From the NCBI GenBank assembly GCA_016211215.1, contig JACQSR010000028.1, forward strand, positions 11,423 to 75,422: 64,000 nt of DNA, written 5' to 3'. Origin of the DNA: Candidatus Woesearchaeota archaeon. Its GTDB lineage: Archaea; Nanobdellota; Nanobdellia; Woesearchaeales; JACQSR01. The notes under the pieces are model-generated. The model ran no database searches. It had not been told where the DNA came from and saw nothing but the letters and a program-made list of their open reading frames with translations. A program made the translations under genes and the position numbers. This document shows positions 1 to 64,000 of the stretch, piece after piece (positions within the stretch are counted from its first letter, which is position 1; every line of letters starts with the position of its first letter).

Positions 1-180
1 TTCTTCTTTTCCCCAATCAGTTCCTTGAATTCCAATTCCTCATCAGATTCCAGTTCGTATCCCATTCCCAAACCCCAGGTATCTATGTCTGTTTTAACTA
101 TAAAAACCTATCCCGTATATTTTGGTGATAATGGCCAAAAAAGGAAGAGTTTATATATCAGATGGCACATTTGTCCCATA

Positions 181-621
181 ATGGACCAAAAAGACTGGCA
201 GATTGTAAGAATCCTGCAGGAGCACGGAGACTACACGACACGGCAGATAGCCAGGCGCACATTAATACCATCGACAACAATAAACAACCGAATCAGGCGG
301 ATGAAAAAAGAGGGTATAATAAAAAAATACACCATAGTGCTTGACAACAGGAAGATTGGAATAGGCTTCCTTGCATATATCCTGATATCAGTTGACTTGG
401 CATTCCTGAAGCAGAAGAAAAAAACCGAGATTGAAATAGCAGAGGATATAAGGAGGCTTCCGTTCGTGGAGCGTGTTGACGTGGTTACGGGAACAACAGA
501 CCTCATAGCGCTTATCAGGGCAAGGGACGTTGAGGAATTCAACCACGCCATTCTCAAGAAAATAAGCACCCTGGACGGAATCAAGCAGACCCAGTCCATG
601 ATTGTCCTGGACGAAAAATAG
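181..621 (+). CDS. Lrp/AsnC family transcriptional regulator
   Basis: ORF 25..621 trimmed to ATG 181 (MDQKDWQIVRILQEHGDYTTRQIARR...). It has an N-terminal HTH and a C-terminal RAM-like domain. A TATA-like TTTATATAT sits at 150-158, about 25-30 nt upstream. Confidence 0.85.
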   Translation: MDQKDWQIVRILQEHGDYTTRQIARRTLIPSTTINNRIRRMKKEGIIKKYTIVLDNRKIGIGFLAYILISVDLAFLKQKKKTEIEIAEDIRRLPFVERVDVVTGTTDLIALIRARDVEEFNHAILKKISTLDGIKQTQSMIVLDEK

Positions 622-1053
622 CTATTTTATTTCGTAAACAAAACTGCCTCCTTTCGAAGGCTTAAAGTGCGCGTCAACGTCCTTCGAAAGCAGATAGCAG
701 AATACGCCGGCAACAGCCCCCCTGGTCAGTGGGTTCCTTCCATCGCTCAACGGGCTTCCCGAAACATCCGCCTTATGCGCATCAATCTTCAGCTTCCCGA
801 GCCCGAACGTCTCGAAAACATGCTCGACTATGCGCACCTTTTCCGCCTCGCCGTGGCTTATTTTCCTCATGTACAGGGTTATCTCCTCAAGCGTGCATTT
901 CTTTACAGGCCCGTAAACATCCTCTTTCTTGCTCAGTTCGGAAAGCAACGCCGAAGGAAGCATTATCTGGTCCACCCCAAGAACACCTATATTTCCATCG
1001 CCCATCCTGAACTGGTGCACAAAATCAAGCTTCTGCAAAAATGGGCTTATCAT
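622..1053 (-). CDS. hypothetical protein, possibly V4R-like small-molecule-binding domain
   Basis: Long ORF (622..1068). The internal ATG at 1053 sits about 25 nt from the TATA-like ATATTTATAAAA (1073-1085). The family assignment is a weak by-eye impression only. Confidence 0.4.
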   Translation of the reverse strand: MISPFLQKLDFVHQFRMGDGNIGVLGVDQIMLPSALLSELSKKEDVYGPVKKCTLEEITLYMRKISHGEAEKVRIVEHVFETFGLGKLKIDAHKADVSGSPLSDGRNPLTRGAVAGVFCYLLSKDVDAHFKPSKGGSFVYEIK

Positions 1054-1136
1054 GCGTGCAGTTTGCACCCCATATTTATAAAATTTTGCTCAGAAGCCTG
1101 AGAAAGTTTTATATACACTCCCCTGCTCTCATCATC

Positions 1137-1397
1137 ATGGAAAAAATAACAAGGCAGACAACAATACAGCAGATTTTTGACATGCACCCTGATAAGGCTT
1201 ACAGGCTGGCCTCAATTATGTCGGAGGCAGGGCTGCACTGCATCGGCTGTCATGCTTCGCTTTGGGAATCACTGGAGCAGGGCATGCTCGCGCACGGAAT
1301 GTCAGACAAGCAGATTGACGCCCTTGTGGAGCAGCTTAATGCAGAGGTTGCCGTTAAGGTACCCCTGAATCAGGTGAATGAACGGCTCAAAAAGTGA
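1137..1397 (+). CDS. DUF1858 / hybrid-cluster-protein-associated redox disulfide domain protein
   Basis: MEKITRQTTIQQIFDMHPDKAYRLASIMSEAGLHCIGCHAS... shows the typical CxxC-containing DUF1858 N-terminus. A TATA-like TTTTATATAC lies at 1107-1116. Confidence 0.6.
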   Translation: MEKITRQTTIQQIFDMHPDKAYRLASIMSEAGLHCIGCHASLWESLEQGMLAHGMSDKQIDALVEQLNAEVAVKVPLNQVNERLKK

Positions 1398-1405
1398 TTG
1401 CAGCG

Positions 1406-1669
1406 ATGGCAAAGCTTGTTTACGGGGACATCGAGAAAGAAGTCGGGGATAATTCTCCAATAAGGGACGTATGCACCGATATTGGCGTTCCATTTGGCTG
1501 CAGGAAAGGCGTGTGCGGCTCATGCGCGATTGAAATTCAGGAAGGCACAGAAAACCTCGGCAGCAAGAATGAAAAAGAGGTTAAAATCACAAAAGGCAAC
1601 GAAAGGGTAAGGCTTGCATGCCAGTGCTCAATCACCTCCGGCACGGTAAGGATAGTGAGGTTTGCATGA
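1406..1669 (+). CDS. 2Fe-2S ferredoxin-like protein
   Basis: CRKGVCGSC matches the plant-type C-x4-C-x2-C cluster motif, with a later ACQC. The ATG at 1406 follows the upstream stop; the GTG at 1394 overlaps that stop. Confidence 0.65.
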   Translation: MAKLVYGDIEKEVGDNSPIRDVCTDIGVPFGCRKGVCGSCAIEIQEGTENLGSKNEKEVKITKGNERVRLACQCSITSGTVRIVRFA

Positions 1670-2463
1670 AAACAATCTTCATCACGGGAGCATCTTCAGG
1701 CATAGGAAAGGCATGCGTGGACTTGTTCAGCAGCAAAGGCTGGAATGTTGTTGCCGCCATGAGGAATCCAAAAAACCCCGGCTGGCCCGATAACGTCTTT
1801 GTCCTGAAGCTTGATGTCACAATCAGGAAAGAAATTTCAGATGCGGTGAGGAAGGCGGAGGAAAAGTTCGGTAATATTGACGTCCTTCTCAACAACGCCG
1901 GCTTCGGCCACGTTGGCGCAATCGAATCGTTCTCGGAGAAGCAGATGCATGAAATTTTCAGGACAAATGTCTTTGGATTGGTGAATCTCACAAATGAAGT
2001 CCTTCCAAAGATGCGGAAGCGCAACCGGGGTGTTATAATAAACGTCTCCAGCGTGGTTGGAAAGATAACCTCTCCGTTGTCCGGCCTGTATTGCGCAACA
2101 AAGTACGCAGTTGAATCCATTTCAGAATCGTTGTGGCATGAGCTCAGCGGGACAAATATACGCGTAAAGCTCGTGGAGCCAGGGTTCACAAAGTCAAACT
2201 TCCACTCCAAAAGCATGGTTCGCGGCGATGTAAAGATTCCCTTCTACGAAGGCAGGATTGAAAAAAAGATGCAGAGGATGCTCAGTTTCACCGGCGCAAC
2301 TCCTGCGGAAGACGTTGCAGAGGCCATATTCAGTGCAGCAACTGACGCCAGTAAAAGGCTCCGCTACCCCGGTGACAAAAAGGCAAAATTCCAGCTCTGG
2401 ATGAGAAAGGTTCTTCCCGATTGCATATTCTTGAGGATTATAAACAGGAGATTCAGAAGATAG
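1666..2463 (+). CDS. short-chain dehydrogenase/reductase (SDR) family oxidoreductase
   Basis: TGASSGIGKA is the TGxxxGxG cofactor motif and YCATK is the catalytic YxxxK. The start overlaps the upstream stop as ATGA. Confidence 0.85.
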   Translation: MKTIFITGASSGIGKACVDLFSSKGWNVVAAMRNPKNPGWPDNVFVLKLDVTIRKEISDAVRKAEEKFGNIDVLLNNAGFGHVGAIESFSEKQMHEIFRTNVFGLVNLTNEVLPKMRKRNRGVIINVSSVVGKITSPLSGLYCATKYAVESISESLWHELSGTNIRVKLVEPGFTKSNFHSKSMVRGDVKIPFYEGRIEKKMQRMLSFTGATPAEDVAEAIFSAATDASKRLRYPGDKKAKFQLWMRKVLPDCIFLRIINRRFRR

Positions 2464-2559
2464 GTTGTTGGATGAAACTGAAAAGTTTACGGATTTACCA
2501 AGTAAACCTCCGGAAATTCCTGCGATGAATTTATTAAGCGGTTGTCCGTACCGGAAGGA

Positions 2560-3498
2560 ATGAAAAAGGCACTGCTTTTGATTGCCCTCGTTGCAATACT
2601 CTCAGTAATTGACGCCCCAAAGCAGGAGCAGGCAGAGTTGGTTGACAATCCGTTCCGGGTGTATTTTTGCCCGCGCCAGGATTGCCTTTCACCCATGTTA
2701 GCTGAAATGGAAAAGGCCTCTTCATACATCCACTGCGCGTTTTACGAGCTGAAATCCAAAGAGATTGTGGGGTTACTGGCAGCAAAATCAGCCTCCATTG
2801 ATGTCAAGCTTATAGTTGACGAAAACAACAACATTTCCGGCTCAAAGAGAGTTCCGGAAAAGAATACCATGCACAACAAGTTCTGCGTCATTGACGGAAA
2901 GACTACCATGACCGGCTCGCTGAACCCAACTCCACCAGGTTTTTCAAAAAACAACAACAACCTGCTTATTGTAAACTCAAGAAATGTCGCAGGTAATTAC
3001 GGGGAAGAATTCGAAGAGCTTTGGGCAGGGACATTTGGCGGCGGGGAAAAAACAAGGCATCCGAAAATGAGTGTCAACAATATAAGCATCGAGACATATT
3101 TCTGCCCGGAAGACAGCTGCGAGGCAAGGGTGATAAGTGAGATAAAAAACGCAAAATCCTCAATTTATTTCATGGCGTTCAGCTTCACCAGCGACGCAAT
3201 TGCAGACGCCATTCTTTCGTCAAGGGCTTCCTACAGGGGCATCATAGAAAAGTCCCAGAACTCCAGGTTTTCCGTTTACCCTTATTTGGACAATTCAAGA
3301 CTTGACTCCAACCCTTACCTTATGCACCACAAGGTTTTCATCATTGATAACAGCACCCTGATTACCGGCTCCTTTAATCCAACCCAGAACGGCAACATGC
3401 ATAATGACGAAAACATAATAATAATCAGGGATAGCAATGTTGCCAGGCCTTACCTTGAAGAGTTCGGGATTCTGTGGCAGGATTCGCTTCGCGGCTAA
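2560..3498 (+). CDS. membrane-anchored/secreted phospholipase D (HKD) superfamily protein, nuclease or phospholipase
   Basis: Two HKD motifs are present (HNKFCVIDGKTTMTGSLN and HHKVFIIDNSTLITGSFN). The N-terminal hydrophobic helix is MKKALLLIALVAILSVI. Confidence 0.8.
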   Translation: MKKALLLIALVAILSVIDAPKQEQAELVDNPFRVYFCPRQDCLSPMLAEMEKASSYIHCAFYELKSKEIVGLLAAKSASIDVKLIVDENNNISGSKRVPEKNTMHNKFCVIDGKTTMTGSLNPTPPGFSKNNNNLLIVNSRNVAGNYGEEFEELWAGTFGGGEKTRHPKMSVNNISIETYFCPEDSCEARVISEIKNAKSSIYFMAFSFTSDAIADAILSSRASYRGIIEKSQNSRFSVYPYLDNSRLDSNPYLMHHKVFIIDNSTLITGSFNPTQNGNMHNDENIIIIRDSNVARPYLEEFGILWQDSLRG

Positions 3499-3551
3499 AT
3501 AACCACTTCAACCCAACAAAATTTATATACCCTTGGCTGAATCAGCCTTAT

Positions 3552-4451
3552 ATGAAGCGTGCAATCATCGTCGGTGTAACTGCCCTTGATAAAATTGAAA
3601 CCCCATTTGGCAGCGTCCAGAACGTCCTCGGGGGCTCTGCAACTTATGCTGCATTGGCCTCAAGCATATTCTCCAAAACGGGGATTGTTGCACCGGCCGG
3701 AGAAGACCTCCCGGAAGAGCACCTTGAGCTTTTCAGTGAGAGGGGAATTGACATTTCAGGCCTTGAGCGCTCCGGAAAGGCGTTCAGGTGGGAGGGCTTC
3801 TACGAATTCGACATGAACGAGGCAAAGACCTTGAGGACCGAGCTAAACAACCTTTCCACTTTTCAGGCAAACCTGCCGGAAGATTACAAAAATGCAGAAT
3901 ACGTTTTCCTGGGCAACATAGACCCGAAGCTCCAGTTAAAGGTAATCAGCCAGCTAAGGATGCCGAAGTTTATTGCCATGGACACCATGAACTTCTGGAT
4001 AGAGCACCAGAAGAGTGATGTCCTGGAGGCGATAAAGAAAGTGCAGCTTGTTGTCCTGAATGACGGGGAAACCAGAATGCTGTTTGAGACAGTAAACCTC
4101 ACAAAGGCTGCAAAGGAGTGCCTTACTTTAGGCCCTGAGGCAGTTATAATAAAAAAGGGAGAGCACGGCGCATTGCTTTACACCAAAGACAAGCATTTCT
4201 CGGCTCCGGGGTATCCCCTTGAAGTCATAAAGGACCCAACTGGCTGCGGCGACAGCTTCGGCGGAGCCCTTATAGGATATCTTGCATCCTCTAATGATTC
4301 ATCCGACACCGCAATAAGGAGGGCAATCGTATACGGAAGCGCGGTTGCATCCTTTACAGCAGAGGATTTCGGCACTTCGAGGCTTAGAACACTCACCAGG
4401 GAGGAAGTGGAAAAAAGGTTCCGTGAATTCAGGGAGATGAGAGAATTCTAG
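3552..4451 (+). CDS. PfkB/ribokinase family sugar or nucleoside kinase
   Basis: DPTGCGDSFGGALIGYL matches PfkB signature 2. ATG 3552 lies downstream of the TATA-like AAATTTATATAC. Confidence 0.8.
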   Translation: MKRAIIVGVTALDKIETPFGSVQNVLGGSATYAALASSIFSKTGIVAPAGEDLPEEHLELFSERGIDISGLERSGKAFRWEGFYEFDMNEAKTLRTELNNLSTFQANLPEDYKNAEYVFLGNIDPKLQLKVISQLRMPKFIAMDTMNFWIEHQKSDVLEAIKKVQLVVLNDGETRMLFETVNLTKAAKECLTLGPEAVIIKKGEHGALLYTKDKHFSAPGYPLEVIKDPTGCGDSFGGALIGYLASSNDSSDTAIRRAIVYGSAVASFTAEDFGTSRLRTLTREEVEKRFREFREMREF

Positions 4452-5051
4452 ATGGATATTCCAAAGAACGTCAGGATACTGGCTGCTGCAAAAGGACGCT
4501 CTGCAGAAGATGTTCAGAGGGTAATTGACAGCGGGATAAAAATCATCGGGGAGAACTATGTTCAGGAAGCAAAGCAGAAAAAGCCAAGGCTGAGGGGAAA
4601 ATTTGAGTACCATTTTATTGGGCATCTCCAGAAAAACAAGGTCGGGGAAGCATTGAAGTTATTTGATCTTATTCAGGCAGTTGATTCTTTGGAGCTTGCA
4701 AAGGAGATTAGCACGAAATCAAAAACCATTTATCCGGTTCTGATAGAAATAAACAGCGCAAAGGAGGAAAGCAAGACAGGAGTTAGTCCTGAATATGCAG
4801 TTGAGCTAATCAGGAAAATTTCCAAGCTTCCAAACATAAAAATAAAAGGCTTAATGACCATGGGCCCAAAAGGTAATCCGGGAATTGCTTTCAGGGAAAC
4901 GAAGAACCTGTTCGACAAAATTAAGACCCTCAAAATTAACAATGTCGACATGGAAATCCTCTCGATGGGAATGTCTGATTCTTATAAGATTGCGATTGAG
5001 GAAGGGGCAACGATGGTGAGGCTGGGGAGGGTGTTGTTTGAGAGTATGTAA
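4452..5051 (+). CDS. YggS/PROSC family pyridoxal-phosphate homeostasis protein
   Basis: HFIGHLQKNKV and the overall alanine-racemase N-terminal barrel pattern are present. The start immediately follows the PfkB stop. Confidence 0.8.
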   Translation: MDIPKNVRILAAAKGRSAEDVQRVIDSGIKIIGENYVQEAKQKKPRLRGKFEYHFIGHLQKNKVGEALKLFDLIQAVDSLELAKEISTKSKTIYPVLIEINSAKEESKTGVSPEYAVELIRKISKLPNIKIKGLMTMGPKGNPGIAFRETKNLFDKIKTLKINNVDMEILSMGMSDSYKIAIEEGATMVRLGRVLFESM

Positions 5052-5075
5052 AATCATTTTGGCATCCGGCAAAAT

Positions 5076-5558
5076 TCAAGGCGAGATTTTCACATTAAAG
5101 TATCGCTTGTAATATCCCCTATCCCGCGTTAGCAGATAGTCCGCATGGTTTTGCGCATGTGCCCCTATAAGAAAATCAGTCATTATATGGTTTCTCCACA
5201 AAATTGCAGACTTGCACTTCTTGCAGGTAAAGCTGTTTGGCAAGCCGCACCTGGGGCATCTGACCTGCTTTGAGCCAGAGTACGTCTTCCACCCCTTTGC
5301 AGACAGGATAAGGTCTTCTTTGGTGAACTCCATGACATTTATGTCAAAATCCTTCAAAAACTCATCCAACTTTTTTTCTGCTATGCCCAAATCGCTAACC
5401 CTTAAGAAAAAAACGAGTAATTCTGAATAAACCAGGGGGCATATCATAAGCTGCCCTGAGCTAGACTTTTCCTCGAGCAACCGTATACTTGATTCTGAAA
5501 AACTGGAATCGCTGCCCAGCACATCAAGAAGGATGTTTGTGTCTATTGCACATATCAT
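5076..5558 (-). CDS. vapC: PIN-domain ribonuclease (VapC-like toxin) with inserted zinc ribbon
   Basis: The N-terminus MICAIDTNILLDVL is PIN-like. There is an internal CPRCG...CKKC zinc ribbon and an ATGA overlap with the upstream antitoxin gene. Confidence 0.75.
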   Translation of the reverse strand: MICAIDTNILLDVLGSDSSFSESSIRLLEEKSSSGQLMICPLVYSELLVFFLRVSDLGIAEKKLDEFLKDFDINVMEFTKEDLILSAKGWKTYSGSKQVRCPRCGLPNSFTCKKCKSAILWRNHIMTDFLIGAHAQNHADYLLTRDRGYYKRYFNVKISP

Positions 5559-5761
5559 CGCATGTCCTTCATAGCAGTCTCAGTACTGAGATTTCCAACA
5601 TAGCCCTTCCATTTTCCTATGGGAAGTTTCTTTGGCCTCTTCCGTATAAGCGCACCGCCATCTTCAATGTCAAATTCCACTTCATCACCCGGCTTTAGCC
5701 CAAGCATCTCTCTTACCCCCTTAGGTATGGTCACCTGTGATTTCTGAGTTAAGGTTGTCAT
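5555..5761 (-). CDS. vapB: AbrB/SpoVT-family antitoxin (VapB-like)
   Basis: SQVTIPKGVREMLGLKPGDEVEF is the swapped-hairpin AbrB/MazE motif. The gene is translationally coupled to the PIN gene. Confidence 0.75.
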   Translation of the reverse strand: MTTLTQKSQVTIPKGVREMLGLKPGDEVEFDIEDGGALIRKRPKKLPIGKWKGYVGNLSTETAMKDMR

Positions 5762-5774
5762 GGTAATACTTTTA

Positions 5775-5792
5775 TAGTAATACGTATTACTA
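5775..5792. promoter_or_regulatory. perfect 18-bp palindrome in the vapBC promoter (candidate operator)
   Basis: TAGTAATACGTATTACTA lies directly upstream of vapB. It is flanked by another GTAATAC copy and by TATA-like TTTATAG/TATTTAAAT. Confidence 0.45.
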
Positions 5793-5863
5793 TTTAAATC
5801 TTACTATATTAAGGCAAAGCATCCGTTAAAAACCAAACCTAATAGGAACAAAATCACTAATTC

Positions 5864-6592
5864 TTAATCACGGGCACTTTTCCAAAGCACCTCAAAAAAC
5901 TTTCTGTAAGACTTGGCTGCAAGTTCCTCGTCAATTAAAATCCCATATGGGTTATCTAGCCAAATAATAATGCCTACTCGGTTGCCGCTCACAATTGTTT
6001 CTGTAAGCCCTTCAAATTCTTTTGAGGTGTACCTCACCTCCGTTAACTGCTTTCTGCCCATCTTGCTTCCCCACCATCTCAAAGACTCATGGAAAAGAAG
6101 CCGTGATTTAATTTTCTTCCTGATTTTTCTAGCATAAAATCCATCCCAAAAATACGTTCCCATAACTTCATCCGATTTCTGCCCGCCACCATATGCCACA
6201 TCTTCTTTTACGTCAGTATCCAACATGCCATACAACAGCTCCCTTATTCCCCTTTTTCCCCTGTAAATTACCGCTTCAGGCTTCTTTTTCGCCAACTTCT
6301 GCTTCTCAAGAAGTTCCGGAAGCACCGACATGAATCTTCCCTTTTTTTCATCCAGAAAAGCAACCAGCAATTTTGGATTTACCGCCTGATAATGCTTCTT
6401 TTTCCCTTCCATCACATAAGTAATCAAGCCTTTTTCAATCAGCCTGTCAAGATTGCGATGAACAACGGAGTTGTGAAGGTTTGACTTTTCCAAGATTAGG
6501 CCAGCAGAAGAACTGCCTAATTCAAGTAACGCTAAGTAGACCTTAATCTCCGCATGGGTAAGTCCTATATCCTCAAGTATCGATTCATCCAT
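5864..6592 (-). CDS. TrmB family transcriptional regulator
   Basis: The N-terminal wHTH LTHAEIKVYLALLELGSSSAGLILEKSNLHNSVVHRNLDRLIEKGLI is typical of TrmB. Confidence 0.75.
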   Translation of the reverse strand: MDESILEDIGLTHAEIKVYLALLELGSSSAGLILEKSNLHNSVVHRNLDRLIEKGLITYVMEGKKKHYQAVNPKLLVAFLDEKKGRFMSVLPELLEKQKLAKKKPEAVIYRGKRGIRELLYGMLDTDVKEDVAYGGGQKSDEVMGTYFWDGFYARKIRKKIKSRLLFHESLRWWGSKMGRKQLTEVRYTSKEFEGLTETIVSGNRVGIIIWLDNPYGILIDEELAAKSYRKFFEVLWKSARD

Positions 6593-6706
6593 AGAAAAAT
6601 AGGATTGTGCATGGTATTTAAGGCTTTATATTTTATAGTCCCTTTCAGGAGGATAAAGATATTTAGATTGTAATTATGTTCTAGTAGTAATATGTAGGGG
6701 GACAAA

Positions 6707-7375
6707 ATGAGATTCAGAAATACGAAAAGGATTATAGTTGGCGCTGCACTCGCTGCAAATCTGATTGCAGAACCAGCGCATGCCCAGGAAAACTACCAAC
6801 AGCCACATGACAACGGTAGAGTAGAATTAAATCTCGGTTATAACGCATTAGAGGTTGCTGTTACCGACAAAGCAGATGTGAGGACTCGTGCATTGACGAA
6901 TGTAGATGCAACAATTGCCGACCGTCTTACAGTAGGATATCACGGCCTTAACGAGATTGACAATGTGGACCCAAATTCATACTATGGAAGGCACGTTATT
7001 ACTGTATCTCCAAAAGGTCCCCTAATAAGCGCTGCGGCAGTTATGAAAACCGATGCTAAAGGAGTCTTTGACAAAAAAGTAGGAATAAGAAACACATCGC
7101 TTCCTGAACTTCTTGGCGGCTATGGGTTTATAGATGTGACTGCAAATGGAGAAGGTGCAAACGCAACCGCATTTTACGGAAGGGATGTTGGGCCCATAAC
7201 CATTGAAGGATATCAAGACGTTGATATTCCTTATGGCGGCAAAGTGTCGTCATACTCAGAACTCATACTTACCAAAAGTGTCGACGGAAAGCTGAGCATT
7301 TTTGGAAGGGCAGAGATACCAAACAACCAGCCGGGAAAAACAAAAGGCATGATTGGGCTTATCTTTTCTTTCTGA
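6707..7375 (+). CDS. secreted beta-rich protein with outer-membrane-barrel-like C-terminus
   Basis: The Sec signal is MRFRNTKRIIVGAALAANLIAEPAHA|Q. The protein has alternating hydrophobic beta-strand patterns, ends in ...GLIFSF, and has an SD AGGGGG upstream. Confidence 0.5.
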   Translation: MRFRNTKRIIVGAALAANLIAEPAHAQENYQQPHDNGRVELNLGYNALEVAVTDKADVRTRALTNVDATIADRLTVGYHGLNEIDNVDPNSYYGRHVITVSPKGPLISAAAVMKTDAKGVFDKKVGIRNTSLPELLGGYGFIDVTANGEGANATAFYGRDVGPITIEGYQDVDIPYGGKVSSYSELILTKSVDGKLSIFGRAEIPNNQPGKTKGMIGLIFSF

Positions 7376-7386
7376 AAAAAAAGACC

Positions 7387-7439
7387 GGGATATTGGGAGA
7401 AAATATTCTCGCCTAGTGTTGGGGGTGTTCCAATATCCC
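7387..7439. terminator. 10-bp inverted repeat between convergent genes (candidate bidirectional terminator)
   Basis: GGGATATTGG (7387-7396) pairs with CCAATATCCC (7430-7439). A-runs flank the repeat on both sides. Confidence 0.35.
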
Positions 7440-7454
7440 AGCCAAAAAACGTGA

Positions 7455-7886
7455 TTAAAGCTCCTCCTTGAGGTTTATAGTTGCAATCATCGTAAGCGTG
7501 TTCTCTATGCCCCTCTGGCTTTTTCTGAAAGATATGATGAAATCGTTGAACTCCTCGACATCCTTAAAGCGCATCTTGAGCAGCAGGTCATATTCCCCCG
7601 TAATGCCAAAGACTTCCCTGACGTGCCCGTCCTGCAGAACTTTGTTCTCAAGCTGATATGAAGTTCCCCCTTTCACAAGCATGAACACAACGAAGTTTTC
7701 CCCAACCTCTTTGCTGTCCAGCCTTACCGTAAAGCCCTGGATGACCTTTCTCTCAACGAGCTGAAGCAGCCTCTTGTGGACCGTACTCGGCCTCAGCCCG
7801 GTTTTCTTCGCTATCTCCCTTATGGGCTCCCTTGAATTTCTCTTAAGCTCCCTGATAATCTTCAGGTCCTTGTCATCTAAACCCAT
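7455..7886 (-). CDS. Lrp/AsnC family transcriptional regulator
   Basis: LDDKDLKIIRELKRNSREPIREIAKKTGLRPSTVHKRLLQLVERKVIQGFTVRLD is the HTH_AsnC region, followed by a RAM domain. ATG 7886 is preferred over GTG 7898. Confidence 0.85.
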   Translation of the reverse strand: MGLDDKDLKIIRELKRNSREPIREIAKKTGLRPSTVHKRLLQLVERKVIQGFTVRLDSKEVGENFVVFMLVKGGTSYQLENKVLQDGHVREVFGITGEYDLLLKMRFKDVEEFNDFIISFRKSQRGIENTLTMIATINLKEEL

Positions 7887-7927
7887 TTCTCCCTCCACTG
7901 TCTACCTTATTTATAAACTTTTCTATT

Positions 7928-7967
7928 TTTGTCCATTTCTAACCTATTTTATTGGACAAATTGGACA
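7928..7967. promoter_or_regulatory. TTGGACA repeats / inverted repeat in the divergent lrp-ahcY promoter
   Basis: TTTGTCCA (7928-7935) is inverted relative to TGGACAAA (7953-7960). TTGGACA is directly repeated at 7952-7958 and 7961-7967, between two TATA-like boxes. Confidence 0.3.
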
Positions 7968-8022
7968 CAAAAGACAGAAATTTATATAAATTATCTATGA
8001 TATCTCCCACTGGGTGATTCGC

Positions 8023-9288
8023 ATGGACAGGGGAGCATCATTTGAAGTGAAAGACCTTAATCTTGCAGTTCAGGGAAGCATGAACATAGAAATTGCGGAG
8101 CGCAACATGGGCGCTTTGATGAAGGTAAAGGAAAGATTCTCAAAAGAAAAGCCCCTCAGTGGCATCAGGATAGGCATGGCTCTCCACGTCACAAAGGAGA
8201 CAGCCGTTCTTGTCAGGACGCTTATGGCAGGCGGGGCAGAGGTCGCAATCACCGGCTGCAATCCGCTGTCAACCCAGGATGATGTTGCTGCGGCATTGGC
8301 GAAGGAAGGCATCAGGGTATGGGCATACAAAGGCGAAACAAAAGAGGATTATTACAGGTATCTCGGATATGTCATTGCATTCAGCCCCAGCATAACCATA
8401 GATGATGGATGCGATTTAGTCAGCATGATTCACAAGAGCCATCCGCATCTCATTCCGGGCATAATCGCAGGCTGCGAGGAAACCACTACAGGCATCATAA
8501 GGCTCAAGGCAATGGTCAGGGACAATGCGCTGAAATACCCCATGATTGCGGTAAACGACAACAAGACAAAGCATCTTCTGGATAATTACTTAGGAACTGG
8601 TGAGTCAACGTGGGACGGTATCAAAAGGGGCACTAACGTGCTCGTAGCTGGCAAGAACGTAGTTGTGGCGGGTTATGGTGACTGTGGAAAGGGAGTTTCC
8701 TTAAGAGCCAAAGGTTTGGGTGCCAAAGTAATAGTCACCGAAATTAACTCTTTTAGGGCTTTACAGGCATTCTATGACGGGTATCAGGTTATGAAGATGG
8801 ATGATGCAGCCAAAATGGGGGATGTATTCGTAACGGTAACTGGCAATGTCAATGTAATAAAGGCAGGGCACATCCAAATGATGAAAGATGGGGCCATAAT
8901 ATGCAACGCAGGTCATTTTGATGTTGAAATCGACTACAAAGGATTAAAGAAAATGGCAAAAAATGTGGAAGAGGTAAGACCGCTTGTCGAGAAATTTACA
9001 CTCCAGAGCGGAAAAAGTATTTACTGTCTCGCTCAAGGTAGGCTTGTCAATTTAGCCCTCGCGGAAGGGCACCCAAGCGAAGTCATGGACACATCTTTTT
9101 GTGGACAATCCTTAGCCTGTGAATACGCTGTAAAGAACAGGGGCAAGCTAAATAGCGAAGTTATAACTTTACCTGAAGAGATTGATGATGATATTGCCAA
9201 ACTTAAGCTGGAAGTCTATGGTGTCCATATAGACCAACTGGATAAAGAACAGATAGAATACTTAGACAGTTGGCAAGAGGGGACATAA
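8023..9288 (+). CDS. ahcY: S-adenosyl-L-homocysteine hydrolase
   Basis: The similarity pattern runs full length (HVTKETAVL, GCNPLSTQDDVAAAL, NAD-binding VAGYGDCGKG, C-terminal ...YLDSWQEG). ATG 8023 is preferred over GTG 8014. Confidence 0.95.
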   Translation: MDRGASFEVKDLNLAVQGSMNIEIAERNMGALMKVKERFSKEKPLSGIRIGMALHVTKETAVLVRTLMAGGAEVAITGCNPLSTQDDVAAALAKEGIRVWAYKGETKEDYYRYLGYVIAFSPSITIDDGCDLVSMIHKSHPHLIPGIIAGCEETTTGIIRLKAMVRDNALKYPMIAVNDNKTKHLLDNYLGTGESTWDGIKRGTNVLVAGKNVVVAGYGDCGKGVSLRAKGLGAKVIVTEINSFRALQAFYDGYQVMKMDDAAKMGDVFVTVTGNVNVIKAGHIQMMKDGAIICNAGHFDVEIDYKGLKKMAKNVEEVRPLVEKFTLQSGKSIYCLAQGRLVNLALAEGHPSEVMDTSFCGQSLACEYAVKNRGKLNSEVITLPEEIDDDIAKLKLEVYGVHIDQLDKEQIEYLDSWQEGT

Positions 9289-9361
9289 ACTTTACAACAC
9301 ACGGCCATCCTACGTGAGATATTTAAATTAATGGAGATTCTAGGCTAAGAAAAGAGAGCAC

Positions 9362-9421
9362 GCAAAACTGCTAAATTAAGTTTTTCGGATTTTATCACGA
9401 AAAACTTTTACGCAGTTTTGC
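9362..9421. repeat. extended imperfect hairpin downstream of ahcY
   Basis: The outer stem is GCAAAACTGC (9362-9371) / GCAGTTTTGC (9412-9421). The inner stem is AAGTTTTTCG (9378-9387) / CGAAAAACTT (9398-9407). Confidence 0.4.
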
Positions 9422-9457
9422 TCAATGTTCTCTTTTCCCTTACTCCAAAGTTAGTTA

Positions 9458-9808
9458 ATGAAGAAACTTTGGAGGTTGAAAAGAATGGTTGATGCTAATA
9501 ACTCGATTTTAAAGATAACGAAAGAGGATTTGATAGACCCATCACTATTTGTTAAGTGGGATGAAAAAGAAAGGACTCAGATATTTGAAGAGCTAAACAA
9601 ACTCTATAACATAAAAGACTTAGCAAGGATATTAAGCCACGACGAGACCACAATTTACCAAATAAGATCTGGCGATGTCAAGCCCTCGACAAGGTTATAT
9701 TTTTCCTTCTTAAAGATTTTAAACATCCAGAAAGATATCACTTCGTTGATCTTGTCCTCAAGAAATGCCAAAGGTATCTTCAGAATTAATTGGGCTTATT
9801 CATTCTGA
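9458..9808 (+). CDS. HTH-containing small protein, possibly the frameshifted N-terminal part of the adjacent LAGLIDADG gene
   Basis: IKDLARILSHDETTIYQIRSG is HTH-like. The gene overlaps the next ORF by 44 nt in a different frame, in AT-rich sequence. Confidence 0.4.
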   Translation: MKKLWRLKRMVDANNSILKITKEDLIDPSLFVKWDEKERTQIFEELNKLYNIKDLARILSHDETTIYQIRSGDVKPSTRLYFSFLKILNIQKDITSLILSSRNAKGIFRINWAYSF

Positions 9809-10385
9809 CGGCCACCTAAATCTAATAAAATCTGGGAAAGGACAGCTATTTTATTTCTGCAATCAACGTAGGGAGGTTGTTGATAGGTTTTGCAACTTAA
9901 TTTCAAACACTTTCAAGTGTGATATTCATATAAGAAAGGATAAAAGAGATAACACCTTCTATGCATATCCTCCCCCAATAGTTGGCAGAATTATCGCTAA
10001 AAAAATCGGATGGAAGACGAAGAATTATCCCAACTTGAATTTTTCGATGGAAGAAGTGCCTGGCTATATTAGTGGACTATTCGACGGTGATGGAACGATC
10101 TTCATTTATAAAAACACAAGAATAACTATACCAACTGTGAAAATTACGACAGATTCAAATTTTCATGCTTCCCATATTAAATATCTGCTTAATAAAATTG
10201 ACATCTACAGCAGAATCTCCCTCGAGAGGAAAGGCAGAGACAGATGGTGCAATGTGGTTATTACCCGACAAAAGGATTTCCTGAGATTCATTAAAACTGT
10301 TAACAGCATGCATCCAATAAAGAAAGCAAAGATTGAGAGTTACTTGAATAGTGGTGATAGTTTATTCGATAAGCAACGTAAATAG
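9765..10385 (+). CDS. double-motif LAGLIDADG homing endonuclease (free-standing)
   Basis: Two LAGLIDADG motifs are present (LIGLIHSDGHL and ISGLFDGDGTI). The 206-aa size is typical of monomeric enzymes, and the sequence is markedly AT-rich compared with its neighbours. Confidence 0.75.
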   Translation: MPKVSSELIGLIHSDGHLNLIKSGKGQLFYFCNQRREVVDRFCNLISNTFKCDIHIRKDKRDNTFYAYPPPIVGRIIAKKIGWKTKNYPNLNFSMEEVPGYISGLFDGDGTIFIYKNTRITIPTVKITTDSNFHASHIKYLLNKIDIYSRISLERKGRDRWCNVVITRQKDFLRFIKTVNSMHPIKKAKIESYLNSGDSLFDKQRK

Positions 10386-10505
10386 AAACTGGAAAACCTA
10401 CCTTGCATCCTGGGAAGAAGGAACCTGATTCTTCAGGCAAAAAATAAAGGAATATAATAAAAAGAAGACAAAAAACCCATAAGAAGAAAAAACCAAAAGA
10501 AACTT

Positions 10506-13500
10506 CTAAGACGCCCGCTTCCTTTCGTATAGGTAGTAACCAACCAATACTGCGAGAAGCACAAGTACAATAATTATCGTTGCAATCAGGCCGCCCTGGC
10601 CCTTCTCCTCAACCACAGGCGCAACTGGCGCTTCTTCTACAGGCTCTTCAGGCTGCACTACGGGTTTCTCCTCTGAAGGCGGCACAACCGTCGGAGGCAC
10701 TGCGCTTGAGCCGATTGCAAAGTAGCTGAATCCGGGAGATGCTGCGCTATAGTACACATACATCGTGTCGTACTTAACAGTCTTTGTCGTCAATGCAACC
10801 CAGCCGCCTCCCACAAACCTGTAAAGCACTACATCCTCCTTTGCAATCCCCAAATCCTTAAGCCACTGCTGTGTTATCTTGAACCTTATGTCAACCGATG
10901 ACACATCCTTTGTTTCCAGCCCTTCCGGCTTTATTTCAAGGTATTGGTAAACATTAGTTACTGGCGCGGATGTTGTTGAAGGCTTGTCCTTCAGGCTGAA
11001 TACATTCAGGGTTACTGAAGTCAGCGAATTTGCAACTGTTGTCGTAACATCTGTAATCGCAATCTTGGTGTTTGTAACACCAACGCTTATCTCCGAGTTT
11101 GCAGGCACGGATGTCCAGTACTGAGACGCCTTCGCAGCAATATTGCTTTCTATTCCTGCAGCTCCCCCGCCTCCTCCGCCGCCGCCACCGCTTCCGCCTC
11201 CGCTTCCGGCTGCTGCAGTCGATTCAGCAGCGTCTGTTGTTGCGTTGAAAGTGCCGTTTGTCCTGCAATTCTGCTGGTAATCGCAGTATGTGACATTGAA
11301 GTAATATAAAGTGCCCGCAGTAAGCCCGGTCACGCTGACTGTCTGCTCAGCCTGTATTGCCGACGAGTCAACCGTAGACCCCAATGCAGCAGTATCACCG
11401 TAACTTACAGTCGAATTCACGTGCTCCGTGGCATTCCAGTTGAGGTTCACCTGAGTCCTGCCAACAACTGTCAGGCCAACTGGTCCGGTTGTATTCGGAG
11501 CCGAGGTGTCTGAAACATTGAACCATACCCACGTGATATTCTTGTTTCCTGCTTCATCAGTCACATAGAAGGTGACGTTATCCCTTATCAGCGGGTATGA
11601 CCTGTTTACGTTGATATACATGCTGGTGCACAGCTTGTATCCTCCCTGGTCCGGAGTTATGTTCATCGAGCCGTTTATGGCCAGATTCGTTCTGTTGTAC
11701 GCAAACTCGCATGCAACAGCATCAAGAGTTACTGAAATGTTGAACTGGAACGTGGATACCGTTATGTTCGTTTTCGGAGGGGTAATTATGGTTATGTTTG
11801 GCGGTATGCTGTCATTTGCCGCAACCAACGCTCCAAAGTGAGGCACGAATACCTTTGTGAAGTTTTCCGGTCTGCTGCTGTTGTAACACGGCACAGTATC
11901 AGTCGAAGTGCTGTATGATGCATCGGTGAGGCTAAGCGCTGAGCAGCTAGTTACATTTGTGAAGGAACCAGCGCCAATGACTGTGCTTACACTTGGGAAC
12001 CACATTAGCTTGTTGTAGCTATCTGCGCCCGTGGCATTTGACAGCGTTACAATCGCATAATACGTTGAATTGTCAGTCATGAACCTGTCAAAGGTTTCGT
12101 TGAAGTAAATAAGCCTCTCGACCTTTACCCTGTAATAGTTCTCAACATTAGTTATGAAGTTTGTATTGTTCACAGACACTCCAAAGTTCAAATCCCACAT
12201 CAGCTTCGAGCCGTTGTCCACCTTTATTGTAACATTCGTGAATTCTGCCAGCCTGGTGTGGTTTGCAGTAATCACGAGGTCAAGAGACTGGTTCATGTAC
12301 CCTGAACCGCTGAACTTTGTAGTGCCGTTAGCAAGTGTCATGCTGAACGAGCTGTTTGTTCTCGTGTTGTTAACGTTGTATTCCCTAATCCTGTCCAGAT
12401 GCCCACCAGTACTAACGGGTCCCTGGACTGTGAAGGTTATCACGCTGCCGTTAATGGAATTGCCAACACTGTCGTTTGCCCTTAGCTTAATCGTGTGTGT
12501 TCCAATGCTGACGTTTAAAGTCGTGGAATTTATCGCGGTGCCGTTGCCTAGTGTATATGCTGTATTATTCGTATCAATGAAATATGTAATGTTTGAGATG
12601 TTCGTAAAGGCGTCTGATGCGTTCCATGAAAGCCCAACGAGCTGGTCACCTCCTGTTGTGACAGTAAAGCTGTTGATTACCGGCACGACATCATCAACCT
12701 GGTATCTCCATATTGTTACGTTAGAGTTTCCTGCATAGTCTGTTGCATTAATCGTAAGTGTTACAGCCTGCGCAACACCGGCGCATATTGAATTATTGAA
12801 CGGCTGGAACGACGAACTGTTCTTGAAAGACGTTGATGTTGTATTGCAGCTTGTGTAGTACACCGCAGTCTTTACTCCGGTTCCTGAATAATCCCCTGCA
12901 AGGAAAGTAAACGGCTCCATTAGCCTAATCCTTGTGTCGTTTTCATAGTTAGAGGATGAATTTGTTGCATTCGGAGCAGTAGTGTCAACAATGAACGAGA
13001 ATATCATTGTCATTTTATTGCTTGAGTTGTCCATAACGGACAGGTTAATTGAGTGGTTTCCTTCTGCAAGCGTAGCAGCCGTGGGTATTCTCAATGGCAA
13101 TCCCCACGAAGCTTGGGCATTATCCGATGTCTTAAGGCTGTTGAGGTCTGCCTGAGAGGTAATAAGCCCATCTGAAATACTGAAGGACCTGAAAAGCCCA
13201 GCCACCGTCTCGCCTGTCACTGCCCTGTCTCCATCGACGGAGTAGTTTATCCATACGATGTCCGCCGTTTCGGTAAACGTGAAATTCAGCTTTACCGTGT
13301 TGCTTGAGAGGTTGTTCTTAGCCGACGAGTTTGTGCCGTTGATGAATAAGCCCGTGATAACTGCAGACGTTGTGTCGTTGACCTTTATCGTGAAGTTCTG
13401 AACAGACGTGTTCGAGTTCCCTACCGTGTCGTTCACAACTACCCTCAAGCTCAAATTCTTCGTTCCAGCCCCAAACCAGTTGTGACCGGATGGCAACTTC

Positions 13501-15572
13501 CATGAGATATTTATGTATATATCAACTCCAGTAACCCCGTCGCCCTCATTCCTCCCATGCCTAACTGCATTTGCTTCAGTATAGTTGGCAATGAACCACT
13601 GTCCACTTGAAGTGTTATATACCTCCAAGCGCCCGGCATAAAGCCCTGAAACTGAATCGTTCCACATTGTAACGACATTAATCTGGCTTCCCTCTGCAAC
13701 GGCATTTGTATCTGTATAATTTATCACATCCCCGCCTGTCCACGAGCGTGAGAAGTTGCTATTCTCCGTGACATAAGAACGATTCATCTCAAATATGTAA
13801 TGGAATGGTGGCTTTGTGTCGACGTAAAGAGCTAAGACACCATGGGCGTTCGAGTGGTTTTGAAGCTGCCCTTTTCCATCCCTCGCACTAGCATTCACAG
13901 TCCACGTGCCACCAAGGCCATTCACAGAATCCTCAAGGGTGACATTAAACGAGCAGTACACAGTAGTATTGGAAAGATTGGCTGTAGCTGTTGGACTGCA
14001 TACCAACTTCCCATTCTTTAAAGAGAAGTTGTAATTTGGTTGTCCACCGGTATTATTATTGACGGTAATGTTAATCGAATCATTATCCAGACCAACGCCG
14101 GTATCGTTAAATGACATATTGATTACTACGCTGTTTGATGAAAGGTTCACATTACAGCTGTCAACGCAACCATCACTATTAACAGACATAATATTCGGCG
14201 GCTGCAAATCCGTTGACTCACCCACTCCCGAAAAGTGGTCTACGTATATTGCAGTCTTTCCGCTCTCAGTGCGCCAGCATCCTGCGCCTATTGTCAATGA
14301 TGCGTTCTCATAATAAACTGTATCACTGCACTCAGAAAGCGCAAAGCAGTTTGGAGCCGAAGCAGTTCCGTTGCAGTAATATTTCCTGTCGGAAGTCCTT
14401 CCCATCACAATCTTGCCGTATCTGTACGATACAAAATCCGGAATGAAGTTGCTTACGTTAAGCCATGCGGCAGTGCTGTTGAACCCCTCATTCCCTCCAA
14501 GCGCCCCGTTAAACGTGGACATTCTCGTCTCAATCTGGGTTGTGTTCACGCCTGCAAGCCTCGATGAGTTTATGTTCAGGCCAACCAGGGAAACATTAAT
14601 GACATTCCCAAGAACATCTGTGAAGTTGAAAACAAGAGTGTAATTATTCAGGACGGGGTCAAAGAAGTGGTTGGCGCCCGGCAGCTGCCATCCGCTGTTC
14701 GCGCTTGAGTTTGCTATATATATCCTCATCCTTGCTGAGCCGTTCGACCACTTCATGTCTTCCATTGAGGACATGTTGCTTCCCCTGATTATCAGCGCAT
14801 TCGCAACTCCGGATGTAACTCCGGTGGTATTTCCGCATGCAACGTTTCCTGCTGTATCATTTGCGCAGAACAATATCGCGTGGTCTCCCGGAGCTGTCCT
14901 GTTATCCGCAAAGAAGGGAGTAATATTCATCTCGTAAATAGTGCCGGTGGCATTAATGACAATGCCTGTATTTGCATTAGTCGGGTCTGCCATCATAAGG
15001 GTCAGGTTCGCGCCGTAAGGTGCTGTCGAACGCTCATAAATAACCACCCATACGGAATGCAATCCCGCAAATCTCTCATCTGCAACAGTAACATTTACGA
15101 CAATCGGCATACTGGTATAATTCGCCTGAGTTGGATCCAACCCTATCGGCTTTAAGGGCAAAATTGCAGGTGGAACTGCATCTATGTGCACAGTAAAATT
15201 AGTTGGCGAATAATTGAAAAGGGCACCAGTCGACTTGTTATATACTCTACACGTCCAGTCGAAAGTTAAGTTTGTTACAGTACTTGGAAGTGATATGTTG
15301 AAAGTCTGAACGGTCCCGTTCTCTGTAGAAAGGTTAGTGCTCTTGTTCTCCCAAGACCCAGTATCATTGGCCCAAAGAGAGATATTGGTGAAGTTCCCCT
15401 TCGAGGCGTTGCAGGTAAAGGAAATCGTTCTGTTAGAAGTGTTTATGTTGTTATCAGGTGTCAGAAGCTCTACCCTGTCAACTATCCCCATGACCGCAAT
15501 GGAGACTAACGCCAGGCAGAACAAGACCATGAACAGGAACAAGCTAAGGCTGAACCTTCCGTCTTTTTGCAT
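10506..15572 (-). CDS. giant cell-surface glycoprotein (FN3-like domain, poly-Gly linker, PGF-pre-PGF-like domain, C-terminal TM anchor)
   Basis: The 1688-aa protein has an N-terminal signal/TM and N-x-S/T sequons roughly every 10-15 residues. An FN3-like segment (LTAGTLYYFNVTY) and a GSGGGSGGGGGGGGG linker follow. A domain ending ...SPGFSYFAIGS, a Pro/Glu-rich spacer and the TM LIATIIIVLVLLAVLVGYYLY complete the C-terminal part. Confidence 0.85.
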   Translation of the reverse strand: MQKDGRFSLSLFLFMVLFCLALVSIAVMGIVDRVELLTPDNNINTSNRTISFTCNASKGNFTNISLWANDTGSWENKSTNLSTENGTVQTFNISLPSTVTNLTFDWTCRVYNKSTGALFNYSPTNFTVHIDAVPPAILPLKPIGLDPTQANYTSMPIVVNVTVADERFAGLHSVWVVIYERSTAPYGANLTLMMADPTNANTGIVINATGTIYEMNITPFFADNRTAPGDHAILFCANDTAGNVACGNTTGVTSGVANALIIRGSNMSSMEDMKWSNGSARMRIYIANSSANSGWQLPGANHFFDPVLNNYTLVFNFTDVLGNVINVSLVGLNINSSRLAGVNTTQIETRMSTFNGALGGNEGFNSTAAWLNVSNFIPDFVSYRYGKIVMGRTSDRKYYCNGTASAPNCFALSECSDTVYYENASLTIGAGCWRTESGKTAIYVDHFSGVGESTDLQPPNIMSVNSDGCVDSCNVNLSSNSVVINMSFNDTGVGLDNDSINITVNNNTGGQPNYNFSLKNGKLVCSPTATANLSNTTVYCSFNVTLEDSVNGLGGTWTVNASARDGKGQLQNHSNAHGVLALYVDTKPPFHYIFEMNRSYVTENSNFSRSWTGGDVINYTDTNAVAEGSQINVVTMWNDSVSGLYAGRLEVYNTSSGQWFIANYTEANAVRHGRNEGDGVTGVDIYINISWKLPSGHNWFGAGTKNLSLRVVVNDTVGNSNTSVQNFTIKVNDTTSAVITGLFINGTNSSAKNNLSSNTVKLNFTFTETADIVWINYSVDGDRAVTGETVAGLFRSFSISDGLITSQADLNSLKTSDNAQASWGLPLRIPTAATLAEGNHSINLSVMDNSSNKMTMIFSFIVDTTAPNATNSSSNYENDTRIRLMEPFTFLAGDYSGTGVKTAVYYTSCNTTSTSFKNSSSFQPFNNSICAGVAQAVTLTINATDYAGNSNVTIWRYQVDDVVPVINSFTVTTGGDQLVGLSWNASDAFTNISNITYFIDTNNTAYTLGNGTAINSTTLNVSIGTHTIKLRANDSVGNSINGSVITFTVQGPVSTGGHLDRIREYNVNNTRTNSSFSMTLANGTTKFSGSGYMNQSLDLVITANHTRLAEFTNVTIKVDNGSKLMWDLNFGVSVNNTNFITNVENYYRVKVERLIYFNETFDRFMTDNSTYYAIVTLSNATGADSYNKLMWFPSVSTVIGAGSFTNVTSCSALSLTDASYSTSTDTVPCYNSSRPENFTKVFVPHFGALVAANDSIPPNITIITPPKTNITVSTFQFNISVTLDAVACEFAYNRTNLAINGSMNITPDQGGYKLCTSMYINVNRSYPLIRDNVTFYVTDEAGNKNITWVWFNVSDTSAPNTTGPVGLTVVGRTQVNLNWNATEHVNSTVSYGDTAALGSTVDSSAIQAEQTVSVTGLTAGTLYYFNVTYCDYQQNCRTNGTFNATTDAAESTAAAGSGGGSGGGGGGGGGAAGIESNIAAKASQYWTSVPANSEISVGVTNTKIAITDVTTTVANSLTSVTLNVFSLKDKPSTTSAPVTNVYQYLEIKPEGLETKDVSSVDIRFKITQQWLKDLGIAKEDVVLYRFVGGGWVALTTKTVKYDTMYVYYSAASPGFSYFAIGSSAVPPTVVPPSEEKPVVQPEEPVEEAPVAPVVEEKGQGGLIATIIIVLVLLAVLVGYYLYERKRAS

Positions 15573-15694
15573 TTAAACCCTCTTTTTTCTGACGACTATG
15601 CCAGTACCTAACACCCTTTTTCACTTTCCAGAAGAAAGGGAGTATTTAAAGATTTCGATTATTTAATAAATTACTGACATACCGATGACGACAA

Positions 15695-16069
15695 ATGAAC
15701 AGAATTTCAGCAAAGCATAATCCAAAAAGCCATCTTTCCATGTTCTGCGGGGGGAAAAATATCGGAAAAGCCCGCATCTGTAAAACTATGCGCTCAAAAA
15801 CGCTTGGATTAATGCTGTCCCAAAAAAAGGAAACCCTGATTCTTGTTCTGCCAAAAATGCAAAAGGCATCCATCCACACATTCTTCATGCTTTACCCTAT
15901 TGATGTTATATATACTGATGAAAAAGGCATAATTTCAGAAATTAAAAATAATATGCGCCCCTGGGCATTGTTCTTTCCTAAACTTCCTGCAAGGTACATC
16001 ATAGAAGCCCCTTCAGGATTTGCAAAAAAGAACAGGCTAAGAAAAGGAATTACCCTTCAACTGCGATAG
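15695..16069 (+). CDS. DUF192 family protein
   Basis: ...TLGLM...[21 protein letters not shown]...[12 protein letters not shown] matches the DUF192 pattern. Alternative start at ATG 15740. The 3' end overlaps the leuS 3' end by 20 nt. Confidence 0.6.
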
Positions 16070-18749
16070 CAGGCTTGTGGGGCATGGCATTTTGAGCTTT
16101 CTTTTCCCTGCTCTTCTCTTCCTTTGCAACTTCAACAGGGCACTTGAATGCCTTTTCAATCTCATCAGCTGCCCCGTTAAGCGCATTTATCTCGTCATCC
16201 CTTTCAAGAATAACTTCCGGAATCCTTCCGGGGTCCTGCAGCAGCTTCGGCAGAATCTTTGAAACTTCCTTCCCGTACACTTTAAGCCCGCGGCCCATTA
16301 TTGCGGGCATTATCTCGTCCATCTTTCTTGTCTTTGCCATCTCTTCCTTCACTGCGCGAAAGAAAGTGTACTTCCATTGCTCCCCTACAATTAGGGTAAT
16401 CCTCTTTGGCTCCTTTATCTTTGCCAGCTCAAGCACCTGCATGATATCCTTAACCACGCTGCTTACAATCTCCTCCATCGCCTCTGCCTTTTGGTCTATC
16501 AGCGCTTCATCATAAATCGGCCATTTCTCCAGCGATATGAAGTTTTTATGCCCAAGTTTTTCCCAAAGCTCCTCTGAAATATGGGGCGCAAACACCGACA
16601 TTATCATGAGGAGCTTTCCCAAAACTTCCCTGTAAACCTTCAGGTTCACCTTTCCGGAATCCTTGTACTTCTGCAATGCGCCCTGCAGCTCCATTATCTT
16701 CCCAATCGCAATGCTGAGCCTGAAATCATCCGTCATTTCGGTAACCAGTTTTACCGTAGAATGCATCTTGCTCACAATATATTTCTCCTTGTGGGTCATT
16801 TCATTAACTGTCCCCTGCGGCATTTCCTCCACGAGGCGATAAACCCTGTTCAAAAACCTGTAGCATCCGTTGACGCCCTGCTCCGACCATTCCAATTCCT
16901 TCTCGGGATGCGCCGCAAAAAGTATAAACAGCCTTGCGGTGTCTGCCCCGTAAGTGTCTATTATTTCCTGAGGGTCCACAATATTTCCAAGCGATTTTGA
17001 CATCTTTGCGCCGTCTTTTGTTACCATTCCTTGTGTCAATAATCTGGTAAAGGGCTCGTCAAAATCCAGCAGCCCGATGTCCCTAAGCGCTTTTGTGAAA
17101 AACCTTGAATAAAGCAGGTGCAGGATTGCATGCTCTATGCCCCCGATGTACTGGTCAACCGGACACCACAACCCGACCTTGTCCCTGCTGAAGGGATTTT
17201 TTGCTTCTTTAGGGCTGCAGTACCTGAAGAAATACCATGAAGAATCAACAAATGTGTCCATGGTGTCAGTTTCACGCCTTGCATCGCCCCTGCATTTCGG
17301 GCATTTCGCCTCAACAAACTCTCTGCATTTTTCAAGGGGATTTCCCTCTCCGGTGAATTTTACATTCTTTGGAAGCTCCACCGGAAGCTCTTTCTCGGGA
17401 ACAGGAACAGCCCCGCACTTCCTGCAGTATATTATAGGTATAGGCGTTCCCCAGTACCTCTGCCTTGAAATCAGCCAGTCCCTGAGCTTGTAGTTCACCG
17501 TCCTTTTGCCCCATTTGTTTTTCTCAAGGAAAATGCTTATTGCCTCCATCGCATCACTATTGCGCATTCCGTCAAAGTCTCCTGAATTCACAAGAACTCC
17601 TTCCTCGGTATATGCCCGGGACATCTTCTCGGCATTGATGTCATACGCATCCGGGTTTATTACAAGCTTCAATGGCAATTTGTATTTTTTTGCAAACTCA
17701 AAATCTCGCTGGTCGTGGCACGGCACCGCCATGACTGCGCCAGTTCCGTATTCCATAAGCGCATAATCGGCCGCATAAAGGGGGTATTTCTCGTTGTTTA
17801 CCGGGTTGATGAAATATTTCCCAAGAAAAATTCCTTTCTTTTCCTTCCCCTCGGCTGTCCTTTCGATTATGCTTTCCTTCTTTACTTCGGAAATGAATTT
17901 CATTACTGTCTTCTCGTGCTTTGTTCCCTTTGTCCATTCGAGAACTTTGGGATGCTCAACCGCAAGCACCAGATAGGTTATTCCGTAAACTGTGTCTGGC
18001 CTTGTAGTAAATGTGGTTATCCCGTCAACCTTTTTTCCGTTTTCGTCAACAACATCAAAGAATATTTCAGTGCCGTAGCTCTTTCCAATCCAGTTGCGCT
18101 GCATTACTTTGACGCGCTCGGGCCAGTGCCCAAGCTTTTCAATGTCGTCCAAAAGCTGGTCCGCATATTTTTTTATGTTGAAGAACCACTGCTCCAGTTC
18201 CCTCTGCTCTACCTCGCTTTGGCACCTCCAGCATTTTCCGTCAACAACCTGCTCATTTGCAAGAACAGTATCGCAGCTCGGGCAGAAATTGACATCCGCC
18301 TTTTTTCTGTACGCAAGCCCGTTCTCAAGGAACTTCAAAAAAATCCATTGGTTCCATTTATAGTACTCCTTTTCGCACGTCGAGATTTTTCTGCTCCAGT
18401 CATAGCTTAGCCCAAGGCTTTTCTGCTGTTCCTCCATGTATGCGATATTTTTCCTAGTCCATTCCCCGGGGTCAACTTTATTCTGTATTGCGGCATTCTC
18501 GGCAGGCAGTCCGAAAGCATCATATCCCATCGGATAGAGGACATTAAAGCCGTTCATCCTCTTGAACCGGGCATAGGAGTCCCCGATAGTATAATTCCTC
18601 ACATGGCCCATGTGCAGTTTTCCGGAAGGATACGGAAACATCTCAAGAACATAATACTTGTTTCTTCCCTGTGCTTCCTTCGTGGCAAATATGCTTTTCT
18701 CTTCCCATCTTTTCTGCCATTTCTGGTCTACTTGTTTGAAGCCTTGCAT
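16050..18749 (-). CDS. leuS: leucyl-tRNA synthetase, bacterial-type
   Basis: [31 protein letters not shown] and KMSKS are present. The protein aligns by eye with E. coli-type LeuRS rather than the archaeal AFPYLSGxLHVGH type. Confidence 0.95.
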
Positions 18750-18797
18750 AAGATGAAGAAAATAGATGTAACTTTTAAAACTTTAGAGTCATAAAAA

Positions 18798-21107
18798 CTA
18801 CTGAGTAGGATTTTCTACATCAGGAGGTACTGTCACAACCTTAAATTCTTTTTTTGCTACACCTCTTTCTAGTACCTCGCCGTCAATAATACCCCTCAAA
18901 ACAGGAGATATCTGGTCATAATAAGCGTCATTGACAGGGAATCTCCAGCCCCTAAATTTCTGTCTTAAATCTGTACCAGTAGCAGCACTCATTGCAGCAA
19001 CAATAAACGTTTCTCCTTTACCAACCCCAACAGTATCATAAAGATACCAGTAATCAGGATGGAACGCCTTAAAGAACCTTGGATAAACTTCCCAGCCATA
19101 AGGATTAACCGAAGAATCCTCAGCAATCTCAACAAATATACCATCCATGATGTTCGCATCAAATAATTTAGAGTTAGGTTCATGGGGGTCATCAGGATAA
19201 AAGTATCCATTGTTTGTGTAATCATTTAAGTCATTCTTATAACTCTGAAAAGAATCAAACTGATCCATTAATGTATTGGTGGTATCGGCATTAAAACCAT
19301 ATTGACCACTCCTTTCAATTAATTTATTTATACTATACATCCCAAGCAATGTCGCCCAACCTTCTCCATATCTATTCCAATCATATTCATAAAGTCCTGG
19401 GAATTTATCTGAAAATATGTATATCAAAAAGTCATGTCCCAACTCGTGATAAAGAACCCCCCAACGTGGTACATCTGTTCCTTCAACTAACAGACATCCA
19501 AATCCGATATAAATAGGTTGCCCGGCCCACCCACATGCAGGATAATTAAAAACAAATAATTGATTATCATAATCTCCCCAATGATTCGGCATTCCGGTCA
19601 ATTCTTTTTCTATCTCTAAAGCATAATGTGACACTTTGGGTATTTCGTACTTCTCTATTCCTTCTTTATATTTGAAAGTATAATAATCAAGTCTTCCTGG
19701 AAATTGAGCTGTCATTTCATCAGGGAAAACGAAAGCTACTCGTCCATACTTGTAAAGATTTCCCGATACACCCATAATGAAATCATCAACAAGAACATCA
19801 CAACTACTATCAAACCTAGTAATAACAGACCAATCTGAATTATGAGTTTCTGTAAGCAGAGGGAAATTGTTCCAAACCTGATTGCCTTCGATATTTGCAA
19901 TATCAACCCTAGCAGCATTATAACCTAATCGGTTTTGGGTCCTGAAAGAACCTGAACCTTGTGAACCAGATACACTCAAAATCCTCCGCTCACCATCCGG
20001 CCTTAAATTGATACTTTTTGGAGATTCAGAAAAGACATATTTATCCGCATTGATACTGATACCATAGCCGGGTTTGCTATAATCGATACTCAATTCAACA
20101 ACCTCTGTTTGATCTCCGCCAGGAACTTCATTAGAAATGCCTCCCACAAAAAACTTAATTTTAGTGGGATTCCCAATCGCTCCGAGTGGAAGTAACCCGT
20201 ATGCACTACCCCTTATTGAAATTGCCTTTGGTTCAAAATTAGGGACTAATTGACCACTAGTTGGGTAAATTGGAACAGACCAAGATCCCATGTTATACTG
20301 AATGTGAACATTATAGTCCACTCCAATACCATTAAGTGGATTACCCGTATTAGGGTCGTTATCTGCATCAATAAAAAAGATATACCCAAGATAATCTGGC
20401 AATACTGAATTTTCAATATCTGCTCTAACTGTAGTTTTCAATTGCAAAACGTTCCCAACTTGTTTTGCTTCAGAATATAAAATGTCCATATTCCCTTCAT
20501 CAAAGTCTTCTGGATCACCAACAGAAACAATTGGAAACTCAGGGCAACTAACCTCGCAATCTTCAGGGCATGTTCCTGCTAAGCACGGCATCTTACACGC
20601 AGGTATCTGATAAACACATGGAGGACAATAATCTGCTTCTCCCTCCTCGCAAATCCCATTTCCGCAAAAAGGACCGGATTCGCATCTGCATTCCTTAGTG
20701 CATGTTTCCTCATCACCGCAGTAAAACGGAGGAGTAGGGGCAGTAGGGTCGCATTGCTCCGGAGGTGTTACATAGCCATCTCCGCATGCGCACTCTCCAG
20801 AATGAAGTATTTCAACATTTTTGCAGTCTGCTTCGCACTGGTTTCCATATGTTACGCCATCAGAGCCGCAGACCGGCATGTATATTTCAGGGCACGAGCA
20901 AACTTCACATCCTTCATCAACTCCGCCGTCGCAGTTGTCATCAATGCTGTTGCAAACCTCAATAGCGCCAGGGTTAACATCTGGGTTTCTGTCGTCGCAG
21001 TCGATGTTTGAAGGGTAGCCATCTTTGTCAAAGTCGAATACACAGCTTACGATAAATAGAGATATTAGGGCTAGTAATGCTAACAGCAATGCCCTCTTTG
21101 CTCCCAT
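18798..21107 (-). CDS. secreted Cys-rich protein with Kazal-type domain and C-terminal HExxH metallopeptidase-like domain
   Basis: The signal/TM is MGAKRALLLALLALISLFIV. DCDDRNPDVNPGAIEVCNSIDDNCDGGVDEG is a MopE-like metal-binding repeat. CPEIYMPVCGSDGVTYGNQCEADC fits the Kazal pattern, and a later YHELGHDF is an HExxH motif. Confidence 0.7.
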   Translation of the reverse strand: MGAKRALLLALLALISLFIVSCVFDFDKDGYPSNIDCDDRNPDVNPGAIEVCNSIDDNCDGGVDEGCEVCSCPEIYMPVCGSDGVTYGNQCEADCKNVEILHSGECACGDGYVTPPEQCDPTAPTPPFYCGDEETCTKECRCESGPFCGNGICEEGEADYCPPCVYQIPACKMPCLAGTCPEDCEVSCPEFPIVSVGDPEDFDEGNMDILYSEAKQVGNVLQLKTTVRADIENSVLPDYLGYIFFIDADNDPNTGNPLNGIGVDYNVHIQYNMGSWSVPIYPTSGQLVPNFEPKAISIRGSAYGLLPLGAIGNPTKIKFFVGGISNEVPGGDQTEVVELSIDYSKPGYGISINADKYVFSESPKSINLRPDGERRILSVSGSQGSGSFRTQNRLGYNAARVDIANIEGNQVWNNFPLLTETHNSDWSVITRFDSSCDVLVDDFIMGVSGNLYKYGRVAFVFPDEMTAQFPGRLDYYTFKYKEGIEKYEIPKVSHYALEIEKELTGMPNHWGDYDNQLFVFNYPACGWAGQPIYIGFGCLLVEGTDVPRWGVLYHELGHDFLIYIFSDKFPGLYEYDWNRYGEGWATLLGMYSINKLIERSGQYGFNADTTNTLMDQFDSFQSYKNDLNDYTNNGYFYPDDPHEPNSKLFDANIMDGIFVEIAEDSSVNPYGWEVYPRFFKAFHPDYWYLYDTVGVGKGETFIVAAMSAATGTDLRQKFRGWRFPVNDAYYDQISPVLRGIIDGEVLERGVAKKEFKVVTVPPDVENPTQ

Positions 21108-21128
21108 ACCAATTTCTTGAGATAAAGT

Positions 21129-21725
21129 CTATAAAAACCTTTTGATTTTCATTCGCTTAAAGACAAACATAATAAGCACTCCAGCAGCGCTCCCCAGCAC
21201 ATTCGCCATTAAGTCAGTCATTGAATCTCCCCATGAGCCGCCCCTCACCTTTTCGCTCCAGTCCCCGCTGCCATAAAAGAAAAAACCGTCTCCCTGGCCC
21301 AGAAGCAGGTAGCTCGTGTATTCTATCATCTCCGTGAACGCTCCCGCCCCAACTGAAATCAGGATTACCACTGCTATGAGGCTCGGCTTTGAAATAGATG
21401 TGCTTTTCTCGAGCACCCTGTAGAACAAAATGGAGGCAACGACAAACGCATAAAAATGCACCACTTTGTCAAACATGATAAATGAAAACTCCCTGCCGTA
21501 AAGGCCGAAGATTCCGGCAGAATGAAGTATGAAAAAGGCATTAAGCGCCGCAGTAAGCGCATAATTCATCCTCACCCTTTCATAAAAGCGCAAAATGAGT
21601 AGGTTAGATATTACGAAAAGAATGTTCTCCGGGATAAACCAATAGTTGCCATTCAGCACCCCATAAAACAGAAAAACCAGCTGGACAAATATGAACACGA
21701 GCACAAGATTTGTTCTTCCTTTCAT
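21129..21725 (-). CDS. polytopic membrane protein (function unknown)
   Basis: Several hydrophobic helices are present. The start is trimmed to ATG 21725 so that it abuts the upstream stop at 21722. Confidence 0.5.
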   Translation of the reverse strand: MKGRTNLVLVFIFVQLVFLFYGVLNGNYWFIPENILFVISNLLILRFYERVRMNYALTAALNAFFILHSAGIFGLYGREFSFIMFDKVVHFYAFVVASILFYRVLEKSTSISKPSLIAVVILISVGAGAFTEMIEYTSYLLLGQGDGFFFYGSGDWSEKVRGGSWGDSMTDLMANVLGSAAGVLIMFVFKRMKIKRFL

Positions 21726-22414
21726 CGTCCGTTGCATTCTTCGGGCTTTTCCCCGTAAGCGCCGCATATCTCCTTTTCAAGCACGTCTTTTTCGGTAAAC
21801 CCCGAGAAGGTTTTCCCGTTCATCACAATCGAAGGGAAAGTTGTGACATTGTAGGTTGTCTTCAGCATGTCAAGCAGCGGCTCATTCTGAAGCGTGTTGT
21901 CAAACGCAAAATTCAGCAGCCTTTCCTTGAACACCTTTTTGAGATATGTAAGAACAAACGCCTGCCCGTCGCACTTCGGGCACTCCTCGGCGTTCGTAAA
22001 AAAGTAGAGCACAGTTGCAACATCCGCACCGCAAAGGTCTTTTGATTTTTTTGCAAGAAGCCAGTACCTCAGCTGCGCATGCAGGTATTCCCTCTTCAGC
22101 AGCAAGAACTCTTCCCTGTTTATCGCAGCATTCTCCTCGTATGACTCAAGCCGTATCCTTATTTTTTCAAGGGATTCCACATTTTCGTTGAATGTTGCGA
22201 GCAATGCGGCGCAGTTGTTTTCCCTCTCAAGCTCGTTTACAATCTCAAACTGGAGCTGGAGGCTTGAAAAATCAAGCGACTGCTGCTTTGCCTGCGACTC
22301 AACAAATGCTACCCTTTTCCCCTCGACCACAAGCCCTAAAAGAACACCCAGCATAAATATTACGGCAGTAATTGCGCCTGCAATGATATAAGTTCGCCTG
22401 CTTATTTCTTTCAT
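21722..22414 (-). CDS. membrane-anchored thioredoxin-fold protein (CPKC)
   Basis: An N-terminal TM is followed by a coiled-coil-like segment and then VLYFFTNAEECPKCDGQ, a CxxC in a thioredoxin/DsbA-like context. Confidence 0.55.
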   Translation of the reverse strand: MKEISRRTYIIAGAITAVIFMLGVLLGLVVEGKRVAFVESQAKQQSLDFSSLQLQFEIVNELERENNCAALLATFNENVESLEKIRIRLESYEENAAINREEFLLLKREYLHAQLRYWLLAKKSKDLCGADVATVLYFFTNAEECPKCDGQAFVLTYLKKVFKERLLNFAFDNTLQNEPLLDMLKTTYNVTTFPSIVMNGKTFSGFTEKDVLEKEICGAYGEKPEECNGR

Positions 22415-22418
22415 CGGA

Positions 22419-23675
22419 TTACCACTTATGCTGCCTGTTTAAAAGTATATCTAAAGCCACTCCCACCCATATGAGGCCGAGCAAAAGAAAATACCCGAGC
22501 ATATACACGAAAACAGGCATTAGGCCATGCCTCATTTCATGCTCCCTCGTAAACTTGTGGGACTTGATAAAAATAAAAATTGAAACTGCAAGCATCGCCA
22601 CGGCCACTAAAATCGTGGAGTAATCCAAATCGAGGAAATAAAAATTCAGTTCGAGTGTTTTTATGAATGTCCAAAAATCGAAATTGACAAACCCCAGGTT
22701 GTAAATGTAGCGGAGACCGGGCTCAAATGTGTAATATAAAAACGAAATGACCAATATAATTGCAATAACCCCGCCACCCATCAAGATGGGCATTTGTATG
22801 AACCCGAAATCGCCGTATTTTTTGTTGAATAGCATTTCCCTGTATTTTACCGAATTGATGACCGCGCCCTTAAACCACCTGTTTCTCTGGCGGTAAAGCG
22901 CCGAAAGTGTTGAAGGCGCTACAGTCGTAACATTTGTGTGCGGCAGCTGTATTATTTTATAGCCTTTCTTCTGCAGCCTGAGCGCCATCTCAAGGTCCTC
23001 GGTTAGGTTCCTGTTTTCGTCAAACCCGCCTACCTCCAGCAGGGACCGCCTGCGGTATATCGAGAAGGGGCCGGGTATCACATGGACGCAGTCAAGCTTG
23101 CCCATCAGCTCTTTGAAGAACATGTTTACCAGATACTCATAGGATTGCAGTTTTTCCAGTAGATTTTTTGGATTTCTTACCTTAAGGACTGGGAGCACCG
23201 CCGCAACTTTTTCATCGCCGAAATAGGGCAGCATTTCAAACAGTGCATTTTTTGTCACATACGAATCAGCATCAAGGCAGACAAAAAACTCTCCTGAAGC
23301 GAACTTGTTGCCTTTGTTCATGGCAGCCCCTTTTCCACCGTTCTTCTGCCTAACAAGTGTAACCGGAAATTTCCTCTTTTTTGTGATAAACTCTTCTACC
23401 AAGGCGTATGTATCATCCTTGCTCCCATCATCAACCACAAAAATCTCGAGTTTGTCAGAGGGATATTTCAGCGACAGCGCGGATTTAAGTGTCTGTATTA
23501 CCCTTTTCTCCTCGTTGTACGCCGGGATTACAATTGAAACATTTGGAGGTGTTTTCATGGAAGGTAGTTTGTGTTTTCCATCTTTTTTTTCAATAAACAC
23601 CAGGAACCAGAATAATGAAAAATAAAGCGCAACAAAATAAGAAACATACAGGATAATCTTTATGGTCCAGTTCAT
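22419..23675 (-). CDS. processive family-2 glycosyltransferase (membrane-integrated)
   Basis: VSIVIPAYNEE, VVDDGSKDDT, CLDADS and QRNRWFKG (the QxxRW motif) are present, with flanking TM helices. A TATA-like GATTTATAAAAT lies about 25 nt upstream. Confidence 0.85.
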   Translation of the reverse strand: MNWTIKIILYVSYFVALYFSLFWFLVFIEKKDGKHKLPSMKTPPNVSIVIPAYNEEKRVIQTLKSALSLKYPSDKLEIFVVDDGSKDDTYALVEEFITKKRKFPVTLVRQKNGGKGAAMNKGNKFASGEFFVCLDADSYVTKNALFEMLPYFGDEKVAAVLPVLKVRNPKNLLEKLQSYEYLVNMFFKELMGKLDCVHVIPGPFSIYRRRSLLEVGGFDENRNLTEDLEMALRLQKKGYKIIQLPHTNVTTVAPSTLSALYRQRNRWFKGAVINSVKYREMLFNKKYGDFGFIQMPILMGGGVIAIILVISFLYYTFEPGLRYIYNLGFVNFDFWTFIKTLELNFYFLDLDYSTILVAVAMLAVSIFIFIKSHKFTREHEMRHGLMPVFVYMLGYFLLLGLIWVGVALDILLNRQHKW

Positions 23676-23719
23676 ATTTCGTAAATTCCCAACAGGGATT
23701 TATAAAATTATTCCCATGC

Positions 23720-23917
23720 CTAGTACTTCTTGAACTCTGCAGCAGTCTCCAAAAGCTCAACATGCCCGAGGAACATTGACCTGCAGCAGTATCTATCCAG
23801 GCCAAGGTCGTCAAGAATCTTCTTTTTTGCATCCCCTTTTGCAGCTCTCTCCTTGAAATCCTCCCAGAGGTGCGCAATCGGCTTTCCGCATGACCAGCAT
23901 CTTATTGGAATAATCAT
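23720..23917 (-). CDS. rpoN: DNA-directed RNA polymerase subunit N (Rpo10)
   Basis: [21 protein letters not shown]...[14 protein letters not shown] is the canonical Rpb10/RpoN zinc-bundle sequence. Confidence 0.9.
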
Positions 23918-23921
23918 AGTA

Positions 23922-24320
23922 TCACCTGTATGACTTCTGTCTTTTTGCCCTTGCCTTTGAATCGTTTGGCTTGCATACTTCCTTCCTTCTTACATCAGCG
24001 ACAAGCAATGTCCTGTCGTAGTTCAGGAAAATCTCTTTCAGTTTCTCTCCCTTTGCATACTGCACCAGCGCCTTTGCTATTCCCAGCCTCGAGGCATCTG
24101 CCTGCGAGCTTATTCCTCCGCCGTGCACATTGACATCTATATCCACTTTTGAGCTTACGTCGCCTGCAATTATCAGGGGCTCCTGCATCTTCAGTCGGTA
24201 TAATTCCTGCGGATACATGTCAAGGAGCATCTTGTTCACCCATACCCTTCCCTTGCCTTCCCTCAAGGCAACCCTTGCAATGGATCTTTTCCTTTTCCCG
24301 GATGTTAGTATAATTTTCAT
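23922..24320 (-). CDS. rps9: 30S ribosomal protein S9 (uS9)
   Basis: [10 protein letters not shown]... and the C-terminal ...[10 protein letters not shown] are present. ATG 24320 forms an ATGA overlap with the L13 stop. Confidence 0.9.
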
Positions 24321-24733
24321 TTTCGTGCACCCAACTCCTTGCATACCCTTTTCATCTGAACATAGCGAAGCGATGGAAGCTTTGACACGTCCGCTTCCTT
24401 TATGGTTTCAAACTTTTTTGGGTCAAACCCTTCAGGAACGCCCATGTAGCATTTTACCCTCTTAAGCGCATTCCTTCCCCTGTCGGTTTTCCTCGGGAGC
24501 ATCCCCCTTATAATCCTTTTCACAACCCTGTCGGGCATCCTCGGAAAGAATGGTCCCTTTCTTATGCTGCCCCTGCTTCTTTTTACCTTGTATTCTTTTA
24601 TTACCGCATACTGCCCGCCCGATATGTAGGTGTTCTCGCAGTTCACTACCTCCACGTTCTCGCCGAGCAGTGCCCTTTTCGCTGCAACTGTCGCCATTCT
24701 TCCCACAATCAGGTTGTTTGCATCGATTATCAT
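24317..24733 (-). CDS. rpl13: 50S ribosomal protein L13 (uL13)
   Basis: MIIDANNLIVGRMATVAAKRALLGENVEVVNCE matches L13. ATG 24733 is preferred over TTG 24742. Confidence 0.9.
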   Translation of the reverse strand: MIIDANNLIVGRMATVAAKRALLGENVEVVNCENTYISGGQYAVIKEYKVKRSRGSIRKGPFFPRMPDRVVKRIIRGMLPRKTDRGRNALKRVKCYMGVPEGFDPKKFETIKEADVSKLPSLRYVQMKRVCKELGARK

Positions 24734-24734
24734 T

Positions 24735-25097
24735 TTAGCCAATTATCCTCATCCTTTTCTCATCCGGCTTCTCCTTGAACAGCTCAGGCATCGGCACAAT
24801 GGATGCTCCAGCCTGCTTCAGCTTGTCTATAGCGCTCCCCGAAAACTGGTATGCAGATATTGTAAGCTTGTGGCTTATTGCGCCGCTGCCCAGCACCTTT
24901 CCCGGAACTATGATAAAGTCATTCTCCCTTGTCACCCTGGCAATCTTTCCAAGGTTTACATTTCTCCTCTGCCTCGAGGGCCTCTCCAGCTCAGCCGCAA
25001 GCTTCTTCCAAAGCGCGCAATTCTGCTCAATCGAAGCCTTCCTCAAACTAGCTATGACATCCCTAAGGTGCTCGTTTGAAGATCCTGTTCGCTTCAT
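24735..25097 (-). CDS. rpl18e: 50S ribosomal protein L18e (eL18)
   Basis: ...RRNVNLGKIARVTRENDFIIVPGKVLGSG... is the archaeal L18e pattern, and the operon position is conserved. Confidence 0.85.
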   Translation of the reverse strand: MKRTGSSNEHLRDVIASLRKASIEQNCALWKKLAAELERPSRQRRNVNLGKIARVTRENDFIIVPGKVLGSGAISHKLTISAYQFSGSAIDKLKQAGASIVPMPELFKEKPDEKRMRIIG

Positions 25098-25576
25098 GCT
25101 CTTAATCCCTCAATGTATTTTGAAACCTCAAATGGATTCCCTATGAAATCCATCTCCATCTTTTGCTCGTCGAGCCCCGAAAGCTCGAGCGTAATCTTCC
25201 CGACCCCAAGCAGGGGATATTTTTTCATCGTGACCCTCGTTATTCCTGAATAGGGTATTTCCTTTCCCTCATCCGAAGCGCCCTTGCACACGACCATCTT
25301 CTCCGGAAAGAAGAGGTACCTTGTGCCTTTTGCGCCTGAATACGAAATCCAAAGCACAGCTGTTATCGCAACTGCAATCATTGCCATTAACAGCATTCCC
25401 AGGTTTCCGAAGCTCGGAAAAAATCCCGGAAGCACTTCCTTTGCATCGCTGAATATTTTCAGGATACCCAGCGCCTTCATCATAACATACACAGCCAGCA
25501 CCGCCAAAACCGGGCCAAGCACTTTCATGCCCTGCACGGCCATTGCGCCCCTGACATCCGGTTTTATCTCATCCAT
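25094..25576 (-). CDS. membrane protein with bacterial-PH (bPH_2/YdbT-like) domain
   Basis: Two TM helices are followed by YLFFPEKMVVCKG...IPYSGITRVTMKK...GKITLEL. ORF 25094..25633 is trimmed to ATG 25576 because the extension overlaps the tRNA. Confidence 0.5.
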   Translation of the reverse strand: MDEIKPDVRGAMAVQGMKVLGPVLAVLAVYVMMKALGILKIFSDAKEVLPGFFPSFGNLGMLLMAMIAVAITAVLWISYSGAKGTRYLFFPEKMVVCKGASDEGKEIPYSGITRVTMKKYPLLGVGKITLELSGLDEQKMEMDFIGNPFEVSKYIEGLRA

Positions 25577-25600
25577 TTCTGTGTTTCTCCGCACGATAAA

Positions 25601-25710
25601 TGCGGGGGACGGGATTCGAACCCGCGCAACCACTAAGGTATACGGCCCTCAACCGTACTCATTAAGTCTTCAATTATTAGTTGAAATTGACCGGGCTCTG
25701 ACACCCCCGC
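25601..25710 (-). tRNA. tRNA-Leu(GAG) with about 25-nt non-canonical intron in the D-loop
   Basis: The acceptor stem is GCGGGGG/CCCCCGC with discriminator A, and the T-arm is GCGGG-TTCGAAT-CCCGT. The anticodon arm is TACGG-TTGAGGG-CCGTA, and the long variable arm is ACC-TTAGT-GGT. The D-stem TCA...TGA is interrupted after GAGCCCGGTCAA by TTTCAACTAATAATTGAAGACTTAA. Confidence 0.75.
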
Positions 25711-25711
25711 G

Positions 25712-26509
25712 CTAATCTTTTTGCTTCAATGACTTCTCAAAATCATTGAGCATGTTCTCGAGCACCTTAGCAGCCTCCTGCAAAACCTTTTTCGCATCAA
25801 GCTGTCCAAAAGTCTCTATGAAAAGTATTATGTCCTTATCCTGCTCCACTATGACTGCGCCTTCGCTGGGATTTTCCTCTACGCACACCTGTCCCAGATA
25901 ACCATCAACAATCGGGCTGCTTAGCGCATCTTTATTCTGCCTGAGCAGTCCCAATGTCCCCGGCGGGCATACCTCTGCCTTTTCCCTTGTCTTTTCATCA
26001 ACCTTCTCAAGCACAGTCAGCTTCGGCTTGTACTTGTAGTAAACATGAGCAGGTATCCACTTGGAATGAACCTTGCCTTTCCCTAAAACCGCTGTTGCCT
26101 CTATCTCAATTGATTGGCCTTTAAGCAGCTGGACTATTGGCATTTTTGGAAACGCAGGTTTTATTGCTGAATCCGCGCTCTTGATGTCCGACGCATAAAC
26201 AATCCCCGGCCCCTTGCCTTCCAGCGTTAGTTTCACCTGGCATCTTGCGCATCCCTTCCCTTCGCACTTGCATTCTTCCAGAAGATTGTAAGATTTAAGG
26301 TCTGTAGTCAAAGGCAGCAATCCCAGTCTGTGCCCCAGCATCTCGTCATAAAGCGCCGATGTGTTTTTCCTTACTTCAACATCCTCTATGGCCATCGTCG
26401 GGACTTCCTCCACGATAATCCTCCTTATAGTATTCAAAAAAACAGGAGTGGTATCCTTGAAGAGCAACGCAACCCTGTCCTTCTCCTTCTCCAAAAGCCT
26501 TGCTTCCAT
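25712..26509 (-). CDS. rpoD: DNA-directed RNA polymerase subunit D (Rpo3)
   Basis: TTPVFLNTIRRIIVEEVPTMAIEDVEV..NTSALYDEMLGHRLGLLPL matches the Rpb3/RpoD family, with a Cys cluster CKCEGKGCARC. The stop lies 1 nt from the tRNA 5' end. Confidence 0.9.
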   Translation of the reverse strand: MEARLLEKEKDRVALLFKDTTPVFLNTIRRIIVEEVPTMAIEDVEVRKNTSALYDEMLGHRLGLLPLTTDLKSYNLLEECKCEGKGCARCQVKLTLEGKGPGIVYASDIKSADSAIKPAFPKMPIVQLLKGQSIEIEATAVLGKGKVHSKWIPAHVYYKYKPKLTVLEKVDEKTREKAEVCPPGTLGLLRQNKDALSSPIVDGYLGQVCVEENPSEGAVIVEQDKDIILFIETFGQLDAKKVLQEAAKVLENMLNDFEKSLKQKD

Positions 26510-26928
26510 CAGACTCTCCTCCCTCTTTTTCCGCCTTTCTTCCTGCAGCCGTCATGGGGAATTGGCGTAACATCCTCTATAATCCCTATCCTTAGGCCCA
26601 TTCTCGAAAGTGCCCGTATTGCAGCCTGCGCACCTTGCCCCGGGTTCATTGGGCCGTTATGGCCTCCGGGTGCTTTAATCTTGACATGAAGTGCATTTAT
26701 GCCCTGGTCGCGTGCAATCTCAGCAGCCTTTTTTGCGGCCATCATCGCTGCTGTGGGGCTGCTCTCCATCCTGTCGCTCTTCACCATCTGGCCTCCCGAG
26801 GTGATAGTTATCGTCTCGGAGCCGGTAATATCTGTGATATGGATTATTGTATTGTTATAAGAACTGTATATATGGGCCAATCCCCATCTTTCCCTTGGCG
26901 CAGAATCCTGTTGCGTTGGTCTAGGCAT
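26509..26928 (-). CDS. rps11: 30S ribosomal protein S11 (uS11)
   Basis: [21 protein letters not shown]...[31 protein letters not shown] is present. Confidence 0.92.
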
Positions 26929-27505
26929 GTGGCTTCACCCCCTCTCTTTTCCCTTCCTCCCTTCTCTTCCCCCTCCTCTTTGGCTTCTTCTCAATCAACA
27001 CCCTTTCCGGGTGCTCTGCATTCAAAAGCGGAGATGAGCCGTAAAATCCTATAAGAGGTTCCTCCGATATCGAAACTATATAGGATGGTGAATTTATTTT
27101 CTTGTCTCCAATCGATATGTGCTCATGCACTATAAACTGCCTTGACTGCAGCATGGAGCGTGCAAGATTCTTCCTGAAAACAAGGCTTTGCAGGCGCCTG
27201 TTCATGATGTCGTGAATGCCAAGTGTGAGTATGTCTCCAATATCTGAGCCCTCCTTCAGCAGACCAAGACCCTGCAGCTTCTTCAGCAAATGTGCCCTTT
27301 CAGATTCAGTCTGGGAAGATTTTATTGTGGAAAACCTCTTTGCCTGCCGGGAAAATTTCCTCAGCAATGAGGACATCTTCCAAATCTCCTTCTTGTTTCC
27401 CAGCCCATAAGTGGTAATAATCTCCCTTTCGGACTCAATCCTCGCACGCTGCCAGGGATGCTTCGGGGTTGAATACTTTTTCCTCTGCTTTTTTGGGTCT
27501 CCCAT
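26921..27505 (-). CDS. rps4: 30S ribosomal protein S4 (uS4)
   Basis: [19 protein letters not shown]... and an S4 RNA-binding domain are present. The start is trimmed to ATG 27505. Confidence 0.9.
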
Positions 27506-27546
27506 TTTTATCTCCGCAAACACCGGGACCTAAAAACATTTGATTG

Positions 27547-27567
27547 TTTGGAAACGGGGTTTCCAAA
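27547..27567. promoter_or_regulatory. perfect 9-bp stem hairpin between rps13 and rps4
   Basis: TTTGGAAAC-GGG-GTTTCCAAA. On the transcribed (minus) strand it is followed by TGTTTTTAGG. Confidence 0.35.
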
Positions 27568-27607
27568 TCCACGAAAATCTTTGATTTTCTTTGTTTTTTG
27601 TCCCATT

Positions 27608-28096
27608 TTAGGTCTTTCCGCCCGCCTTTGACGGCTTCTTCACTCCAAGAGCCTTGCCCTTGTTCCTTCTGAAATTTGATTTTGTCTTCTGGCCTCTTAC
27701 AGGAAGTCCCTGCATATGCCTTATCCCCTTGTAGCTCCTCATTTTCTTCATCATCTTCGTGTCATTCTCATTTGCAAACTGGAGGTCTGCCATGACAAGA
27801 TGCCTGTCCTCGCCGGTTTCAGTGTCATTTCTCCGGTTTACAAGCCAGCGTGGAATTTCATACTTCAGCGGGTTTTTCACGAAATCATCAATCTTCTGTG
27901 TTTCAGAATCAGAAAGCTCTCCTGCCCTCTTGGAGAAATTCACATTCGCCATAGTGCATGCAGCGTTTGCCATCATGAATCCTATTCCTTTTATTCTCAA
28001 CAGGGCATTGCCTATTGATTTCTTCCCGTCGAGGTCTGTGTTTGCAATCCTGACGAGGTACTTGAAATCCTTGTGCTCTGCCTTTTGCTCTGCCAT
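27608..28096 (-). CDS. rps13: 30S ribosomal protein S13 (uS13)
   Basis: FKYLVRIANTDLDGKKSIGNALLRIKGIG... matches S13. The alternative ATG at 28102 would add 2 residues. Confidence 0.9.
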   Translation of the reverse strand: MAEQKAEHKDFKYLVRIANTDLDGKKSIGNALLRIKGIGFMMANAACTMANVNFSKRAGELSDSETQKIDDFVKNPLKYEIPRWLVNRRNDTETGEDRHLVMADLQFANENDTKMMKKMRSYKGIRHMQGLPVRGQKTKSNFRRNKGKALGVKKPSKAGGKT

Positions 28097-28404
28097 CAAC
28101 ATAACAACCCATAGAATTCCCTTATGAGAACCCTAAGCGCGCCTCAGAGAGACTCGGGCTGTTCAGCTTCAAAAATCAGGGTCTGTTTAAAAAGGTATCG
28201 GTTGCTTTTTCGCCAAATGGTTCCCCCTCGCTTCTCCCATTAAGTCTAAAAAAACCTGTCGCTCACTCAAGGATATTGTTTCCAGATGCGGAGGCATTGA
28301 CATCCCCATGCGCAAAACACTCTTTGAACGCCGGCTAACAGAAAAGTATTTAGACAAGACAAGGGATATGGGGGTATATTAGCAATAACCGGAGCTGAGG
28401 GAAA

Positions 28405-28740
28405 ATGAGAAAATGCCCAATTTGCAATAAGGGGAATCTGGAAAATGTCAGCGACATAACGCTTGAGATAGAAGGGTACATATTCATAGTCAAAGGGGAA
28501 AGATGCACCAGCTGCAACGAGGAATTCCCGCACCAAGAAGAGGCTCAGCGCACAATCTCGGTTGCACGCCGCCTTGGCGTATGGCCGGAATCATTGAAGC
28601 TTTACAGGCATCTGTCAAAGAGCGGCGGTGGCCTTGTGTTCAGAATCCCAAGCGACTTGGAAAAACAGCTCAAGCTCAGCGAAAAAACAGAGATTGCCAT
28701 ATCAAAAGTCGGGAACAAGATTGTGATAGAGGCGGGATAA
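28405..28740 (+). CDS. zinc-ribbon / AbrB-like fusion protein (putative DNA-binding regulator)
   Basis: CPICN...CTSCN is a 4-Cys ribbon. The C-terminal GGGLVFRIPSDLEKQLKLSEKTEIAISKVGNKIVIE is SpoVT/AbrB-like. It is a paralog of 63448..63768. Confidence 0.6.
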   Translation: MRKCPICNKGNLENVSDITLEIEGYIFIVKGERCTSCNEEFPHQEEAQRTISVARRLGVWPESLKLYRHLSKSGGGLVFRIPSDLEKQLKLSEKTEIAISKVGNKIVIEAG

Positions 28741-28787
28741 TTCAGGTTTACAACGCGAAATATTAATAAACTAATTCCTATTCCCTA

Positions 28788-29039
28788 ATGCCAATGAATA
28801 AGGAAACAAGCGATTACATTCGGAAAGAAACCATCAGGTATCTTGAGGGGGGGCGTAAAGAGATGTTTGCATATTATACTATTAATGGCCGTAATATTCC
28901 CGCTAATCCCTCCCACTTTGGAGAGATAGCTGATGAGCTGTTTCTGGACACGAAGCATCCGCTCTTCATGAATGTTCTTATATCAATCGCGGAAAATGCA
29001 GCGAAGCGAGATGCAGCAGCCAAATTAAAGGACAAATAG
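28788..29039 (+). CDS. hypothetical protein
   Basis: Only an intact 83-codon ORF in an otherwise unoccupied interval supports this call; no family was recognised. Confidence 0.4.
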   Translation: MPMNKETSDYIRKETIRYLEGGRKEMFAYYTINGRNIPANPSHFGEIADELFLDTKHPLFMNVLISIAENAAKRDAAAKLKDK

Positions 29040-29131
29040 TAAGTATCCCTATATTGCCCATTCTTCAGTTTCGCAAACATTGATAAATTAAATCCCGTTC
29101 CCAAATAGCTATAGCGTTGACAAATAAAGCG

Positions 29132-29800
29132 ATGAAAAGAAGAACCTTTCTGGGAATAGGAATGGGGTTGGCAGCCCTGGCATTTGGCTATTTTAATGCC
29201 CAAAAAAAGAATGAAGGCAGAATAAAGGAGCGGGGCTTGGTTGTTGCTGTAAGCGAGGACAAAAAATCCATGCTTGTCAGAGGCTATGACAGCAAACTCT
29301 ACTCTGCAGCTGAAAATTTCACAGGCGACTGGACCAATCTTACCGAGGGTGACGAGGTAGTTGTTTATGGAACTGACAAGAAAAAAAGCACCGCCACCGG
29401 TTATTTGCCGGGCAATTTCAAGGTTGACGGCCCGGTTGTCGAAGTTGACCTTTACGCCCTTGAAATCAAGCGCTCCAGAAAAACTGAACTGCAGAAGGAT
29501 AATCTAAAAAGCTTCGGAGATTTTACTTATGAAGATAACCTTGAAGTAAAGCTGGAGCAAGGCAGGCACACACTTGACATTTGGTCTTACAGTGTTAAGT
29601 ATGGCGAGGGCGCCTCTTACATAGCAGACAGATTCAACATCGAAGACAAAGAATCTGGCGATTTAAGGCTGAATGCAACAATATCCGATGTGTACTTATT
29701 CCTCGCGGATTCCCGGGGAGCAAAAAAGCTTGTGCCTGTCGAATTTAATGCGCTGAAGCCAGGCGATGTTGTTTATGTGGTTCCAAAGCCGCCTCAGTAA
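29132..29800 (+). CDS. secreted hypothetical protein with Tat-like signal
   Basis: MKRRTFLGIGMGLAALAFGYFNAQ carries the twin-arginine RRxFLG. ATG 29132 is preferred over TTG 29117. Confidence 0.5.
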   Translation: MKRRTFLGIGMGLAALAFGYFNAQKKNEGRIKERGLVVAVSEDKKSMLVRGYDSKLYSAAENFTGDWTNLTEGDEVVVYGTDKKKSTATGYLPGNFKVDGPVVEVDLYALEIKRSRKTELQKDNLKSFGDFTYEDNLEVKLEQGRHTLDIWSYSVKYGEGASYIADRFNIEDKESGDLRLNATISDVYLFLADSRGAKKLVPVEFNALKPGDVVYVVPKPPQ

Positions 29801-30831
29801 TTCATCTTATACCTCAAAATAGCTCCAATTCCCCCCAACCCATCAAGCCTCTTGCCGCCGTCATGCTCCGAAGAAATGAGATGCACTTTCCCGTTCATCG
29901 AGTCAACCGTTTTCATAATCCCGTCTATGCCTGTATAATTTTTTTCTTCCCTGAATTTTTTGATTAGTCCATCCGTCACAAGAAGAATCTCAACAGCGCC
30001 GGATTCCGCAACTCCTTTCACTTCCTTAAAGCCGTACGCAGCCTTTCCGTCCTTTGAAATCTCCCCGAGAAGGTTCTCGACCATGTTCATCTCCTGCGTA
30101 GTCCTGTCTTCCTTCATCACGTTCTGTATCTCCTTTCGCTTCAGGATTTCGCTTATCGCAGACTTTCCAACAGACGAGCATGTTGCAAGCGTGATTTTCT
30201 TCCTTAATTCCTCGTTCTTTATCACCTTCATCATCTCGTCCTTCCAGAAAGCCGGAGAAGCAAGTATTATGTGGTCTATCCTCTGCCTGGAGCTTATCTC
30301 CTCCAGCTTTTTTGCAATCTCCCCGAAGAAGTTTCCTGAAACGCGCTCCTCCATGCCCTTCTTCTCCACATTGCCTTCCAGGTGCGCGATTACCTCGTGC
30401 CCCGACCTCTTCATTATCGCAAGATAGCATTCCTCCCTGTCGAAGGCGCATATGAGCACAGGCATTTCCTTTGCCCTGCACGCCTCTTTGACTTTCTCGA
30501 GCTGGAATGAAAGCCATTTTTCCTTGATTATGGTTATCGGGGAGTTTTCCTCCACGCTGAACGAGTGGTGGATTCCCTTCGGAATGTCTTCGGTGCCCTC
30601 TGAAACCGTGCCAAGAATCCTCAATGTGTCAGAAAGCTCAGCCTTCTCTACGATTATTGAAAGAAACACCGGCTTCCTTACCGCACCTTCCCCAACCTTA
30701 ATCTTCCTCAGCGTCCTGCCCTGTACAATATCCCCGGCGTCAATTACCTGGCTCAGGCACCATAAGTCGTCCTTGTTTTCCGGCTTCAGCTTCAGCTCTC
30801 CCCCCTTGAGGTTGGAATAAACTTGAATCAT
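29794..30831 (-). CDS. pelA: Pelota/Dom34 mRNA surveillance protein
   Basis: MIQVYSNLKGGELKLKPENKDDLWCLSQVIDAGDIVQGRT... shows eRF1-like domains. The start is trimmed to ATG 30831, downstream of TTTATATATAAA. Confidence 0.9.
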   Translation of the reverse strand: MIQVYSNLKGGELKLKPENKDDLWCLSQVIDAGDIVQGRTLRKIKVGEGAVRKPVFLSIIVEKAELSDTLRILGTVSEGTEDIPKGIHHSFSVEENSPITIIKEKWLSFQLEKVKEACRAKEMPVLICAFDREECYLAIMKRSGHEVIAHLEGNVEKKGMEERVSGNFFGEIAKKLEEISSRQRIDHIILASPAFWKDEMMKVIKNEELRKKITLATCSSVGKSAISEILKRKEIQNVMKEDRTTQEMNMVENLLGEISKDGKAAYGFKEVKGVAESGAVEILLVTDGLIKKFREEKNYTGIDGIMKTVDSMNGKVHLISSEHDGGKRLDGLGGIGAILRYKMNY

Positions 30832-30911
30832 CGAATAAAAAGGAAAACATTTATATATAAACTTAATCCTTGTAGACTTGGATTTTAATAGAGGCAAAAA
30901 TAGGTGAACCC

Positions 30912-32102
30912 TTGACAAAAAGAGGACAGGGAGGCATTAACGCTGCAATCTTGGTTGCTATAATTTTCGGCCTGATACTTCTCTACATACTTGCCATCCC
31001 CCAAAAGGACCGTGATGTGATTTTGGATGGAAATTCAGGCACGACAACCATAGTGTCATCCGGGAGCTCCGCCAATACCACCTTGCTCAAGGAGGCAGTT
31101 GGCACCATTGAAGACCGCGATTTGGACAAGGGCGAGCACGACATACCTTCCTTTACACTCTTCCAGACAGCAGGCGCAAAGGTTCTTAAAAAAGTCCCGT
31201 CCTTCCAGGTCAGGAACGGCATTTTCGATTTCAGTCCCCGCGAAGTGAGGTTTTCCACTCCAGACGCAAGCCTGACGAGCAATGTTCTGCTCTCATTTTC
31301 AGTAAGCAAGGCCCAGGGCACATTAATCATCAAGCTTAACGGCAACAATATATTTGAGGGCGGCTTGGAAGGCTCTGCCCCGCAGCCAATCTCTCTTTCA
31401 AAGGAAGACCTTAAGGACGAAAACGTGCTTGAGTTCTCAGTTTCCGGAGTTGGCTGGAAGTTCTGGACCACAAACCAGTACCAGGTTGACGAGTTCCTGA
31501 TTACCGCAGACATTTCAGACAAGAGCAGGCAGTCTTCCAGGTCAGTTTTCTTCGTCAGCAGGAAGGAATTTGACAATCTGGAGACTTCATCATTCAGGTT
31601 CAACCCGGAGTGCAGCCCCTCAAATGTAGGCATCCTTGATGTTCAGCTCAACTCAAGACCTTTGTTTTCAGGCGTTCCTGACTGCGGAACCGTAAACAAG
31701 GTTGAGTTTCCGCCAACTCTTCTTGAGCCGGGGGAGAACGTCATCGGGTTCACGACCACCAAAGGCACATACCTGATAGACCAGGTGCAGGTTAAGACCG
31801 AGCTTGTCAAGGAAGTTTTCCCAATTTTTTACTTTGATGTGAACGAGACTGTATTCAGCGACATAACCAACAAGACAGTTGATGCAAGTGTGGAACTTGA
31901 CTTTGTGGATGACGACAACACCAAGCGCCTCGACCTTAACATCAACGGCCATCTTACAAATGTTGACCAGAAGAAGCCTACATTTTCAAGGAAGATTACC
32001 AGCTGGATTGAGGAAGGAAACAACTACATAGAGATACGGCCAAAGACGCGGGTAAACATCGTTGAGTTGAGGGTAATCCTCGAAGAAATCGAGGAAGAGT
32101 AG
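30912..32102 (+). CDS. surface protein with pilin-like / signal-anchor N-terminus, first gene of five-gene operon
   Basis: The TTG start is preceded by the SD AGGTGA. The N-terminus is MTKRGQGGINAAILVAIIFGLILLYILAI. The body shows three internal repeats of an L-x-[IVL]-x-[LI]-N-[GS]...G-x-N-[VY]-[LI]-[EG]-[FI] pattern. Confidence 0.6.
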   Translation: MTKRGQGGINAAILVAIIFGLILLYILAIPQKDRDVILDGNSGTTTIVSSGSSANTTLLKEAVGTIEDRDLDKGEHDIPSFTLFQTAGAKVLKKVPSFQVRNGIFDFSPREVRFSTPDASLTSNVLLSFSVSKAQGTLIIKLNGNNIFEGGLEGSAPQPISLSKEDLKDENVLEFSVSGVGWKFWTTNQYQVDEFLITADISDKSRQSSRSVFFVSRKEFDNLETSSFRFNPECSPSNVGILDVQLNSRPLFSGVPDCGTVNKVEFPPTLLEPGENVIGFTTTKGTYLIDQVQVKTELVKEVFPIFYFDVNETVFSDITNKTVDASVELDFVDDDNTKRLDLNINGHLTNVDQKKPTFSRKITSWIEEGNNYIEIRPKTRVNIVELRVILEEIEEE

Positions 32103-32126
32103 GAATTCTGGACTATAGGAGAAAAT

Positions 32127-34553
32127 ATGGCTGATGATAAAACAAGTGGAAGTTCTGAAAGCGGCAAAAAGGATGATGAAAAAGTGCATTCTGAAGAGGA
32201 GGAAAAAAGGCTTAGAAAAAGCGTTAAAGAATCTCTAAAAGAATATTTCCCGACATTTTCAGCTGCCCCGGGGAAAGTAAACGCCGCCCTAAAAACAGAT
32301 GTTTCCCCTTATATGAAGAGCTTTTACGAGAGGCTTCTGAAAAAAGAGGAATTTGGCGGAGAGGAGAAGAAAAGCATTTTTGTATCGCTTCTTGCCTTAG
32401 CCCTTTTTGTACTTGTTTTTTCTTTGGATTTTTCTGGAAGGTTTTCATGGAGTTTTTACATTAGATTCCTGATATACCTTGTTCTGAGCGCAATCCTGTT
32501 CTTGGTTCTACTTGCAAAATCCAAAATGGACGATAGAAAAAAGGCCTCGTATGTTCTAATACTTTTCATTTACTCGCTGCTGCTTCCAACATTTTTTGGA
32601 TTTATTCAGCAGTATTTCGGCTTTGTTGGTCTAACCTCTATCGCGATAATCCTTCTGCTTCCATTAGGGCCCGTAATTTTCTTGGAAAAAGTAGATTTTA
32701 TGCACCCAAAAATAAAGAGTTTTATTGTCTTTTTTTATGCGCTTGTAATGATACTGCTTTTAGTGCCTTATATTAGCAATATAACGAACCTAACTGCAGT
32801 AGACCATCTGTTCAACACCCTTTCTCAGTATGCCCCGCAAGTGTCTCCTAAAGACGGGTTGGAGAGTTGGTTAGGTGCAGTAGACAAAATGAAAGAAAAC
32901 GCAAAGAAAAGCTGGATGCGCCAAATCAACTACGCCACCGGCGGCTATTACAACGGAGTTGTTGAGGAAAATGAAAAGGAGCCGCTTGGCGTCTATCTCG
33001 AAGGCATTAAGCCAACCGAAAAGCAGTTTTTCATGAACGAGCCGGTAAGCGTCTGGGGAACGTTAAAGGCAAAGAACCTTGACACGGATAATCCCATAAT
33101 CATCAATCTGTTCTGCTCGGGAAAGCACGGCAAGAATGAAGTTTTCGGCAGCATAAACCCCGATGAGATTCCAGACGAATATTCCGGGGAAAGCAGCCCT
33201 GAATTTGAGAAAAATGACCAGGACCTTGAAGTGTACTATCTCGACGAAAAAGACATTCAATGCGACTTCAAGGAAGGCCAGCTTGACAAGGGCTCATCCC
33301 AGGTTGCAGTTAACGCAGTCTTCAACTTCCAGACACTTTCATACCTGAAAACTTATTTCATGAACCTTGAAACCCTGCGCACCCTGAACCGTGAAAACAT
33401 TGACCCGTTCAGCCAGTACGGAATTACGGAAAAAAATCCGCAGGCAGTGTTCACAAACGGCCCTGTAAAGATTGGCATGGAGCTTAGAAATCCGCCTATA
33501 GGCATAAGCCCCGATTCAGACACAAAAGTACGGCTCGGAATCACAGTTGAAAACCGATGGGAAGGCGAAATCAGGCAGCTCAGGAGGCTTGTGGTTTATC
33601 TCCCCGAAGGAATGGAACCCGACGAGACCTGCGATATTTTTGAGGAAGATACGGACCCAAAACCAGAAGACCTTGGGTTGAGAAATGAATTGGACAGAAG
33701 AACGTACAAGGCATATAAGCTGAAAGAGATTGAATCAAATCCAAGCTACAGGGACATAAAGGAATTCGTTTCCGTTGTTTGCTTCCTCAAAATACCTTCC
33801 GACGGCATAGAAACATTGCTCGCGGAATCCCCGTTCTCGACGCGCTACATACGCGCAACGGCGGAATATGACTACAACCTCAAAAAAGAGGTTGCCGTGC
33901 GCATAGAGCCGCCAAAGGGATTTTTCATGCAGATATCGCCGGCAAAGGCAACTTCTGCAGACAGCCTGAATTGCGAGGTTTCAAACTCAGACTTCAAGAT
34001 AAAAGTCAATAAATTCGAATTCAAGGTTGATGACCAAGATGCAATAACCCCTGCAAAAACCTGCGATAGCGATGGAAAGAAGTGCTCCATCACCCTGCAG
34101 CCCCAAAAGAAAGGGAGCAAAGTAACATGCACAGTTAATGCTGAAAGGTACACGGATATAGTCGAGGATGTAATCGAATCAGGCCTCGACACAAATGCAT
34201 TCGATACATACAAGGACTCAGTTGAAATGATAGTTGGTAATTCATTGCCTGTCTTTAGGGGATTGGCTTTTGAAAAGGTGGATGCTGCCTGGTTTTGCAA
34301 GGCAAAGGTTGAAGATAAAGACGAAGATGATTCAGTCTCCCTGAATTACAGGTTTGAGGGCGACATAAACAGCAACGGCAAAGAGGTAAGCTGCAGTAAA
34401 AGTGGAGAGTTATGGGAGTGCATGGCTCCATTGCCTTCAGAGGACATTGACGGAAAGCGCACCACGTGCAAGGCAAGGGCTTTTGATGGCTATTCATTCG
34501 GAAAGGAAGCCTCAGTTTCTCACTCATTTCCATTGACAGGAGGCTCAACATGA
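32127..34553 (+). CDS. polytopic membrane protein with large ectodomain (contains one copy of the module found in the three downstream lipoproteins)
   Basis: A charged N-terminus is followed by about 6 hydrophobic helices (residues about 85-225) and then a roughly 580-aa hydrophilic region. Motifs in that region (NGPVKIGMEL, ITVENRWEGEI, AEYDYNL) parallel the downstream paralogs. Confidence 0.7.
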   Translation: MADDKTSGSSESGKKDDEKVHSEEEEKRLRKSVKESLKEYFPTFSAAPGKVNAALKTDVSPYMKSFYERLLKKEEFGGEEKKSIFVSLLALALFVLVFSLDFSGRFSWSFYIRFLIYLVLSAILFLVLLAKSKMDDRKKASYVLILFIYSLLLPTFFGFIQQYFGFVGLTSIAIILLLPLGPVIFLEKVDFMHPKIKSFIVFFYALVMILLLVPYISNITNLTAVDHLFNTLSQYAPQVSPKDGLESWLGAVDKMKENAKKSWMRQINYATGGYYNGVVEENEKEPLGVYLEGIKPTEKQFFMNEPVSVWGTLKAKNLDTDNPIIINLFCSGKHGKNEVFGSINPDEIPDEYSGESSPEFEKNDQDLEVYYLDEKDIQCDFKEGQLDKGSSQVAVNAVFNFQTLSYLKTYFMNLETLRTLNRENIDPFSQYGITEKNPQAVFTNGPVKIGMELRNPPIGISPDSDTKVRLGITVENRWEGEIRQLRRLVVYLPEGMEPDETCDIFEEDTDPKPEDLGLRNELDRRTYKAYKLKEIESNPSYRDIKEFVSVVCFLKIPSDGIETLLAESPFSTRYIRATAEYDYNLKKEVAVRIEPPKGFFMQISPAKATSADSLNCEVSNSDFKIKVNKFEFKVDDQDAITPAKTCDSDGKKCSITLQPQKKGSKVTCTVNAERYTDIVEDVIESGLDTNAFDTYKDSVEMIVGNSLPVFRGLAFEKVDAAWFCKAKVEDKDEDDSVSLNYRFEGDINSNGKEVSCSKSGELWECMAPLPSEDIDGKRTTCKARAFDGYSFGKEASVSHSFPLTGGST

Positions 34554-35515
34554 GGAAGTGGATTTTGCTTCTTGCAGTTTTTCTTGCGGCATGCACGACT
34601 AAGCCTTCATTCACAAGTGAGAATGTCTACGTCGGAACTGACGGAGTATCTTTGGCTTTCACAAAAAATTCCCCCCCTGCAGAAGTTTTTGAGAACAGCA
34701 TTTTTCCAGTCGGCATTGAAATCTGGAACAAGGGCGCATACAACGTTGAAGAAGGCTATGCCCTTGTCAATCTGGACCAGGACTACATGGAGCCGGGAGA
34801 ATTTACCGGGAGCACTTCTATTTTTCCTTCAGATGCATCAAAGCTTGATTTCCAGCTCATGGGAAAATCTGAAATAAGCCAGCAGGGCGACAGGGACACA
34901 ATAGGGCTTACCGTGCTCACAAAGCCAATAGACATCTTGAGCGAAAAGCACACCTCAACGGTTTCTGTAATGGCATGCTACCGCTATCAGACATTCGCAT
35001 CGCCTAATGTATGCATAGACACCGACCCTTTCGGCATAAGGGAGAATAAAAAATCCTGCACGGTATCTGACATTCCCCTGACAGGCGGCCAGGGAGCCCC
35101 AGTTGCAGTAACCAAAGTCGAGGTTAAGATGCTTCCGTCAAAATCACAGGACAAGGTTGTTTCCCAATTCAGGATTTATGTCAAGAACATGGGCAACGGA
35201 CAGGTTGTTGACGCCTCAAAAGTAGCCGATGCATGCTCATCCGAAGGTCTCACAAAATCGGACATAAACTCGGTTTCTGTAAGCGCGCAGCTCTCAAACG
35301 GAATTGTCTTGGACTGCATACCAAAGCGCGAGGGTAATGGCGGCTTGGAGGGCTACCTGCGGCTTAAGGGAGAGGATTATGTCCTGTGCAATTACGAGGA
35401 AGGAGTTCCGATGGAGCTTGGCACATTCAAGACTACGCTTAACATAGCCCTCGATTACGGCTATATGCACTCAATATCCAAAGACGTAACAATCAGGAAA
35501 AGCGCAGTTATATGA
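34550..35515 (+). CDS. lipobox protein, paralog 1 of 3
   Basis: MRKWILLLAVFLAAC has the lipobox L-A-A-C, and the start forms an ATGA overlap with the upstream gene. Shared motifs are VCIDTDP, SCTV, GAPVAVT, KNMGNGQV and LDYGY. Confidence 0.7.
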   Translation: MRKWILLLAVFLAACTTKPSFTSENVYVGTDGVSLAFTKNSPPAEVFENSIFPVGIEIWNKGAYNVEEGYALVNLDQDYMEPGEFTGSTSIFPSDASKLDFQLMGKSEISQQGDRDTIGLTVLTKPIDILSEKHTSTVSVMACYRYQTFASPNVCIDTDPFGIRENKKSCTVSDIPLTGGQGAPVAVTKVEVKMLPSKSQDKVVSQFRIYVKNMGNGQVVDASKVADACSSEGLTKSDINSVSVSAQLSNGIVLDCIPKREGNGGLEGYLRLKGEDYVLCNYEEGVPMELGTFKTTLNIALDYGYMHSISKDVTIRKSAVI

Positions 35516-35552
35516 GTAAAATTTATAAGATGCTGATGGAAAGGGAGCTATA

Positions 35553-36524
35553 ATGGAGCAAAAGAGGGTATTTTTAGGTGTTCTTGTAATAGTCTCGCTG
35601 CTTATAATCGGCTGCAGCGGCTCTAAGGGAAACCAGCCAACTGCAGTTGAATTCAGGACCGGCTCCAGTGGCCTTGATGTAACCTTCCCGTCAGGAACGC
35701 CCCAGCAGATTTTTGAGAATGACATTGACGTCAGGATTCCGATTCAGGTGGAAAACAAAGGCGCATTCCCCCAGTTTGACGAGCTTTCCGAATTCACCGG
35801 CTTCCTGTGGGTTGGAGGCTATGACCCGAATATTCTGCAGGCATCTTTCGAGCAGGGCGACATAAGGAAGCAGCTCGACCCTGAAGAGCTCGAAGGCAGA
35901 AGCTCTTTCAACCAGCAGGGCGGCGTTGTATTGGAGTCCCTGATTTTAAGCGTTGGAGACCTTCCGTTGGGGACTGCAGTTTACGAGCCAACCCTTATCT
36001 TTTACCTTACCTATCTTTACAAATCAATTGCATCAGTTCCCGTATGCATAGACCCGGAGCCAAGAAGCATAAATGTAAAGGACAAGGTTTGCAGCCTTAC
36101 CGACTTCAGGAAAATATATTCAGTTGCGCCTCAGGGAGGTCCTGTTGGAATTACAAACGTCGAGGAGATTATTACCTCCAATCAGATTATCTTCAAGTTT
36201 GACCTCCAGAATTTCGGCACCGGCCAGGTTATTGCACGCGACCTTGTGTCATCAAACCCCAACGAGGGCTTTGACTGGCGAGACCTTAATCGTGTGCAGA
36301 TAGAGGATGTCCGCCTCGGCGACAGGTCCGTTGACAAGTGCAAGCCGGATTTGGGTGAGGAGGTCGAGCTTTTCCAGGGAATAGGGCATTTCCAGTGCAC
36401 CCTCTCTGTTGCCTCAATTGCGTCTGCCCAGGCTTACACCACACCCCTGACGGTAACGCTTACATATGGATACGCCCAATCCCAATTTAGAAATATTAAA
36501 ATACTAGAGGCAATCGAGATTTGA
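35553..36524 (+). CDS. lipobox protein, paralog 2 of 3
   Basis: ...VSLLIIGCSG has the lipobox I-I-G-C, and the SD is GGAAAGGGAG. Shared motifs are VCIDPEP, VCSL, GGPVGIT, QNFGTGQV and LTYGY. Confidence 0.7.
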   Translation: MEQKRVFLGVLVIVSLLIIGCSGSKGNQPTAVEFRTGSSGLDVTFPSGTPQQIFENDIDVRIPIQVENKGAFPQFDELSEFTGFLWVGGYDPNILQASFEQGDIRKQLDPEELEGRSSFNQQGGVVLESLILSVGDLPLGTAVYEPTLIFYLTYLYKSIASVPVCIDPEPRSINVKDKVCSLTDFRKIYSVAPQGGPVGITNVEEIITSNQIIFKFDLQNFGTGQVIARDLVSSNPNEGFDWRDLNRVQIEDVRLGDRSVDKCKPDLGEEVELFQGIGHFQCTLSVASIASAQAYTTPLTVTLTYGYAQSQFRNIKILEAIEI

Positions 36525-36540
36525 GAAAGGAGGGTTTCAC

Positions 36541-37488
36541 ATGACGAGAAAGGTAATAATTGCTTTATCGGTTATCATTATGCTTGCTGTTGTTGGGTGC
36601 GCCCAGAATACAACACCCGGAAGCAGCGCTTCTACACCATTCATCGGCGGCGTTATAGGCCTTGAAATGGGATTTGTCGAATCAGCCCCCCCAAAAGAGG
36701 TATTCGATGGCGGCGACTTCTCATTTGATACTGAAGTCAGGCTAAACAATGTAGGTGAGGCATTTGTCAAGAAAGAAGATGTCTTTGTAAAGATTTCCGG
36801 CATAGACCCTTCCGAGTTCAGCAAGACTGCCTCTCAGCTGGTAAAGAACCCGGATGACGACCTTGAGTCCACAAAGAAAGATGCGGACGGCGCAATAATA
36901 GAAGGCACCGAAACATTTGTTTCGTTCCCTGATTTCAACCACAAGAGCCAGCTCAGCGGAAACACTCCATTCACGTTCCGAGCAGATGTGTGCTACAAAT
37001 ACAAGACAATCGCAAATGCAAAGGCCTGCTACAAGGAAGACCTCCTCGACACAACTGACACAAACGTGTGCACTGTTAACGGGGACAAGACTGCCTATAA
37101 TTCAGGCGCGCCAGTAGCTATAACCTCTTTCAAGGAGCAGGCGAGCGGTAAGGACAAGGTTTCATTTGTATTCACCGTTGAGCACGTTGGAAGCGGGAAT
37201 GTTTTCAAGCTTAGCCAGAAATGCGACGACACCGTGCGCGCAAACGAGGACAGGGTTCTTGTAAAGATTGACACCGGTCTTCCAGGTCTTAGCTGCTCAG
37301 GGCTTTCAGACGGAAGCGATACATCCGGCTATGTCACCCTTCACAGCGGAAAAAGGGTAATCAGGTGCACCCAGACATTAAGCGAAAGTGACCGGACTGA
37401 TTTTGAGAAAGTGGTAATAATAGACCTTGATTATGATTACGAGGAGTTTATCGAGACCGGAGTCCTGGTAAAGCACGCAGGCAGCTGA
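36541..37488 (+). CDS. lipobox protein, paralog 3 of 3
   Basis: ...IMLAVVGCAQ has the lipobox V-V-G-C, and the SD is AAGGAGGG. Shared motifs are VCTV, GAPVAIT, EHVGSGNV and LDYDY. Confidence 0.7.
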   Translation: MTRKVIIALSVIIMLAVVGCAQNTTPGSSASTPFIGGVIGLEMGFVESAPPKEVFDGGDFSFDTEVRLNNVGEAFVKKEDVFVKISGIDPSEFSKTASQLVKNPDDDLESTKKDADGAIIEGTETFVSFPDFNHKSQLSGNTPFTFRADVCYKYKTIANAKACYKEDLLDTTDTNVCTVNGDKTAYNSGAPVAITSFKEQASGKDKVSFVFTVEHVGSGNVFKLSQKCDDTVRANEDRVLVKIDTGLPGLSCSGLSDGSDTSGYVTLHSGKRVIRCTQTLSESDRTDFEKVVIIDLDYDYEEFIETGVLVKHAGS

Positions 37489-38445
37489 TCATTTTCCGGA
37501 AGCCAACGCAAAGGAAGCCAGCAGCGCCTCCAGCTGTATAAACTCATCGCTCCCTTCAGTCATCCTGAACTCGGCTTCCCCCGTCTTTTCCATAAGCCCC
37601 ATCTTTGCCTTGTCAGGTATGTCCAGATTTAGTATTTCGCTTTGTATGTGCCGTATAATGTCAAGCCCTGAAAAGCCGTAGTTAAGCATTACATCGAGCA
37701 GCATTTTCCTTGCCCCTATGAAATCGTTTTTCACCGCAAGCTCAAGTATTTTCCTTATCTCCTTTGGCTTTGCTATTGATGCAACGGAAAACACCATCTC
37801 TTCTGTAATCTTGGAACCCATAGCCGCACAGCTCTGCATCAGGTTTTCAAGCCTTCTGACATCACCTTCCGAAGCCTCGCAAATTGCCGTTTTTGCATTC
37901 TCGTCAATCTTAAGGCCTTCATTTACGGCAATCTTGCCTATGATACCCATTATCTCTTCCCTTTCCAATGGTTTAAAGCGGAATATTGCGCATCTCGACT
38001 GTATCGGGTCCAATATTTTTGATGAGTAGTTGCAGCTGAGGATGAATCTGCATGTTTGAGTATAATTTTCCATTGTCCTGCGCAACGCCTGCTGGGCATC
38101 CCTTGTAAGCTGGTCGCATTCGTCCAAATAGATAATCTTGAACGGCACATCGCCTATCGCCCTTGTCCTTGCAAAATCCTTGACTTTCACCCTGATTACA
38201 TCAATCCCGCGCTCATCCGACGCATTCAGCTCCAGAAAATTCTGCTTCCATTCATCTCCAAAGAACGCGCGTGCAATCACCAGTGCAGTTGATGTCTTTC
38301 CGGTTCCCGCAGGCCCCGCAAAAAGCAGGTGAGGCATGTTCTTCTGCTCCACAAAAGCCCTTATCCTTGGAATGAGATGCCTCTGCCCAACAATATCATT
38401 GAAATCCCTTGGGCGGTACTTCTCTATCCATATCGATTCTGCCAT
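37489..38445 (-). CDS. rfcS: replication factor C small subunit
   Basis: WIEKYRPRDFNDIVGQ, Walker A GPAGTGKTS, DECD and SRC (SRCAIFRF) are present. Confidence 0.93.
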   Translation of the reverse strand: MAESIWIEKYRPRDFNDIVGQRHLIPRIRAFVEQKNMPHLLFAGPAGTGKTSTALVIARAFFGDEWKQNFLELNASDERGIDVIRVKVKDFARTRAIGDVPFKIIYLDECDQLTRDAQQALRRTMENYTQTCRFILSCNYSSKILDPIQSRCAIFRFKPLEREEIMGIIGKIAVNEGLKIDENAKTAICEASEGDVRRLENLMQSCAAMGSKITEEMVFSVASIAKPKEIRKILELAVKNDFIGARKMLLDVMLNYGFSGLDIIRHIQSEILNLDIPDKAKMGLMEKTGEAEFRMTEGSDEFIQLEALLASFALASGK

Positions 38446-38478
38446 GGAACTCGGGGAGATTTAATGGTTTAAATAGCT

Positions 38479-39294
38479 TTAGAGTGCCTCAAAATCCACG
38501 CACACCCTGAATATTCCCGGCCCATACTGCCCGCACTTGACGAAGTTAAGGATTTTGCACCCCCTCTTTGCTTCCGAGCACGCCTTTTTTACCTTCTCTT
38601 CAGCCAAATCAAATTCAGTTTCATGCAAAAAGTCATAGAAATGTATTATCCCTTTCTTTTTGGCGTATTTCAGCGCAACATTAAGGAAATCCTCTCCCCC
38701 TTTTGGCAACGGCATAACAACCCGGTCAAATTTCTTATTCAGCTTAACCTTCCTGACATCTCCTTTTATCAGCGTGATATTTTTTATTTTGTTTAATGCA
38801 ATATTTTCCAGCGCATATTTATGGGCAACTGGATTCAATTCTATTCCGAAAATCTCCTTTGGCTTTGCCAGCTTGGAAATAACTAAAGGATATGGCGCAA
38901 CCCCGGAAAACATTACCAGAACGCTTTCCCCTTTCCTTACCAGCCCTGCAACCCTTTGCCTTTCTGTGGACAATCTCGGCGAGAAATAGACCTTCCCAAC
39001 ATCCAGCTGAATGGTACAGCCGTTTTCCCTGTATGTTGCCTCCTTTGTCTTTTCCCCCGCAATGACAGTTAATTTCTGCGTCCTGTATTTTCCCCGGTGT
39101 ATGCCTGCCTTCTTGCATACAGTCTTGACTTCTTTCCTCAGCTGAAGTATTGCATTCCCGATTACTTTTTCCTTCTTTTTCAGCTCAGGCGGAATCTCCA
39201 TTATGGCTATGCTTCCGATTATGTCATAGGACGTCCTCAAATGCCTTATTTCTTTTTTCGTTAACTTGCCTTCCAGAGATTGTCTTAGGTCCAT
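38479..39294 (-). CDS. Trm5/Tyw2-family class I SAM-dependent tRNA methyltransferase
   Basis: SYDIIGSIAIMEIP, VYFSPRLSTERQRV, VLVMFSGVAPYPL and DRVVMPLP follow the Trm5/TYW2 pattern. ATG 39294 is preferred over TTG 39342. Confidence 0.75.
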   Translation of the reverse strand: MDLRQSLEGKLTKKEIRHLRTSYDIIGSIAIMEIPPELKKKEKVIGNAILQLRKEVKTVCKKAGIHRGKYRTQKLTVIAGEKTKEATYRENGCTIQLDVGKVYFSPRLSTERQRVAGLVRKGESVLVMFSGVAPYPLVISKLAKPKEIFGIELNPVAHKYALENIALNKIKNITLIKGDVRKVKLNKKFDRVVMPLPKGGEDFLNVALKYAKKKGIIHFYDFLHETEFDLAEEKVKKACSEAKRGCKILNFVKCGQYGPGIFRVCVDFEAL

Positions 39295-39338
39295 CCAACA
39301 AGTTGCATTAAATCCATTTAAATAGATTAGGGAGAATA

Positions 39339-39605
39339 TCAATGCTTTTTCGCAATATGCTCTTTGAAGTCGCCCGCCAAAGCCCTAAACTGATTTTTCA
39401 GATAGCCAAGATCCGATTGTACCCTTGTCAATGCGGTGTTCATCTGAAACTGAAAACCTACCATAACAACTATAAAACCGAAAACAAGGTCTTCGGTCGT
39501 CCACGAACCACCAAATATCTTAAGAATCACTTGGTAAAGTAGAAAGATTCCAAACAGGATTAGAAAGATTGTCAATGCATCTTGCAAAAATTTAGGAACA
39601 ATCAT
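39339..39605 (-). CDS. small membrane protein (unknown function)
   Basis: The 88-aa protein has two predicted hydrophobic helices. It is coupled by ATGA to an upstream micro-ORF. Confidence 0.5.
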   Translation of the reverse strand: MIVPKFLQDALTIFLILFGIFLLYQVILKIFGGSWTTEDLVFGFIVVMVGFQFQMNTALTRVQSDLGYLKNQFRALAGDFKEHIAKKH

Positions 39606-39691
39606 CCCCTCACCCTATTGACTATAAACAGCACTAGCAACGCTACAAACAATGCAAACATTACCCACATCAAAATCTTATCTTTGTTCAT
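39602..39691 (-). CDS. 29-aa single-TM micro-protein (not in ORF track)
   Basis: The sequence is MNKDKILMWVMFALFVALLVLFIVNRVRG. ATG 39691 lies about 25-30 nt downstream of the TATA-like GGTATAAATAGG on the minus strand. The stop overlaps the next gene's ATG as ATGA. Confidence 0.35.
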   Translation of the reverse strand: MNKDKILMWVMFALFVALLVLFIVNRVRG

Positions 39692-39774
39692 GAGGCAGCA
39701 GTAATAGCCGCCCCTATTTATACCTTTGTCCGGTTTTTCCGGAAGATTTACGGGACTATCAGATTTAAGGAATA

Positions 39775-40854
39775 CTAGATTCCTTTCCCCGTATTGACAA
39801 TAAGAATTTTATGCCTAGGATTTATTTTTCCTTCATCATATCTCTGGAGGTATAACGCAAGCCCCGCAGATGCTGATGGCTCAGTTGGAAAATGCCTGTC
39901 CATTAAAGAATACGCCTCTTTTATTCTTTCTTCAGCAACTTTGTAGACGCCTGTATTTTTTCCCGTAAATGAAAGTGCATCCATCGCCCTGATGTCCTGG
40001 TCATTATATACTGCAAATGGGTTATAGCGCTTTGTCAGCTTGTCTGCCGTGCTATCGTGTTTTTCCGGCTCAGCCCCAAAAATCGAAATTCCAATAACCC
40101 TTCCAGCAGAAACCCTTAATCTTGTGTCCTTTCTTCCGGCAACTTCGTTTCTGATTGTCCTCTCCTGCCATGTCAGGTAATTTTCTATTAGCCTGCCTGA
40201 GCCGTAAGGGATATAAATCTCGTCAGGATTTTCGTTAAACGCCTCATGGACATGCCAGTCATAAAACACTGCATGCGGTTCCAAAACCATAACGGAAGTG
40301 ATATCCACCCCATTTTCGTTGTTTGTTAAGGCCTTAATTTCTTTTGGGGAATAGGAAATGCTTAAATCAGCTACATAGATATCTGCATACAAATTCTTCA
40401 TCTTCTCCAGCCTTTCCTTCGGAATTGCTGCATCAACAAGCAGCTTCATAGGGGGCAAACCATACTTTCTGAACATTTCCGAAACTGATAACCCAACATT
40501 TCCTGCTGTGATTATGGAAAACCTTGGAACATCCATTGATTCAATGCACCTGTCCGCTGCCATCAGGTGCAAACCGCGGGCATAATCTCTGAAGATTGTT
40601 GCCAATTCCCATGCAGGCCTGTCTTTAATCGTCCCAGTCGGATTGCTTTTTTCGTCAGCTTCATTCTTCACAAACACTCTTCCGTAGCCGTCACGTCTTA
40701 AATCCCATTCAATATTTGGAGTTTCCCTCCATTCCGGATTTTTCGGGTCATTTTCGCTGAATACGGGAATTCCATCTGCAAATTTTTCCAGAAGTTCCTT
40801 TGTAATAAATTGAGGATATTGAGTTTCTTTGAAGATTATCCTGTCAAGCGACAT
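39775..40854 (-). CDS. fold-type II PLP-dependent enzyme (threonine synthase / Trp-synthase-beta superfamily)
   Basis: NPTGTIKDRPAW resembles the PLP-lysine motif NPTGSFKDR. The size and Gly-rich loops fit the family, but the specific activity is unknown. Confidence 0.65.
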   Translation of the reverse strand: MSLDRIIFKETQYPQFITKELLEKFADGIPVFSENDPKNPEWRETPNIEWDLRRDGYGRVFVKNEADEKSNPTGTIKDRPAWELATIFRDYARGLHLMAADRCIESMDVPRFSIITAGNVGLSVSEMFRKYGLPPMKLLVDAAIPKERLEKMKNLYADIYVADLSISYSPKEIKALTNNENGVDITSVMVLEPHAVFYDWHVHEAFNENPDEIYIPYGSGRLIENYLTWQERTIRNEVAGRKDTRLRVSAGRVIGISIFGAEPEKHDSTADKLTKRYNPFAVYNDQDIRAMDALSFTGKNTGVYKVAEERIKEAYSLMDRHFPTEPSASAGLALYLQRYDEGKINPRHKILIVNTGKGI

Positions 40855-40890
40855 TTTATCACTATATAGTAAACAACTATTTATAAATCT

Positions 40891-41925
40891 TTACAAAAAC
40901 TCCCCAAGCCCCTTCTGCTGCCTTTTTGTTTTTTCAACTTTTAAGTCCGAGAGAGTTTTTTCGACCCTTTCTTCCGAGAAGTCGTGTTTTTTGACAAGGA
41001 GCTCTTTCACAGCATCAATATCCGGCGATTTCCATTCCAGATTGTAGGATGATGTGACAGGCATCTTTTTTATGGTCTCAAAAACCTCCTGCCATGGAAA
41101 ATCAAAATAATCCTTCCATTTAACTTCCTCAAACAGCGCATTGAAATCCTTCTTATGCTTCTTCACAAGCTCCAATGCCTTTTTCGGGCCAATCCCCTTT
41201 ATGCCGCCGGGATTGTAATCTGTGCCTATCAGTATTCCCATTGCAATAAGCTGGCCTATGTCTATTCCCAGATGATTGAGGTTTTCTGCAAGGGATATCA
41301 TTTCGGGATTAACCTCCTGATAATGCAGCGTGTTTGCAACCTTCCTTCTGCCGCTTATGGACAGGTTTCTTACAAGCGTATTTGCGCCGTGCATGAGGCT
41401 GTCAAAATCCTGGCTTACAACCGCATAAGCGTCCCCTTTTCCCACTATATGCGCTGCCTGCGCCTCCCCTTCGGAAGGCGCCTGTATTACCGGCATGCCC
41501 ATCGCGGCAATCAGAGTTTTTGCGTCCCCAATCATCTCAGAAGTCAAAATGGATGTCCTTGCCGCGTATTTCTTCATCGCCTCGGCATCCTCTTTTTCAG
41601 CGGCCCTTTCGAACTCGCGCATCGCCTCTTTCTTCAGCTCCGCTCTCCTTTCACGCTCATGCCTTTTCAGCTCGGGGGGCTTTCCATCAAACACAAATGC
41701 AAGCTTCAGGCCGGATTTCATCAGGCTTGAAGACCTGGAAAACAATCCAACAAGATGCGATGTAACCTGGCCGCCTGAATCGGTAAGCAAACTGCCGTCC
41801 CTGCCCCTTATCGTGGTAATAAACTGGTACAGCAGGTTAAAAGTGTCAACAACAAGGACCTTTCCTTTCAAGTCCCCAATCTCAATTTCCTTGCACTTCA
41901 GAATCTCCTTTATTGCGAGGCCCAT
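40891..41925 (-). CDS. fen: flap endonuclease 1
   Basis: MGLAIKEIL...VVDTFNLLYQFITTIR...FVFDGKPPELK and a C-terminal PIP-like QKGLGEFL are present. Confidence 0.93.
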   Translation of the reverse strand: MGLAIKEILKCKEIEIGDLKGKVLVVDTFNLLYQFITTIRGRDGSLLTDSGGQVTSHLVGLFSRSSSLMKSGLKLAFVFDGKPPELKRHERERRAELKKEAMREFERAAEKEDAEAMKKYAARTSILTSEMIGDAKTLIAAMGMPVIQAPSEGEAQAAHIVGKGDAYAVVSQDFDSLMHGANTLVRNLSISGRRKVANTLHYQEVNPEMISLAENLNHLGIDIGQLIAMGILIGTDYNPGGIKGIGPKKALELVKKHKKDFNALFEEVKWKDYFDFPWQEVFETIKKMPVTSSYNLEWKSPDIDAVKELLVKKHDFSEERVEKTLSDLKVEKTKRQQKGLGEFL

Positions 41926-41926
41926 T

Positions 41927-42862
41927 TTAGATTTTCTTGAGCGTCATTGACTTAAACTCCTGCTCAAGCATCTCCTTTGCTTTCTTCGTCAGCTCCCCGT
42001 TTGTCAAAAAAAGAATTGGCATCTTCCTTGACTGCGATTGGATATACGCAGAGCTTAAATCGCCATCTGAAATCTTCTTCTTGTTTTTCACCTTGCAGAA
42101 ATACAGCAGATTTCCGACAGAAGACGGAAGCCTTACCACCATCTCAACTTCAGAGTCCTTTTTTAGGACATTTTTCTCCACAACTTCAATTTTGTTCTCT
42201 GAAATAAATCCCTCAAGAACAGAGGAAAACGATTCATCTCTTTTTTCCCCAATCTTTCCCCTTTCTTCCTTACGCTCAACCCTCTCTTCTGTTACTTTCC
42301 GCTCTATTTTCTCTGCCTTTGGTTTTCTTTCTTCTATCTCTTTCTTCTTCTCCTCAACCTTTTTTATTTCCTCTTTTTTTGGCTCAAGCACGGTCTGCTT
42401 CTCTTCTTTCTTTGGTTCAACTTTGCCCAATATCGCCTTAATCCTCTTTTCCGCATCCTCATTCGGCAGAAGATACCATTTCCAGAACAATTCTGATTTG
42501 TTGTCGTAATTCACCTGCAGGGGAACTGCAAAATCCTTAATCTCCCTTAAGGTATATCTCACCAGGGGCTCCTGGGCTGAATCCTGCAGCACCAAATGCT
42601 CTTTCAGGATATCATATGTCCTTTTCTCTTTTTCATTCAGGTTTGTTGCAAAGACCTGCAGCATTGCCTCCTGGCCCGGAATGTAATACAGCGGGGAAGA
42701 GCCGTGCTTTACTGATGAAACCTTCAGATGCCTTGACGCAACAAGCTCGGAAAGGTGCGCAGATGCTATCATGGTGTCTGTTCTTATCTCCTTTGCAACC
42801 TGTATGGGTATTACAGGTCCCTTCAGCCGTATTAAATCCAGAATTCTCTGCCTGTTGTCCAT
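41927..42862 (-). CDS. winged-helix protein with Lys/Glu-rich linker and C-terminal alpha/beta domain (unknown function)
   Basis: An N-terminal wHTH-like RILDLIRLKGPVIPIQVAKEI... is followed by a second WH-like segment and a KE-rich low-complexity linker. It abuts fen with a 1-nt gap. Confidence 0.55.
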   Translation of the reverse strand: MDNRQRILDLIRLKGPVIPIQVAKEIRTDTMIASAHLSELVASRHLKVSSVKHGSSPLYYIPGQEAMLQVFATNLNEKEKRTYDILKEHLVLQDSAQEPLVRYTLREIKDFAVPLQVNYDNKSELFWKWYLLPNEDAEKRIKAILGKVEPKKEEKQTVLEPKKEEIKKVEEKKKEIEERKPKAEKIERKVTEERVERKEERGKIGEKRDESFSSVLEGFISENKIEVVEKNVLKKDSEVEMVVRLPSSVGNLLYFCKVKNKKKISDGDLSSAYIQSQSRKMPILFLTNGELTKKAKEMLEQEFKSMTLKKI

Positions 42863-42938
42863 GCCCTAAGAAAGGAATAGTGGGTTTATAATTATTGCGG
42901 ATTAAACACACCAGTGCGCAATAAGGGGGTTGCCTTGC

Positions 42939-43187
42939 CTATTGCTCATCCTTATGGTACAAATCCAAAAAGATTACTTTATTCTCCGGTTTTAAGTACG
43001 CATAAGATATCCTGAATGGTTTGACGTAAACCTCCCGGGTGCCTTTTCTCGAATACCTCATTGGCTTGCCTGTTTCAGGTGATTCGATTATCTTTGCAAT
43101 TTGCTTCTTCACCCTTTCCCTGAGCCCATTATCCTTTATTTTTCCAATGTTCTTCAGGAAATCCGGGGGGTATACTACTTCTAGCAT
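42939..43187 (-). CDS. relE: RelE/ParE-family toxin
   Basis: The 82-aa protein contains ...KKQIAKIIESPETGKPMRYSRKGTREVYVKPFRISYAY...VIFLDLYHKDEQ. It overlaps the upstream antitoxin gene by 7 nt. Confidence 0.75.
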   Translation of the reverse strand: MLEVVYPPDFLKNIGKIKDNGLRERVKKQIAKIIESPETGKPMRYSRKGTREVYVKPFRISYAYLKPENKVIFLDLYHKDEQ

Positions 43188-43447
43188 TTAGAAAGCCTTT
43201 CAAGAAATTTGACGGCAGGCATAGATACGAATTCTCCTTTCTCGTAGCTTTTCCACGCATCCTCTGTTCTTTTCGCAAACTCAAAATCTTTTTCAAAATT
43301 CTTGTCCGCTTTGGTGGCCTTCTTTAGAATAATCTGGTCTTTGTTTTGTATTACGAGTATTTTATCCCCTTCATGCAAATCATCCCTCATTCCAGCAGGA
43401 ATAACCACCTGTCCCCTCGAACTCATCCTTGTTATTGCAACTTCCAT
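43181..43447 (-). CDS. AbrB/SpoVT-family antitoxin
   Basis: SSRGQVVIPAGMRDDLHEGDKILV is the AbrB swapped-hairpin motif. Confidence 0.75.
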   Translation of the reverse strand: MEVAITRMSSRGQVVIPAGMRDDLHEGDKILVIQNKDQIILKKATKADKNFEKDFEFAKRTEDAWKSYEKGEFVSMPAVKFLERLSKC

Positions 43448-43458
43448 AATATCACAAG

Positions 43459-43474
43459 ATAAGATTAATCTTAT
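43459..43474. promoter_or_regulatory. perfect 16-bp palindrome between TATA box and antitoxin start (candidate operator)
   Basis: ATAAGATTAATCTTAT lies 12 nt upstream of ATG 43447. The TATA-like TTTATATAC (minus-strand sense) sits at about 43478-43488. Confidence 0.45.
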
Positions 43475-43555
43475 TAGGTATATAAATGTTTCGGAAGCGA
43501 GTGTATAGGATGAAATCCCGCCAAATCACACTTGACAAAGAACTATGCGCAGACC

Positions 43556-44131
43556 CTACGGCCTCAGCCACCTAATCTCATAGTATGTAACATCCCCCTC
43601 GCCATCAACTATGCCTATCAAAAGGCGCTTCTTTGTCGAGTGCGCAACACGGTTTTTTGCCGCAAACTCGTACCACGTCAGCGTGGAGCCTTCATGCACC
43701 GGATATACAATCCACCTTGCATGGTCCTCTCCCGGTTTCACGCCCCTGTCGTAAACCCTGAAATCCGCCCCGAACTTAAGCGCAGTCTTGATTATGTATC
43801 CCCGATTTCTTATGTCCTTGAAAACGCAGTACCTAATCCAGAAGTTCGGTTCAAGCTTCGTTGACCTCTTGATGAAATCCTGCACCCCAAGCTTCTTCTT
43901 TTTGCCCTCGATTACCTCAATCTTGCCTTTTTCCAGAAGGTAAAGAGCCTCAAGAAGAGACAGCTGCACCCTTCCGTCGTCCAGAAGAGAGCCGTACCTG
44001 CTCGTGTTGAATAGTTCCCTTGCAGAGTCAGAATTTTCCGTCAGTATACGTTCCCGCGAAAATGTTGCACAGACAACAATTCTCTTTTCGGTATTTTCTG
44101 GCTCTGGCTCGCTTTTCGTTTTACGCGCCAT
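43556..44131 (-). CDS. endA: tRNA-splicing endonuclease (short, alpha-subunit-length form)
   Basis: ...LSLLEALYLLEKGKIEV... and the catalytic C-terminal domain IRNRGYIIKTALKFGADFRVY...AHSTKKRLLIG are present, in a 191-aa protein. Confidence 0.88.
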   Translation of the reverse strand: MARKTKSEPEPENTEKRIVVCATFSRERILTENSDSARELFNTSRYGSLLDDGRVQLSLLEALYLLEKGKIEVIEGKKKKLGVQDFIKRSTKLEPNFWIRYCVFKDIRNRGYIIKTALKFGADFRVYDRGVKPGEDHARWIVYPVHEGSTLTWYEFAAKNRVAHSTKKRLLIGIVDGEGDVTYYEIRWLRP

Positions 44132-44240
44132 TGAACCCGGATTATCCCGGTTCCCTTAAAAAGGTTTAGATTGGGCAGCATAAGGTAATTAAAGCCGAAT
44201 CTCTTCCCTGCAGATATGCACTCAACAAATTACGCTGGGC

Positions 44241-44627
44241 TTGTCCACCCGCTTCCGAAAAAACCCATCAGCACAAAACCGGATTCCTGCAATTCCCAAA
44301 GAATGCCTTGGGCTTTATGTTAGGCCCTTTGATACCCCACTTTACCTTGTGCTTTCAAGAGATTTTCTTTCAAAATCAAAACAGCTGATTGGAGTTCCTT
44401 TAACTGCCGATCCTCGTGACCTGAAGACAACGATAGACCAGCTAATTAAGGATAACGACCTGGAGGATGCCACTCAAAAAAGTGAATATAGTGTGTCTGG
44501 CAAAAAGATAACCAGATATGTTTTGGAGATGGATTACCTGCAGCAGCTTCTTGAAGCATTGAGGCCTTTCTCCAACGATTTGCTTGGCAAAAAATCCAAG
44601 GTAATCCCAATCAGGAAGGGACATTAG
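44241..44627 (+). CDS. hypothetical protein
   Basis: Only an open frame supports this call. The start is TTG, no nearby ATG exists, and no family was recognised. Confidence 0.3.
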   Translation: MSTRFRKNPSAQNRIPAIPKECLGLYVRPFDTPLYLVLSRDFLSKSKQLIGVPLTADPRDLKTTIDQLIKDNDLEDATQKSEYSVSGKKITRYVLEMDYLQQLLEALRPFSNDLLGKKSKVIPIRKGH

Positions 44628-44696
44628 CTGTATAAGAGGTATATTCATTACCATCTCCCACGCCCTAAGAAGCAGTGGTTTAAACCCTTACAACAC

Positions 44697-44954
44697 TCAG
44701 AAAAAGCCCCTTATTTTGTGAGTATCTGGTGTTGGATGCTCCGATTGAACCTCTTTTTTCCTTGGCAGGGGGTCTAATCCGGCAATATCATCCAGCATTC
44801 TTCTTTTAAAGTGTTCAGTTTGAAAACCGTCATGCCCCCGATAAACTCCCATAACCCTATCCCCTACATGTCCTGGCGGACAAAACAAATATGAAATCGG
44901 GACCGTCCCCATCTGGCATTCTTCCCTTCTTTCCGTTAAAGCGTAAAGTGTCAT
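44697..44954 (-). CDS. hypothetical protein
   Basis: This is an 85-codon ORF. ATG 44954 lies about 25 nt from the AT-rich TATA-like box at 44975-44988. Confidence 0.35.
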   Translation of the reverse strand: MTLYALTERREECQMGTVPISYLFCPPGHVGDRVMGVYRGHDGFQTEHFKRRMLDDIAGLDPLPRKKEVQSEHPTPDTHKIRGFF

Positions 44955-45069
44955 ATATTGCCGGAAATCTAATCCTATTTTTATATTTATGGGCTTTTTC
45001 CAAGCCCTTGCACTAAAGGATTATAAATCCACCTGCACACCCATTGAAATTCGAACTGAAGTGATACGC

Positions 45070-45657
45070 ATGAGGGGTACTGAAGAGCCAAGGGGAAAAA
45101 CCACCAAACGAGAATCAGCAGATCCAAGTATATTTAATGGCACTCCTGCAAAGAAAGGGATTAGATTTGAATTAAGGGCAGTTCCGTCTCAGCAGCTTCT
45201 GATAGGCACAGTTCGTCTTGCAGGGAAGGGAGAATATGCCACCATTTCAAACATATGCGAGGGTTTTTCAGTACAGATTGGTGTTGCCCGGAGCAAAGAG
45301 CCGTTTTTCTATGGTTCAATTGGGGAGTTTAGGTCCCAGTTTTTCTACAGCCCTTCACTGGATGATTTTCTGGACAGACCCGAGCCGCAAAACTCCAGGC
45401 AGCAGGGTGGAATTTATCTTGTTCCGCTTTCAGAGATTGAAATTCCCAAAAGGGTTAAGGATTTGTATGATGATGTGCATGGAACTTTAATTGAAATTCT
45501 TCCGAAGGCTGCCGAAGAAATGAAAAGGATAGACATCCGGATGGAAAAACCCAATGTAGCGGCCTCAACACGGCAGAGTTTCAGGAGATACCCCCTGGCC
45601 CTGGAGAGTCTTGCCCTTGATAATGGATTTTATTACCGCCGCATAATTAGGAGGTAG
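45070..45657 (+). CDS. hypothetical protein
   Basis: The ORF is 44989..45657. ATG 44989 abuts the TATA-like box, so I prefer the downstream ATG 45070, but the start is uncertain. Confidence 0.4.
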   Translation: MRGTEEPRGKTTKRESADPSIFNGTPAKKGIRFELRAVPSQQLLIGTVRLAGKGEYATISNICEGFSVQIGVARSKEPFFYGSIGEFRSQFFYSPSLDDFLDRPEPQNSRQQGGIYLVPLSEIEIPKRVKDLYDDVHGTLIEILPKAAEEMKRIDIRMEKPNVAASTRQSFRRYPLALESLALDNGFYYRRIIRR

Positions 45658-45705
45658 GGGTGTGATTAAGGTAGTTATTTATATGCACAGATAAAATAGG
45701 AAAGA

Positions 45706-46227
45706 ATGCGCCAGAAAAAAAGCATTTTCACGGTTCCAAACCTCCTCTCCCTGAGCAGAATACCCTTTGCTATTCTCCTGGCTTACGGCATATTCACGCA
45801 TAATTTTGCAGTCATGGCAGTTTCAGCCATCCTTGCTGCACTATCCGATACATTAGACGGCAATATCGCAAGGCACTGGCATATTAAGACCAAGTTCGGC
45901 GCAGAGCTTGACATTGTCTGCGACAAGGTGTATTTGCTCAGCGCGGTTATTGCCCTAATCATTGCGGACTACGCGCCGTTATGGCAGCTTTTACTGCTCG
46001 GCGTGAAGGATGTTATTCTTGTTTTGGGCAGCCTGTACCTTTTCGCAATTGGAAGATTCCAATGGAAGAGGATAACTTCAAAATTCTGGGGAAAGGCAAC
46101 AACTGCCCTTCAGTTTGTCTCCGTTATTGCATTGATAGTCTATCCCTTATTGTGGCCCTATCTTCTGGCGCTTACAGTAATCTCTTCAGCATTTGCCCTT
46201 TACCATTACCGCAAAAGGCTGCTTTAG
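45706..46227 (+). CDS. CDP-alcohol phosphatidyltransferase family protein
   Basis: DTLDGNIARHWHIKTKFGAELDIVCD matches D-x2-DG-x2-AR-x8-G-x3-D-x3-D exactly, and the protein is multi-TM. Confidence 0.85.
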   Translation: MRQKKSIFTVPNLLSLSRIPFAILLAYGIFTHNFAVMAVSAILAALSDTLDGNIARHWHIKTKFGAELDIVCDKVYLLSAVIALIIADYAPLWQLLLLGVKDVILVLGSLYLFAIGRFQWKRITSKFWGKATTALQFVSVIALIVYPLLWPYLLALTVISSAFALYHYRKRLL

Positions 46228-46274
46228 CGAAAATTATATAAACCAACACTTCATTTTCGCGGAAGGGTGGTACA

Positions 46275-46976
46275 ATGGAACTCAACAAGTTAATCACAAA
46301 AAAGGGATTGCTTTTCCTGCTTATATTTAGTATTCTCGTCTTCGTGGGCGACAGGATTAATTTCTCAAGATTAATCGGGGCTGAAAACCAGTTCTTCACA
46401 TTGTTTCAGTTCTTCGGACCAATCGCAGGCTCATTTTTAGGCCCTGTTGTAGGTGTCCTTTCTGTCTTAATTGCAGAAGTCTCAAGCTACCTTGTGTTGG
46501 GAAAGGCATTTACCTTAATCGGCGTGTTGAGATTATTGCCAATGCTCTTCGCCGCATGGTACTTTGGGACAAAAAGGGATAAGATAAGCATTATTGTTCC
46601 AATCATTGCAATTGCCGCATTCATCGCCCATCCAGTTGGCAGGCAGGTGTGGTATTTCTCCCTTTTTTGGACAATCCCGATAATTGTCAAGTTCCTTCCG
46701 GCAAAGTATTCTGAAAATGCGTGGCTGAAAAGCTTGGGCGCAACCCTTACCGCGCATTCTGTTGGAGGCGCAATGTGGAATTACATCGTTCCGATGACTC
46801 CTGCTGCATGGATTGCATTAATCCCAATCGTCATATTCGAAAGGGTTTTGTTTGCATCGGGCATTGCCGGCTCTTACATTGCAATGAACACCCTGCTTGA
46901 CAGGCTAAGTGAAAAAACAAAGTTAGAATACCTTAGCATAGACAAGAGATATGTGCTGTTCAGGCATCATGGATGA
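46275..46976 (+). CDS. polytopic membrane protein (ECF S-component-like, unknown substrate)
   Basis: The 233-aa protein has about 6 hydrophobic helices. The family assignment is tentative. Confidence 0.55.
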   Translation: MELNKLITKKGLLFLLIFSILVFVGDRINFSRLIGAENQFFTLFQFFGPIAGSFLGPVVGVLSVLIAEVSSYLVLGKAFTLIGVLRLLPMLFAAWYFGTKRDKISIIVPIIAIAAFIAHPVGRQVWYFSLFWTIPIIVKFLPAKYSENAWLKSLGATLTAHSVGGAMWNYIVPMTPAAWIALIPIVIFERVLFASGIAGSYIAMNTLLDRLSEKTKLEYLSIDKRYVLFRHHG

Positions 46977-47030
46977 TTATTGTATTCCATTACATAAATT
47001 CTTTTAAGTTATATTGTTTTCCACCCAGCC

Positions 47031-47546
47031 ATGCCTGCACAATATCACATTCCAAGTAGATTGGAAGGAAGCTTCCCTGATGGGATTGAACTCGTTATCG
47101 AAACTACGGTGCAAGACGGCAAGTTGGTTGGCATCGAAAGCAGATGGGGCAAGCGGCTTGCAGTCCTTAAGACATATCATTTCGAAGGGGATATGCCCGG
47201 TTTCATGGCAGGCCACATTCAGATAGCAGAAAGACCCCGGAGCAAAGAGAGGTGGTTTAATAACATTTATTTTGAGGCGGAATTTGACTACAGGGAAGGA
47301 GAGTTGGTCAAGGTGGGCGGCAAAGACCCAATCACAAGATATCACATGAGCACCATAAAAAAGACGGACACTGGCCTTCCTTCAAGAATTTCAGGAGAAA
47401 TAAGTTATTGCCCCACAGACGTAGATATCAGTTACGATAAAGACGGAAAGGTGAAAGATGTCGTTGTGGTAATGAGGGGAAGCACACTGAAGCTAAAACC
47501 CTCTGGACCCGAACCAAGGCATCACACTATTTCCATTTTACACTGA
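47031..47546 (+). CDS. hypothetical protein
   Basis: This is a 171-codon ORF with no competing frame and no recognised family. Confidence 0.45.
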   Translation: MPAQYHIPSRLEGSFPDGIELVIETTVQDGKLVGIESRWGKRLAVLKTYHFEGDMPGFMAGHIQIAERPRSKERWFNNIYFEAEFDYREGELVKVGGKDPITRYHMSTIKKTDTGLPSRISGEISYCPTDVDISYDKDGKVKDVVVVMRGSTLKLKPSGPEPRHHTISILH

Positions 47547-47627
47547 AAAAAGTCTTCTTTCCAAGGCGAAATTAACAGAAACCCAAAAGTTTAAATATAT
47601 GACCTAATAAGTCATATAGGAGAGACG

Positions 47628-47960
47628 TTGATGAAGATATTAATTGACGGCCTCAATGAGATTTACGCTGAAAACGTAAGGCTTGTAAAAACCCTGATGA
47701 AAAGGGAATCGCCGGATGAACACCCTGAACTAACGAAATGGGCACTCCAAATGCTCTACTTCAATGGAAGCGAGTGGATAGAGATTTGCAGAATTGACAA
47801 TTATCCTCATGATAAGCAAAAGGGAAGCCACATTCATGCTTACAAAAAAGACGAAGTAAAAAGGATTGATATTACCTTCCAAGAAGCGGAAAAGGCCATA
47901 AAAGAGATTAGTTCAAGAATATTAAAAGAAAAGTTTAAGGAAAGCATAAAATTCGAATAA
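47628..47960 (+). CDS. DUF6516/TumE-like putative toxin
   Basis: CRIDNYPHDKQKGSHIHAY resembles the RYDNAPHH...PHHKH core of DUF6516. A tight 5-nt spacer separates it from the HTH partner. Confidence 0.5.
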   Translation: MMKILIDGLNEIYAENVRLVKTLMKRESPDEHPELTKWALQMLYFNGSEWIEICRIDNYPHDKQKGSHIHAYKKDEVKRIDITFQEAEKAIKEISSRILKEKFKESIKFE

Positions 47961-47965
47961 AGGCG

Positions 47966-48331
47966 ATGAAAACGAACTGCGAGATTAAGATTGTTGAATC
48001 TGTAAGCAAATACAACAAGGAAATTAATGAAAAGATAAGGAAAGGTATCCTTGATAAGCCCGAGAGGGGGATAGTCATGACTCCCGAGACTTTTAGCAAG
48101 GTATTCAGCCCGGAGAGAATAAAGCTCTTGCAGAGAATTTACAGGAACAACGTAAAGAACATTTACCAGCTGGCAAAAGAGCTTGATAAGCCATACGAAG
48201 TAGTGTTCAGGAACATAAAATACATGGAGGGAATTGGGTTGGTTAAGATAGCAGAAAAGGACAACAAAAAAATCCCCCACATCTCCTGCAGGCTGTCGAT
48301 AGACCTGTTTTCAGGCCGTGCAGAGGCTTAG
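47966..48331 (+). CDS. HTH DNA-binding protein (TumA / HVO_A0114-like putative antitoxin)
   Basis: FSPERIKLLQRIYRNNVKNIYQLAKELDKPYEVVFRNIKYMEGIGLVKI is the typical wHTH of this partner family. Confidence 0.5.
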   Translation: MKTNCEIKIVESVSKYNKEINEKIRKGILDKPERGIVMTPETFSKVFSPERIKLLQRIYRNNVKNIYQLAKELDKPYEVVFRNIKYMEGIGLVKIAEKDNKKIPHISCRLSIDLFSGRAEA

Positions 48332-48404
48332 GTAATTATTTCTATATCTACTAAGTAGTGGTCATTATCCAAACATTTAAAAGGTATAAAATCTCCCCTA
48401 AGAT

Positions 48405-50009
48405 ATGGTTGCGAATGGTGACAGCACTTCCGGAATGGAAATCGTTAAGCGGATAGAGACCGGGACATTTCTAAATTTTTATGGAGCATTAAGGAGTGGG
48501 GAAGCAAATGACCAATTCCTGGTTAGGGTTGTTAAAAAGGGGCTAATAGACCACCCTTTGGCCCTTGCTGCGGCCGCGGCGACACATGAACAGAGATGGG
48601 AGTACAAAGAGGCGCTTGATCTCCGAGAAAAAATCGCAAATGCCTTTTGCAAAAGTGGCAAAGAAGAAGATCTGGAAATCGCGGCATATAATTTGCAGCA
48701 GGCAGCTCGGAATTGCGAGGGCCTCGGGCAGCCAAAGAGCGCATCTAATTTTCACTCGCGTGTTCTTGCACTGCCGCTTGAGAACAGGCTTTATTTAGAC
48801 ACAAGCAATAGTGAGCTTACTAGGATTGGCCACAAAGAGTCCGAGACAGACATCCTGTCGAGAGACCCTTCGCGCTGGGAAGAAAAATACCGGCAGCAAA
48901 AGTTGGAAATGGAAAAAAATCTGTACATCCAAACCAACAAAAAGTCATTTGAAGACAGATATTTTACAAATATTGAGCATATACTTGAATTTGCAACCGG
49001 AATAGATATCATACAACGGCAGGGAGAGATGGCTTTCAGCAGGTTTTTGATAATGGAGCAGCAATGCGAGGAGGCTATCCAAATTCTCCTTGGAAAGAAA
49101 GAGCCTGAATTTAAGTTTTCTTCGGAACCCTTCGAAAGCGGGCATATCAAAGCTGCAAAACGCTTCGTAGAAAAAGGCAACCTGTCGCTTGGCGATGGAG
49201 ATTTTTCCAAAGCGGTAGAATGGTATAAAATGGCATTGGCAAGGTACCAAAACGCTGTCGTAAGCCTCGAAGAGCATAGCCTTCTTCATGCTGCAGAAGA
49301 AAAAGCGAGGGAAGCTGGAAGTGCATATCAAAGATTTTTGATAGGATACCCCATTGACGACGCAATTAAGCTTTATACAGAATCATTTGCTCACTTTGAC
49401 AATGCAATTAGCGAACTTCTTGGCAACGGCAAGCTTACATTCGACCCTGATTGGAGGGACCATACCATTTCAAAACTTTTTCTCAGCAAGGCAGTTGCAA
49501 AAAAACAGGCGTATGAGATTAGGAAAAGGCAGATAGAAGCCTTGACGTCAGCCAAAGAGGCAGTCCCTGAATTGCTGTATAAAGAACTAAAAGAGAAGGA
49601 AAACTGGAGCGAGGACAACAGGGAAGCAGGCAGCTGGTACGACAAAATAATAAGGCGTCACGAGCAAAGGGCTGAGCTCCATATAAAGAAGTCAAAAAGC
49701 CTGTACGGGGAAGGCAAGCTGTTTGAGGCTGCCGAAGCCAGGAAAAGGGCAAATGAGTTTTACGGTAAAGCTGGCGACCTGTATCTGGAGAGGGGGAATC
49801 CTGTAAAGGCTATACTGAGTTTTGAGAAAGCAGGAAACCATGAAAAAGCCGCGATGATGGGCGTAAAACACAACTTGCTGGGAACAGCCGAGCTAAACTT
49901 CCTGATGTCTGGGGATTTTTATAACGCCGGTAAAGTTTGCAAGCATGACCAGGCAAATTTATACCAGAGAATCGCAGAAATCCTCGGCCAGGTTCCTAAG
50001 CAGTCCTGA
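48405..50009 (+). CDS. all-alpha TPR-like repeat protein (unknown function)
   Basis: The 534-aa protein has helix-rich composition with repeated A/K/E/L-rich segments. No catalytic motif was recognised. Confidence 0.5.
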   Translation: MVANGDSTSGMEIVKRIETGTFLNFYGALRSGEANDQFLVRVVKKGLIDHPLALAAAAATHEQRWEYKEALDLREKIANAFCKSGKEEDLEIAAYNLQQAARNCEGLGQPKSASNFHSRVLALPLENRLYLDTSNSELTRIGHKESETDILSRDPSRWEEKYRQQKLEMEKNLYIQTNKKSFEDRYFTNIEHILEFATGIDIIQRQGEMAFSRFLIMEQQCEEAIQILLGKKEPEFKFSSEPFESGHIKAAKRFVEKGNLSLGDGDFSKAVEWYKMALARYQNAVVSLEEHSLLHAAEEKAREAGSAYQRFLIGYPIDDAIKLYTESFAHFDNAISELLGNGKLTFDPDWRDHTISKLFLSKAVAKKQAYEIRKRQIEALTSAKEAVPELLYKELKEKENWSEDNREAGSWYDKIIRRHEQRAELHIKKSKSLYGEGKLFEAAEARKRANEFYGKAGDLYLERGNPVKAILSFEKAGNHEKAAMMGVKHNLLGTAELNFLMSGDFYNAGKVCKHDQANLYQRIAEILGQVPKQS

Positions 50010-50358
50010 AAAACAGCCAGTTCTTTCCCTTGAAATGTATTAGAGTGAACCTCCCACTGAGCTTCTTTCCAAAAATCATTCCAACAATTTTCTTCTCCTC
50101 CACAATCTCAGGCTCCCAGTAGCCTTTGTCCCAAATCTCCACAGTCCCTGCGCCATAGCTTCCTTCAGGAATTGTTCCTTCAAAACCCATATATCCAACA
50201 GCATGGTCTTCAACCTGAACAGCAAGTCTTTTTACCCCCTCTTCCATCGTCGGCTCTTTAGGCACAGCCCATGATTTTGCAACGCCCCCATGCTCCAGTC
50301 TCAAATCGTAATGAAGGTGCGTTGCCTTGTGCTTTTGGATTACATATTTTAGTTTCAT
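49996..50358 (-). CDS. stand-alone LigD-type 3'-phosphoesterase domain protein
   Basis: YVIQKHKATHLHYDLRLEHGGVAKSWAVPKEP...VEDHAVGYMGFEGTIPEGSYGAGTVEIWDKG matches the LigD PE domain pattern. The start is trimmed to ATG 50358. Confidence 0.75.
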   Translation of the reverse strand: MKLKYVIQKHKATHLHYDLRLEHGGVAKSWAVPKEPTMEEGVKRLAVQVEDHAVGYMGFEGTIPEGSYGAGTVEIWDKGYWEPEIVEEKKIVGMIFGKKLSGRFTLIHFKGKNWLFFRTA

Positions 50359-50474
50359 TCCCAATAATACCCCCAACAGGTATTAATTATTTCTCCTATA
50401 AGCCTGTTAAAGAGTTTAAATCTCCTAGTAGTAACATGCTAAATGTTTATATAATCTCCCAGCTCCCCCTCCCC

Positions 50475-51038
50475 ATGAAAAGGCATCTCCTCAACCGCGA
50501 AAGAATAATTGCCTCTTTTCTTGGCAGTTATAAGGGCAAGAGCAATAAAGACGCTGAGAGCTATATAGACTGCCTTGAGGATACTCTAAGCATGCTCTCC
50601 CCCAGGATAAGCCCTGATACAATACTTGAAAACATTAAAAGTGTCGATGGCTCCGGAAACTTCTGGCTTCATACCAAGAAAAAAGTAGCCGGTAATTTTG
50701 CCCTGCCAATCCCTACCGAATCCTTGTATAATTCTATTTCCAGACCGCCTTATGGAACCCTTAACGATGCCATACTTTCTTTCATTCAATGCGGCTATCC
50801 TTTGATTGGAGCCTACAGGTACGAAGATAAAAAAAGTAGAAATGCAGGAAGGCCATTTCTGGTAGGCTTCAGGCCTGACAATTTCCTCATAAAGCTCGAT
50901 AGCATCGAATCTGCGCTGGTAGGCCCAAATGCAATCATCGCCTTGTACAGGATTGATTTGGGAATTGAAATGCCAAAGCTGGATGAGGAAGCAAAAAGAG
51001 TAAAAGACAGCTTAAAGGAGTTTAAGCACCCCACATGA
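50475..51038 (+). CDS. hypothetical protein
   Basis: ORF 50271..51038 is trimmed to ATG 50475, about 25 nt downstream of TTTATATAA. The longer form would overlap the PE gene. Confidence 0.45.
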   Translation: MKRHLLNRERIIASFLGSYKGKSNKDAESYIDCLEDTLSMLSPRISPDTILENIKSVDGSGNFWLHTKKKVAGNFALPIPTESLYNSISRPPYGTLNDAILSFIQCGYPLIGAYRYEDKKSRNAGRPFLVGFRPDNFLIKLDSIESALVGPNAIIALYRIDLGIEMPKLDEEAKRVKDSLKEFKHPT

Positions 51039-51095
51039 GTACACTATCATCTGTAATTCCAATATATTATCCCGAAACTGGTTTACAGTTAACAA

Positions 51096-51674
51096 TCAAC
51101 TTCTATAAAGTTGTTGTACCTTAGAATCAAGGTACAGTGCGTTCTCTCTTGCCCTGTCAAGGAACACTAAGTTGGCTTGAGAAAGACCAAAACCGGCCAT
51201 TGAACCAAGACCAGCCCCGCCAAGCACACCGGTTAACGACATATATTTCACCTGCTTAAATAATTCTCTTCTGCTCACCCTTTTGCCACCATATTCAATA
51301 AAAAGATTGATGAAACCTAGAGAACTCAAAAAAGAACCAAAACCCGTAGCCCCAATCGCTGCGGTCGGAATCGGGGTGCATAACGAATTAATGGTGCTCT
51401 TTCGTGGCACATAGCCAAGCACATCCGACAGTTCATCAGCATCCCCATATGAATCATCTGGAATAGGCAAATAGTTCTTTACACCCTGAAACCTTTTGGC
51501 GGCCTCTTCGACCTGCTCAGAAAAGGAAGTTTCACCCTTAACAACTCTGTCCACTGTTTTATTTCTTTCTCTCCACTCATCAAAAAGCTCACGGATTTCC
51601 ACAATCTTATCAACCCGAATATAATCAGGCACATCTTCGATGACCTTAAGTTGGCCTATGAGTGTTGACTCCAT
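51096..51674 (-). CDS. hypothetical protein with Gly-rich hydrophobic C-terminal segments
   Basis: This is a 192-codon ORF. Its C-terminal half has two glycine-zipper-like hydrophobic stretches. Confidence 0.45.
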   Translation of the reverse strand: MESTLIGQLKVIEDVPDYIRVDKIVEIRELFDEWRERNKTVDRVVKGETSFSEQVEEAAKRFQGVKNYLPIPDDSYGDADELSDVLGYVPRKSTINSLCTPIPTAAIGATGFGSFLSSLGFINLFIEYGGKRVSRRELFKQVKYMSLTGVLGGAGLGSMAGFGLSQANLVFLDRARENALYLDSKVQQLYRS

Positions 51675-51765
51675 AGGAACATGAAAATCAAGCCCAGTAT
51701 TTATACATTTGTATACCCTTTTACAATCAACAAACCTTTAAATAAACCATGTCCTCCTTCCAGCC

Positions 51766-52656
51766 ATGGAAATCATATTTTTGGGAACATCATCAATGGT
51801 GCCAACCAAAGAGAGAAACCACAGCTCGCTCCTGATAATCCACGAAGGAGATGGAACACTGGTAGACTGCGGAGAAGGCACTCAAAGGCAGCTCAAGATT
51901 GCCGGAATCAAGCCTTCGGTAATTTCAAGGATACTAATCTCCCACTGGCACGGCGACCACGTATTTGGGCTTCCGGGACTAATATCCACACTCAGCGCAA
52001 CCGACTACAACAGGCCATTGGAAATTTACGGGCCTAAAGACACTCCAAAAAGGCTAGAGCTGATGGAGAAGGCATTTGTGTTTGACCGCAAGATAGAATT
52101 AAGAATAAAGGAAGTTGAAAAGGGGATTATTGTCGATGCCGAAAGATTTTACATCGAAACCCTGCCATTGGAACACAACATTTCCTGCCTCGGCTACAAC
52201 TTCATAGAAAAAGACAGGAGAAGGATAAACCTGAAGGAAGCAAAAAAGATTGGAATACCCGAAGGGCCGCTGCTTGGGAGGCTTCAGGACGGAAAGGAAA
52301 TAGAATTTAGGGGCAAAAGGGTAAAGCCGGACGACATTACAACCATCGTCAGGGGAAAGAAAATTACAGTCATCGCAGACACAATCCCAACCGCAAATGC
52401 CACCATACTTGCGCAGGACGCAGACGTCTTAATCTGCGAATCAACTTACGCTTCAGACATGGAGGACAAGGCGGAGCTGCACAGCCACATGACCGCAAAG
52501 CAGGCCGCCCAGATTGCAAACGTCGCAAACGTAAAGAAATTGTTTCTCACCCATTTCAGCGCCCGCTACACCTCCCCCAATATTCTTGAAGAGGACGCAA
52601 AAGACATCTTCAGCAACACCGAAGCTGCGCATGATTTCAAGAGGATAAGATTGTAG
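51766..52656 (+). CDS. rnz: ribonuclease Z (tRNA 3' endonuclease)
   Basis: MEIIFLGTSS.VPT..RN and the HxHxDH motif ISHWHGDHVFG are present. Confidence 0.9.
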   Translation: MEIIFLGTSSMVPTKERNHSSLLIIHEGDGTLVDCGEGTQRQLKIAGIKPSVISRILISHWHGDHVFGLPGLISTLSATDYNRPLEIYGPKDTPKRLELMEKAFVFDRKIELRIKEVEKGIIVDAERFYIETLPLEHNISCLGYNFIEKDRRRINLKEAKKIGIPEGPLLGRLQDGKEIEFRGKRVKPDDITTIVRGKKITVIADTIPTANATILAQDADVLICESTYASDMEDKAELHSHMTAKQAAQIANVANVKKLFLTHFSARYTSPNILEEDAKDIFSNTEAAHDFKRIRL

Positions 52657-52657
52657 C

Positions 52658-53047
52658 ATGTCAAGAAAATCAAAAGGCATAAACGCGGAGCGCGACGTAA
52701 TCCACAAATTCTGGGGCACCGGAACATGGTCCGCGCTCAGAGTTGCAGGCTCAGGAAGCATGAAATACCCTTCTCCGGACATCCTCGCAAGCAACAAGCT
52801 GAGAAGGCTGGCAATAGAGTGCAAGACTTGCGGCGATGACAAAAAATACATTCCCGAGGAGGACATCAGGCAGCTGGAAGAATTTATTTCCTTTTTCGGC
52901 GGAGAGCCATGGATTGCAATCAAGTTCGACAGGATGGGCTGGTATTTTCTTTCATTGGAAGACATGGAAAGAAGCGATAGGTCATACATAATATCAAAAG
53001 AACTTGCAAAAAGCAAAGGCTTGTCTTTTGAGGAGTTGGTTTCCTAA
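52658..53047 (+). CDS. hjc: Holliday junction resolvase Hjc
   Basis: KGINAERDVIHKFW..G..ALRVAGSG....PDILA......LAIECK matches the Hjc PD-(D/E)xK pattern. Confidence 0.88.
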   Translation: MSRKSKGINAERDVIHKFWGTGTWSALRVAGSGSMKYPSPDILASNKLRRLAIECKTCGDDKKYIPEEDIRQLEEFISFFGGEPWIAIKFDRMGWYFLSLEDMERSDRSYIISKELAKSKGLSFEELVS

Positions 53048-54189
53048 CCAAACATCTTCATGTAGTCCTTTCCTTCCTTGCTCTCGGACTCCTTGACCTT
53101 TTCAATCGCCCTCTCGAGGTCTTTCTTAAGAATCTTAAACCTGTTTTCCCTTATGGCAAAGTATCCTGCTTCAGTGCACACCGCCCTTATCTCGGCTCCC
53201 GAGAAATTCTCCATCTGGTTTGTGATGTCCTGTATGGAAATCACCGGGTCCAGCTTCATCTTTGACGAATGTATCGAGAATATGCTCTGCCTTGCATCCT
53301 TCTCCGGAAGCGGGACATTAATCAGCCTGTCCAATCTTCCCGGCCTTGTGATTGCAGGGTCTAAAATGTCCTTCCTGTTGGTTGCGCCTATAACCTTGAC
53401 ATTATCCAGCGGCTTGAACCCGTCAAGCTCCGCAAGAAGCTGCATGAAAGTCCTGTTCACTTCCCTCTCCCCGGAAGTGCCTATCTCCATTCTCGTCGCA
53501 GCGAGAGCGTCAATCTCGTCAATAAAAATAACCGACGGCGCTTTCTCCCTCGCAAGCTCGAATATTTCCTTCACGAGCTTCGCGCCCTCGCCAATAAATT
53601 TCTGCACGAGCTCGGAAGCAACAACTCCGATGAATGTTGAATTTGTAGAAGAAGCAACCGCCTTTGCAAGCAATGTCTTCCCGGTTCCGGGAGGCCCGTA
53701 AAGCAAAACACCTTTTGGAGGCTCTATCCCTACTTTGACGAAAAGCTCCGGCTTCAGCAATGGAAGCTCTATGACTTCCTTAATCTCCCTCACCTGATGT
53801 TCAAGCCCGCCGACATCAGCCCACGTTACCGTTGGCTTCTCTATAATCACGAACTTGTCAACATTGAATACCTTCACGCTTGGAATCTTCCTTATGATTG
53901 TAAGGTTCTTCTGCTCCGCGAGAACCATCTCCCCGGGGCGCAGCTTCGGGCACTCCGCGGAAACATTGACAGAAAACTGGTTTCCGTTCGGAATTTTTAT
54001 CAGCGCATTGTCGCCGTAAGCTTCATACACTTCGCAAACCATGAGCGGAGGCTGCTTGAATTTGTCAAGCTCCGCCTTCATTTTCTCGAGCGTGTCCCTC
54101 AAAACCCTGTTTTCCTCCTCAAGTTGGTTTGTTGTTGTTGAATAACTGTAAATCACGCTGTCGAGAATGCTTTTGTTGTTTGCGTTCAT
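53044..54189 (-). CDS. pan: proteasome-activating nucleotidase (AAA+ ATPase)
   Basis: An N-terminal coiled coil, an OB region, Walker A GPPGTGKTLLAKAVA and Walker B VIFIDEIDAL are present. Confidence 0.93.
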   Translation of the reverse strand: MNANNKSILDSVIYSYSTTTNQLEEENRVLRDTLEKMKAELDKFKQPPLMVCEVYEAYGDNALIKIPNGNQFSVNVSAECPKLRPGEMVLAEQKNLTIIRKIPSVKVFNVDKFVIIEKPTVTWADVGGLEHQVREIKEVIELPLLKPELFVKVGIEPPKGVLLYGPPGTGKTLLAKAVASSTNSTFIGVVASELVQKFIGEGAKLVKEIFELAREKAPSVIFIDEIDALAATRMEIGTSGEREVNRTFMQLLAELDGFKPLDNVKVIGATNRKDILDPAITRPGRLDRLINVPLPEKDARQSIFSIHSSKMKLDPVISIQDITNQMENFSGAEIRAVCTEAGYFAIRENRFKILKKDLERAIEKVKESESKEGKDYMKMFG

Positions 54190-54285
54190 GTGAAATCATA
54201 ATGGACCCTTCTTTAAAAAGATTTGTGTTGTGAAAATAAGATAATTTTTTGAAAACGAAAGGCTTATAAAACTTTTCAAGAAAGA

Positions 54286-56037
54286 TTAAATCACAAATTT
54301 TCCCCTTTTCTTTATCCAGTGTTTTTTTCCGCTTTTATCCACGCCGTAAATGTCGTGCTTCTGCCTTATGGAATCAACAACAACGTCTATGTGGTATTCA
54401 GTTGCCCTGTCAGGCTCATAGCCCGAGCCCATTGCAACGTGCATCATCCCTGCAATTTTCTCGTTTACAATAAGGTAATCGCATATCTTTGCCTTTGGGT
54501 TGGTGTTTATCGCAAACTCCCCTATGTGGTTGAAGAATTTCTTTTTCATCTCCACAACTTCCTTCGGGACTGATTTGTTTTTCTCCTGTATCTCAATCAG
54601 CTTCCACGCTTCCGACTTTCTGCTGTTGAACTTCCCAAGTATTTTTTTTGGAGCCCGGATAACCCTGTAGCCGTTTTTAGCTGACTTTATCACGAACGGC
54701 TCCTTTTCGCTTAGCATGTAGCTTTGGTCTATTGCTATTACGACGTCACCAACAACAGTACCTTCAACATATTCCGGAGTCACAAACATCTCCCCGCCGG
54801 GAATATTGCCCATGCTTCCTGCCCTTATCCCCGTTCTCCTGAGGTAAGACTGCTGTATCAGGTTTCTCAGCTCAGTGTCAGAACCCCGCGCCCACCTGTG
54901 CTTTCCGTTTGGCATTATCAGGCCAACTTCTATCTTTGTCCTGTATCCGCATTTCTGCATTTCCCCCTCGACAATTATTTTTTCGCACCTGTGGCAGATG
55001 TCAATCAGAACACGGTCCTTTCTTGTAAGCTCGTCCCAGTCAATCAGGTTGGTCTCGATAAAAACATCTATTGGAAGCGTTTCAGTAAAGCCAACCCTCG
55101 ACATTGGATTTCTGTCCTCCAGTACAGTCTGGGGATAGAAATCAAACTTGTAGATTATTCCGGATGGGGAATTCCACCTTGACTTCCTGTTCAGCGTCGG
55201 GTATCCTATGGTCTGCCCGAATATGTGCCTGCCCCCATATCCCTTGGCAGAAACAAAAAAGTTTGCGCTGCTGATTTTTATCCTGTCAGTGTTTAGCATT
55301 CCTGAAAGCTTCCTGAATGTGACGAATGGCTCTTCATCAATCACCTTGTCAAGCTCGCACCCAATCAGGGCCGCCTTCAAATCAGAAATTCTCTCGGGAA
55401 AATCCATCTGCGACATTCTTGGGGAAGATGCATTTAATGTCACCTCGATTGCCTTTTTCTCTGCAGATTCCTTCATTGCATCTGCAACGGCATATGAGTC
55501 CAGATAATCTTCCAAAGGAAGCTCCAGCAGTTTTCGCTTTGGTATCAGCACAAATCCAACCCCCACGCGCTCTTTCTTCAGCGCATAAACTCCTTTCCAC
55601 ACTGCATCTGCTGTCTTAATGAGCCTTTCCCGCTTGTATTCCCTGAACCACTCCGCATGATAAGGCAGTTTTATGCTTCCCTCAAACGAATTTTTCCCTG
55701 CGCAAAGCCGTATTTCCGGCCTCCTGAACAATTTTTTGAATTCCCCTTTCGCCTTTTTGTCAACTATCGAGATAAACTTTTCCAGGGTTTCATCCTTTTT
55801 CTCATGCAAATCCCAGACATTTTCCAGGCTCTCCAGAATCGGAGATTTTCCCCTGAAGCCCATAACGTGCATGTCCCCCCCTAATTCGTGCACGGCAGCA
55901 GAAAAGGGAGCAAAGGAGCGATATGCATTCCTGTTGTCCGGGTCAAACGTGATAAGGAAGGTTTTCCCCCTTATATTGCCCAGCTTCTTTTTGTAATCCT
56001 CAATCGCAGAATTGAATTTTTTTAGATTGTACTTCAT
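54286..56037 (-). CDS. M29 (aminopeptidase T/S)-like protein with long N-terminal extension
   Basis: NIPGGEMFVTPE and NEKIAGMMHVAMGSGY...EYHIDVVV resemble M29 conserved blocks. This is a by-eye assignment. Confidence 0.55.
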   Translation of the reverse strand: MKYNLKKFNSAIEDYKKKLGNIRGKTFLITFDPDNRNAYRSFAPFSAAVHELGGDMHVMGFRGKSPILESLENVWDLHEKKDETLEKFISIVDKKAKGEFKKLFRRPEIRLCAGKNSFEGSIKLPYHAEWFREYKRERLIKTADAVWKGVYALKKERVGVGFVLIPKRKLLELPLEDYLDSYAVADAMKESAEKKAIEVTLNASSPRMSQMDFPERISDLKAALIGCELDKVIDEEPFVTFRKLSGMLNTDRIKISSANFFVSAKGYGGRHIFGQTIGYPTLNRKSRWNSPSGIIYKFDFYPQTVLEDRNPMSRVGFTETLPIDVFIETNLIDWDELTRKDRVLIDICHRCEKIIVEGEMQKCGYRTKIEVGLIMPNGKHRWARGSDTELRNLIQQSYLRRTGIRAGSMGNIPGGEMFVTPEYVEGTVVGDVVIAIDQSYMLSEKEPFVIKSAKNGYRVIRAPKKILGKFNSRKSEAWKLIEIQEKNKSVPKEVVEMKKKFFNHIGEFAINTNPKAKICDYLIVNEKIAGMMHVAMGSGYEPDRATEYHIDVVVDSIRQKHDIYGVDKSGKKHWIKKRGKFVI

Positions 56038-56083
56038 GAAGACTCAACATAAAACTGCATTAATAAAGATTTGGTTTAAAGTA

Positions 56084-56461
56084 TTATACCGGGCTTATCC
56101 GCCTAAGAGTCACACCCTTGCTTCTGATTCCTTCTAAAGCTGCGTCTATGCTTTCATCTTCCTCCAAAAGGTATTCAAGAGTATAATCACCAACTCCCGC
56201 AACTGTGTTTCCTTGGAGATGTTTTAACTCAGGATGATATTTGCCATTCGCCCATATAGGATTTCCTTCAAGTGTAATCAGACGAACTCGTTTTGGGGGA
56301 ATAGAAACCCAGCTTAACTTTTTTGTCGGATCATATATCCCTGCTCTGCCGACATTAGCTGGAATAGGCCCGCCTTTGGGAGTGTACACCAATATATCAT
56401 CAAGCCCCGAAGCGAATATCCCTATATTATCTCCCTTCAGCCTTACGTATTCTCCGCCCAT
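56084..56461 (-). CDS. hypothetical protein
   Basis: ORF 56084..56608 is trimmed to ATG 56461, about 25 nt from the TATA-like TATATAAA. Confidence 0.45.
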   Translation of the reverse strand: MGGEYVRLKGDNIGIFASGLDDILVYTPKGGPIPANVGRAGIYDPTKKLSWVSIPPKRVRLITLEGNPIWANGKYHPELKHLQGNTVAGVGDYTLEYLLEEDESIDAALEGIRSKGVTLRRISPV

Positions 56462-56535
56462 GATTGTTGTTACTAACAGATAGTATATAAATGTTTTGGA
56501 CAAACTGTTTAAATTGCACCCAATTCCCCCTCGGG

Positions 56536-57570
56536 ATGAATCTTGAAGACAGAATAAAAAATGGCAGCGTGGAAACAAGAATATTTCAGGCATCTTCCCC
56601 CCTCTCAAGATTCCTTGAAAATTCCCTCAAGAGAATAATACTTTCGCTTTCTGACAGGGAAAACAGGGCTGAATACAGCGAACAGCTGGACATAGCTACA
56701 AAAAATCCCATTATCGCAGCCAAGGGACTGTATAATATTTTCACCCATCACCCCGTCAAGGGAATAAGTGTCCTGAACGGAATATACCACTGGGTCCGGA
56801 AATATTCCGGCGCACAGAAGAATGCAAGAGACAAGGACAGGTACCTGATTTATACCCAGCATGACCACAAAATACCATTCATGCCAGAAGAAGACATCAT
56901 GTACACCTACATGATTGCCCAGATTTCAGTTATACTAAATGAGCTTGCCGGACTCGTAAAGAATAAAGAGCTGAAGGATATAACTGAAATCTTCCAGGAT
57001 GCAAATGACATTGCCGTTGAAGTTTTTAGTGAGTACCCAACAACAATGCCGCGTTTCCTTGGCCACAGGAGAATCAACCTTAAGGTAATACAAGGTGTGG
57101 ACAAGCCGTTAAACTGCTGCCCAAGCCTCCATATTGCCTACTCTGTGCTGCTCGACAACATCGGAGAATCTGTAATAGCCGGCCGCTCTGAAAAAAACGA
57201 TGTTGCGGCTTCCATTCAGTACTCCACATTGCGCATGTTTAACTCTGTCCTTTATACAAAACAGCACTCCATAGTAGACGTTGCGTTCGGTATTTTATGC
57301 GCAAGAATCGCATACGAGCGCAAATTCAACAGGAAGTTCAATGACCTGACAAAAACCTTCAGGCTAATGGAGCAGGATTACCCGGACATAAACTACAGGG
57401 AAATAAAAAGAATTTACTTTGACGGTGTTGCCGGGCTTGGAAAACAGAAAAGCCTGAAAGAGATTGTTGGGGAATACCTAAAGAACAACAGTTATCCACT
57501 GGTAAAACCCGGCACCGACTTAACTGGCTGCTATTTCGACACGAAGAGAAAGGAGATAGTAAAGGCCTAA
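56536..57570 (+). CDS. PAP2_3-like (phosphatase / phosphotransferase superfamily) protein
   Basis: CCPSLHIAYSV and KQHSIVDVAFG resemble the PSxH and HxxxD motifs of the PAP2_3 family. The start is trimmed to ATG 56536. Confidence 0.45.
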   Translation: MNLEDRIKNGSVETRIFQASSPLSRFLENSLKRIILSLSDRENRAEYSEQLDIATKNPIIAAKGLYNIFTHHPVKGISVLNGIYHWVRKYSGAQKNARDKDRYLIYTQHDHKIPFMPEEDIMYTYMIAQISVILNELAGLVKNKELKDITEIFQDANDIAVEVFSEYPTTMPRFLGHRRINLKVIQGVDKPLNCCPSLHIAYSVLLDNIGESVIAGRSEKNDVAASIQYSTLRMFNSVLYTKQHSIVDVAFGILCARIAYERKFNRKFNDLTKTFRLMEQDYPDINYREIKRIYFDGVAGLGKQKSLKEIVGEYLKNNSYPLVKPGTDLTGCYFDTKRKEIVKA

Positions 57571-57828
57571 ATAACTATTTACTCAAAAGTAGTGCACAAA
57601 TCTTTAGCCACTCGTAAAACCAAAAAGTATAAATATCAAGCCAGCGTAATAACATATAATAGCGGCACTAAATAAATAATATCCAATAGTTATTGCCGCT
57701 AGTATATACTAGAGGATGAAAACCCACTAAAAGTATTAATTACTTTCATCCCCTATTATACAACCTGATTCTAAGATTACTGCCCAAAGTTTAATGCTCA
57801 CAAAATCGGCTTTGAGGGGGGTGAAAAA

Positions 57829-57996
57829 ATGAAGCAGGCATTGAAGAACGTCAGTTGCGACCCGGTGTGCGGGTTCAGCATAACAAGCCATGATGAGAGG
57901 GAGTTGAAGGCGATTGTCATGACGCACGCAAAGAAGGCGCACCACATGGACATGACTGGCAGAGAGGTTGAAGGCATGATGAAAATGGTTGCGTGA
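57829..57996 (+). CDS. DUF1059 small metal-binding protein (not in ORF track)
   Basis: The 55-aa sequence is MKQALKNVSCDPVCGFSITSHDERELKAIVMTHAKKAHHMDMTGREVEGMMKMVA. A strong SD GAGGGGGGTGA lies 6 nt upstream. Confidence 0.65.
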   Translation: MKQALKNVSCDPVCGFSITSHDERELKAIVMTHAKKAHHMDMTGREVEGMMKMVA

Positions 57997-58041
57997 AAAC
58001 ATTTAAATACAGGCGTTGGGGGTGATACTCAAAGGTCTAAA

Positions 58042-58659
58042 ATGGCATCAAAATGGGAAAAGCTGGCGGATGAGAAATCCATTAAGACAGCAATAGCTGC
58101 ATTAAAGGAAAACGGCATAGAAGCGCTCTTCGCAGAAACATCTGATGATGCAAAGAAGAAAGTAATTGGGATTCTGCCAAAGGGCGCGGATGTCATGGAC
58201 ATGACTTCAATGACGCTGGAAGCTGCAAGCATCACAAAGGAAATCAAGGACTCAGGAAAATACAATTCAATAAAGGCAAAGCTTATGTCGATGGACAGGA
58301 AAACGCAGGGAAGCGAAATGCAGAAATTAGGCGCGGCTCCCGACTGGGTTGTTGGAAGTGTCCACGCAGTTACGGAAGACGGCCATGTCCTTATTGCATC
58401 TGCATCTGGAAGCCAATTGCCGGCTTATGCCTATGGGGCTTCTCACGTCATCTGGGTTGCAGGGACGCATAAGATAGTAAAGAATGTTGATGAAGGGATT
58501 AAACGAATCTACGAACACAGCCTGCCAATGGAAAGCGAGCGCGCAAAGCTGGCATACGGCGTTCCCGGAAGCGCAGTCAACAAGCTCCTCATCTTCAACA
58601 AAGAGTTCCAGCCTGGAAGGGTAACACTAATTTTAGTTAATGAAGTTCTGGGGTTTTGA
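58042..58659 (+). CDS. LUD (LutC/YkgG-like) domain protein
   Basis: ...APDWVVGSVHAVTEDGHVLIASASGSQL...GRVTLILVNEVLGF follows the LUD/DUF162 pattern. Confidence 0.7.
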   Translation: MASKWEKLADEKSIKTAIAALKENGIEALFAETSDDAKKKVIGILPKGADVMDMTSMTLEAASITKEIKDSGKYNSIKAKLMSMDRKTQGSEMQKLGAAPDWVVGSVHAVTEDGHVLIASASGSQLPAYAYGASHVIWVAGTHKIVKNVDEGIKRIYEHSLPMESERAKLAYGVPGSAVNKLLIFNKEFQPGRVTLILVNEVLGF

Positions 58660-58668
58660 AAAGGCCAA

Positions 58669-59745
58669 TTACTTAACAACCGCCAGCCTCTTCGTCACCT
58701 TCGTCAGTATCTCCGCTTTTTTGCCGTTAAACATAACAGTATCTTCTATCCGCATGCCAAACTTTCCCTCAAGATATAATCCCGGCTCTATTGTGAATAC
58801 CATGTTCTTCTCTATCTTGTCTTTTGACTTTGGCGACAAGTTTGGAAGCTCATGTATCTCTATTCCAACCCCATGCCCCAATCCGTGGGTAAAGAACTTC
58901 GCATAATGCCTCAAATCCCGGACTGCATTTTTGTACAGCTTTGCGCATTTAACCCCTTTCCCGATATTTTTTATCCCATTCTCCTGAGCCCTAAGCAAAA
59001 AGTTGTAAAGCCCAATCTCCTTCTCGTTCGGCTTCCCGACATAAACCATGCGCGTAATGTCCGTGCAATAACCCCTGTAGGTTACGCCAAAATCAACCAC
59101 GCAAAAACCTTTCTTTATCGGAACTTTCTGCGGCGCATAATGCGGCATTGACGCGTTGCTTCCCGATGCAACTATCGGCGGAAATGACATTCCACAGTTT
59201 TGTTTTATTGCTTCCATCCTGAGATAATTTGCAGCGTCTGTCTCTGTCCTGAATGTCCTGAACTTTCCGAGCATATTCTTCGTTATCCTGTTCGCAATCC
59301 TGAATGACTCCTTGATTAATTTTATTTCATCAGCGGTTTTTATCATCCTGAGCTGCCTGCATGCCGCTCCAACATCTTTTATTTTCACGCCCCTGAATCC
59401 CTTCTTCAGCCCCTTCAGCAAGTCCAGTGTGGTAGACGCAAAATCCACTCCAACAACCCTGCTGTTCACGCCTTTTCTTTTCAGCAGCGTTTTTACCTGG
59501 GGAAACAGCTTCTCCTTCTTCGACCATGAAACCACGTTTTTTACCCGCGAGGTTTTCCCTGCCCGCTCCGATTCCATCTCCGGAACAACTAAAAAAGGTC
59601 TTGACGATTTTGGCACCACAAGCACTCCAGCACCGTCATAGCCCGTAAAGTAGAAAAAGTTTGCATTTGGGCGCATGTTCATGAATACTGCCGCATCAAT
59701 CCCCTTCTCTTTCAGATGGTCTTGAAACCCTTTTATTTTCATCAT
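58669..59745 (-). CDS. M24B Xaa-Pro aminopeptidase/dipeptidase
   Basis: The pita-bread metal ligand blocks DFG..YRGYCTDITR, HGLGHGVGIEIHE and EPGLY...G.RIED are present. Confidence 0.88.
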   Translation of the reverse strand: MMKIKGFQDHLKEKGIDAAVFMNMRPNANFFYFTGYDGAGVLVVPKSSRPFLVVPEMESERAGKTSRVKNVVSWSKKEKLFPQVKTLLKRKGVNSRVVGVDFASTTLDLLKGLKKGFRGVKIKDVGAACRQLRMIKTADEIKLIKESFRIANRITKNMLGKFRTFRTETDAANYLRMEAIKQNCGMSFPPIVASGSNASMPHYAPQKVPIKKGFCVVDFGVTYRGYCTDITRMVYVGKPNEKEIGLYNFLLRAQENGIKNIGKGVKCAKLYKNAVRDLRHYAKFFTHGLGHGVGIEIHELPNLSPKSKDKIEKNMVFTIEPGLYLEGKFGMRIEDTVMFNGKKAEILTKVTKRLAVVK

Positions 59746-59918
59746 AATGGCAATATATTTAAGCTGTACTTACGGACAATAATCAATGGGCGATAGTCGT
59801 CTGTATTCACTATCGTTCATAATGTCAAATTTACAATTTGACACGTTCGCATTAGCAAACGACAGATATATTGCCCAAATGTTTGTGTCATTTGCTGTAT
59901 TTAAGTGTTGCCCTTGCT

Positions 59919-61118
59919 ATGAAAAAATACACCCTGAAAAACGGCCTGAAGCTTATAGTTGACGCTCGCGACACAGAAACATTCTCCATCATGGCCGAAG
60001 TCCTCATCGGCTCCCTCTATGAGAAGGGCAACGAAGGCATTTCCCATCTGGTTGAGCACATGGTGTTTGAGGGCACAAAAAAAAGAAGGGACGCAAAGGA
60101 AATTTCCAGGGAAATTGAAGGAATAGGCGGCCTGATTAACGCGTTCACCGAGCACGAAAGGACCTGCTTCTTCGTCAAGGTTCCCAAAAAAAACGCGGCC
60201 CTGGCCATTGATGTTATCTCTGACATAATTCAGAACTCCGTTTTTTCCTCCAAAGCCTTCAGAAAGGAAAAGGGAGTCATACTGAATGAAATTAACATGT
60301 CGCTGGACGAGCCGAGATTCCACCAGTGGAACATTTTCTATGATGCCGTGTTTCCCAATCACCCTGCCGGAAAGCCCATTTACGGCGCAGTTGAAAGCCT
60401 GAAAGGATTGTCGCGCGACAGTGCATTTGAGTTCTACAAAAAGAATTATGTGCCCGGCAACATCGTGATTGGTGTTGTCGGAAACCTGAAAAACGCAAAA
60501 GAGACTGTCGAGAAAAAATTCTCTTTCCTTCCGAAGCAGTTCAGTTTGCCAAAAATCCCCAAGTTCCCGGCATCGGGGCCTAAAACTGTTGCCGAGAAAA
60601 GAAAAACAAAGCATTCATATTTCGTGCTCGGCTACAGGACTGTCCCCCGGCACCACCCGGACTCCTATGCCATTGATGTCATAAAGGCTATACTTGGAAG
60701 GGGCCAGTCAGGAATCCTGTTTGACGAGATTAGGAACAAGCTTGGACTGGTTTACGAGGTAGGGGTGCTTCACGATGTAAAAAAAAGCTTCGGGGTTTTT
60801 GCGGTATACCTTAACACCGACAAAAAGAACCTTCCGCTGTGCAGGGAAATTGCGCTCAGGGAAATAAGAAATTTAGCCGGCGTTCCGGAATCAGAAGTTA
60901 AGGAAGCCATAGGCTTCATTGAGGGCAGCACCATTCTTGACCACGAGATTACTGAAAACCGCGCCGAAGACATCTGCTTTTGGGAGGCAATCGGGAATTC
61001 AGGATTGATGGATTCCTACCTCAAGAGAATAAGGAATGTCACAAGGGCAGATGTTGCAAGAGCCGCGAAAAAATACTTTTCCGGGAAGCCGGTAATTGCA
61101 GTCATAGAGCAGGGATAA
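59919..61118 (+). CDS. M16 (pitrilysin) family zinc peptidase
   Basis: The inverted zinc motif HLVEHMVFEGT (HxxEH) is present. The start is trimmed to ATG 59919. Confidence 0.88.
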   Translation: MKKYTLKNGLKLIVDARDTETFSIMAEVLIGSLYEKGNEGISHLVEHMVFEGTKKRRDAKEISREIEGIGGLINAFTEHERTCFFVKVPKKNAALAIDVISDIIQNSVFSSKAFRKEKGVILNEINMSLDEPRFHQWNIFYDAVFPNHPAGKPIYGAVESLKGLSRDSAFEFYKKNYVPGNIVIGVVGNLKNAKETVEKKFSFLPKQFSLPKIPKFPASGPKTVAEKRKTKHSYFVLGYRTVPRHHPDSYAIDVIKAILGRGQSGILFDEIRNKLGLVYEVGVLHDVKKSFGVFAVYLNTDKKNLPLCREIALREIRNLAGVPESEVKEAIGFIEGSTILDHEITENRAEDICFWEAIGNSGLMDSYLKRIRNVTRADVARAAKKYFSGKPVIAVIEQG

Positions 61119-61127
61119 TTGGCCCAA

Positions 61128-61802
61128 TCATCGGCTTAACACCTCATTTACAATAAAGTTGTAAGAATTATCCCCCGCCAATCTCTGAATCTCTTCAACC
61201 GCTGCTTTCGCCAATGCCCTTGTCTTTGCTTTTTCATCCCTCTTGCCTGCAACATGGCCCAGGTCTTCAATGAGATTTAATGAGGCTGATCCCGCGCTTT
61301 TTGCGTAACGCACTGCCTGATAGCGCGCATGCTGGTTTTTTGATTCTCTCATCGCCTCTCCGAGCACAGGCCCAACCCTGCCGGAAAACACTGCTGCAAA
61401 GCACGCAATGTCTCTTAAGTAATCTTCTGGCGCAATATGGCGATGGCTTTTTGGCCAGTCTTTAAGCAGGTATTCCACAAGATTTGCAAGAAGATAGATA
61501 GTGCCCTGCTCAGGTGCCTTTGAAGTCTGAACCACTGATTCCGGCTGGAACCTTGAATTCTCCCCCGCCACTTCAAAAAAGAGCCTTCTTCTTTCGCGTG
61601 CTGCACCAGTAAGCCAGAAGTCAATCACTTCATACGGCGATAAACTTTCCCCGCTAGGTACTAAGGAGTATTTCTCCGTCCTTGAGTAATCCCACAGCGG
61701 ATGCGCAAGAAAGACCAGGCTTGCATCCTCTACAGGCATACCGAGCTTGGCTCTAACCGTGTCAATCTTTCTGACGCATTCTTCAACGTTAATCGGCACC
61801 AT
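61128..61802 (-). CDS. hypothetical protein
   Basis: This is a 224-codon ORF with no recognised family. Confidence 0.5.
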   Translation of the reverse strand: MVPINVEECVRKIDTVRAKLGMPVEDASLVFLAHPLWDYSRTEKYSLVPSGESLSPYEVIDFWLTGAARERRRLFFEVAGENSRFQPESVVQTSKAPEQGTIYLLANLVEYLLKDWPKSHRHIAPEDYLRDIACFAAVFSGRVGPVLGEAMRESKNQHARYQAVRYAKSAGSASLNLIEDLGHVAGKRDEKAKTRALAKAAVEEIQRLAGDNSYNFIVNEVLSR

Positions 61803-61855
61803 CCATATCGGGGGTTTCGCTTTGCGTATAAAAGCCTTCTTAACAGAATAAATTG

Positions 61856-62932
61856 TTACCTGGTCACCTGAAAAGACCTTACCTCGTCCTGCAGTTTTTT
61901 CGCTGACTTGTTCTTCTCAAAATGCTCCCTCACGGGGCTTAGGATTTCGTTTAACTTTTCGGCAACACCCTTCTTCAGGTCCATTGGATGCAGATTTCCT
62001 TCCCTGAACAATTTTTCCAGTTCATCATACGAGGCAATTTCAATATTACCTCCAAACTTTTCCGGCCTTTCTATTTTCATTGCATCAAATTTCTCGAATA
62101 CTATAAATTTGCAGTACTCCAGCAGGGGATTTTCCCCGACAACCTTTGCAGGGCAGTATGCATTGTTTATTTTCCTCCTGACATCTTCCCCGGAGTCCGT
62201 CATGAATATTGCACTGTCCGGCTTTGACTTTGACATTTTCATTTCCATTGCCCTTTCCATCGCGTCTTCCGTCTTTGGAGGCTGCCCAAGTCCCATGAGC
62301 ATATGGTGCGATACAACAACAGGCTTCGTAAACCCAAGCTTCGGAGCCAGTTCACGCGCAAGAACGTTGACTTTCCTCTGGTCCATCCCCAGCTGGGTGA
62401 TGTCTGCCCTGATGTGGAAAATATCCGCGCACTGCATGCATGGATACATTATCTGCGAAGCCTGAAGTATGTCCGATTCTCTTCTCCCCATAATCTGCGA
62501 AGTCCTCAAAATCCTCTTCAATGTGCTGTTCCTTGCAACCTGCATTACAATCTTCCAGTAATTTTCATCCTTCACAAACTCGTTGGCCCATACAAAATCC
62601 ACCTTGTCCAAGTCCATTCCAGATGCTTTCCACACCTCAATTATGTACTTTCCAGCCTTCTGTATCTTCTCCAAATCTCCCCCTAATTTGTTGTTTGCCC
62701 ATGCGTGCCAGTCCGCAACAAAAATCTTGAACCTTGCGCCTGCCCTTGTGAGCTTGTTGATGTTTATTGCCCTCAAAGTCCCCTGCGCAATGTGGATGTC
62801 CGTTCCTGAAGGCTCAAAACCATCATACGCAACCGGATGTGCTTTTGTCTCAAGCAAAGATTTCAGCTCTTCCTCTGTTATGATTTCCTCCCCGACCTGT
62901 CTTACAAGCTCCAGTTTGTCGTTGACATCCAT
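61856..62932 (-). CDS. tyrS: tyrosyl-tRNA synthetase (archaeal type)
   Basis: YDGFEPSG, KMSKS and the C-terminal AYCP...ERPEKFGGNIEIASYDELEKLFREGNLHPMDLK closely parallel M. jannaschii TyrRS. The start is trimmed to ATG 62932. Confidence 0.92.
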   Translation of the reverse strand: MDVNDKLELVRQVGEEIITEEELKSLLETKAHPVAYDGFEPSGTDIHIAQGTLRAININKLTRAGARFKIFVADWHAWANNKLGGDLEKIQKAGKYIIEVWKASGMDLDKVDFVWANEFVKDENYWKIVMQVARNSTLKRILRTSQIMGRRESDILQASQIMYPCMQCADIFHIRADITQLGMDQRKVNVLARELAPKLGFTKPVVVSHHMLMGLGQPPKTEDAMERAMEMKMSKSKPDSAIFMTDSGEDVRRKINNAYCPAKVVGENPLLEYCKFIVFEKFDAMKIERPEKFGGNIEIASYDELEKLFREGNLHPMDLKKGVAEKLNEILSPVREHFEKNKSAKKLQDEVRSFQVTR

Positions 62933-63003
62933 ATCCCTCTCCAATAATAACCAGTTTAAATATCTTAGTAAGGCTTTTAAGCTGTCCCAGCCTCCCAAGC
63001 TAG

Positions 63004-63303
63004 ATGGACCACAACAAGGAAATCTCAAGGGTTTGCACAATTGCAGAGGAATTAAGAAAATATGTTTCTGAATTGGAAAGAGAAACAATCAAGCCCGAGT
63101 TTGGCGTATTCGTCCACGAACTTGAAGCTATTTTGAAGTGCAGCACCACGAAAGAGGCGCCGGAACAGATGAGCGCAGACGAATACCTGGCTTATCTCGG
63201 CATAGTAAACAGGCTCAAAGCATATTTGACTCTTAACGCTGGCATGCCCTGCGACCCTGGCACTTTCGTTTCAGTTCTAAAAGACAGAATATTGAGGGAA
63301 TGA
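63004..63303 (+). CDS. hypothetical protein
   Basis: This 99-codon ORF is followed by a hairpin and T-run. Confidence 0.45.
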   Translation: MDHNKEISRVCTIAEELRKYVSELERETIKPEFGVFVHELEAILKCSTTKEAPEQMSADEYLAYLGIVNRLKAYLTLNAGMPCDPGTFVSVLKDRILRE

Positions 63304-63326
63304 GTTCTTGGCTATGCGATTTAGGA

Positions 63327-63347
63327 CCGGAAACTTTCCGGATTTTT
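63327..63347 (+). terminator. hairpin plus oligo-T
   Basis: CCGGAAA-C-TTTCCGG is followed by ATTTTT, about 25 nt after the stop at 63303. Confidence 0.45.
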
Positions 63348-63411
63348 CTCCAAAAGGTTGATTAATGGGAAAAATATCCCAATTAAAGATAGAAAAGCTT
63401 TTATAGTCAAT

Positions 63412-63433
63412 TGGACTATTAATTAATAGTCCA
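63412..63433. promoter_or_regulatory. perfect 22-bp palindrome overlapping the promoter of the Zn-ribbon/AbrB gene
   Basis: TGGACTATTAATTAATAGTCCA lies between the TATA-like TTTTATAG (about 63399) and ATG 63448. Confidence 0.45.
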
Positions 63434-63447
63434 GGATAAGTGAAAAA

Positions 63448-63768
63448 ATGAACTGCCCAAAATGCAACTCAAAGCTGAAAAGGATAAGCGTTAAGGTCCA
63501 GGACGCAGAAAGCCCCGTAATTAGCTATCAGTGCAGGGAATGCGGATATTTTGATTTTGAGGGCAAATCGATAAATAAAGCAGTGCAGGAGATAAAAACA
63601 AAAGAGTCTGCATTGAGAATAAGGCAGAAAGTAATAAAACTCTCGCATGGAAGGCTTGGAATGTACATCAACAAGGATGTTGCAAGAAGCCTCAACTTAA
63701 AGGGCGGAGAGGAAGTTTATGTCTCGGTTCCCGACAAGAAGCATCTTCTGGTTGCTGTCGGTGGATAG
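63448..63768 (+). CDS. zinc-ribbon / AbrB-like fusion protein (paralog of 28405..28740)
   Basis: CPKCN...CRECG is the ribbon. The C-terminal HGRLGMYINKDVARSLNLKGGEEVYVSV is the AbrB-like hairpin. Confidence 0.6.
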   Translation: MNCPKCNSKLKRISVKVQDAESPVISYQCRECGYFDFEGKSINKAVQEIKTKESALRIRQKVIKLSHGRLGMYINKDVARSLNLKGGEEVYVSVPDKKHLLVAVGG

Positions 63769-63774
63769 GGCAGC

Positions 63775-63955
63775 ATCGTTATGGGCTCTGTCCTGAATCT
63801 CGCTAACGCTCGCCTTTAGCAGCTTCTCGCTTGCTCTTGTAACTTCTATGGCTGACATTTCCCATAAGGAATTCCCTTTGTCAGCTATATGCAGAATTAA
63901 AAGAAGCTCGACTTTAGGCTGCTAAAGGACTTTCAGGACAGAGCCATCGTTATGG
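63775..63955. mobile_element. MITE-like non-autonomous element (159 bp) with 13-bp terminal inverted repeats and 11-bp flanking direct repeat
   Basis: The direct repeat CATCGTTATGG occurs at 63775-63785 and 63945-63955. The TIRs are GCTCTGTCCTGAA (63786-63798) and TTCAGGACAGAGC (63932-63944). Internal matching blocks are CCTTTAGCAGC/GCTGCTAAAGG and GCTGACA/TGTCAGC, and there is no ORF. Confidence 0.5.
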
Positions 63956-64000
63956 TTACATTTATATAGAAAAACACGTTAGCCAACTTCAATTATTTGT

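Follow-up and report, generated by a model that had tools for sequence, protein, structure and literature searches.

A tRNA-Leu(GAG) gene with a probable D-loop intron downstream of rpoD in a Woesearchaeota genome, and the endonuclease that may splice it

The window analysed here is a stretch of 64,000 nucleotides from the genome of a Candidatus Woesearchaeota archaeon (GCA_016211215.1, JACQSR010000028.1:11423-75422). The genome around it amounts to 1.06 Mb with 45% G+C at 84% completeness, and the relatives of its RpoD are found in Woesearchaeota/Nanoarchaeia (DPANN) genomes. On the minus strand the genes for S13, S4, S11 and RpoD are followed by a tRNA, a 160-aa ORF, and the genes for L18e, L13, S9 and RpoN (Table 1). 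The rpoD stop codon (TAG, 25714-25712) and G1 of the tRNA at 25710 are separated by one base (C, 25711), in agreement with the 1-nt distance given in the initial annotation. This spacing is particular to the genome; about 50 nt lie between the two genes in the closest relative examined. The 160-aa ORF starts 24 nt past A73 of the tRNA, behind a GGAG. Similar N-termini (M..(I/V)RPD(I/V)...) follow the tRNA at five related loci, and in other relatives L18e follows directly. The tRNA is probably co-transcribed with the ribosomal protein/RNA polymerase operon, from whose transcript RNase P and a 3′ endonuclease would free it; an internal promoter inside rpoD might serve it instead. Archaeal RNase P RNA is present in the genome (105.7 bits).

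Early-1990s work on Haloarcula marismortui reportedly described a rpoD–tRNA(Leu)–L18e cluster as well. The S13-S4-S11-rpoD-tRNA(Leu)-L18e arrangement has been published for Asgard archaea, and the archaeal cluster that continues through L13 and S9 to rpoN has the gene order of the window, with tRNA-Leu between rpoD and L18e (PMC10833476). To this alpha-operon-like cluster the window adds the 160-aa ORF, the single-base spacing and an intron in the D-loop of the tRNA. Among 12 related public loci, a class II tRNA-Leu stands after rpoD in 10, those of an Aenigmatarchaeote and a Methanobacteriota genome among them, and tRNA-Leu(GAG) occupies the place in 29 of the 35 same-order genomes examined. 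The location of tRNA-Leu behind rpoD is ancient, conserved in archaea and already published.

Table 1. Features of the locus and of related tRNA and endonuclease genes. Coordinates count from the first letter of the window, except those prefixed with a contig (C).
Feature	Coordinates	Strand	Evidence or remarks
rpoD (RNA polymerase subunit D/Rpb3-like, 265 aa)	25712..26509	-	Pfam PF01000 + PF01193
tRNA-Leu(GAG) gene	25601..25710	-	Rfam; ARAGORN after intron removal; covarying cloverleaf with orthologues
Exon 1, nt 1-24	25687..25710	-	acceptor 5′ strand, U8 G9, D-stem UCA, D-loop to G18 G19 U20 C20a A A
Central helix, exon strand GGUC (G18 G19 U20 C20a)	25689..25692	-	followed by the 5′ bulge AA|U (25688..25686)
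Predicted intron, 24 nt, TTTCAACTAATAATTGAAGACTTA, D-loop 3′ end	25663..25686	-	splice-site rule + intronless orthologues
Inner hairpin h′, UUCAA-CUAAUAA-UUGAA, 5 bp, A/U-rich	25669..25685	-	kept in G003
Central helix, intron strand GACU	25665..25668	-	runs into the 3′ splice segment UA|A (25664..25662)
Exon 2, 62 nt	25601..25662	-	A22, D-stem UGA, anticodon/variable/T arms, acceptor 3′ strand, A73
Anticodon GAG	25648..25650	-	
160-aa ORF, no Pfam family	25094..25576	-	between tRNA and L18e
L18e	24735-25097	-	downstream of 160-aa ORF
endA, 191 aa, N + C domains	43556..44131	-	Pfam PF02778 + PF01974
Long T-loop-intron tRNAs	C3:58108-58337, C16:11914-12077, C21:12884-13107, C25:5545-5808		
Long T-loop-intron tRNAs	C25:6344-6570, C26:34898-35089, C30:10748-10933, C34:3339-3544		
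T-loop-intron tRNAs, shorter class			six genes besides the eight long

Read on the minus strand, 25710..25601 folds as a class II tRNA-Leu(GAG) gene with a 110-nt precursor body. With the insert in parentheses, the 5′ part is laid out as GCGGGGG-TG-TCAG-AGCCCGGTCAA-(TTTCAACTAATAATTGAAGACTTA)-A-TGA-G and the 3′ part as TACGG-TTGAGGG-CCGTA-TACCTTAGTGGTTGC-GCGGG-TTCGAAT-CCCGT-CCCCCGC-A. All seven base pairs of the acceptor stem are formed (GCGGGGG/CCCCCGC), the T arm (GCGGG-TTCGAAT-CCCGT) is of the GTTCGAATC type, and the anticodon arm (TACGG-TTGAGGG-CCGTA) presents a 7-nt loop, UUGAGGG, with U33 and G37. The perfect acceptor stem, the TTCGAAT and TTGAGGG loops and the long variable arm named in the initial annotation are all seen in the sequence, and the D stem, TCA...TGA, pairs only across the insert, as had been proposed. 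CCA is not encoded at the 3′ end. Archaeal tRNA-Leu is marked by A73 and a long arm; both occur here, together with orthology to intronless tRNA-Leu(GAG) genes. The anticodon loop of tRNA-Leu(GAG) in two relatives (G001 and G004) reads UCGAGGG, with C33 where U is almost universal.

Standard tools pass over the gene. Default ARAGORN and the Rfam scan of the whole window at the gathering cut-off miss it, and a local, more permissive Rfam scan is required. In that scan RF00005 (gathering cut-off 29 bits) matches 25601-25710(-) exactly, at 38.6 bits and E 6e-7, leaving 32 nt of the D-loop unaligned; a whole-genome Rfam search recovers the same match. ARAGORN calls tRNA-Leu(GAG) once the insert is deleted, whether 24 or 25 nt are taken out. 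With introns allowed (-i), it calls a tRNA-Ile(AAU) in which the UUCAA-CUAAUAA hairpin region becomes the anticodon arm and a 21-nt intron lies at 36/37. CUAAUAA does resemble an anticodon loop, but the D stem of this alternative is mismatched and its anticodon stem forced, the loop reads CUCAUAG in the relative G003, and the Rfam alignment together with 17 intronless orthologues assigns the anticodon arm to GAG. The chance that the locus encodes tRNA-Ile(AAU) is negligible, and we discard this forced fold, with which the orthologues disagree. ARAGORN, one of the predictors named in the initial annotation, upholds Leu(GAG) on the deleted sequence and, with introns allowed, gives a call judged spurious on the intact one. 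That the fold itself is wrong, an option the initial annotation had kept, is excluded by the Rfam model, ARAGORN and the orthologue alignment, which agree on the anticodon and on the class II fold.

The boundaries of the insert follow from comparison and from the splice rule. Under the rule that cutting occurs after the second bulge base, the intron measures 24 nt, and its position is 21/22 or equally 20b/21, owing to an A repeat. The D-loop of the intronless orthologues reads GGTCAAATGA. Removal of 24 nt leaves an 86-nt spliced sequence, with the predicted mature D-loop AGCCCGGUCAAA and exon junction GGUCAA|AUGAG (GGUCAA|AUGAGUACGG), that aligns with the 17 intronless orthologues without a gap; removal of 25 nt would drop one base common to all the 86-nt orthologues. 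Since only the 24-nt excision gives the gapless alignment and agrees with the splice rule, the intron is taken as 25686..25663. The initial annotation had located it correctly and made it about one base too long (~25 nt), and its mature species of 85 nt is replaced by one of 86 nt. Aligned together, the spliced tRNA and the 17 orthologues share a class II cloverleaf, with compensatory change at 16 of its 26 pairs. Across the intron, the three D-stem pairs read GC7/UA6/CG4/AU1; CG18; AU12/GC5/CG1.

One relative, G003, carries the same intron. The two genes differ at 1 of 86 exon positions and at 3 of 24 intron positions, of which two belong to the loop of the hairpin and one turns an A-U pair into G.U, so that the insert changes about 10 times faster than the exons. 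No further copy of the intron occurs elsewhere in the genome, and a metagenome scan for more variants returned only the G003-type sequence. Covariation within the intron is accordingly minimal, and because only these two variants were found, support for the splice motif is drawn from analogous introns.

In the precursor, G18 G19 U20 C20a would pair with the GACU at the 3′ end of the intron (4 of 4 pairs) to make a 4-bp central helix. The 5′ site then lies in a proper bulge, AA|U, and beyond it stands the 5-bp hairpin UUCAA/UUGAA that the initial annotation had noticed inside the insert. The 3′ site, UA|A, has the central helix on one side and the 3-bp D stem on the other and lies opposite six unpaired bases (G13-C17a), and a search for an alternative pairing that would turn it into a true bulge returned none. 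A strict hBHBh′ motif has two 3-nt bulges on opposite strands with a 4-bp helix between them, each flanked by a helix; of these the locus has the 4-bp helix and the 5′ bulge but lacks a true bulge at the 3′ site. In the relaxed HBh′ form, a central helix, one bulge and an inner helix suffice, and the second site lies two bases beyond the helix on the opposite strand. The locus has the central helix, one proper bulge, the inner helix and a normal tRNA after removal of the 24 nt, so the predicted motif is relaxed HBh′ and not strict BHB. Modelling at the two junctions, as suggested in the initial annotation, does yield a bulge-helix-bulge-like motif, regular on the 5′ side and relaxed on the 3′ side. 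Thermodynamic folding fails to give the cloverleaf/BHB model: the minimum free energy fold of the precursor is a different one (-41.5 vs -33.7 kcal/mol), and the pair probabilities of the inner hairpin, 0.3-0.4, indicate marginal stability. For this reason the model relies on comparison.

The comparison is provided by six D-loop introns that share one register: those of the window gene, of the Leu(GAG) genes of G003, G023, G008 and G038, and of the organism's own tRNA-Gln(UUG). The recurring scheme runs D stem, a gap of 4-6 nt, GG[UC]C, [AA|N], hairpin, a partner pairing at 3-4 of 4 positions, [NA|N], D stem. The introns compared with that of the window are otherwise unrelated in sequence, and in every case the mature D-loop predicted is the one found in intronless relatives. 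The tRNA-Gln(UUG) gene (C15:52-141(-)), for instance, has a 17-nt intron at the same site with GGCC[AA|U]...GGCC[UA|U]; ARAGORN mislabels this gene as Leu(CAG).

Alternatively, the insert might be retained in the mature RNA as an enlarged D-loop with an extra hairpin. The hairpin could stick out of such a loop, the only EndA resembles enzymes of strict specificity, and excision is predicted from the DNA. In such an RNA, however, G18 and G19 would be tied up in pairing with GACU and could not form the tertiary pairs between D-loop and T-loop; the bulge and helix register is kept in six unrelated D-loop inserts and predicts the intronless sequence exactly; and the insert is wholly absent in relatives, which denies it a conserved structural role. 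We consider retention very improbable. The preferred reading is that the insert is excised: the single EndA would cut both sites of the precursor, and RtcB, which is present in the genome, would join the exons into the 86-nt class II tRNA.

Intron content at this locus varies strongly within the order. Sixteen of the 29 rpoD-linked tRNA-Leu(GAG) genes are intronless. An intron at the D-loop site of the window is found in four (G003, G023, G008 and G038), a T-loop intron in six (G001, G002, G007, G010, G023 and G005, the last with a locus that covers the tRNA only from the tail of its T-loop intron onward), a 37/38 intron in five, and an anticodon-stem intron in one; several genes have two introns. 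The anticodon-stem case (G012) is a 12-nt insert at about 29/30, the fourth intron position at the locus. Even within one genus the state differs, since G003 has the intron of the window and G001 and G002 have a T-loop intron instead. Another relative (G030) has a pair of direct repeats, each about 66 nt long, at a distance of about 130 nt upstream of tRNA-Leu(GAG), each starting with the first 7 bases of the tRNA (GCGGAGG) and continuing with the same hairpin-forming sequence.

The organism appears to depend on the gene. CTT and CTC make up about 45% of the leucine codons in long ORFs, and blastn of the spliced tRNA against the assembly (84% complete) hits only this locus, with no paralogous A73 Leu(GAG). 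The gene is probably essential. Three other class II genes do carry leucine anticodons: C32:24002-24116(+) with GAG, C9:21610-21721(-) with CAG, and one near C25:55768(-) with GAG. Over their full length, the C32 and C9 genes show a body of the Ser type, with acceptor GCC[AG]GCG, G73, A37, interrupted T-loops, and a variable arm, TGYCC...GGRCT, like that of tRNA-Ser(CGA); the C25 gene agrees with them in the 5′ body over the length examined. In G003 the syntenic copy of the C32 gene has CAG in place of GAG. These genes are an oddity and not intact Leu(GAG) genes, although they could in principle share in CUN decoding. Their existence prompted consideration of a reassignment of CUN to serine. 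We reject it for conserved proteins, whose CTN codons align with leucine: the CTT, CTC and CTG codons of ribosomal proteins and RpoD fall mainly on Leu in distant orthologues.

The same observations bear on whether the locus is a decaying or disabled tRNA gene, broken by a 24-nt insertion, with CUY read by the Ser-bodied GAG/CAG tRNAs or by an unassembled Leu(GAG). The three additional genes, the incompleteness of the genome and the failure of standard predictors at the locus would fit this possibility. Decay, however, does not predict exons that are near-invariant against G003 while the insert evolves about ten times faster, nor a splice motif so placed that cutting there would regenerate precisely the mature sequence of the orthologues. 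Relatives have spliceable introns at four positions of the same locus, the other GAG/CAG tRNAs have G73, Ser-like arms and introns of their own, and CTN aligns with Leu. The pseudogene alternative of the initial annotation also presupposed an intact Leu(GAG) elsewhere, and the blastn search found no such A73 gene in the assembly. Loss of function is accordingly a far-fetched explanation. With good confidence, we interpret 25601-25710(-) as a real and functional single-copy tRNA-Leu(GAG) gene in its ancient position, with a D-loop intron that would be cut by the archaeal endonuclease.

Introns are the rule among the tRNA genes of this genome. Scans of the genome give about 35 tRNA genes, about 7 of which are intronless, so that about 80% are interrupted. 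At least 14 have a T-loop intron at 59/60, and these share one BHB register (TTCR/YGAA): T54-R57 pair with YGAA at all four positions in every case, with bulges of AA|N and, in most of them, AG|T, and the T stem forms the outer helix. At 13 and 14 nt, two of the 59/60 introns are too short to hold an inner helix and so are bulge-helix-loop-like; the tRNA-Val(UAC) gene has such a T-loop mini-intron of 14 nt. Eight long ones (90-156 nt) form a homologous family with conserved blocks across different tRNAs, which suggests that long T-loop introns have spread between genes.

The initial annotation listed three ways to account for a D-loop intron beside a lone endA gene: relaxed specificity of the enzyme, a second subunit encoded elsewhere, or a wrong fold. 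Its description of the only endA of the window, 191 aa and of the length of a homotetramer-type subunit, is confirmed; the ORF aligns with the alpha4 enzyme of M. jannaschii. The motifs with the catalytic Tyr, His and Lys (FRVY, DHARW and HSTKK) align with PDB 1A79, and the best PDB matches are the catalytic NEQ205 of N. equitans (6e-39) and the M. jannaschii homotetramer (6e-33). For the inventory of paralogs that had been recommended, Pfam searches with both the C and the N domain, phmmer and a custom profile all point to a single EndA gene in this genome. No second subunit was found in the genome by phmmer --max and the custom profile built from 40 sequences, the best non-EndA candidate being a PH0730-like/DUF4443 winged-helix protein. 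Used as query, the EndA of the window does detect the beta subunits known from N. equitans and M. kandleri, so a similar beta subunit would have been seen, but a crenarchaeal-type beta might escape these searches. Exactly one EndA is present in 38 of 40 relatives, closed genomes included. The option of a second subunit is thus left without support.

The loops to which broad specificity has been ascribed are missing from this enzyme. The CSL (L1) or ASL (L2) is an insert after a conserved YG that carries the key Lys; at this site the EndA has 9-10 residues fewer than A. pernix 3P1Z_B and S. tokodaii 2CV8_A, and the insert is absent from all 36 EndAs of the order. In N. equitans, NEQ205 has a basic insert at residues 90-98, with K93, K94, K96 and R97 (PMC3488258), which is the "L3" of Kaneta et al. 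The corresponding insert between the catalytic Tyr and His is likewise absent, the loop being 6 residues shorter than in NEQ205. It reads YDRGVKPGEDH (YDRG[VI]KPGEDH in the order) and has the same length as YERGANIDKEH of M. jannaschii, and this form without L3 is conserved across the 36 EndAs. The acidic loop before the last strand (L10 of M. jannaschii) is needed for the dimer-dimer contact. Its sequence is VD-GEGD here, VD-DEGD across the order and VD-ADGD in M. jannaschii; in NEQ205 it is shortened to VS-DK. An acidic loop of the M. jannaschii type would fit one subunit filling both roles of a homotetramer. The enzyme therefore bears the marks of the alpha4 type, namely one polypeptide of the ~180-aa class with both domains, the catalytic triad, no second subunit gene and the acidic loop.

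The endonuclease of M. jannaschii (1A79) is a single polypeptide of ~180-190 aa to which the EndA of the window aligns almost without gaps. It is the textbook example of strict BHB specificity and comes from a genome whose introns are few and canonical; the genome around the window has D-loop HBh′ introns and T-loop mini-introns. Since a wrong fold is excluded and a second subunit is unsupported, tolerance of relaxed motifs by this EndA seems the best remaining of the three options. Extended to the order, the proposal is that a single M. jannaschii-like EndA with neither specificity loop nor beta subunit would routinely cut relaxed motifs (the D-loop HBh′ sites and the 13-14-nt T-loop mini-introns without inner helix) in essential single-copy tRNAs. 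We put this forward tentatively, at slightly less than even probability.

That tRNA introns also occur at non-canonical positions, 20/21, 22/23, 29/30 and 59/60 among them, is well established (PMC4090602). A D-loop intron of this kind is already known, the closest case being that of tRNA-Glu(UUC) of M. kandleri, an HBh′ intron at 20b/21 (PMC5829648). It shares with the Leu(GAG) intron its place in the 3′ part of the D-loop, right at the end, the combination of one proper bulge with a non-bulge at the other site, and a host EndA without CSL or ASL. In contrast, the M. kandleri enzyme is (alpha-beta)2 whereas the genome of the window has one alpha-type gene only, the tRNA-Glu gene has a second, canonical intron whereas Leu(GAG) has one, and splicing in M. 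kandleri is backed by biochemistry and RNA-seq whereas the Leu(GAG) intron is predicted here from its DNA. In vitro, the 20b/21 intron is cut fast by A. pernix EndA and slowly by the loop-less M. kandleri EndA, and is not clearly removed by the alpha′2 EndA of A. fulgidus; alpha4 and alpha′2 enzymes are reported to handle relaxed motifs poorly (PMC5829648). Alpha4-type EndAs of DPANN archaea, one from a Woesearchaeote among them, accompany disrupted tRNA genes, which has been attributed to L3 (PMC5829648).

Thermoproteales, Nanoarchaeum and ARMAN/Micrarchaeota resemble this order in their introns outside 37/38, often several in one gene, in having most tRNA genes interrupted, and in a quick turnover of intron presence and absence between relatives. 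Their EndAs are (alpha-beta)2 with CSL, NEQ205 with its basic loop plus beta, or epsilon2 with ASL, and all of these are absent here. What the locus appears to add is one thing, the occurrence of relaxed motifs in essential tRNAs beside an EndA that has none of the known specificity loops. If a loop-less EndA does cut such motifs, a broad substrate range would be independent of the known loops and of subunit architecture, and this would run against the loop-centred model, which credits the DPANN alpha4 enzymes with L3. The locus offers a compact test substrate for that model, with a 24-nt HBh′ intron, a probably essential tRNA and a 191-aa loop-less enzyme. The orthologous Leu(GAG) genes, with introns at four sites in one order, also make a good series for the study of intron gain and loss.

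The most-used leucine isoacceptor of the organism is unseen by default tRNA finders and miscalled as Ile(AAU) with the intron option. With about 80% of the tRNA genes interrupted, reports of "missing tRNAs" in DPANN genomes largely reflect an artefact of detection. Near-identical copies of tRNA-His(GTG) are situated at or near contig ends (C4:22963-23035, C32:10-82 and C17:58-128), and this repeat probably breaks the assembly. Adjoining endA in the window, at 42939-43447(-), are two small overlapping ORFs of 82 and 88 aa, which, to judge by their sequences, look like a RelE-type toxin and an AbrB/SpoVT-type antitoxin.

Follow-up and report, generated by a model that had tools for sequence, protein, structure and literature searches.

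A five-gene surface module of Woesearchaeota-type archaea and its possible role in contact with bacterial murein

Five adjacent genes in a 64,000-nucleotide stretch of DNA from a Candidatus Woesearchaeota archaeon (the window) encode what appears, judged from sequence, to be a hallmark of Woesearchaeota-type DPANN archaea: a five-gene platform made up of a protein with a prepilin-type anchor (G1), a polytopic membrane protein (G2) and three lipobox paralogs (LIP-A, LIP-B and LIP-C; Table 1). We tentatively read it as a heteromeric platform on the cell surface that makes contact with bacterial murein, a proposal that we consider plausible, if somewhat short of probable. The only direct functional clue comes from murein-hydrolase fusions on G2 orthologs. 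Woesearchaeota-type DPANN are among the most widespread uncultured archaea, and most of their lineage-specific genes are annotated as 'hypothetical'. Five such hypotheticals are here brought together as one defined, order-wide module with structurally predictable subunits.

Table 1. Features of the five-gene block and its flanks, in positions of the window
Feature	Position	Strand	Basis and details
pelota (345 aa, ATG start at 30831)	29794..30831	-	Gene call; Pfam Pelota_N/eRF1_2/eRF1_3; divergent, conserved upstream flank
Divergent pelota/G1 spacer, 80 nt	30832..30911	.	Sequence reading: TATA-like TTTATATATAA at 30850-30860; AGGTGA SD at 30902-30907
G1 (396 aa, TTG start), class-III-signal/anchor protein with three predicted lectin/CBM-like jelly rolls	30912..32102	+	149 homologs, 40-70% identity; AF2 pLDDT 84.8
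G1 N-terminus, MTKRG/QGG motif and hydrophobic helix, aa 1-30	30912..31001	+	Column statistics; AF2 helix 9-28
G1 ectodomain, three predicted beta-sandwiches, aa ~56-215, 223-298, 305-392	31077..32087	+	AF2 secondary structure and pLDDT
G2 (808 aa), polytopic anchor, conserved ectodomain core and variable C-terminal tail	32127..34553	+	Homologs; no Pfam match for the window copy
G2 TM region, 5 predicted TM helices, aa 84-216, N-in/C-out	32376..32774	+	Kyte-Doolittle scan, positive-inside rule
G2 conserved ectodomain core, aa 263-598	32913..33920	+	Invariant G288, C330, C379, G445, P446, W478, G480, Y581, Y583
G2 variable C-terminal tail, aa 599-808, Cys-rich	33921..34550	+	No recognizable domain in the window copy
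LIP-A (321 aa), position-1 paralog	34550..35515	+	Lipobox LAAC (C15) and two predicted Ig-like beta-sandwiches
LIP-B (323 aa), position-2 paralog	35553..36524	+	Lipobox IIGC (C21)
LIP-C (315 aa), position-3 paralog	36541..37488	+	Lipobox VVGC (C20)
RFC small subunit	37489..38445	-	Pfam AAA/Rep_fac_C; convergent, zero spacer, conserved downstream flank

The first-pass annotation of this DNA had described five closely spaced, co-directional genes, and this layout is borne out by the open reading frames and by a second, independent gene call on the contig, which returned the identical five genes. The gaps between them measure 24, -4 (an ATGA overlap), 37 and 16 nt. SD-like motifs can be read before all five genes (in order AGGTGA, TAGGAGA, AGGAGG, GGAAAGGGAG and AAGGAGGG), in keeping with the purine-rich SD claimed for each, and the TATA-rich region said to be shared with pelota contains a TATA-like element that may serve as a promoter. 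Given that all five open reading frames are conserved, with homologs at E values down to 1e-250, they are real genes and not chance occurrences. A contaminant or an HGT island was rejected in view of the GC content of the block, which matches that of its surroundings, and of order-wide synteny with core genes. No match to any of the five proteins was obtained in Pfam or NCBIfam, PDB sequence searches with the single proteins and with a LIP profile gave noise only, and structure searches with the LIP-A and G1 models returned generic Ig-like and jelly-roll folds; the earlier statement that no family could be named for these products therefore stands.

Relatives of G1 were found in 154 GTDB species representatives, all of them Woesearchaeota/Nanoarchaeia-type MAGs. 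The canonical order pelota(-) / G1 G2 LIP LIP LIP / RFC-small(-) is kept in 35 of the 47 sufficiently long loci, and 41 of these 47 contain G2 together with at least three LIPs. Of 73 loci, 65 have pelota on the minus strand as the direct upstream neighbor of G1, and the RFC small subunit closes the block in 38 of the 47 long ones. The gene-order check that the first-pass annotation had proposed thus found an order that is very strongly conserved across related genomes, and the pelota-RFC block can be used as a genomic marker of the module. Median identity is 42.5% for G1 as against 53.9% for pelota; conservation this close to that of pelota fits a universally conserved ligand or partner. A search of the accessible literature found no earlier publication describing the operon and no expression data.

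These conservation data also bear on the main rival of a murein-contact platform, a housekeeping envelope scaffold. According to this alternative, the five proteins would build a constitutive S-layer-like or pseudo-periplasmic lattice, with G2 as an outward carrier onto which lineages have grafted antibacterial or foraging enzymes. An order-wide module with a fixed, stoichiometric gene order between pelota and RFC fits such a scaffold as well as it fits a contact platform, and the near-pelota conservation of G1 is likewise in its favor. Weighing these points with the surface features and enzyme fusions described below, we regard the scaffold as rather unlikely. If it is correct, the order would gain its first candidates for wall proteins.

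The N-terminus of G1 carries a class III signal, in which a few positively charged residues that end in [KR][GAS] (MTKRG/QGGINAAILVAIIFGLILLYILAIP) lead directly into a hydrophobic helix of ~20 residues. The [KR][GAS]Q motif is present in 103 of 110 homologs and Q+1 in 108 of 110; the conserved columns that follow are A11, A12, L14, V15, I22, Y25 (invariant), L29, P30 and R34. In the AF2 model, the anchor helix (residues 9-28) is followed by a short helix (31-38), a disordered segment (40-53, pLDDT<50) and three independent jelly rolls. The ectodomain contains an invariant aromatic/polar loop, SVSGVG.KFW.TNEY (aa 176-190), and invariant columns F184, W185, N171, D203, C234 and C258. Foldseek searches with this model matched GH35 accessory domains, the carbohydrate-binding domains of BcsB (E 3e-6) and reelin, all as generic fold matches with whole-chain TM-scores of at most 0.26, and a viral structure library likewise yielded generic jelly rolls only (phage tail/baseplate, F5/8-C, PA14 and CUB). 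As modeled, G1 is predicted to consist of a prepilin-type N-terminal anchor helix, a flexible linker and galactose-binding-like/CBM jelly rolls that project outward.

Of the earlier description of G1 as 'pilin-like', the charged N-terminus, the signal motif and the hydrophobic helix hold, but the predicted fold is one of jelly rolls. A true type IV pilin was rejected: the signal motif is real, but the AF2 model has no pilin head packed on alpha-1, and no PilB/FlaI or PilC/FlaJ gene lies nearby. Indeed, genes for a PilB/FlaI-like assembly ATPase or a PilC/FlaJ-like platform were found neither within 10 kb on either side of the operon nor in four other loci with precomputed Pfam annotation. In a looser version of the idea, a prepilin peptidase would process G1, and a type IV pilus machinery encoded elsewhere would polymerize or insert it; the result would be a type IV pilus-like or bindosome-like assembly, with G2 and the LIPs in an accessory role. 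The [KR][GAS]/Q motif with its invariant Q+1 and the unusually conserved N-terminal helix argue for it, and the bindosome of Sulfolobus, assembled from sugar-binding proteins with class III signals, offers a precedent. These are large globular glycan-binding proteins, as is proposed for G1, and they share with G1 a prepilin-type signal/anchor in place of a classical signal peptide. The bindosome, however, comprises ABC-type alpha/beta substrate-binding proteins, Bas ATPase/platform genes and ABC transporters, whereas G1 is predicted to be built of all-beta jelly rolls and has none of these nearby. An assembly ATPase, a platform protein and a prepilin peptidase are missing from both the operon and its conserved flanks, the modeled short helix, disordered linker and independent jelly rolls are unlike a pilin, and G2 showed no resemblance to the PilC/FlaJ platform in profile searches (Pfam/NCBIfam). 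We therefore consider a pilus-like or bindosome-like assembly very improbable.

BcsB, among the best Foldseek matches of G1, also combines a single-helix membrane anchor with tandem carbohydrate-binding jelly rolls. Its anchor is C-terminal, however, while that of G1 is N-terminal; in BcsB, moreover, the jelly rolls alternate with flavodoxin-like domains, and its gene stands in an operon with that of the glycosyltransferase BcsA. G1 has neither trait. The window does contain a GT2 gene 7 kb upstream, but in four loci of three further species no GT2 was present among the called genes. A role for G1 as a BcsB-like partner of a glycan synthase was rejected, given that the jelly rolls alone match and that GT2 is missing from the called genes of those four loci; nor does the conserved block contain a glycosyltransferase.

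Genes 3-5 had been called lipobox paralogs, and this proved correct. Each product starts with a Sec-type signal ending in [LVI][ASTVI][GAS]C, and BLASTP against LIP-A returned LIP-B at 1e-19 and LIP-C at 3e-13, identifying them as true paralogs. The lipobox is retained in 105 of 105 triplet orthologs (35/35 each for LIP-B and LIP-C) and in 115 of 121 members of the LIP family. Positional orthology reaches 99.5% for LIP-A, 98% for LIP-B and 95% for LIP-C, and the three appear from these sequence comparisons to be ancient, position-specific and non-interchangeable. The AF2 model of LIP-A (pLDDT 94.4, pTM 0.88) is all-beta, and Foldseek matched it to integrin alpha thigh/calf domains, transglutaminase C-domains, cohesin-FN3 and MSCRAMMs, again generically (whole-chain TM-score at most 0.26, 8-12% identity). 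Each LIP is accordingly predicted to be a lipobox-anchored pair of Ig-like beta-sandwiches, an adhesin-type scaffold. In Haloferax, lipidation of the Cys of lipobox proteins depends on AliA/AliB. Lipobox proteins and the lipidation enzyme AliA have been reported in DPANN (PMC12462473). We considered substrate-binding proteins of an ABC transporter as an identity for genes 3-5; the all-beta model, the lack of any SBP match in Pfam/NCBIfam and the absence of a permease or ATPase nearby led us to reject it.

G2 is represented by 46 metagenomic homologs and by 903 clusters at E<=1e-30. It had been described as having about six TM helices and an ectodomain of roughly 580 aa. Its polytopic nature and large ectodomain (~590 aa) are upheld, but the Kyte-Doolittle scan gives five hydrophobic segments. 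This TM region is poorly conserved, with D97 and P179 as its only nearly invariant positions. Comparison of the ectodomain core with the LIP family by hhalign (P=0.0098) aligned 237 collinear columns with their motifs in register, and weak HMM matches between the two recur, suggesting that the core is probably a fourth copy of the LIP-like double-Ig module, a relation that the first-pass annotation had not noted. A profile-profile comparison of G1 with the LIP family gave no signal. Scanned separately against Pfam, the core and the tail of G2 had no match, and the tail of the window copy contained no peptidoglycan-hydrolase domain even at E<=10 and had no PDB sequence match.

Orthologs of G2 provide the functional clue, which the first-pass annotation had not picked up. 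Across 207 of them, every recognizable enzyme domain belongs to a peptidoglycan-hydrolase family, and such domains occur in ~30-40% of the proteins. Seven payload families are represented, namely SLT (lytic transglycosylase), GH73, lysozyme-like, M23, the MurNAc-L-Ala amidases Amidase_2 and Amidase_3, and NlpC/P60. Nineteen of 59 species-level orthologs have one (15 SLT, 4 GH73), as do 18 of 46 metagenomic homologs (SLT, M23, Amidase_3 or NlpC/P60). Among 102 further representatives, a set possibly enriched in SLT since SLT carriers had contributed to the query profile, 41 have SLT, and Amidase_2, NlpC/P60 and Lysozyme_like have one match each. The payload lies directly C-terminal of the G2 core, where ortholog tails range from 0 to 676 aa; the remaining orthologs have a binding-type beta-domain (fn3, PKD or beta/gamma-crystallin) or nothing in this place. 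Since ~60-70% of G2 orthologs are without a recognizable hydrolase and ~15% are without any tail, murein cleavage cannot be the core function of the module.

The only archaea known to have a wall polymer of the murein kind are the Methanobacteria and Methanopyri, which form pseudomurein; murein as such is a bacterial product. Since no archaeon is known to make it, the substrate of these hydrolases is most likely bacterial. Remodeling of the archaeon's own wall by the payloads was considered and rejected on the same ground; all seven families are annotated as peptidoglycan hydrolases. With bacterial cell-wall hydrolases as the sole enzymatic add-ons found on it, the module is a candidate for touching or attacking bacteria, and the G2 payload may be readable as an indicator of lifestyle. 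The sole enzymes recruited to G2 are murein hydrolases, and they come from seven families; this suggests a module that faces bacterial walls and counts against the envelope scaffold introduced above, although an outermost layer would occupy such a position too. That ~15% of G2 proteins have no payload and that the window G2 has no enzyme are, conversely, what a scaffold would lead one to expect.

We propose the following working model for a murein-contact platform. The products of the five genes would be subunits of one membrane-tethered extracellular platform, in which the four LIP-type modules and G1 form a membrane-proximal base of fixed stoichiometry. G1 would bind a conserved glycan, for which the backbone of bacterial murein is the most plausible candidate, and would thereby bring the outer end of G2 onto a neighboring bacterium's wall. 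There G2 would adhere to the sacculus and, where it carries a hydrolase, open it locally, giving the archaeon a means to hold on to bacterial partners, feed on them or breach them. In the window organism, with its Cys-rich G2 tail, the platform would be expected to adhere and not to digest. From the sequence we infer both that the five proteins form a complex and that the apparatus is self-contained. The first-pass annotation had favored a surface apparatus for adhesion, host contact or scaffolding over a transporter, a choice that agrees with the all-beta, adhesin- and lectin-like folds, the three kinds of tether and the hydrolases of G2 orthologs. It had also pointed to the lack of an ATPase or permease in the cluster, and within 10 kb on either side of the operon we likewise found no assembly ATPase, permease, transporter, platform protein or catabolic gene.

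A more specific proposal is that of an inter-domain contact machine, by which Woesearchaeota dock through G1 as a murein-binding lectin and breach the sacculus with interchangeable G2 hydrolase 'warheads'. We judge this form unlikely. If it were true, it would be the first contact machine defined for DPANN, and bacteria, not archaea, would be what this very abundant order chiefly partners with or preys on. A search of the accessible literature found no demonstrated bacterial host and no cultivated host for Woesearchaeales, a point against the murein-contact platform.

The same domains could instead serve a foraging complex, one that traps loose peptidoglycan or other glycan debris (necromass) and breaks it down as a source of nutrients, and would have no part in cell-cell contact. 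The lectin/CBM-like domains of G1 and the peptidoglycan-hydrolase payloads would suit this role. Related DPANN, moreover, encode muropeptide-processing enzymes and have been proposed to scavenge bacterial amino acids (PMC11537232). We nevertheless find foraging improbable: neither the operon nor the 10 kb on either side contains a transporter, permease or downstream catabolic gene, the majority of G2 orthologs are without an enzyme, and tethering all components would be unnecessary for scavenging a soluble polymer.

Membrane-tethered hydrolases of these types are familiar from bacterial envelope machines. VirB1/PrgK/TraG of type IV secretion, FlgJ of flagella and EtgA of type III secretion resemble the G2 orthologs in that SLT, GH73, M23 or NlpC/P60/CHAP domains are tethered to a membrane complex. 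These hydrolases act locally on murein, and in PrgK-type proteins a TM anchor is joined to two or three hydrolase domains of different kinds. In contrast to the proposed archaeal platform, whose target would be foreign, they open the producer's own wall for passage of the machine, and the operon has no ATPase, secretin or channel components alongside. Closer at hand, Woesearchaeota SLT proteins have independently been proposed to target bacterial walls (PMC8204110; PMC9723730; PMC12352652). Such proteins, described from the same organisms as membrane or extracellular proteins with SLT (GH23) in a 2021 study (fam00969 in Module 98) and by Vigneron et al. (2022), were read as binding or degrading bacterial walls, and the G2 orthologs with SLT very probably belong to this group. 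They were treated as single proteins defined by the SLT domain, however, and the equation of fam00969 with the G2 family is only presumptive. In the module described here, SLT is one possible C-terminal addition to a core of five TM helices and a LIP-like module, this core belongs to a fixed five-gene operon, and the window G2 has no SLT.

The surface features of the five proteins allow further comparison with known archaeal layers. Archaeal S-layer and lipid-anchored glycoproteins, such as the Haloferax S-layer glycoprotein, share with the operon products tandem Ig-like beta-sandwiches, lipid/TM anchoring and a lineage-wide distribution, and the first two of these likenesses favor the envelope scaffold. 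Against it, no S-layer Pfam family was matched, no sequence relation to these glycoproteins was detected, and N-glycosylation sequons are very few (0-3 per protein). A heteromeric set of five distinct subunits, three of them short-tethered lipoproteins, is also unlike the known one- or two-protein S-layers. In keeping with an extracellular location, the number of ectodomain Cys residues is even in all five proteins. Tandem Ig-like sandwiches are likewise shared by the LIPs with Gram-positive MSCRAMM adhesins and integrin alpha legs, the best matches of the LIP model; this is a likeness of generic fold only, as anchoring and domain number differ. A fusion scan of oversized LIP and G1 variants returned fn3 and sub-threshold CBM/sialidase-N-like matches only.

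The five co-directional genes of the block recur at the same coordinates in an independent gene call on the public copy of the contig. They are separated, as the first-pass annotation had it, by 24, -4 (ATGA), 37, and 16 nt, and direct reading of the sequence confirms purine-rich, SD-like motifs before them. Pelota truly starts at ATG 30831 (345-aa product in the gene call); the divergent spacer, where a shared TATA-rich promoter had been proposed, is accordingly 80 nt long and holds TTTATATATAA (sequence reading). The RFC small subunit gene is convergent with gene 5 and abuts its stop codon, and the cluster does not differ from its surroundings in GC content. The window belongs to a Candidatus Woesearchaeota MAG, and the cluster proteins have identical counterparts in HY638_04665, HY638_04670, and HY638_04675, with 'hypothetical' as the annotation for all. 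Pfam and NCBIfam gave zero matches for all five proteins, as they did for the core and tail of G2 scanned apart, and PDB sequence and profile searches returned only noise, in keeping with the initial view that no family is recognisable. None of the components falls into a described family, and we found no description of the operon in the searchable literature. Nor do we know of a system in which a lectin subunit with a class III signal occurs together with three paralogous lipoproteins and a polytopic anchor whose murein hydrolases are exchangeable. We therefore rate the five genes as categorically new as a system, with an inferred function; the Ig-like and jelly-roll domains from which their products are built are common.

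Features of the five-gene block and its flanking genes, with median pairwise identity of each product across 33 canonical loci
Feature	Position	Strand	Identity	Basis
Gene 1 (G1)	30912-32102	+	42.5 %	ORF call
Gene 2 (G2)	32127-34553	+	29.4 %	ORF call
Gene 3 (LIP-A, position 1)	34550-35515	+	33.0 %	ORF call
Gene 4 (LIP-B, position 2)	35553-36524	+	33.4 %	ORF call
Gene 5 (LIP-C, position 3)	36541-37488	+	35.5 %	ORF call
Pelota		-	53.9 %	
RFC		-	69.9 %	
G1 helix	aa 9-28			AF2
G1 short helix	aa 31-38			AF2
G1 disordered linker	aa 40-53			AF2
G1 three beta-sandwiches				AF2
G2 charged N-terminus	83 aa			window protein
G2 five hydrophobic helices	aa 84-216			N-in/C-out, positive-inside rule
G2 conserved core	aa 263-598			window protein
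G2 Cys-rich tail	210 aa, after core			window protein

A collection of 5.8 billion proteins contained 144 homologs of the LIP family, 46 of G2, and 149 of G1, whose named sources, as given by depositors, are Woesearchaeota, Nanoarchaeota, or Nanoarchaeia. One G1 peptide pattern, scanned against the GTDB species representatives, found G1 in 154 species, and a G2 profile search returned 903 clusters (50 % identity) at E<=1e-30. HMM-based synteny across 85 loci placed pelota(-) immediately 5' of G1 in 65/73 loci. Gene order is clearly conserved, contrary to the refuting outcome named in the first-pass annotation: of the 47 loci that extend 8 kb or more downstream of G1, 35 are canonical (G1-G2-LIP-LIP-LIP-RFC(-)) and three keep the five-gene order with RFC undetected. 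The others have four LIP matches (three loci, one a split gene), two LIPs (four), a single LIP (one), or no detectable G2 (one).

Several loci depart in detail. A subclade (L021, L022, L054, L060; at roughly 13.7-20 kb of each locus) has pelota-G1-G2 and two LIPs. Past the third position come further ORFs in the same direction (274-331 aa), and RFC is not adjacent. The LIP HMM fails to match these ORFs with the cutoff relaxed to E<=10; the third subunit may have been replaced or have diverged highly. At L008:11644-14400, a 918-aa ORF between G1 and three LIPs does not match the G2 HMM; either G2 has diverged very far here, or an unrelated protein has taken its place. L052 and L074 have four LIP genes. 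Enlarged LIPs of 679-1028 aa occur at L024:15478-18561, L027:14526-16991, and L048:14450-16486, of which one has fn3 at its C-terminus and the rest have no recognisable domain. Many GTDB records with the block (L007-L009, L015, L019, and others) bear the title 'uncultured Methanosarcinales archaeon' (binchicken assemblies), probably a placeholder label. One record is titled 'Candidatus Aminicenantes bacterium' (L073); pelota adjoins G1 there, which points to an archaeal contig placed in a bacterial bin.

Genes 3-5 are paralogous (E 1e-19 and 3e-13) and carry the proposed lipoboxes, which follow a hydrophobic stretch in 105/105 members of orthologous triplets. In 35 clean triplets, the best cross-species match of each protein fell at the same position for 99.5 % (position 1), 98 % (position 2), and 95 % (position 3), and identity was 34-38 % within a position versus 24-28 % between paralogs. 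The triplication is therefore older than the group's radiation and every copy was retained, as separate subunits of a single assembly would be. AF2 modeled LIP-A with very high confidence (pLDDT 94.4, pTM 0.88) as an all-beta protein with two sandwich domains. Foldseek against the PDB matched tandem Ig-like modules, including integrin alpha thigh/calf (5.7e-7), the CEP192 SPD-2 domain, transglutaminase C-terminal domains, cohesin-FN3, MSCRAMM adhesins, and RbmA, all generic matches with global TM-scores <=0.26 and identities of 8-12 %. As modeled, LIP-A has a generic adhesin/scaffold architecture that points to no specific known family, and its tandem Ig-like all-beta fold rules out a substrate-binding protein.

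G1 is the best conserved of the five subunits. Its strongly conserved N-terminus (consensus MKKAQGG.NAAILVAIIA.LIILYILFLP..ER) has [KR][GAS]Q in 103/110 sequences, Q+1 in 108/110, and an invariant Y25, matching the archaeal class III (prepilin-type) signal pattern. The label 'pilin-like' thus holds for the signal motif and helix but not for the rest of the protein, where AF2 places a linker and three beta-sandwiches instead of a pilin fold (pLDDT 84.8; pTM 0.44, the domains confident but not their mutual orientation). A type IV pilus- or bindosome-like assembly seems improbable to us. Foldseek matches were again generic: jelly-roll carbohydrate-binding-type domains such as GH35 beta-galactosidase accessory domains (6e-8) and BcsB carbohydrate-binding domains (3e-6), also reelin repeats, rhamnosidase CBM, and PNGase, and, in a viral library, F5/8-type-C, PA14, and CUB domains and phage tail/baseplate proteins. 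Conservation peaks at SVSGVG.KFW.TNEY, a loop in which F184 and W185 are invariant and which looks like a putative sugar-binding site.

In G2, five TM helices are predicted rather than the roughly six first counted. The TM region is poorly conserved, and invariant residues are confined to the core. Profile-profile comparison aligned the core with the LIP family (P=0.0098, 237 collinear columns; G2 aa 277-598 with LIP aa 44-320), pairing the family-defining motifs A.FNF.T.AYLK.YFMD with AtaCY.Y.T.a...VCID, lGITleN.W.GkI with F.i.I.N.G.G.V, and a.Y.Y.leks..V.V with LdYgY..sis..v.I; weak HMM-to-sequence matches fall at the same place in many members. G2 thus probably, if not provably, carries the LIP module in a fourth copy with a TM anchor.

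The G2 tail ranges from 0 to 676 aa (median 199 aa; ~15 % of proteins are tail-less). Wherever a Pfam enzymatic domain was found, it belonged to a peptidoglycan-hydrolase family and lay directly C-terminal to the core. Among 59 species-level orthologs, 15 carry SLT and four GH73 glucosaminidase; 18 of 46 metagenomic homologs carry SLT, Peptidase_M23, Amidase_3, or NlpC/P60, at times two per protein; and of 102 further cluster representatives, 41 carry SLT, with single matches to Amidase_2, NlpC/P60, and Lysozyme_like, in sets that overlap in part, the last possibly biased towards SLT carriers. Non-catalytic beta-modules comprise fn3, PKD, beta/gamma-crystallin, Inhibitor_I36, and an Ig domain; DUF6442 and Gaa1 are single weak matches outside both lists. 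The window G2 has no hydrolase recognisable by Pfam or PDB sequence searches. Judging from these annotations, seven peptidoglycan-hydrolase families must have been recruited onto G2 repeatedly, which indicates a probable location of its distal end at bacterial peptidoglycan. Given that murein is a bacterial polymer that, to our knowledge, archaea are not known to produce, the payload substrate is presumably foreign. SLT proteins occur in Woesearchaeota/Pacearchaeota, where a role against bacterial walls was proposed (PMC8204110, PMC9723730, PMC12352652); our payloads agree with these single-gene observations, and those papers give no account of the operon, conserved core, or partner subunits.

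The gene order, anchors, folds, and payload spectrum are established by the data, and we tentatively infer the physical assembly, G1 ligand, and biological purpose. In our preferred reading, the five proteins may assemble into a heteromeric platform, tethered to the membrane and used to contact the cell walls of bacteria, in which LIP-type modules would form the base, lectin-like G1 would take part, and G2 would present a lineage-specific tail, adhesive or murein-cutting. The main rival, a housekeeping scaffold of envelope or S-layer-like type for which murein hydrolases are just cargo, is favored by the universality of the block, its core-gene neighbourhood, G1 conservation, and G2 variants without payload; we consider it rather unlikely. 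A complex foraging on peptidoglycan or necromass appears improbable.

Other window genes were also noted. A 1688-aa giant orphan (10506-15572, -) without a Pfam match is possibly another surface protein. A 769-aa protein (18798-21107, -) combines a MopE-type Cu-binding motif with Kazal protease-inhibitor domains, domains usual in secreted proteins whose combination is unusual for an archaeon. A processive-type GT2 glycosyltransferase with chitin-synthase-like matches (21129-23675, -) is located 7 kb upstream of G1, and after it come two small genes, one of them for a DUF2238 membrane protein. G1 has a BcsB-like fold; since four loci in three other species have no GT2 among their called genes, the glycosyltransferase is probably unrelated to the block. 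Beyond pelota, a 227-aa protein without a family match (29117-29800, +) has a twin-arginine-like N-terminus, MKRRTFLGIGMGLAALAFG; it is missing at four loci in three other species, where this place is taken by acetyl-CoA synthetase or V-ATPase genes. Finally, a small ParE-toxin/MazE-antitoxin-like gene pair (weak Pfam matches) lies at ~42939-43447 (-) (L086:18390-18898).

Follow-up and report, generated by a model that had tools for sequence, protein, structure and literature searches.

A syntenic five-gene operon of Woesearchaeota encodes three paralogous putative lipoproteins and a membrane protein that probably carries a fourth, divergent module

Within a window of 64,000 nucleotides from Candidatus Woesearchaeota archaeon (GCA_016211215.1, JACQSR010000028.1:11423-75422), we identified a five-gene operon, p396-p808-A-B-C, in which the final three genes encode anciently diverged paralogs (Table 1). 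The operon recurs in synteny across the woesearchaeal lineage. Its products may constitute a surface platform of fixed composition from which variable contact or lytic domains are displayed, a reading to which we assign a probability of about 0.45. The intergenic gaps are, in operon order, 24, -4, 37 and 16 nt, and the stop codon of p808 and the start codon of gene A share the stretch ATGA (34550-34553), which is consistent with translational coupling. The positions and lengths that an earlier note on this DNA had given for A, B, C and the 808-residue protein all agree with ours, and every motif quoted there was found in the translations. That note had described A, B, C and the upstream membrane protein; the unit comprises five genes including p396.

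Table 1. Positions of the operon genes, of the two extracellular parts of p808 and of a further surface protein, counted from the first nucleotide of the window
Feature	Position	Strand	Description
p396	30912..32102	+	operon gene 1; ORF call
p808	32127..34553	+	808 aa, polytopic membrane protein; ORF call, hydropathy and AlphaFold model
p808 core ectodomain	32979..33917	+	residues ~285-597; candidate fourth A/B/C module
p808 variable C-terminal region	33918..34553	+	residues ~598-808; all-beta, Cys-rich, 2-3 further sandwich domains
gene A	34550..35515	+	321 aa; LAAC, Cys15 at nt 34592-34594; all-beta ectodomain
gene B	35553..36524	+	323 aa; IIGC, Cys21 at nt 35613-35615; paralog of A
gene C	36541..37488	+	315 aa; VVGC, Cys20 at nt 36598-36600; most divergent paralog
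PGF-pre-PGF protein	10506-15572		1688 aa; TIGR04213, E 3e-25; C-terminal TM anchor

The arrangement of the locus was compared among 79 related loci, each from a different species. Nearly all of those on contigs long enough to extend to the flanking genes follow the order pelota (-), p396-p808-A-B-C (+), RFC (-), and the operon order is also present in a relative of 30% identity. A, B and C are kept 1:1:1 and in fixed order in all 57 complete loci. In some genomes (e.g., at loci L054, L060 and L076) there are additional copies, or long forms that contain fn3 or Big_5 domains.

The three proteins align over their full length in BLASTP at 23-24% identity, already far beyond chance (A-B, E 1e-19; A-C, 3e-13; B-C, 2e-10), and comparison of profiles built from 57 orthologs per class gave still lower values (A-B, E 9e-70; A-C, 8e-36; B-C, 1e-42). 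In a neighbor-joining tree of the 171 sequences from 57 species, each positional class forms a pure clade (57/57), so the triplication is older than the sampled lineage. Thus the tandem triplication, and its old date, proposed previously from shared motifs, were both borne out. The purity of the clades together with the invariable gene order supports the age of the three paralogs and also their non-redundancy. Residues that are invariant and specific to one class number two in A, one in B and seven in C. The family spans ~3,280 clusters at 50% identity, none of the Pfam and NCBIfam models matched the three window proteins, and we found no description of it in the literature; with this breadth and no model of its own, it could be of use both to mark the lineage and as a target for study.

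The N-termini of A, B and C (MRKWILLLAVFLAAC, MEQKRVFLGVLVIVSLLIIGC and MTRKVIIALSVIIMLAVVGC, respectively) conform to a lipobox rule of the PROSITE PS51257 style, namely a K/R-containing n-region, a hydrophobic h-region and [LVI][ASTVI][GAS]C with the cysteine at about position 15-35. The same holds for 51 of 57 orthologs of A, 55 of B and 56 of C. The cysteine itself is conserved in 96% of A and in 100% of both B and C among the 171 orthologs, it is invariant across a 70-sequence alignment, and the residue before it is [GAS] in all of the commonest variants tabulated. On the strength of these signals, A, B and C are predicted to be lipid-anchored, as had been proposed. In one species (L023) the lipoboxes of A and C are degenerate. 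The earlier note had also considered three lipobox proteins in a row unusual; this view did not hold, because SignalP-based surveys predict lipoproteins to be prevalent in DPANN, where the lipidation enzyme AliA (arCOG02177) occurs “with some gaps” (PMC12462473). A Pfam scan of the membrane proteins of the window, which included no AliA-specific model, gave nothing assignable, and no AliA was identified there.

The AlphaFold model of gene A (pLDDT 93) shows a two-part, all-beta ectodomain with very long edge strands at residues 133-150 and 293-316. Foldseek matched it only to tandem Ig-like proteins (among them integrin alpha, transglutaminase, complement C5, RbmA and DUF11), and neither Foldseek nor Pfam revealed a specific structural or family match. 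We read the ectodomain of A, B and C accordingly as a fused pair of Ig/CARDB/DUF11-like beta-sandwiches. CARDB (PF07705) did not reach its gathering score: the window proteins gave no match at E <= 1, and the second sandwich of one ortholog remained below threshold at 17.5 bits where 22.7 are required (E 0.0047). Gene A has six conserved cysteines. The pairs C155/C170 and C256/C280 (A-numbering) are ~100% conserved in all three classes, and C143/C229 is conserved at 84-98%, with both members jointly absent from window B. The pairs are likely to form disulfides, a role for which they had been singled out before.

The membrane protein p808 consists of a charged cytoplasmic N-terminus, about five TM helices at residues ~84-216 and a conserved ectodomain module of ~315 residues, followed by a variable C-terminal region. 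According to hydropathy, its orthologs contain from ~4 to 12 TM helices, a variation compatible with an anchor role that gives no mechanistic clue. The core ectodomain (pLDDT ~90-97) is the sole region conserved over 66 orthologs, and the minimal orthologs (502-572 aa) comprise the TM region and the module only, ending directly after it. The claim that this ectodomain repeats the A/B/C module a fourth time stood in part. BLASTP against A, B and C was not significant (best E 0.36), and hhalign with A, B, C and a profile merging all three gave E values of 0.035, 0.007, 0.006 and 0.01 with an HH-suite probability of only 1.5-6%. The motifs brought together by hhalign are exactly those paired in the earlier note. 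The hhalign matches are colinear over 161-176 columns, as are those of an HMM of the p808 ectodomain to members of the three classes (best E 7e-4). Agreement of secondary structure on the sequence-derived mapping was 0.62 and 0.80, compared with 0.33-0.51 for slid controls, and an alignment on secondary structure only scored 184.5 against 101 +/- 23 for shuffled elements (~3.6 SD above). The AlphaFold models of A and p808 share the order of these elements, including two strands of 18-25 residues. Based on the colinear profile matches at E ~0.01, this shared order and the minimal orthologs, the p808 core is probably a fourth, highly divergent A/B/C module, although the statistics for it are weak.

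About half of the p808 orthologs carry a murein hydrolase domain, an aspect beyond the earlier note; these domains all lie C-terminal to the core module and are mostly SLT (~37-45%). Among ~46 homologs, Pfam identified SLT in 17, M23 in three, and Amidase_3 and NlpC/P60 in one each. Counted across species loci, SLT is present in 21 of 49, corresponding to at least eight gains or losses, with a looser count of 28 of 66. The window p808 had no Pfam match and was absent from the jackhmmer results for SLT (PF01464), and so contains no SLT or other hydrolase domain; its link to the bacterial wall therefore runs through orthology only. Matched by description, the SLT-bearing orthologs are probably the “large lytic transglycosylases” (fam00969) already noted in Woesearchaeota.

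p396 combines an N-terminal membrane anchor, with the motif [KR][GAS]Q-G-G-x-NAA-LVAII...LYI-FLP..ER, and three tandem beta-rich repeats of ~90 residues (repeat 1 to repeat 2, E 3e-9; repeat 2 to repeat 3, E 6e-4). In loci that reach this far it directly precedes the ortholog of p808, and 49 of them encode a p396 of 350-450 residues. The best 120 of 149 homologs are all unnamed or “hypothetical” and carry no precomputed Pfam domain; among the matches listed, the length is constant and identity is mostly 38-45% at near-full coverage. The window protein matched no Pfam or NCBIfam model, and the best hit of a sequence search against the PDB reached only E 0.82. An assignment of p396 as an archaeal type IV pilin-like protein with a class III signal was rejected, as the FlaFind motif ([KRDE][GA][ALIFQMVED][ILMVTAS]x3 where the hydrophobic stretch begins) occurs in only three of 49 orthologs. 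Of the 49, 41 share the distinct motif [KR][GAS]Q-G-G.

In the reading that we favour, the four paralogous modules of A, B, C and p808, probably together with p396, would combine into a hetero-oligomer of constant make-up at the external surface of the cytoplasmic membrane. This platform would hold the variable C-terminal “payload” of p808 and expose it outward. The payload of the window p808, extra Ig-like domains, suggests adhesion or contact, and the murein hydrolase payload of about half of the related species suggests binding or local digestion of the bacterial wall. We infer heteromeric assembly from the 1:1:1 retention of the paralogs in a tight operon, and the operon products would physically assemble and act in cell-cell contact. 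However, ordered retention of paralogs fits independent functions too, and the homology between p808 and A/B/C lies below usual HH-suite significance. In addition, the universal presence of the operon and its housekeeping neighbourhood are equally compatible with a structural envelope role.

Under such a role, the five proteins would be building blocks or anchors of the cell's own S-layer or of a pseudo-periplasmic scaffold, with the hydrolase fusions as a secondary development. Archaeal S-layer proteins typically show strings of Ig-like beta-sandwiches with lipid or TM anchors, and Foldseek matched the p808 model to that of Haloferax (7PTP) along with many other Ig-like strings. The occurrence of the operon throughout the lineage and the good conservation of p396 at constant length fit as well. 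We nevertheless regard this reading as unlikely, given that the PGF-pre-PGF protein is a better S-layer candidate in the same window and that the operon supplies five proteins, whereas archaeal S-layers are described as one or two (PMC5744192). A, B and C could also be separate, non-interacting lipoproteins that act, for instance, as adhesins or bind ligands, each with its own specificity, and that shared regulation alone keeps in tandem, the likeness of p808 reflecting a common beta-sandwich fold. Adhesin families usually expand or contract, which contrasts with the strict order and separated clades in 57 of 57 loci, and the overlap of p808 and A also speaks against independence. Given these observations we consider separate functions unlikely, even with monomeric adhesin roles frequent among Ig-like lipoproteins, extra copies or fn3/Big_5 variants in some genomes and few class-specific invariant residues.

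Bacteroidia type V pili of the FimA/Mfa1 family are built from lipoprotein precursors of ~300-400 residues with two beta-sandwiches, and several paralogs are encoded per operon. By analogy, A, B and C might be polymerising pilin-like subunits with p396 as a pilin-like component. Their size of ~320 residues, their lipoboxes, their shared operon and the long edge strands of A agree with this, and the N-terminus of p396 bears a superficial likeness to the signals of archaellins or pilins. Yet no type V pilin appeared among the best 50 Foldseek PDB matches, the class III motif is rare in p396, and neither an assembly ATPase nor a prepilin peptidase is encoded in the operon, which together render a fibre very improbable. 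Least credible is that the motif matches arose by chance or that A, B and C begin with plain Sec signals or TM anchors and receive no lipid. The pairwise and profile statistics refute chance, and cleavage by signal peptidase I would leave unexplained a cysteine at the end of the h-region that is kept in 96-100% of 171 proteins and follows [GAS] in all of the commonest variants tabulated; the degenerate lipoboxes of L023 and the fact that direct demonstration of lipidation in DPANN has never been reported weigh little against this.

A bolder form of the platform reading, which we put forward as speculation and think improbable as it stands, would make the operon the core of a Woesearchaeota-specific contact organelle. 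Anchored in the membrane, a pseudo-symmetric hetero-oligomer of four double-sandwich modules would dock on other cells and, in many lineages, breach peptidoglycan through SLT, M23, amidase or NlpC/P60 heads. If true, this organelle would provide a molecular basis for episymbiotic or predatory life on bacteria. To our knowledge, bacterial hosts have not yet been demonstrated for any DPANN archaeon, and the abundant Woesearchaeota, which are tiny DPANN archaea, include no cultured member. The earlier molecular hint of their hosts and way of interacting consisted only of scattered “large lytic transglycosylase” genes. Our analysis assigns these genes to a conserved surface operon of five genes, in which a non-catalytic core module, common to the polytopic p808 and, probably, the three lipoproteins, is present with or without a hydrolase. 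Being well conserved, A, B and C also lend themselves as test substrates for work on lipoprotein biogenesis in archaea other than haloarchaea.

Like the large lytic transglycosylases of Woesearchaeota, for which we found no mention of the core module, the lipoprotein paralogy or the operon in the literature, the SLT-bearing p808 orthologs are large, membrane-bound, extracellular and lineage-restricted; the window p808, in contrast, is devoid of a hydrolase. The all-beta double sandwich of A, B and C differs from the alpha/beta solute-binding fold typical of haloarchaeal lipoproteins. In their K/R signal, hydrophobic core and [LVI][ASTVI][GAS]C they resemble the AliA/AliB substrates of Haloferax volcanii (PMC12462473). 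Type V pilus operons likewise encode tandem paralogous lipoprotein precursors with two beta-sandwich domains each, but the best Foldseek matches included none of that fold, archaea lack an outer membrane, and A, B and C contain no known maturation protease site. S-layers (Haloferax csg, 7PTP; Sulfolobales SlaA/SlaB) have in common with the operon products extracellular beta-sandwich strings and lipid or TM anchors, a generic similarity by Foldseek only, whereas the operon specifies five distinct products, known here from their genes, and among them four probable paralogous modules of 300 residues. Finally, the sandwiches share with CARDB/DUF11 repeats the N-x-G strand motif (“V.N.G.G.V”), and the top viral Foldseek match is a DUF11 protein; unlike those repeats, the A/B/C sandwiches appear as one fixed unit of ~300 residues with its own cysteine pattern.

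For the lipobox triplication on this Candidatus Woesearchaeota (DPANN) contig, we identified a five-gene operon in which three consecutive lipobox proteins (A, B and C) follow p396, the first gene product, and p808, an 808-residue polytopic membrane protein. The intergenic gaps are 24, -4, 37 and 16 nt, the second being an ATGA overlap between p808 and A, and pelota and the RFC small subunit, encoded on the minus strand, border the operon on its two sides. All gene coordinates, lengths and motifs quoted in the earlier note proved correct. Pfam and NCBIfam scans returned no match for any of the five proteins. Elsewhere in the window, a protein of 227 aa carries a twin-arginine-like signal (KRRTFLGIG) and likewise matched no family.

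Coordinates of the genes discussed, as positions in the window
Gene	Position	Strand	Description	NCBI protein (identity)
p396	30912-32102	+	operon gene 1	HY638_04665 (100%)
p808	32127-34553	+	operon gene 2	HY638_04670 (100%)
A	34550-35515	+	operon gene 3, 321 aa	HY638_04675 (100%)
B	35553-36524	+	operon gene 4, 323 aa	
C	36541-37488	+	operon gene 5, 315 aa	
PGF-pre-PGF protein	10506-15572	-	surface protein, 1688 aa	
Further lipobox protein	18798-21107	-	769 aa	
CxxC protein	21722-22414	-	thioredoxin-like	
Glycosyltransferase	22419-23675	-	GT2	
Twin-arginine-like protein	29117-29800	+	227 aa	

Sequence comparison identifies A, B and C as paralogs, as had been proposed. BLASTP aligned them over their full length at 23-24% identity (A-B E 1e-19, A-C 3e-13, B-C 2e-10), and profile-profile comparison of class alignments, each of 57 orthologs drawn from related genomes, gave E-values of 9e-70 for A-B, 8e-36 for A-C and 1e-42 for B-C. 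In an NJ tree of the 171 sequences the positional classes were each perfectly monophyletic (57/57/57), with C the most divergent; this clean separation bears out the suggested old duplication. Searched with a profile, 1.84 billion cluster representatives yielded 3,280 members of the family (E <= 1e-3), and a scan of GTDB species genomes with 15 closer sequences as query located relatives in 134 stretches; 79 loci were fetched. According to an ORF and BLAST survey, the order pelota(-) / p396 p808 A B C (+) / RFC(-) is kept wherever the contig suffices, and p808-A-B-C adjoins RFC also in a relative at 30% identity. The triplication is therefore older than the sampled radiation, and since then the order of the genes has stayed frozen. 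The three lipobox paralogs are ancient and the five-gene operon is lineage-wide. Additional copies of type C or A occur in some species, as do long variants of B/C, which reach 1028 aa and are extended by Ig-like fn3 or Big_5 domains (L054, L060, L076, L078). Many public MAGs with the Woesearchaeota operon (L007-L079) are titled "uncultured Methanosarcinales archaeon", and others "Aminicenantes bacterium" (L010), "Methanosarcinales archaeon" (L036) or "Aenigmatarchaeota" (L048); such titles probably reflect mislabelling or contamination of the bins.

A PROSITE PS51257-type rule recognises the N-termini of A, B and C and those of 51/57, 55/57 and 56/57 of their respective orthologs; those that fail are mostly contig-end-truncated ORFs, doubtful starts or near-miss lipoboxes. 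The +1 cysteine is kept in 96-100% of each class of 57 orthologs and never varies in an alignment of 70 A homologs; A, B and C are thus lipobox proteins and predicted lipoproteins. The accompanying claim that three lipoproteins in a row are unusual is not supported: a SignalP survey predicted lipoproteins to be prevalent in DPANN, where the lipidation enzyme AliA has also been reported (PMC12462473), so such a tandem is not intrinsically surprising. One locus (L023) has degenerate lipoboxes in A and C (ISGYTRC, LIGGQKC). The window encodes a fourth lipobox protein (...LFIVSC), with an N-terminal MopE-type metal-binding motif, a Kazal-type inhibitor domain and an otherwise unannotated sequence. 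In a distant relative (L001), a SpoIIM-family membrane protein gene (2431-3279) precedes the operon by a few genes and is followed by two unannotated genes (396 and 243 aa); a genomic association of SpoIIM with AliA was reported in the AliA paper (PMC12462473).

The AlphaFold2 model of A, built from the 70-sequence alignment, was of high confidence (pLDDT 93, pTM 0.87). We read its all-beta ectodomain as two fused beta-sandwiches, each half closing with a strand of unusual length (133-150 and 293-316), and this fold is predicted to be common to the A/B/C family. In Foldseek comparisons of the A and p808 models with the PDB, and of A with BFVD, the top matches were all generic tandem-domain proteins (Ig-like, FnIII or MG-domain) at TM-scores <= 0.25, those of A including integrin alpha, transglutaminase and complement C5 chains, RbmA and a viral DUF11 protein. 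Since neither a solute-binding-protein fold nor a double-jelly-roll capsid was among these matches, both ideas were rejected. In the PDB, sequence-profile searches based on the alignments of A and p396 gave nothing significant. As for cysteine pairs, C155/C170 and C256/C280 (A numbering) are ~100% conserved across the three classes and C143/C229 are 84-98% conserved; the window's B lacks both members of the last pair, as expected for a disulfide.

The only conserved part of p808 among 66 orthologs is an ectodomain of ~340 aa (residues ~250-597 of the window protein), directly after which the shortest orthologs (502-572 aa) stop. The earlier note placed a fourth copy of the module here. BLASTP of p808 against A, B and C was not significant, and hhalign of the ectodomain with A, B, C and the combined ABC profile gave E-values of 0.035, 0.007, 0.006 and 0.01 at an HH-suite probability of only 1.5-6%. 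These alignments span 161-176 colinear columns (p808 391-597 to A 136-319), with a second short colinear match of p808 287-316 to A 31-61 (E 0.058), and they pair the very motifs that the note had matched (NGPV.IG/GAPV.VT, ITVENRWEGEI/YVKNMGNGQV and AEYDY/LDYGY). Of the second-domain cysteine pair, p808 C552 aligns with A C280 in the ABC comparison and C502 with C252 of C, the equivalent of A C256, in the C comparison. Matches of an ectodomain HMM to A/B/C members were weak (best E 7e-4) and in every case colinear. The AlphaFold2 model of p808 (pLDDT ~90-97 over most of residues 285-600) repeats the strand succession of A, including two long strands (389-413 and 570-594). DSSP agreement on the sequence-derived mapping was 0.62 and 0.80 against 0.33-0.51 for slid controls, and a secondary-structure-only alignment scored 184.5 against 101 +/- 23 for shuffled elements. 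We consider a fourth copy probable, not proven.

C-terminal to the module, p808 proteins carry a variable and, judged by domain content, often muralytic payload. Pfam identified SLT in 17, Peptidase_M23 in three, and Amidase_3 and NlpC/P60 in one each of 46 homologs, and in the ten homologs for which domain positions were inspected, the hydrolase domains follow the conserved module on its C-terminal side. SLT occurs in 21/49 species loci, with at least eight gains or losses on a p396 tree. Large lytic transglycosylases of Woesearchaeota have been proposed to serve in attachment to, or attack on, bacteria (PMC8204110, PMC9723730). Pfam found no hydrolase domain in the window's p808, whose modelled C-terminus comprises 2-3 additional beta-sandwich domains. 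The transmembrane part, variable in helix number (~4 to 12) and poor in conservation, looks like an anchor; an enzymatic role was dismissed on the same grounds, together with low model confidence and zero Foldseek matches from the region.

Across the lineage, p396 is nearly constant in length and well conserved, mostly at 38-45% identity with near-full coverage. Its N-terminal anchor motif is [KR][GAS]Q-G-G-x-NAA-LVAII, of which [KR][GAS]Q-G-G is present in 41/49 orthologs; it is not a canonical class III signal, and its likeness to archaellin signals is superficial. A class III/pilin signal was rejected, as 46/49 orthologs fail the FlaFind rule. Three internal repeats of ~90 aa follow the anchor (r1-r2 E 3e-9, r2-r3 E 6e-4), and homology to the A, B, C or p808 profiles was not found (E >= 0.06).

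Among other surface genes of the window, the 1688-aa protein contains a PGF-pre-PGF domain (TIGR04213, E 3.4e-25, residues 1476-1620), then a C-terminal TM helix and a basic tail '...EEKGQGGLIATIIIVLVLLAVLVGYYLYERKRAS'. The protein is a plausible candidate for an S-layer protein or a major surface glycoprotein, and a "KGQGG + hydrophobic" stretch in it is curiously similar to the N-terminus of p396, 'KRGQGGINAAILVAII'. The glycosyltransferase is a multi-TM, processive, chitin/cellulose synthase-like family-2 enzyme with a QRNRW motif (Pfam GT2 E 2e-35, Chitin_synth_2 E 1.6e-9). The adjoining membrane-anchored CxxC protein (a weak Pfam match) may be relevant to extracellular disulfide formation.

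We tentatively propose, at a probability of about 0.45, that the four modules, probably joined by p396, would assemble into a hetero-oligomer that is anchored in the membrane, has a fixed composition and displays the p808 payload so that it can contact other cells. That the operon proteins serve in the envelope or an S-layer we judge rather unlikely, and this reading is weakened by the PGF-pre-PGF protein with its C-terminal anchor in the same window. That A, B and C, with their constant gene order, are independent adhesin-like paralogs we judge unlikely. A type-V-pilus-like fibre is highly improbable; type V pilins were absent from the top Foldseek matches of the A and p808 models in the PDB and of A in BFVD. 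Least probable of all, beside the profile-profile E-values and the conserved +1 cysteine, is a chance resemblance or the lack of a lipobox.

Full-text literature searches found no description of the operon, the four-fold paralogy or a hydrolase-independent conserved core. Taken singly, the ingredients are of already known kinds, namely archaeal lipoproteins, Ig-like surface proteins and Woesearchaeal SLT proteins.
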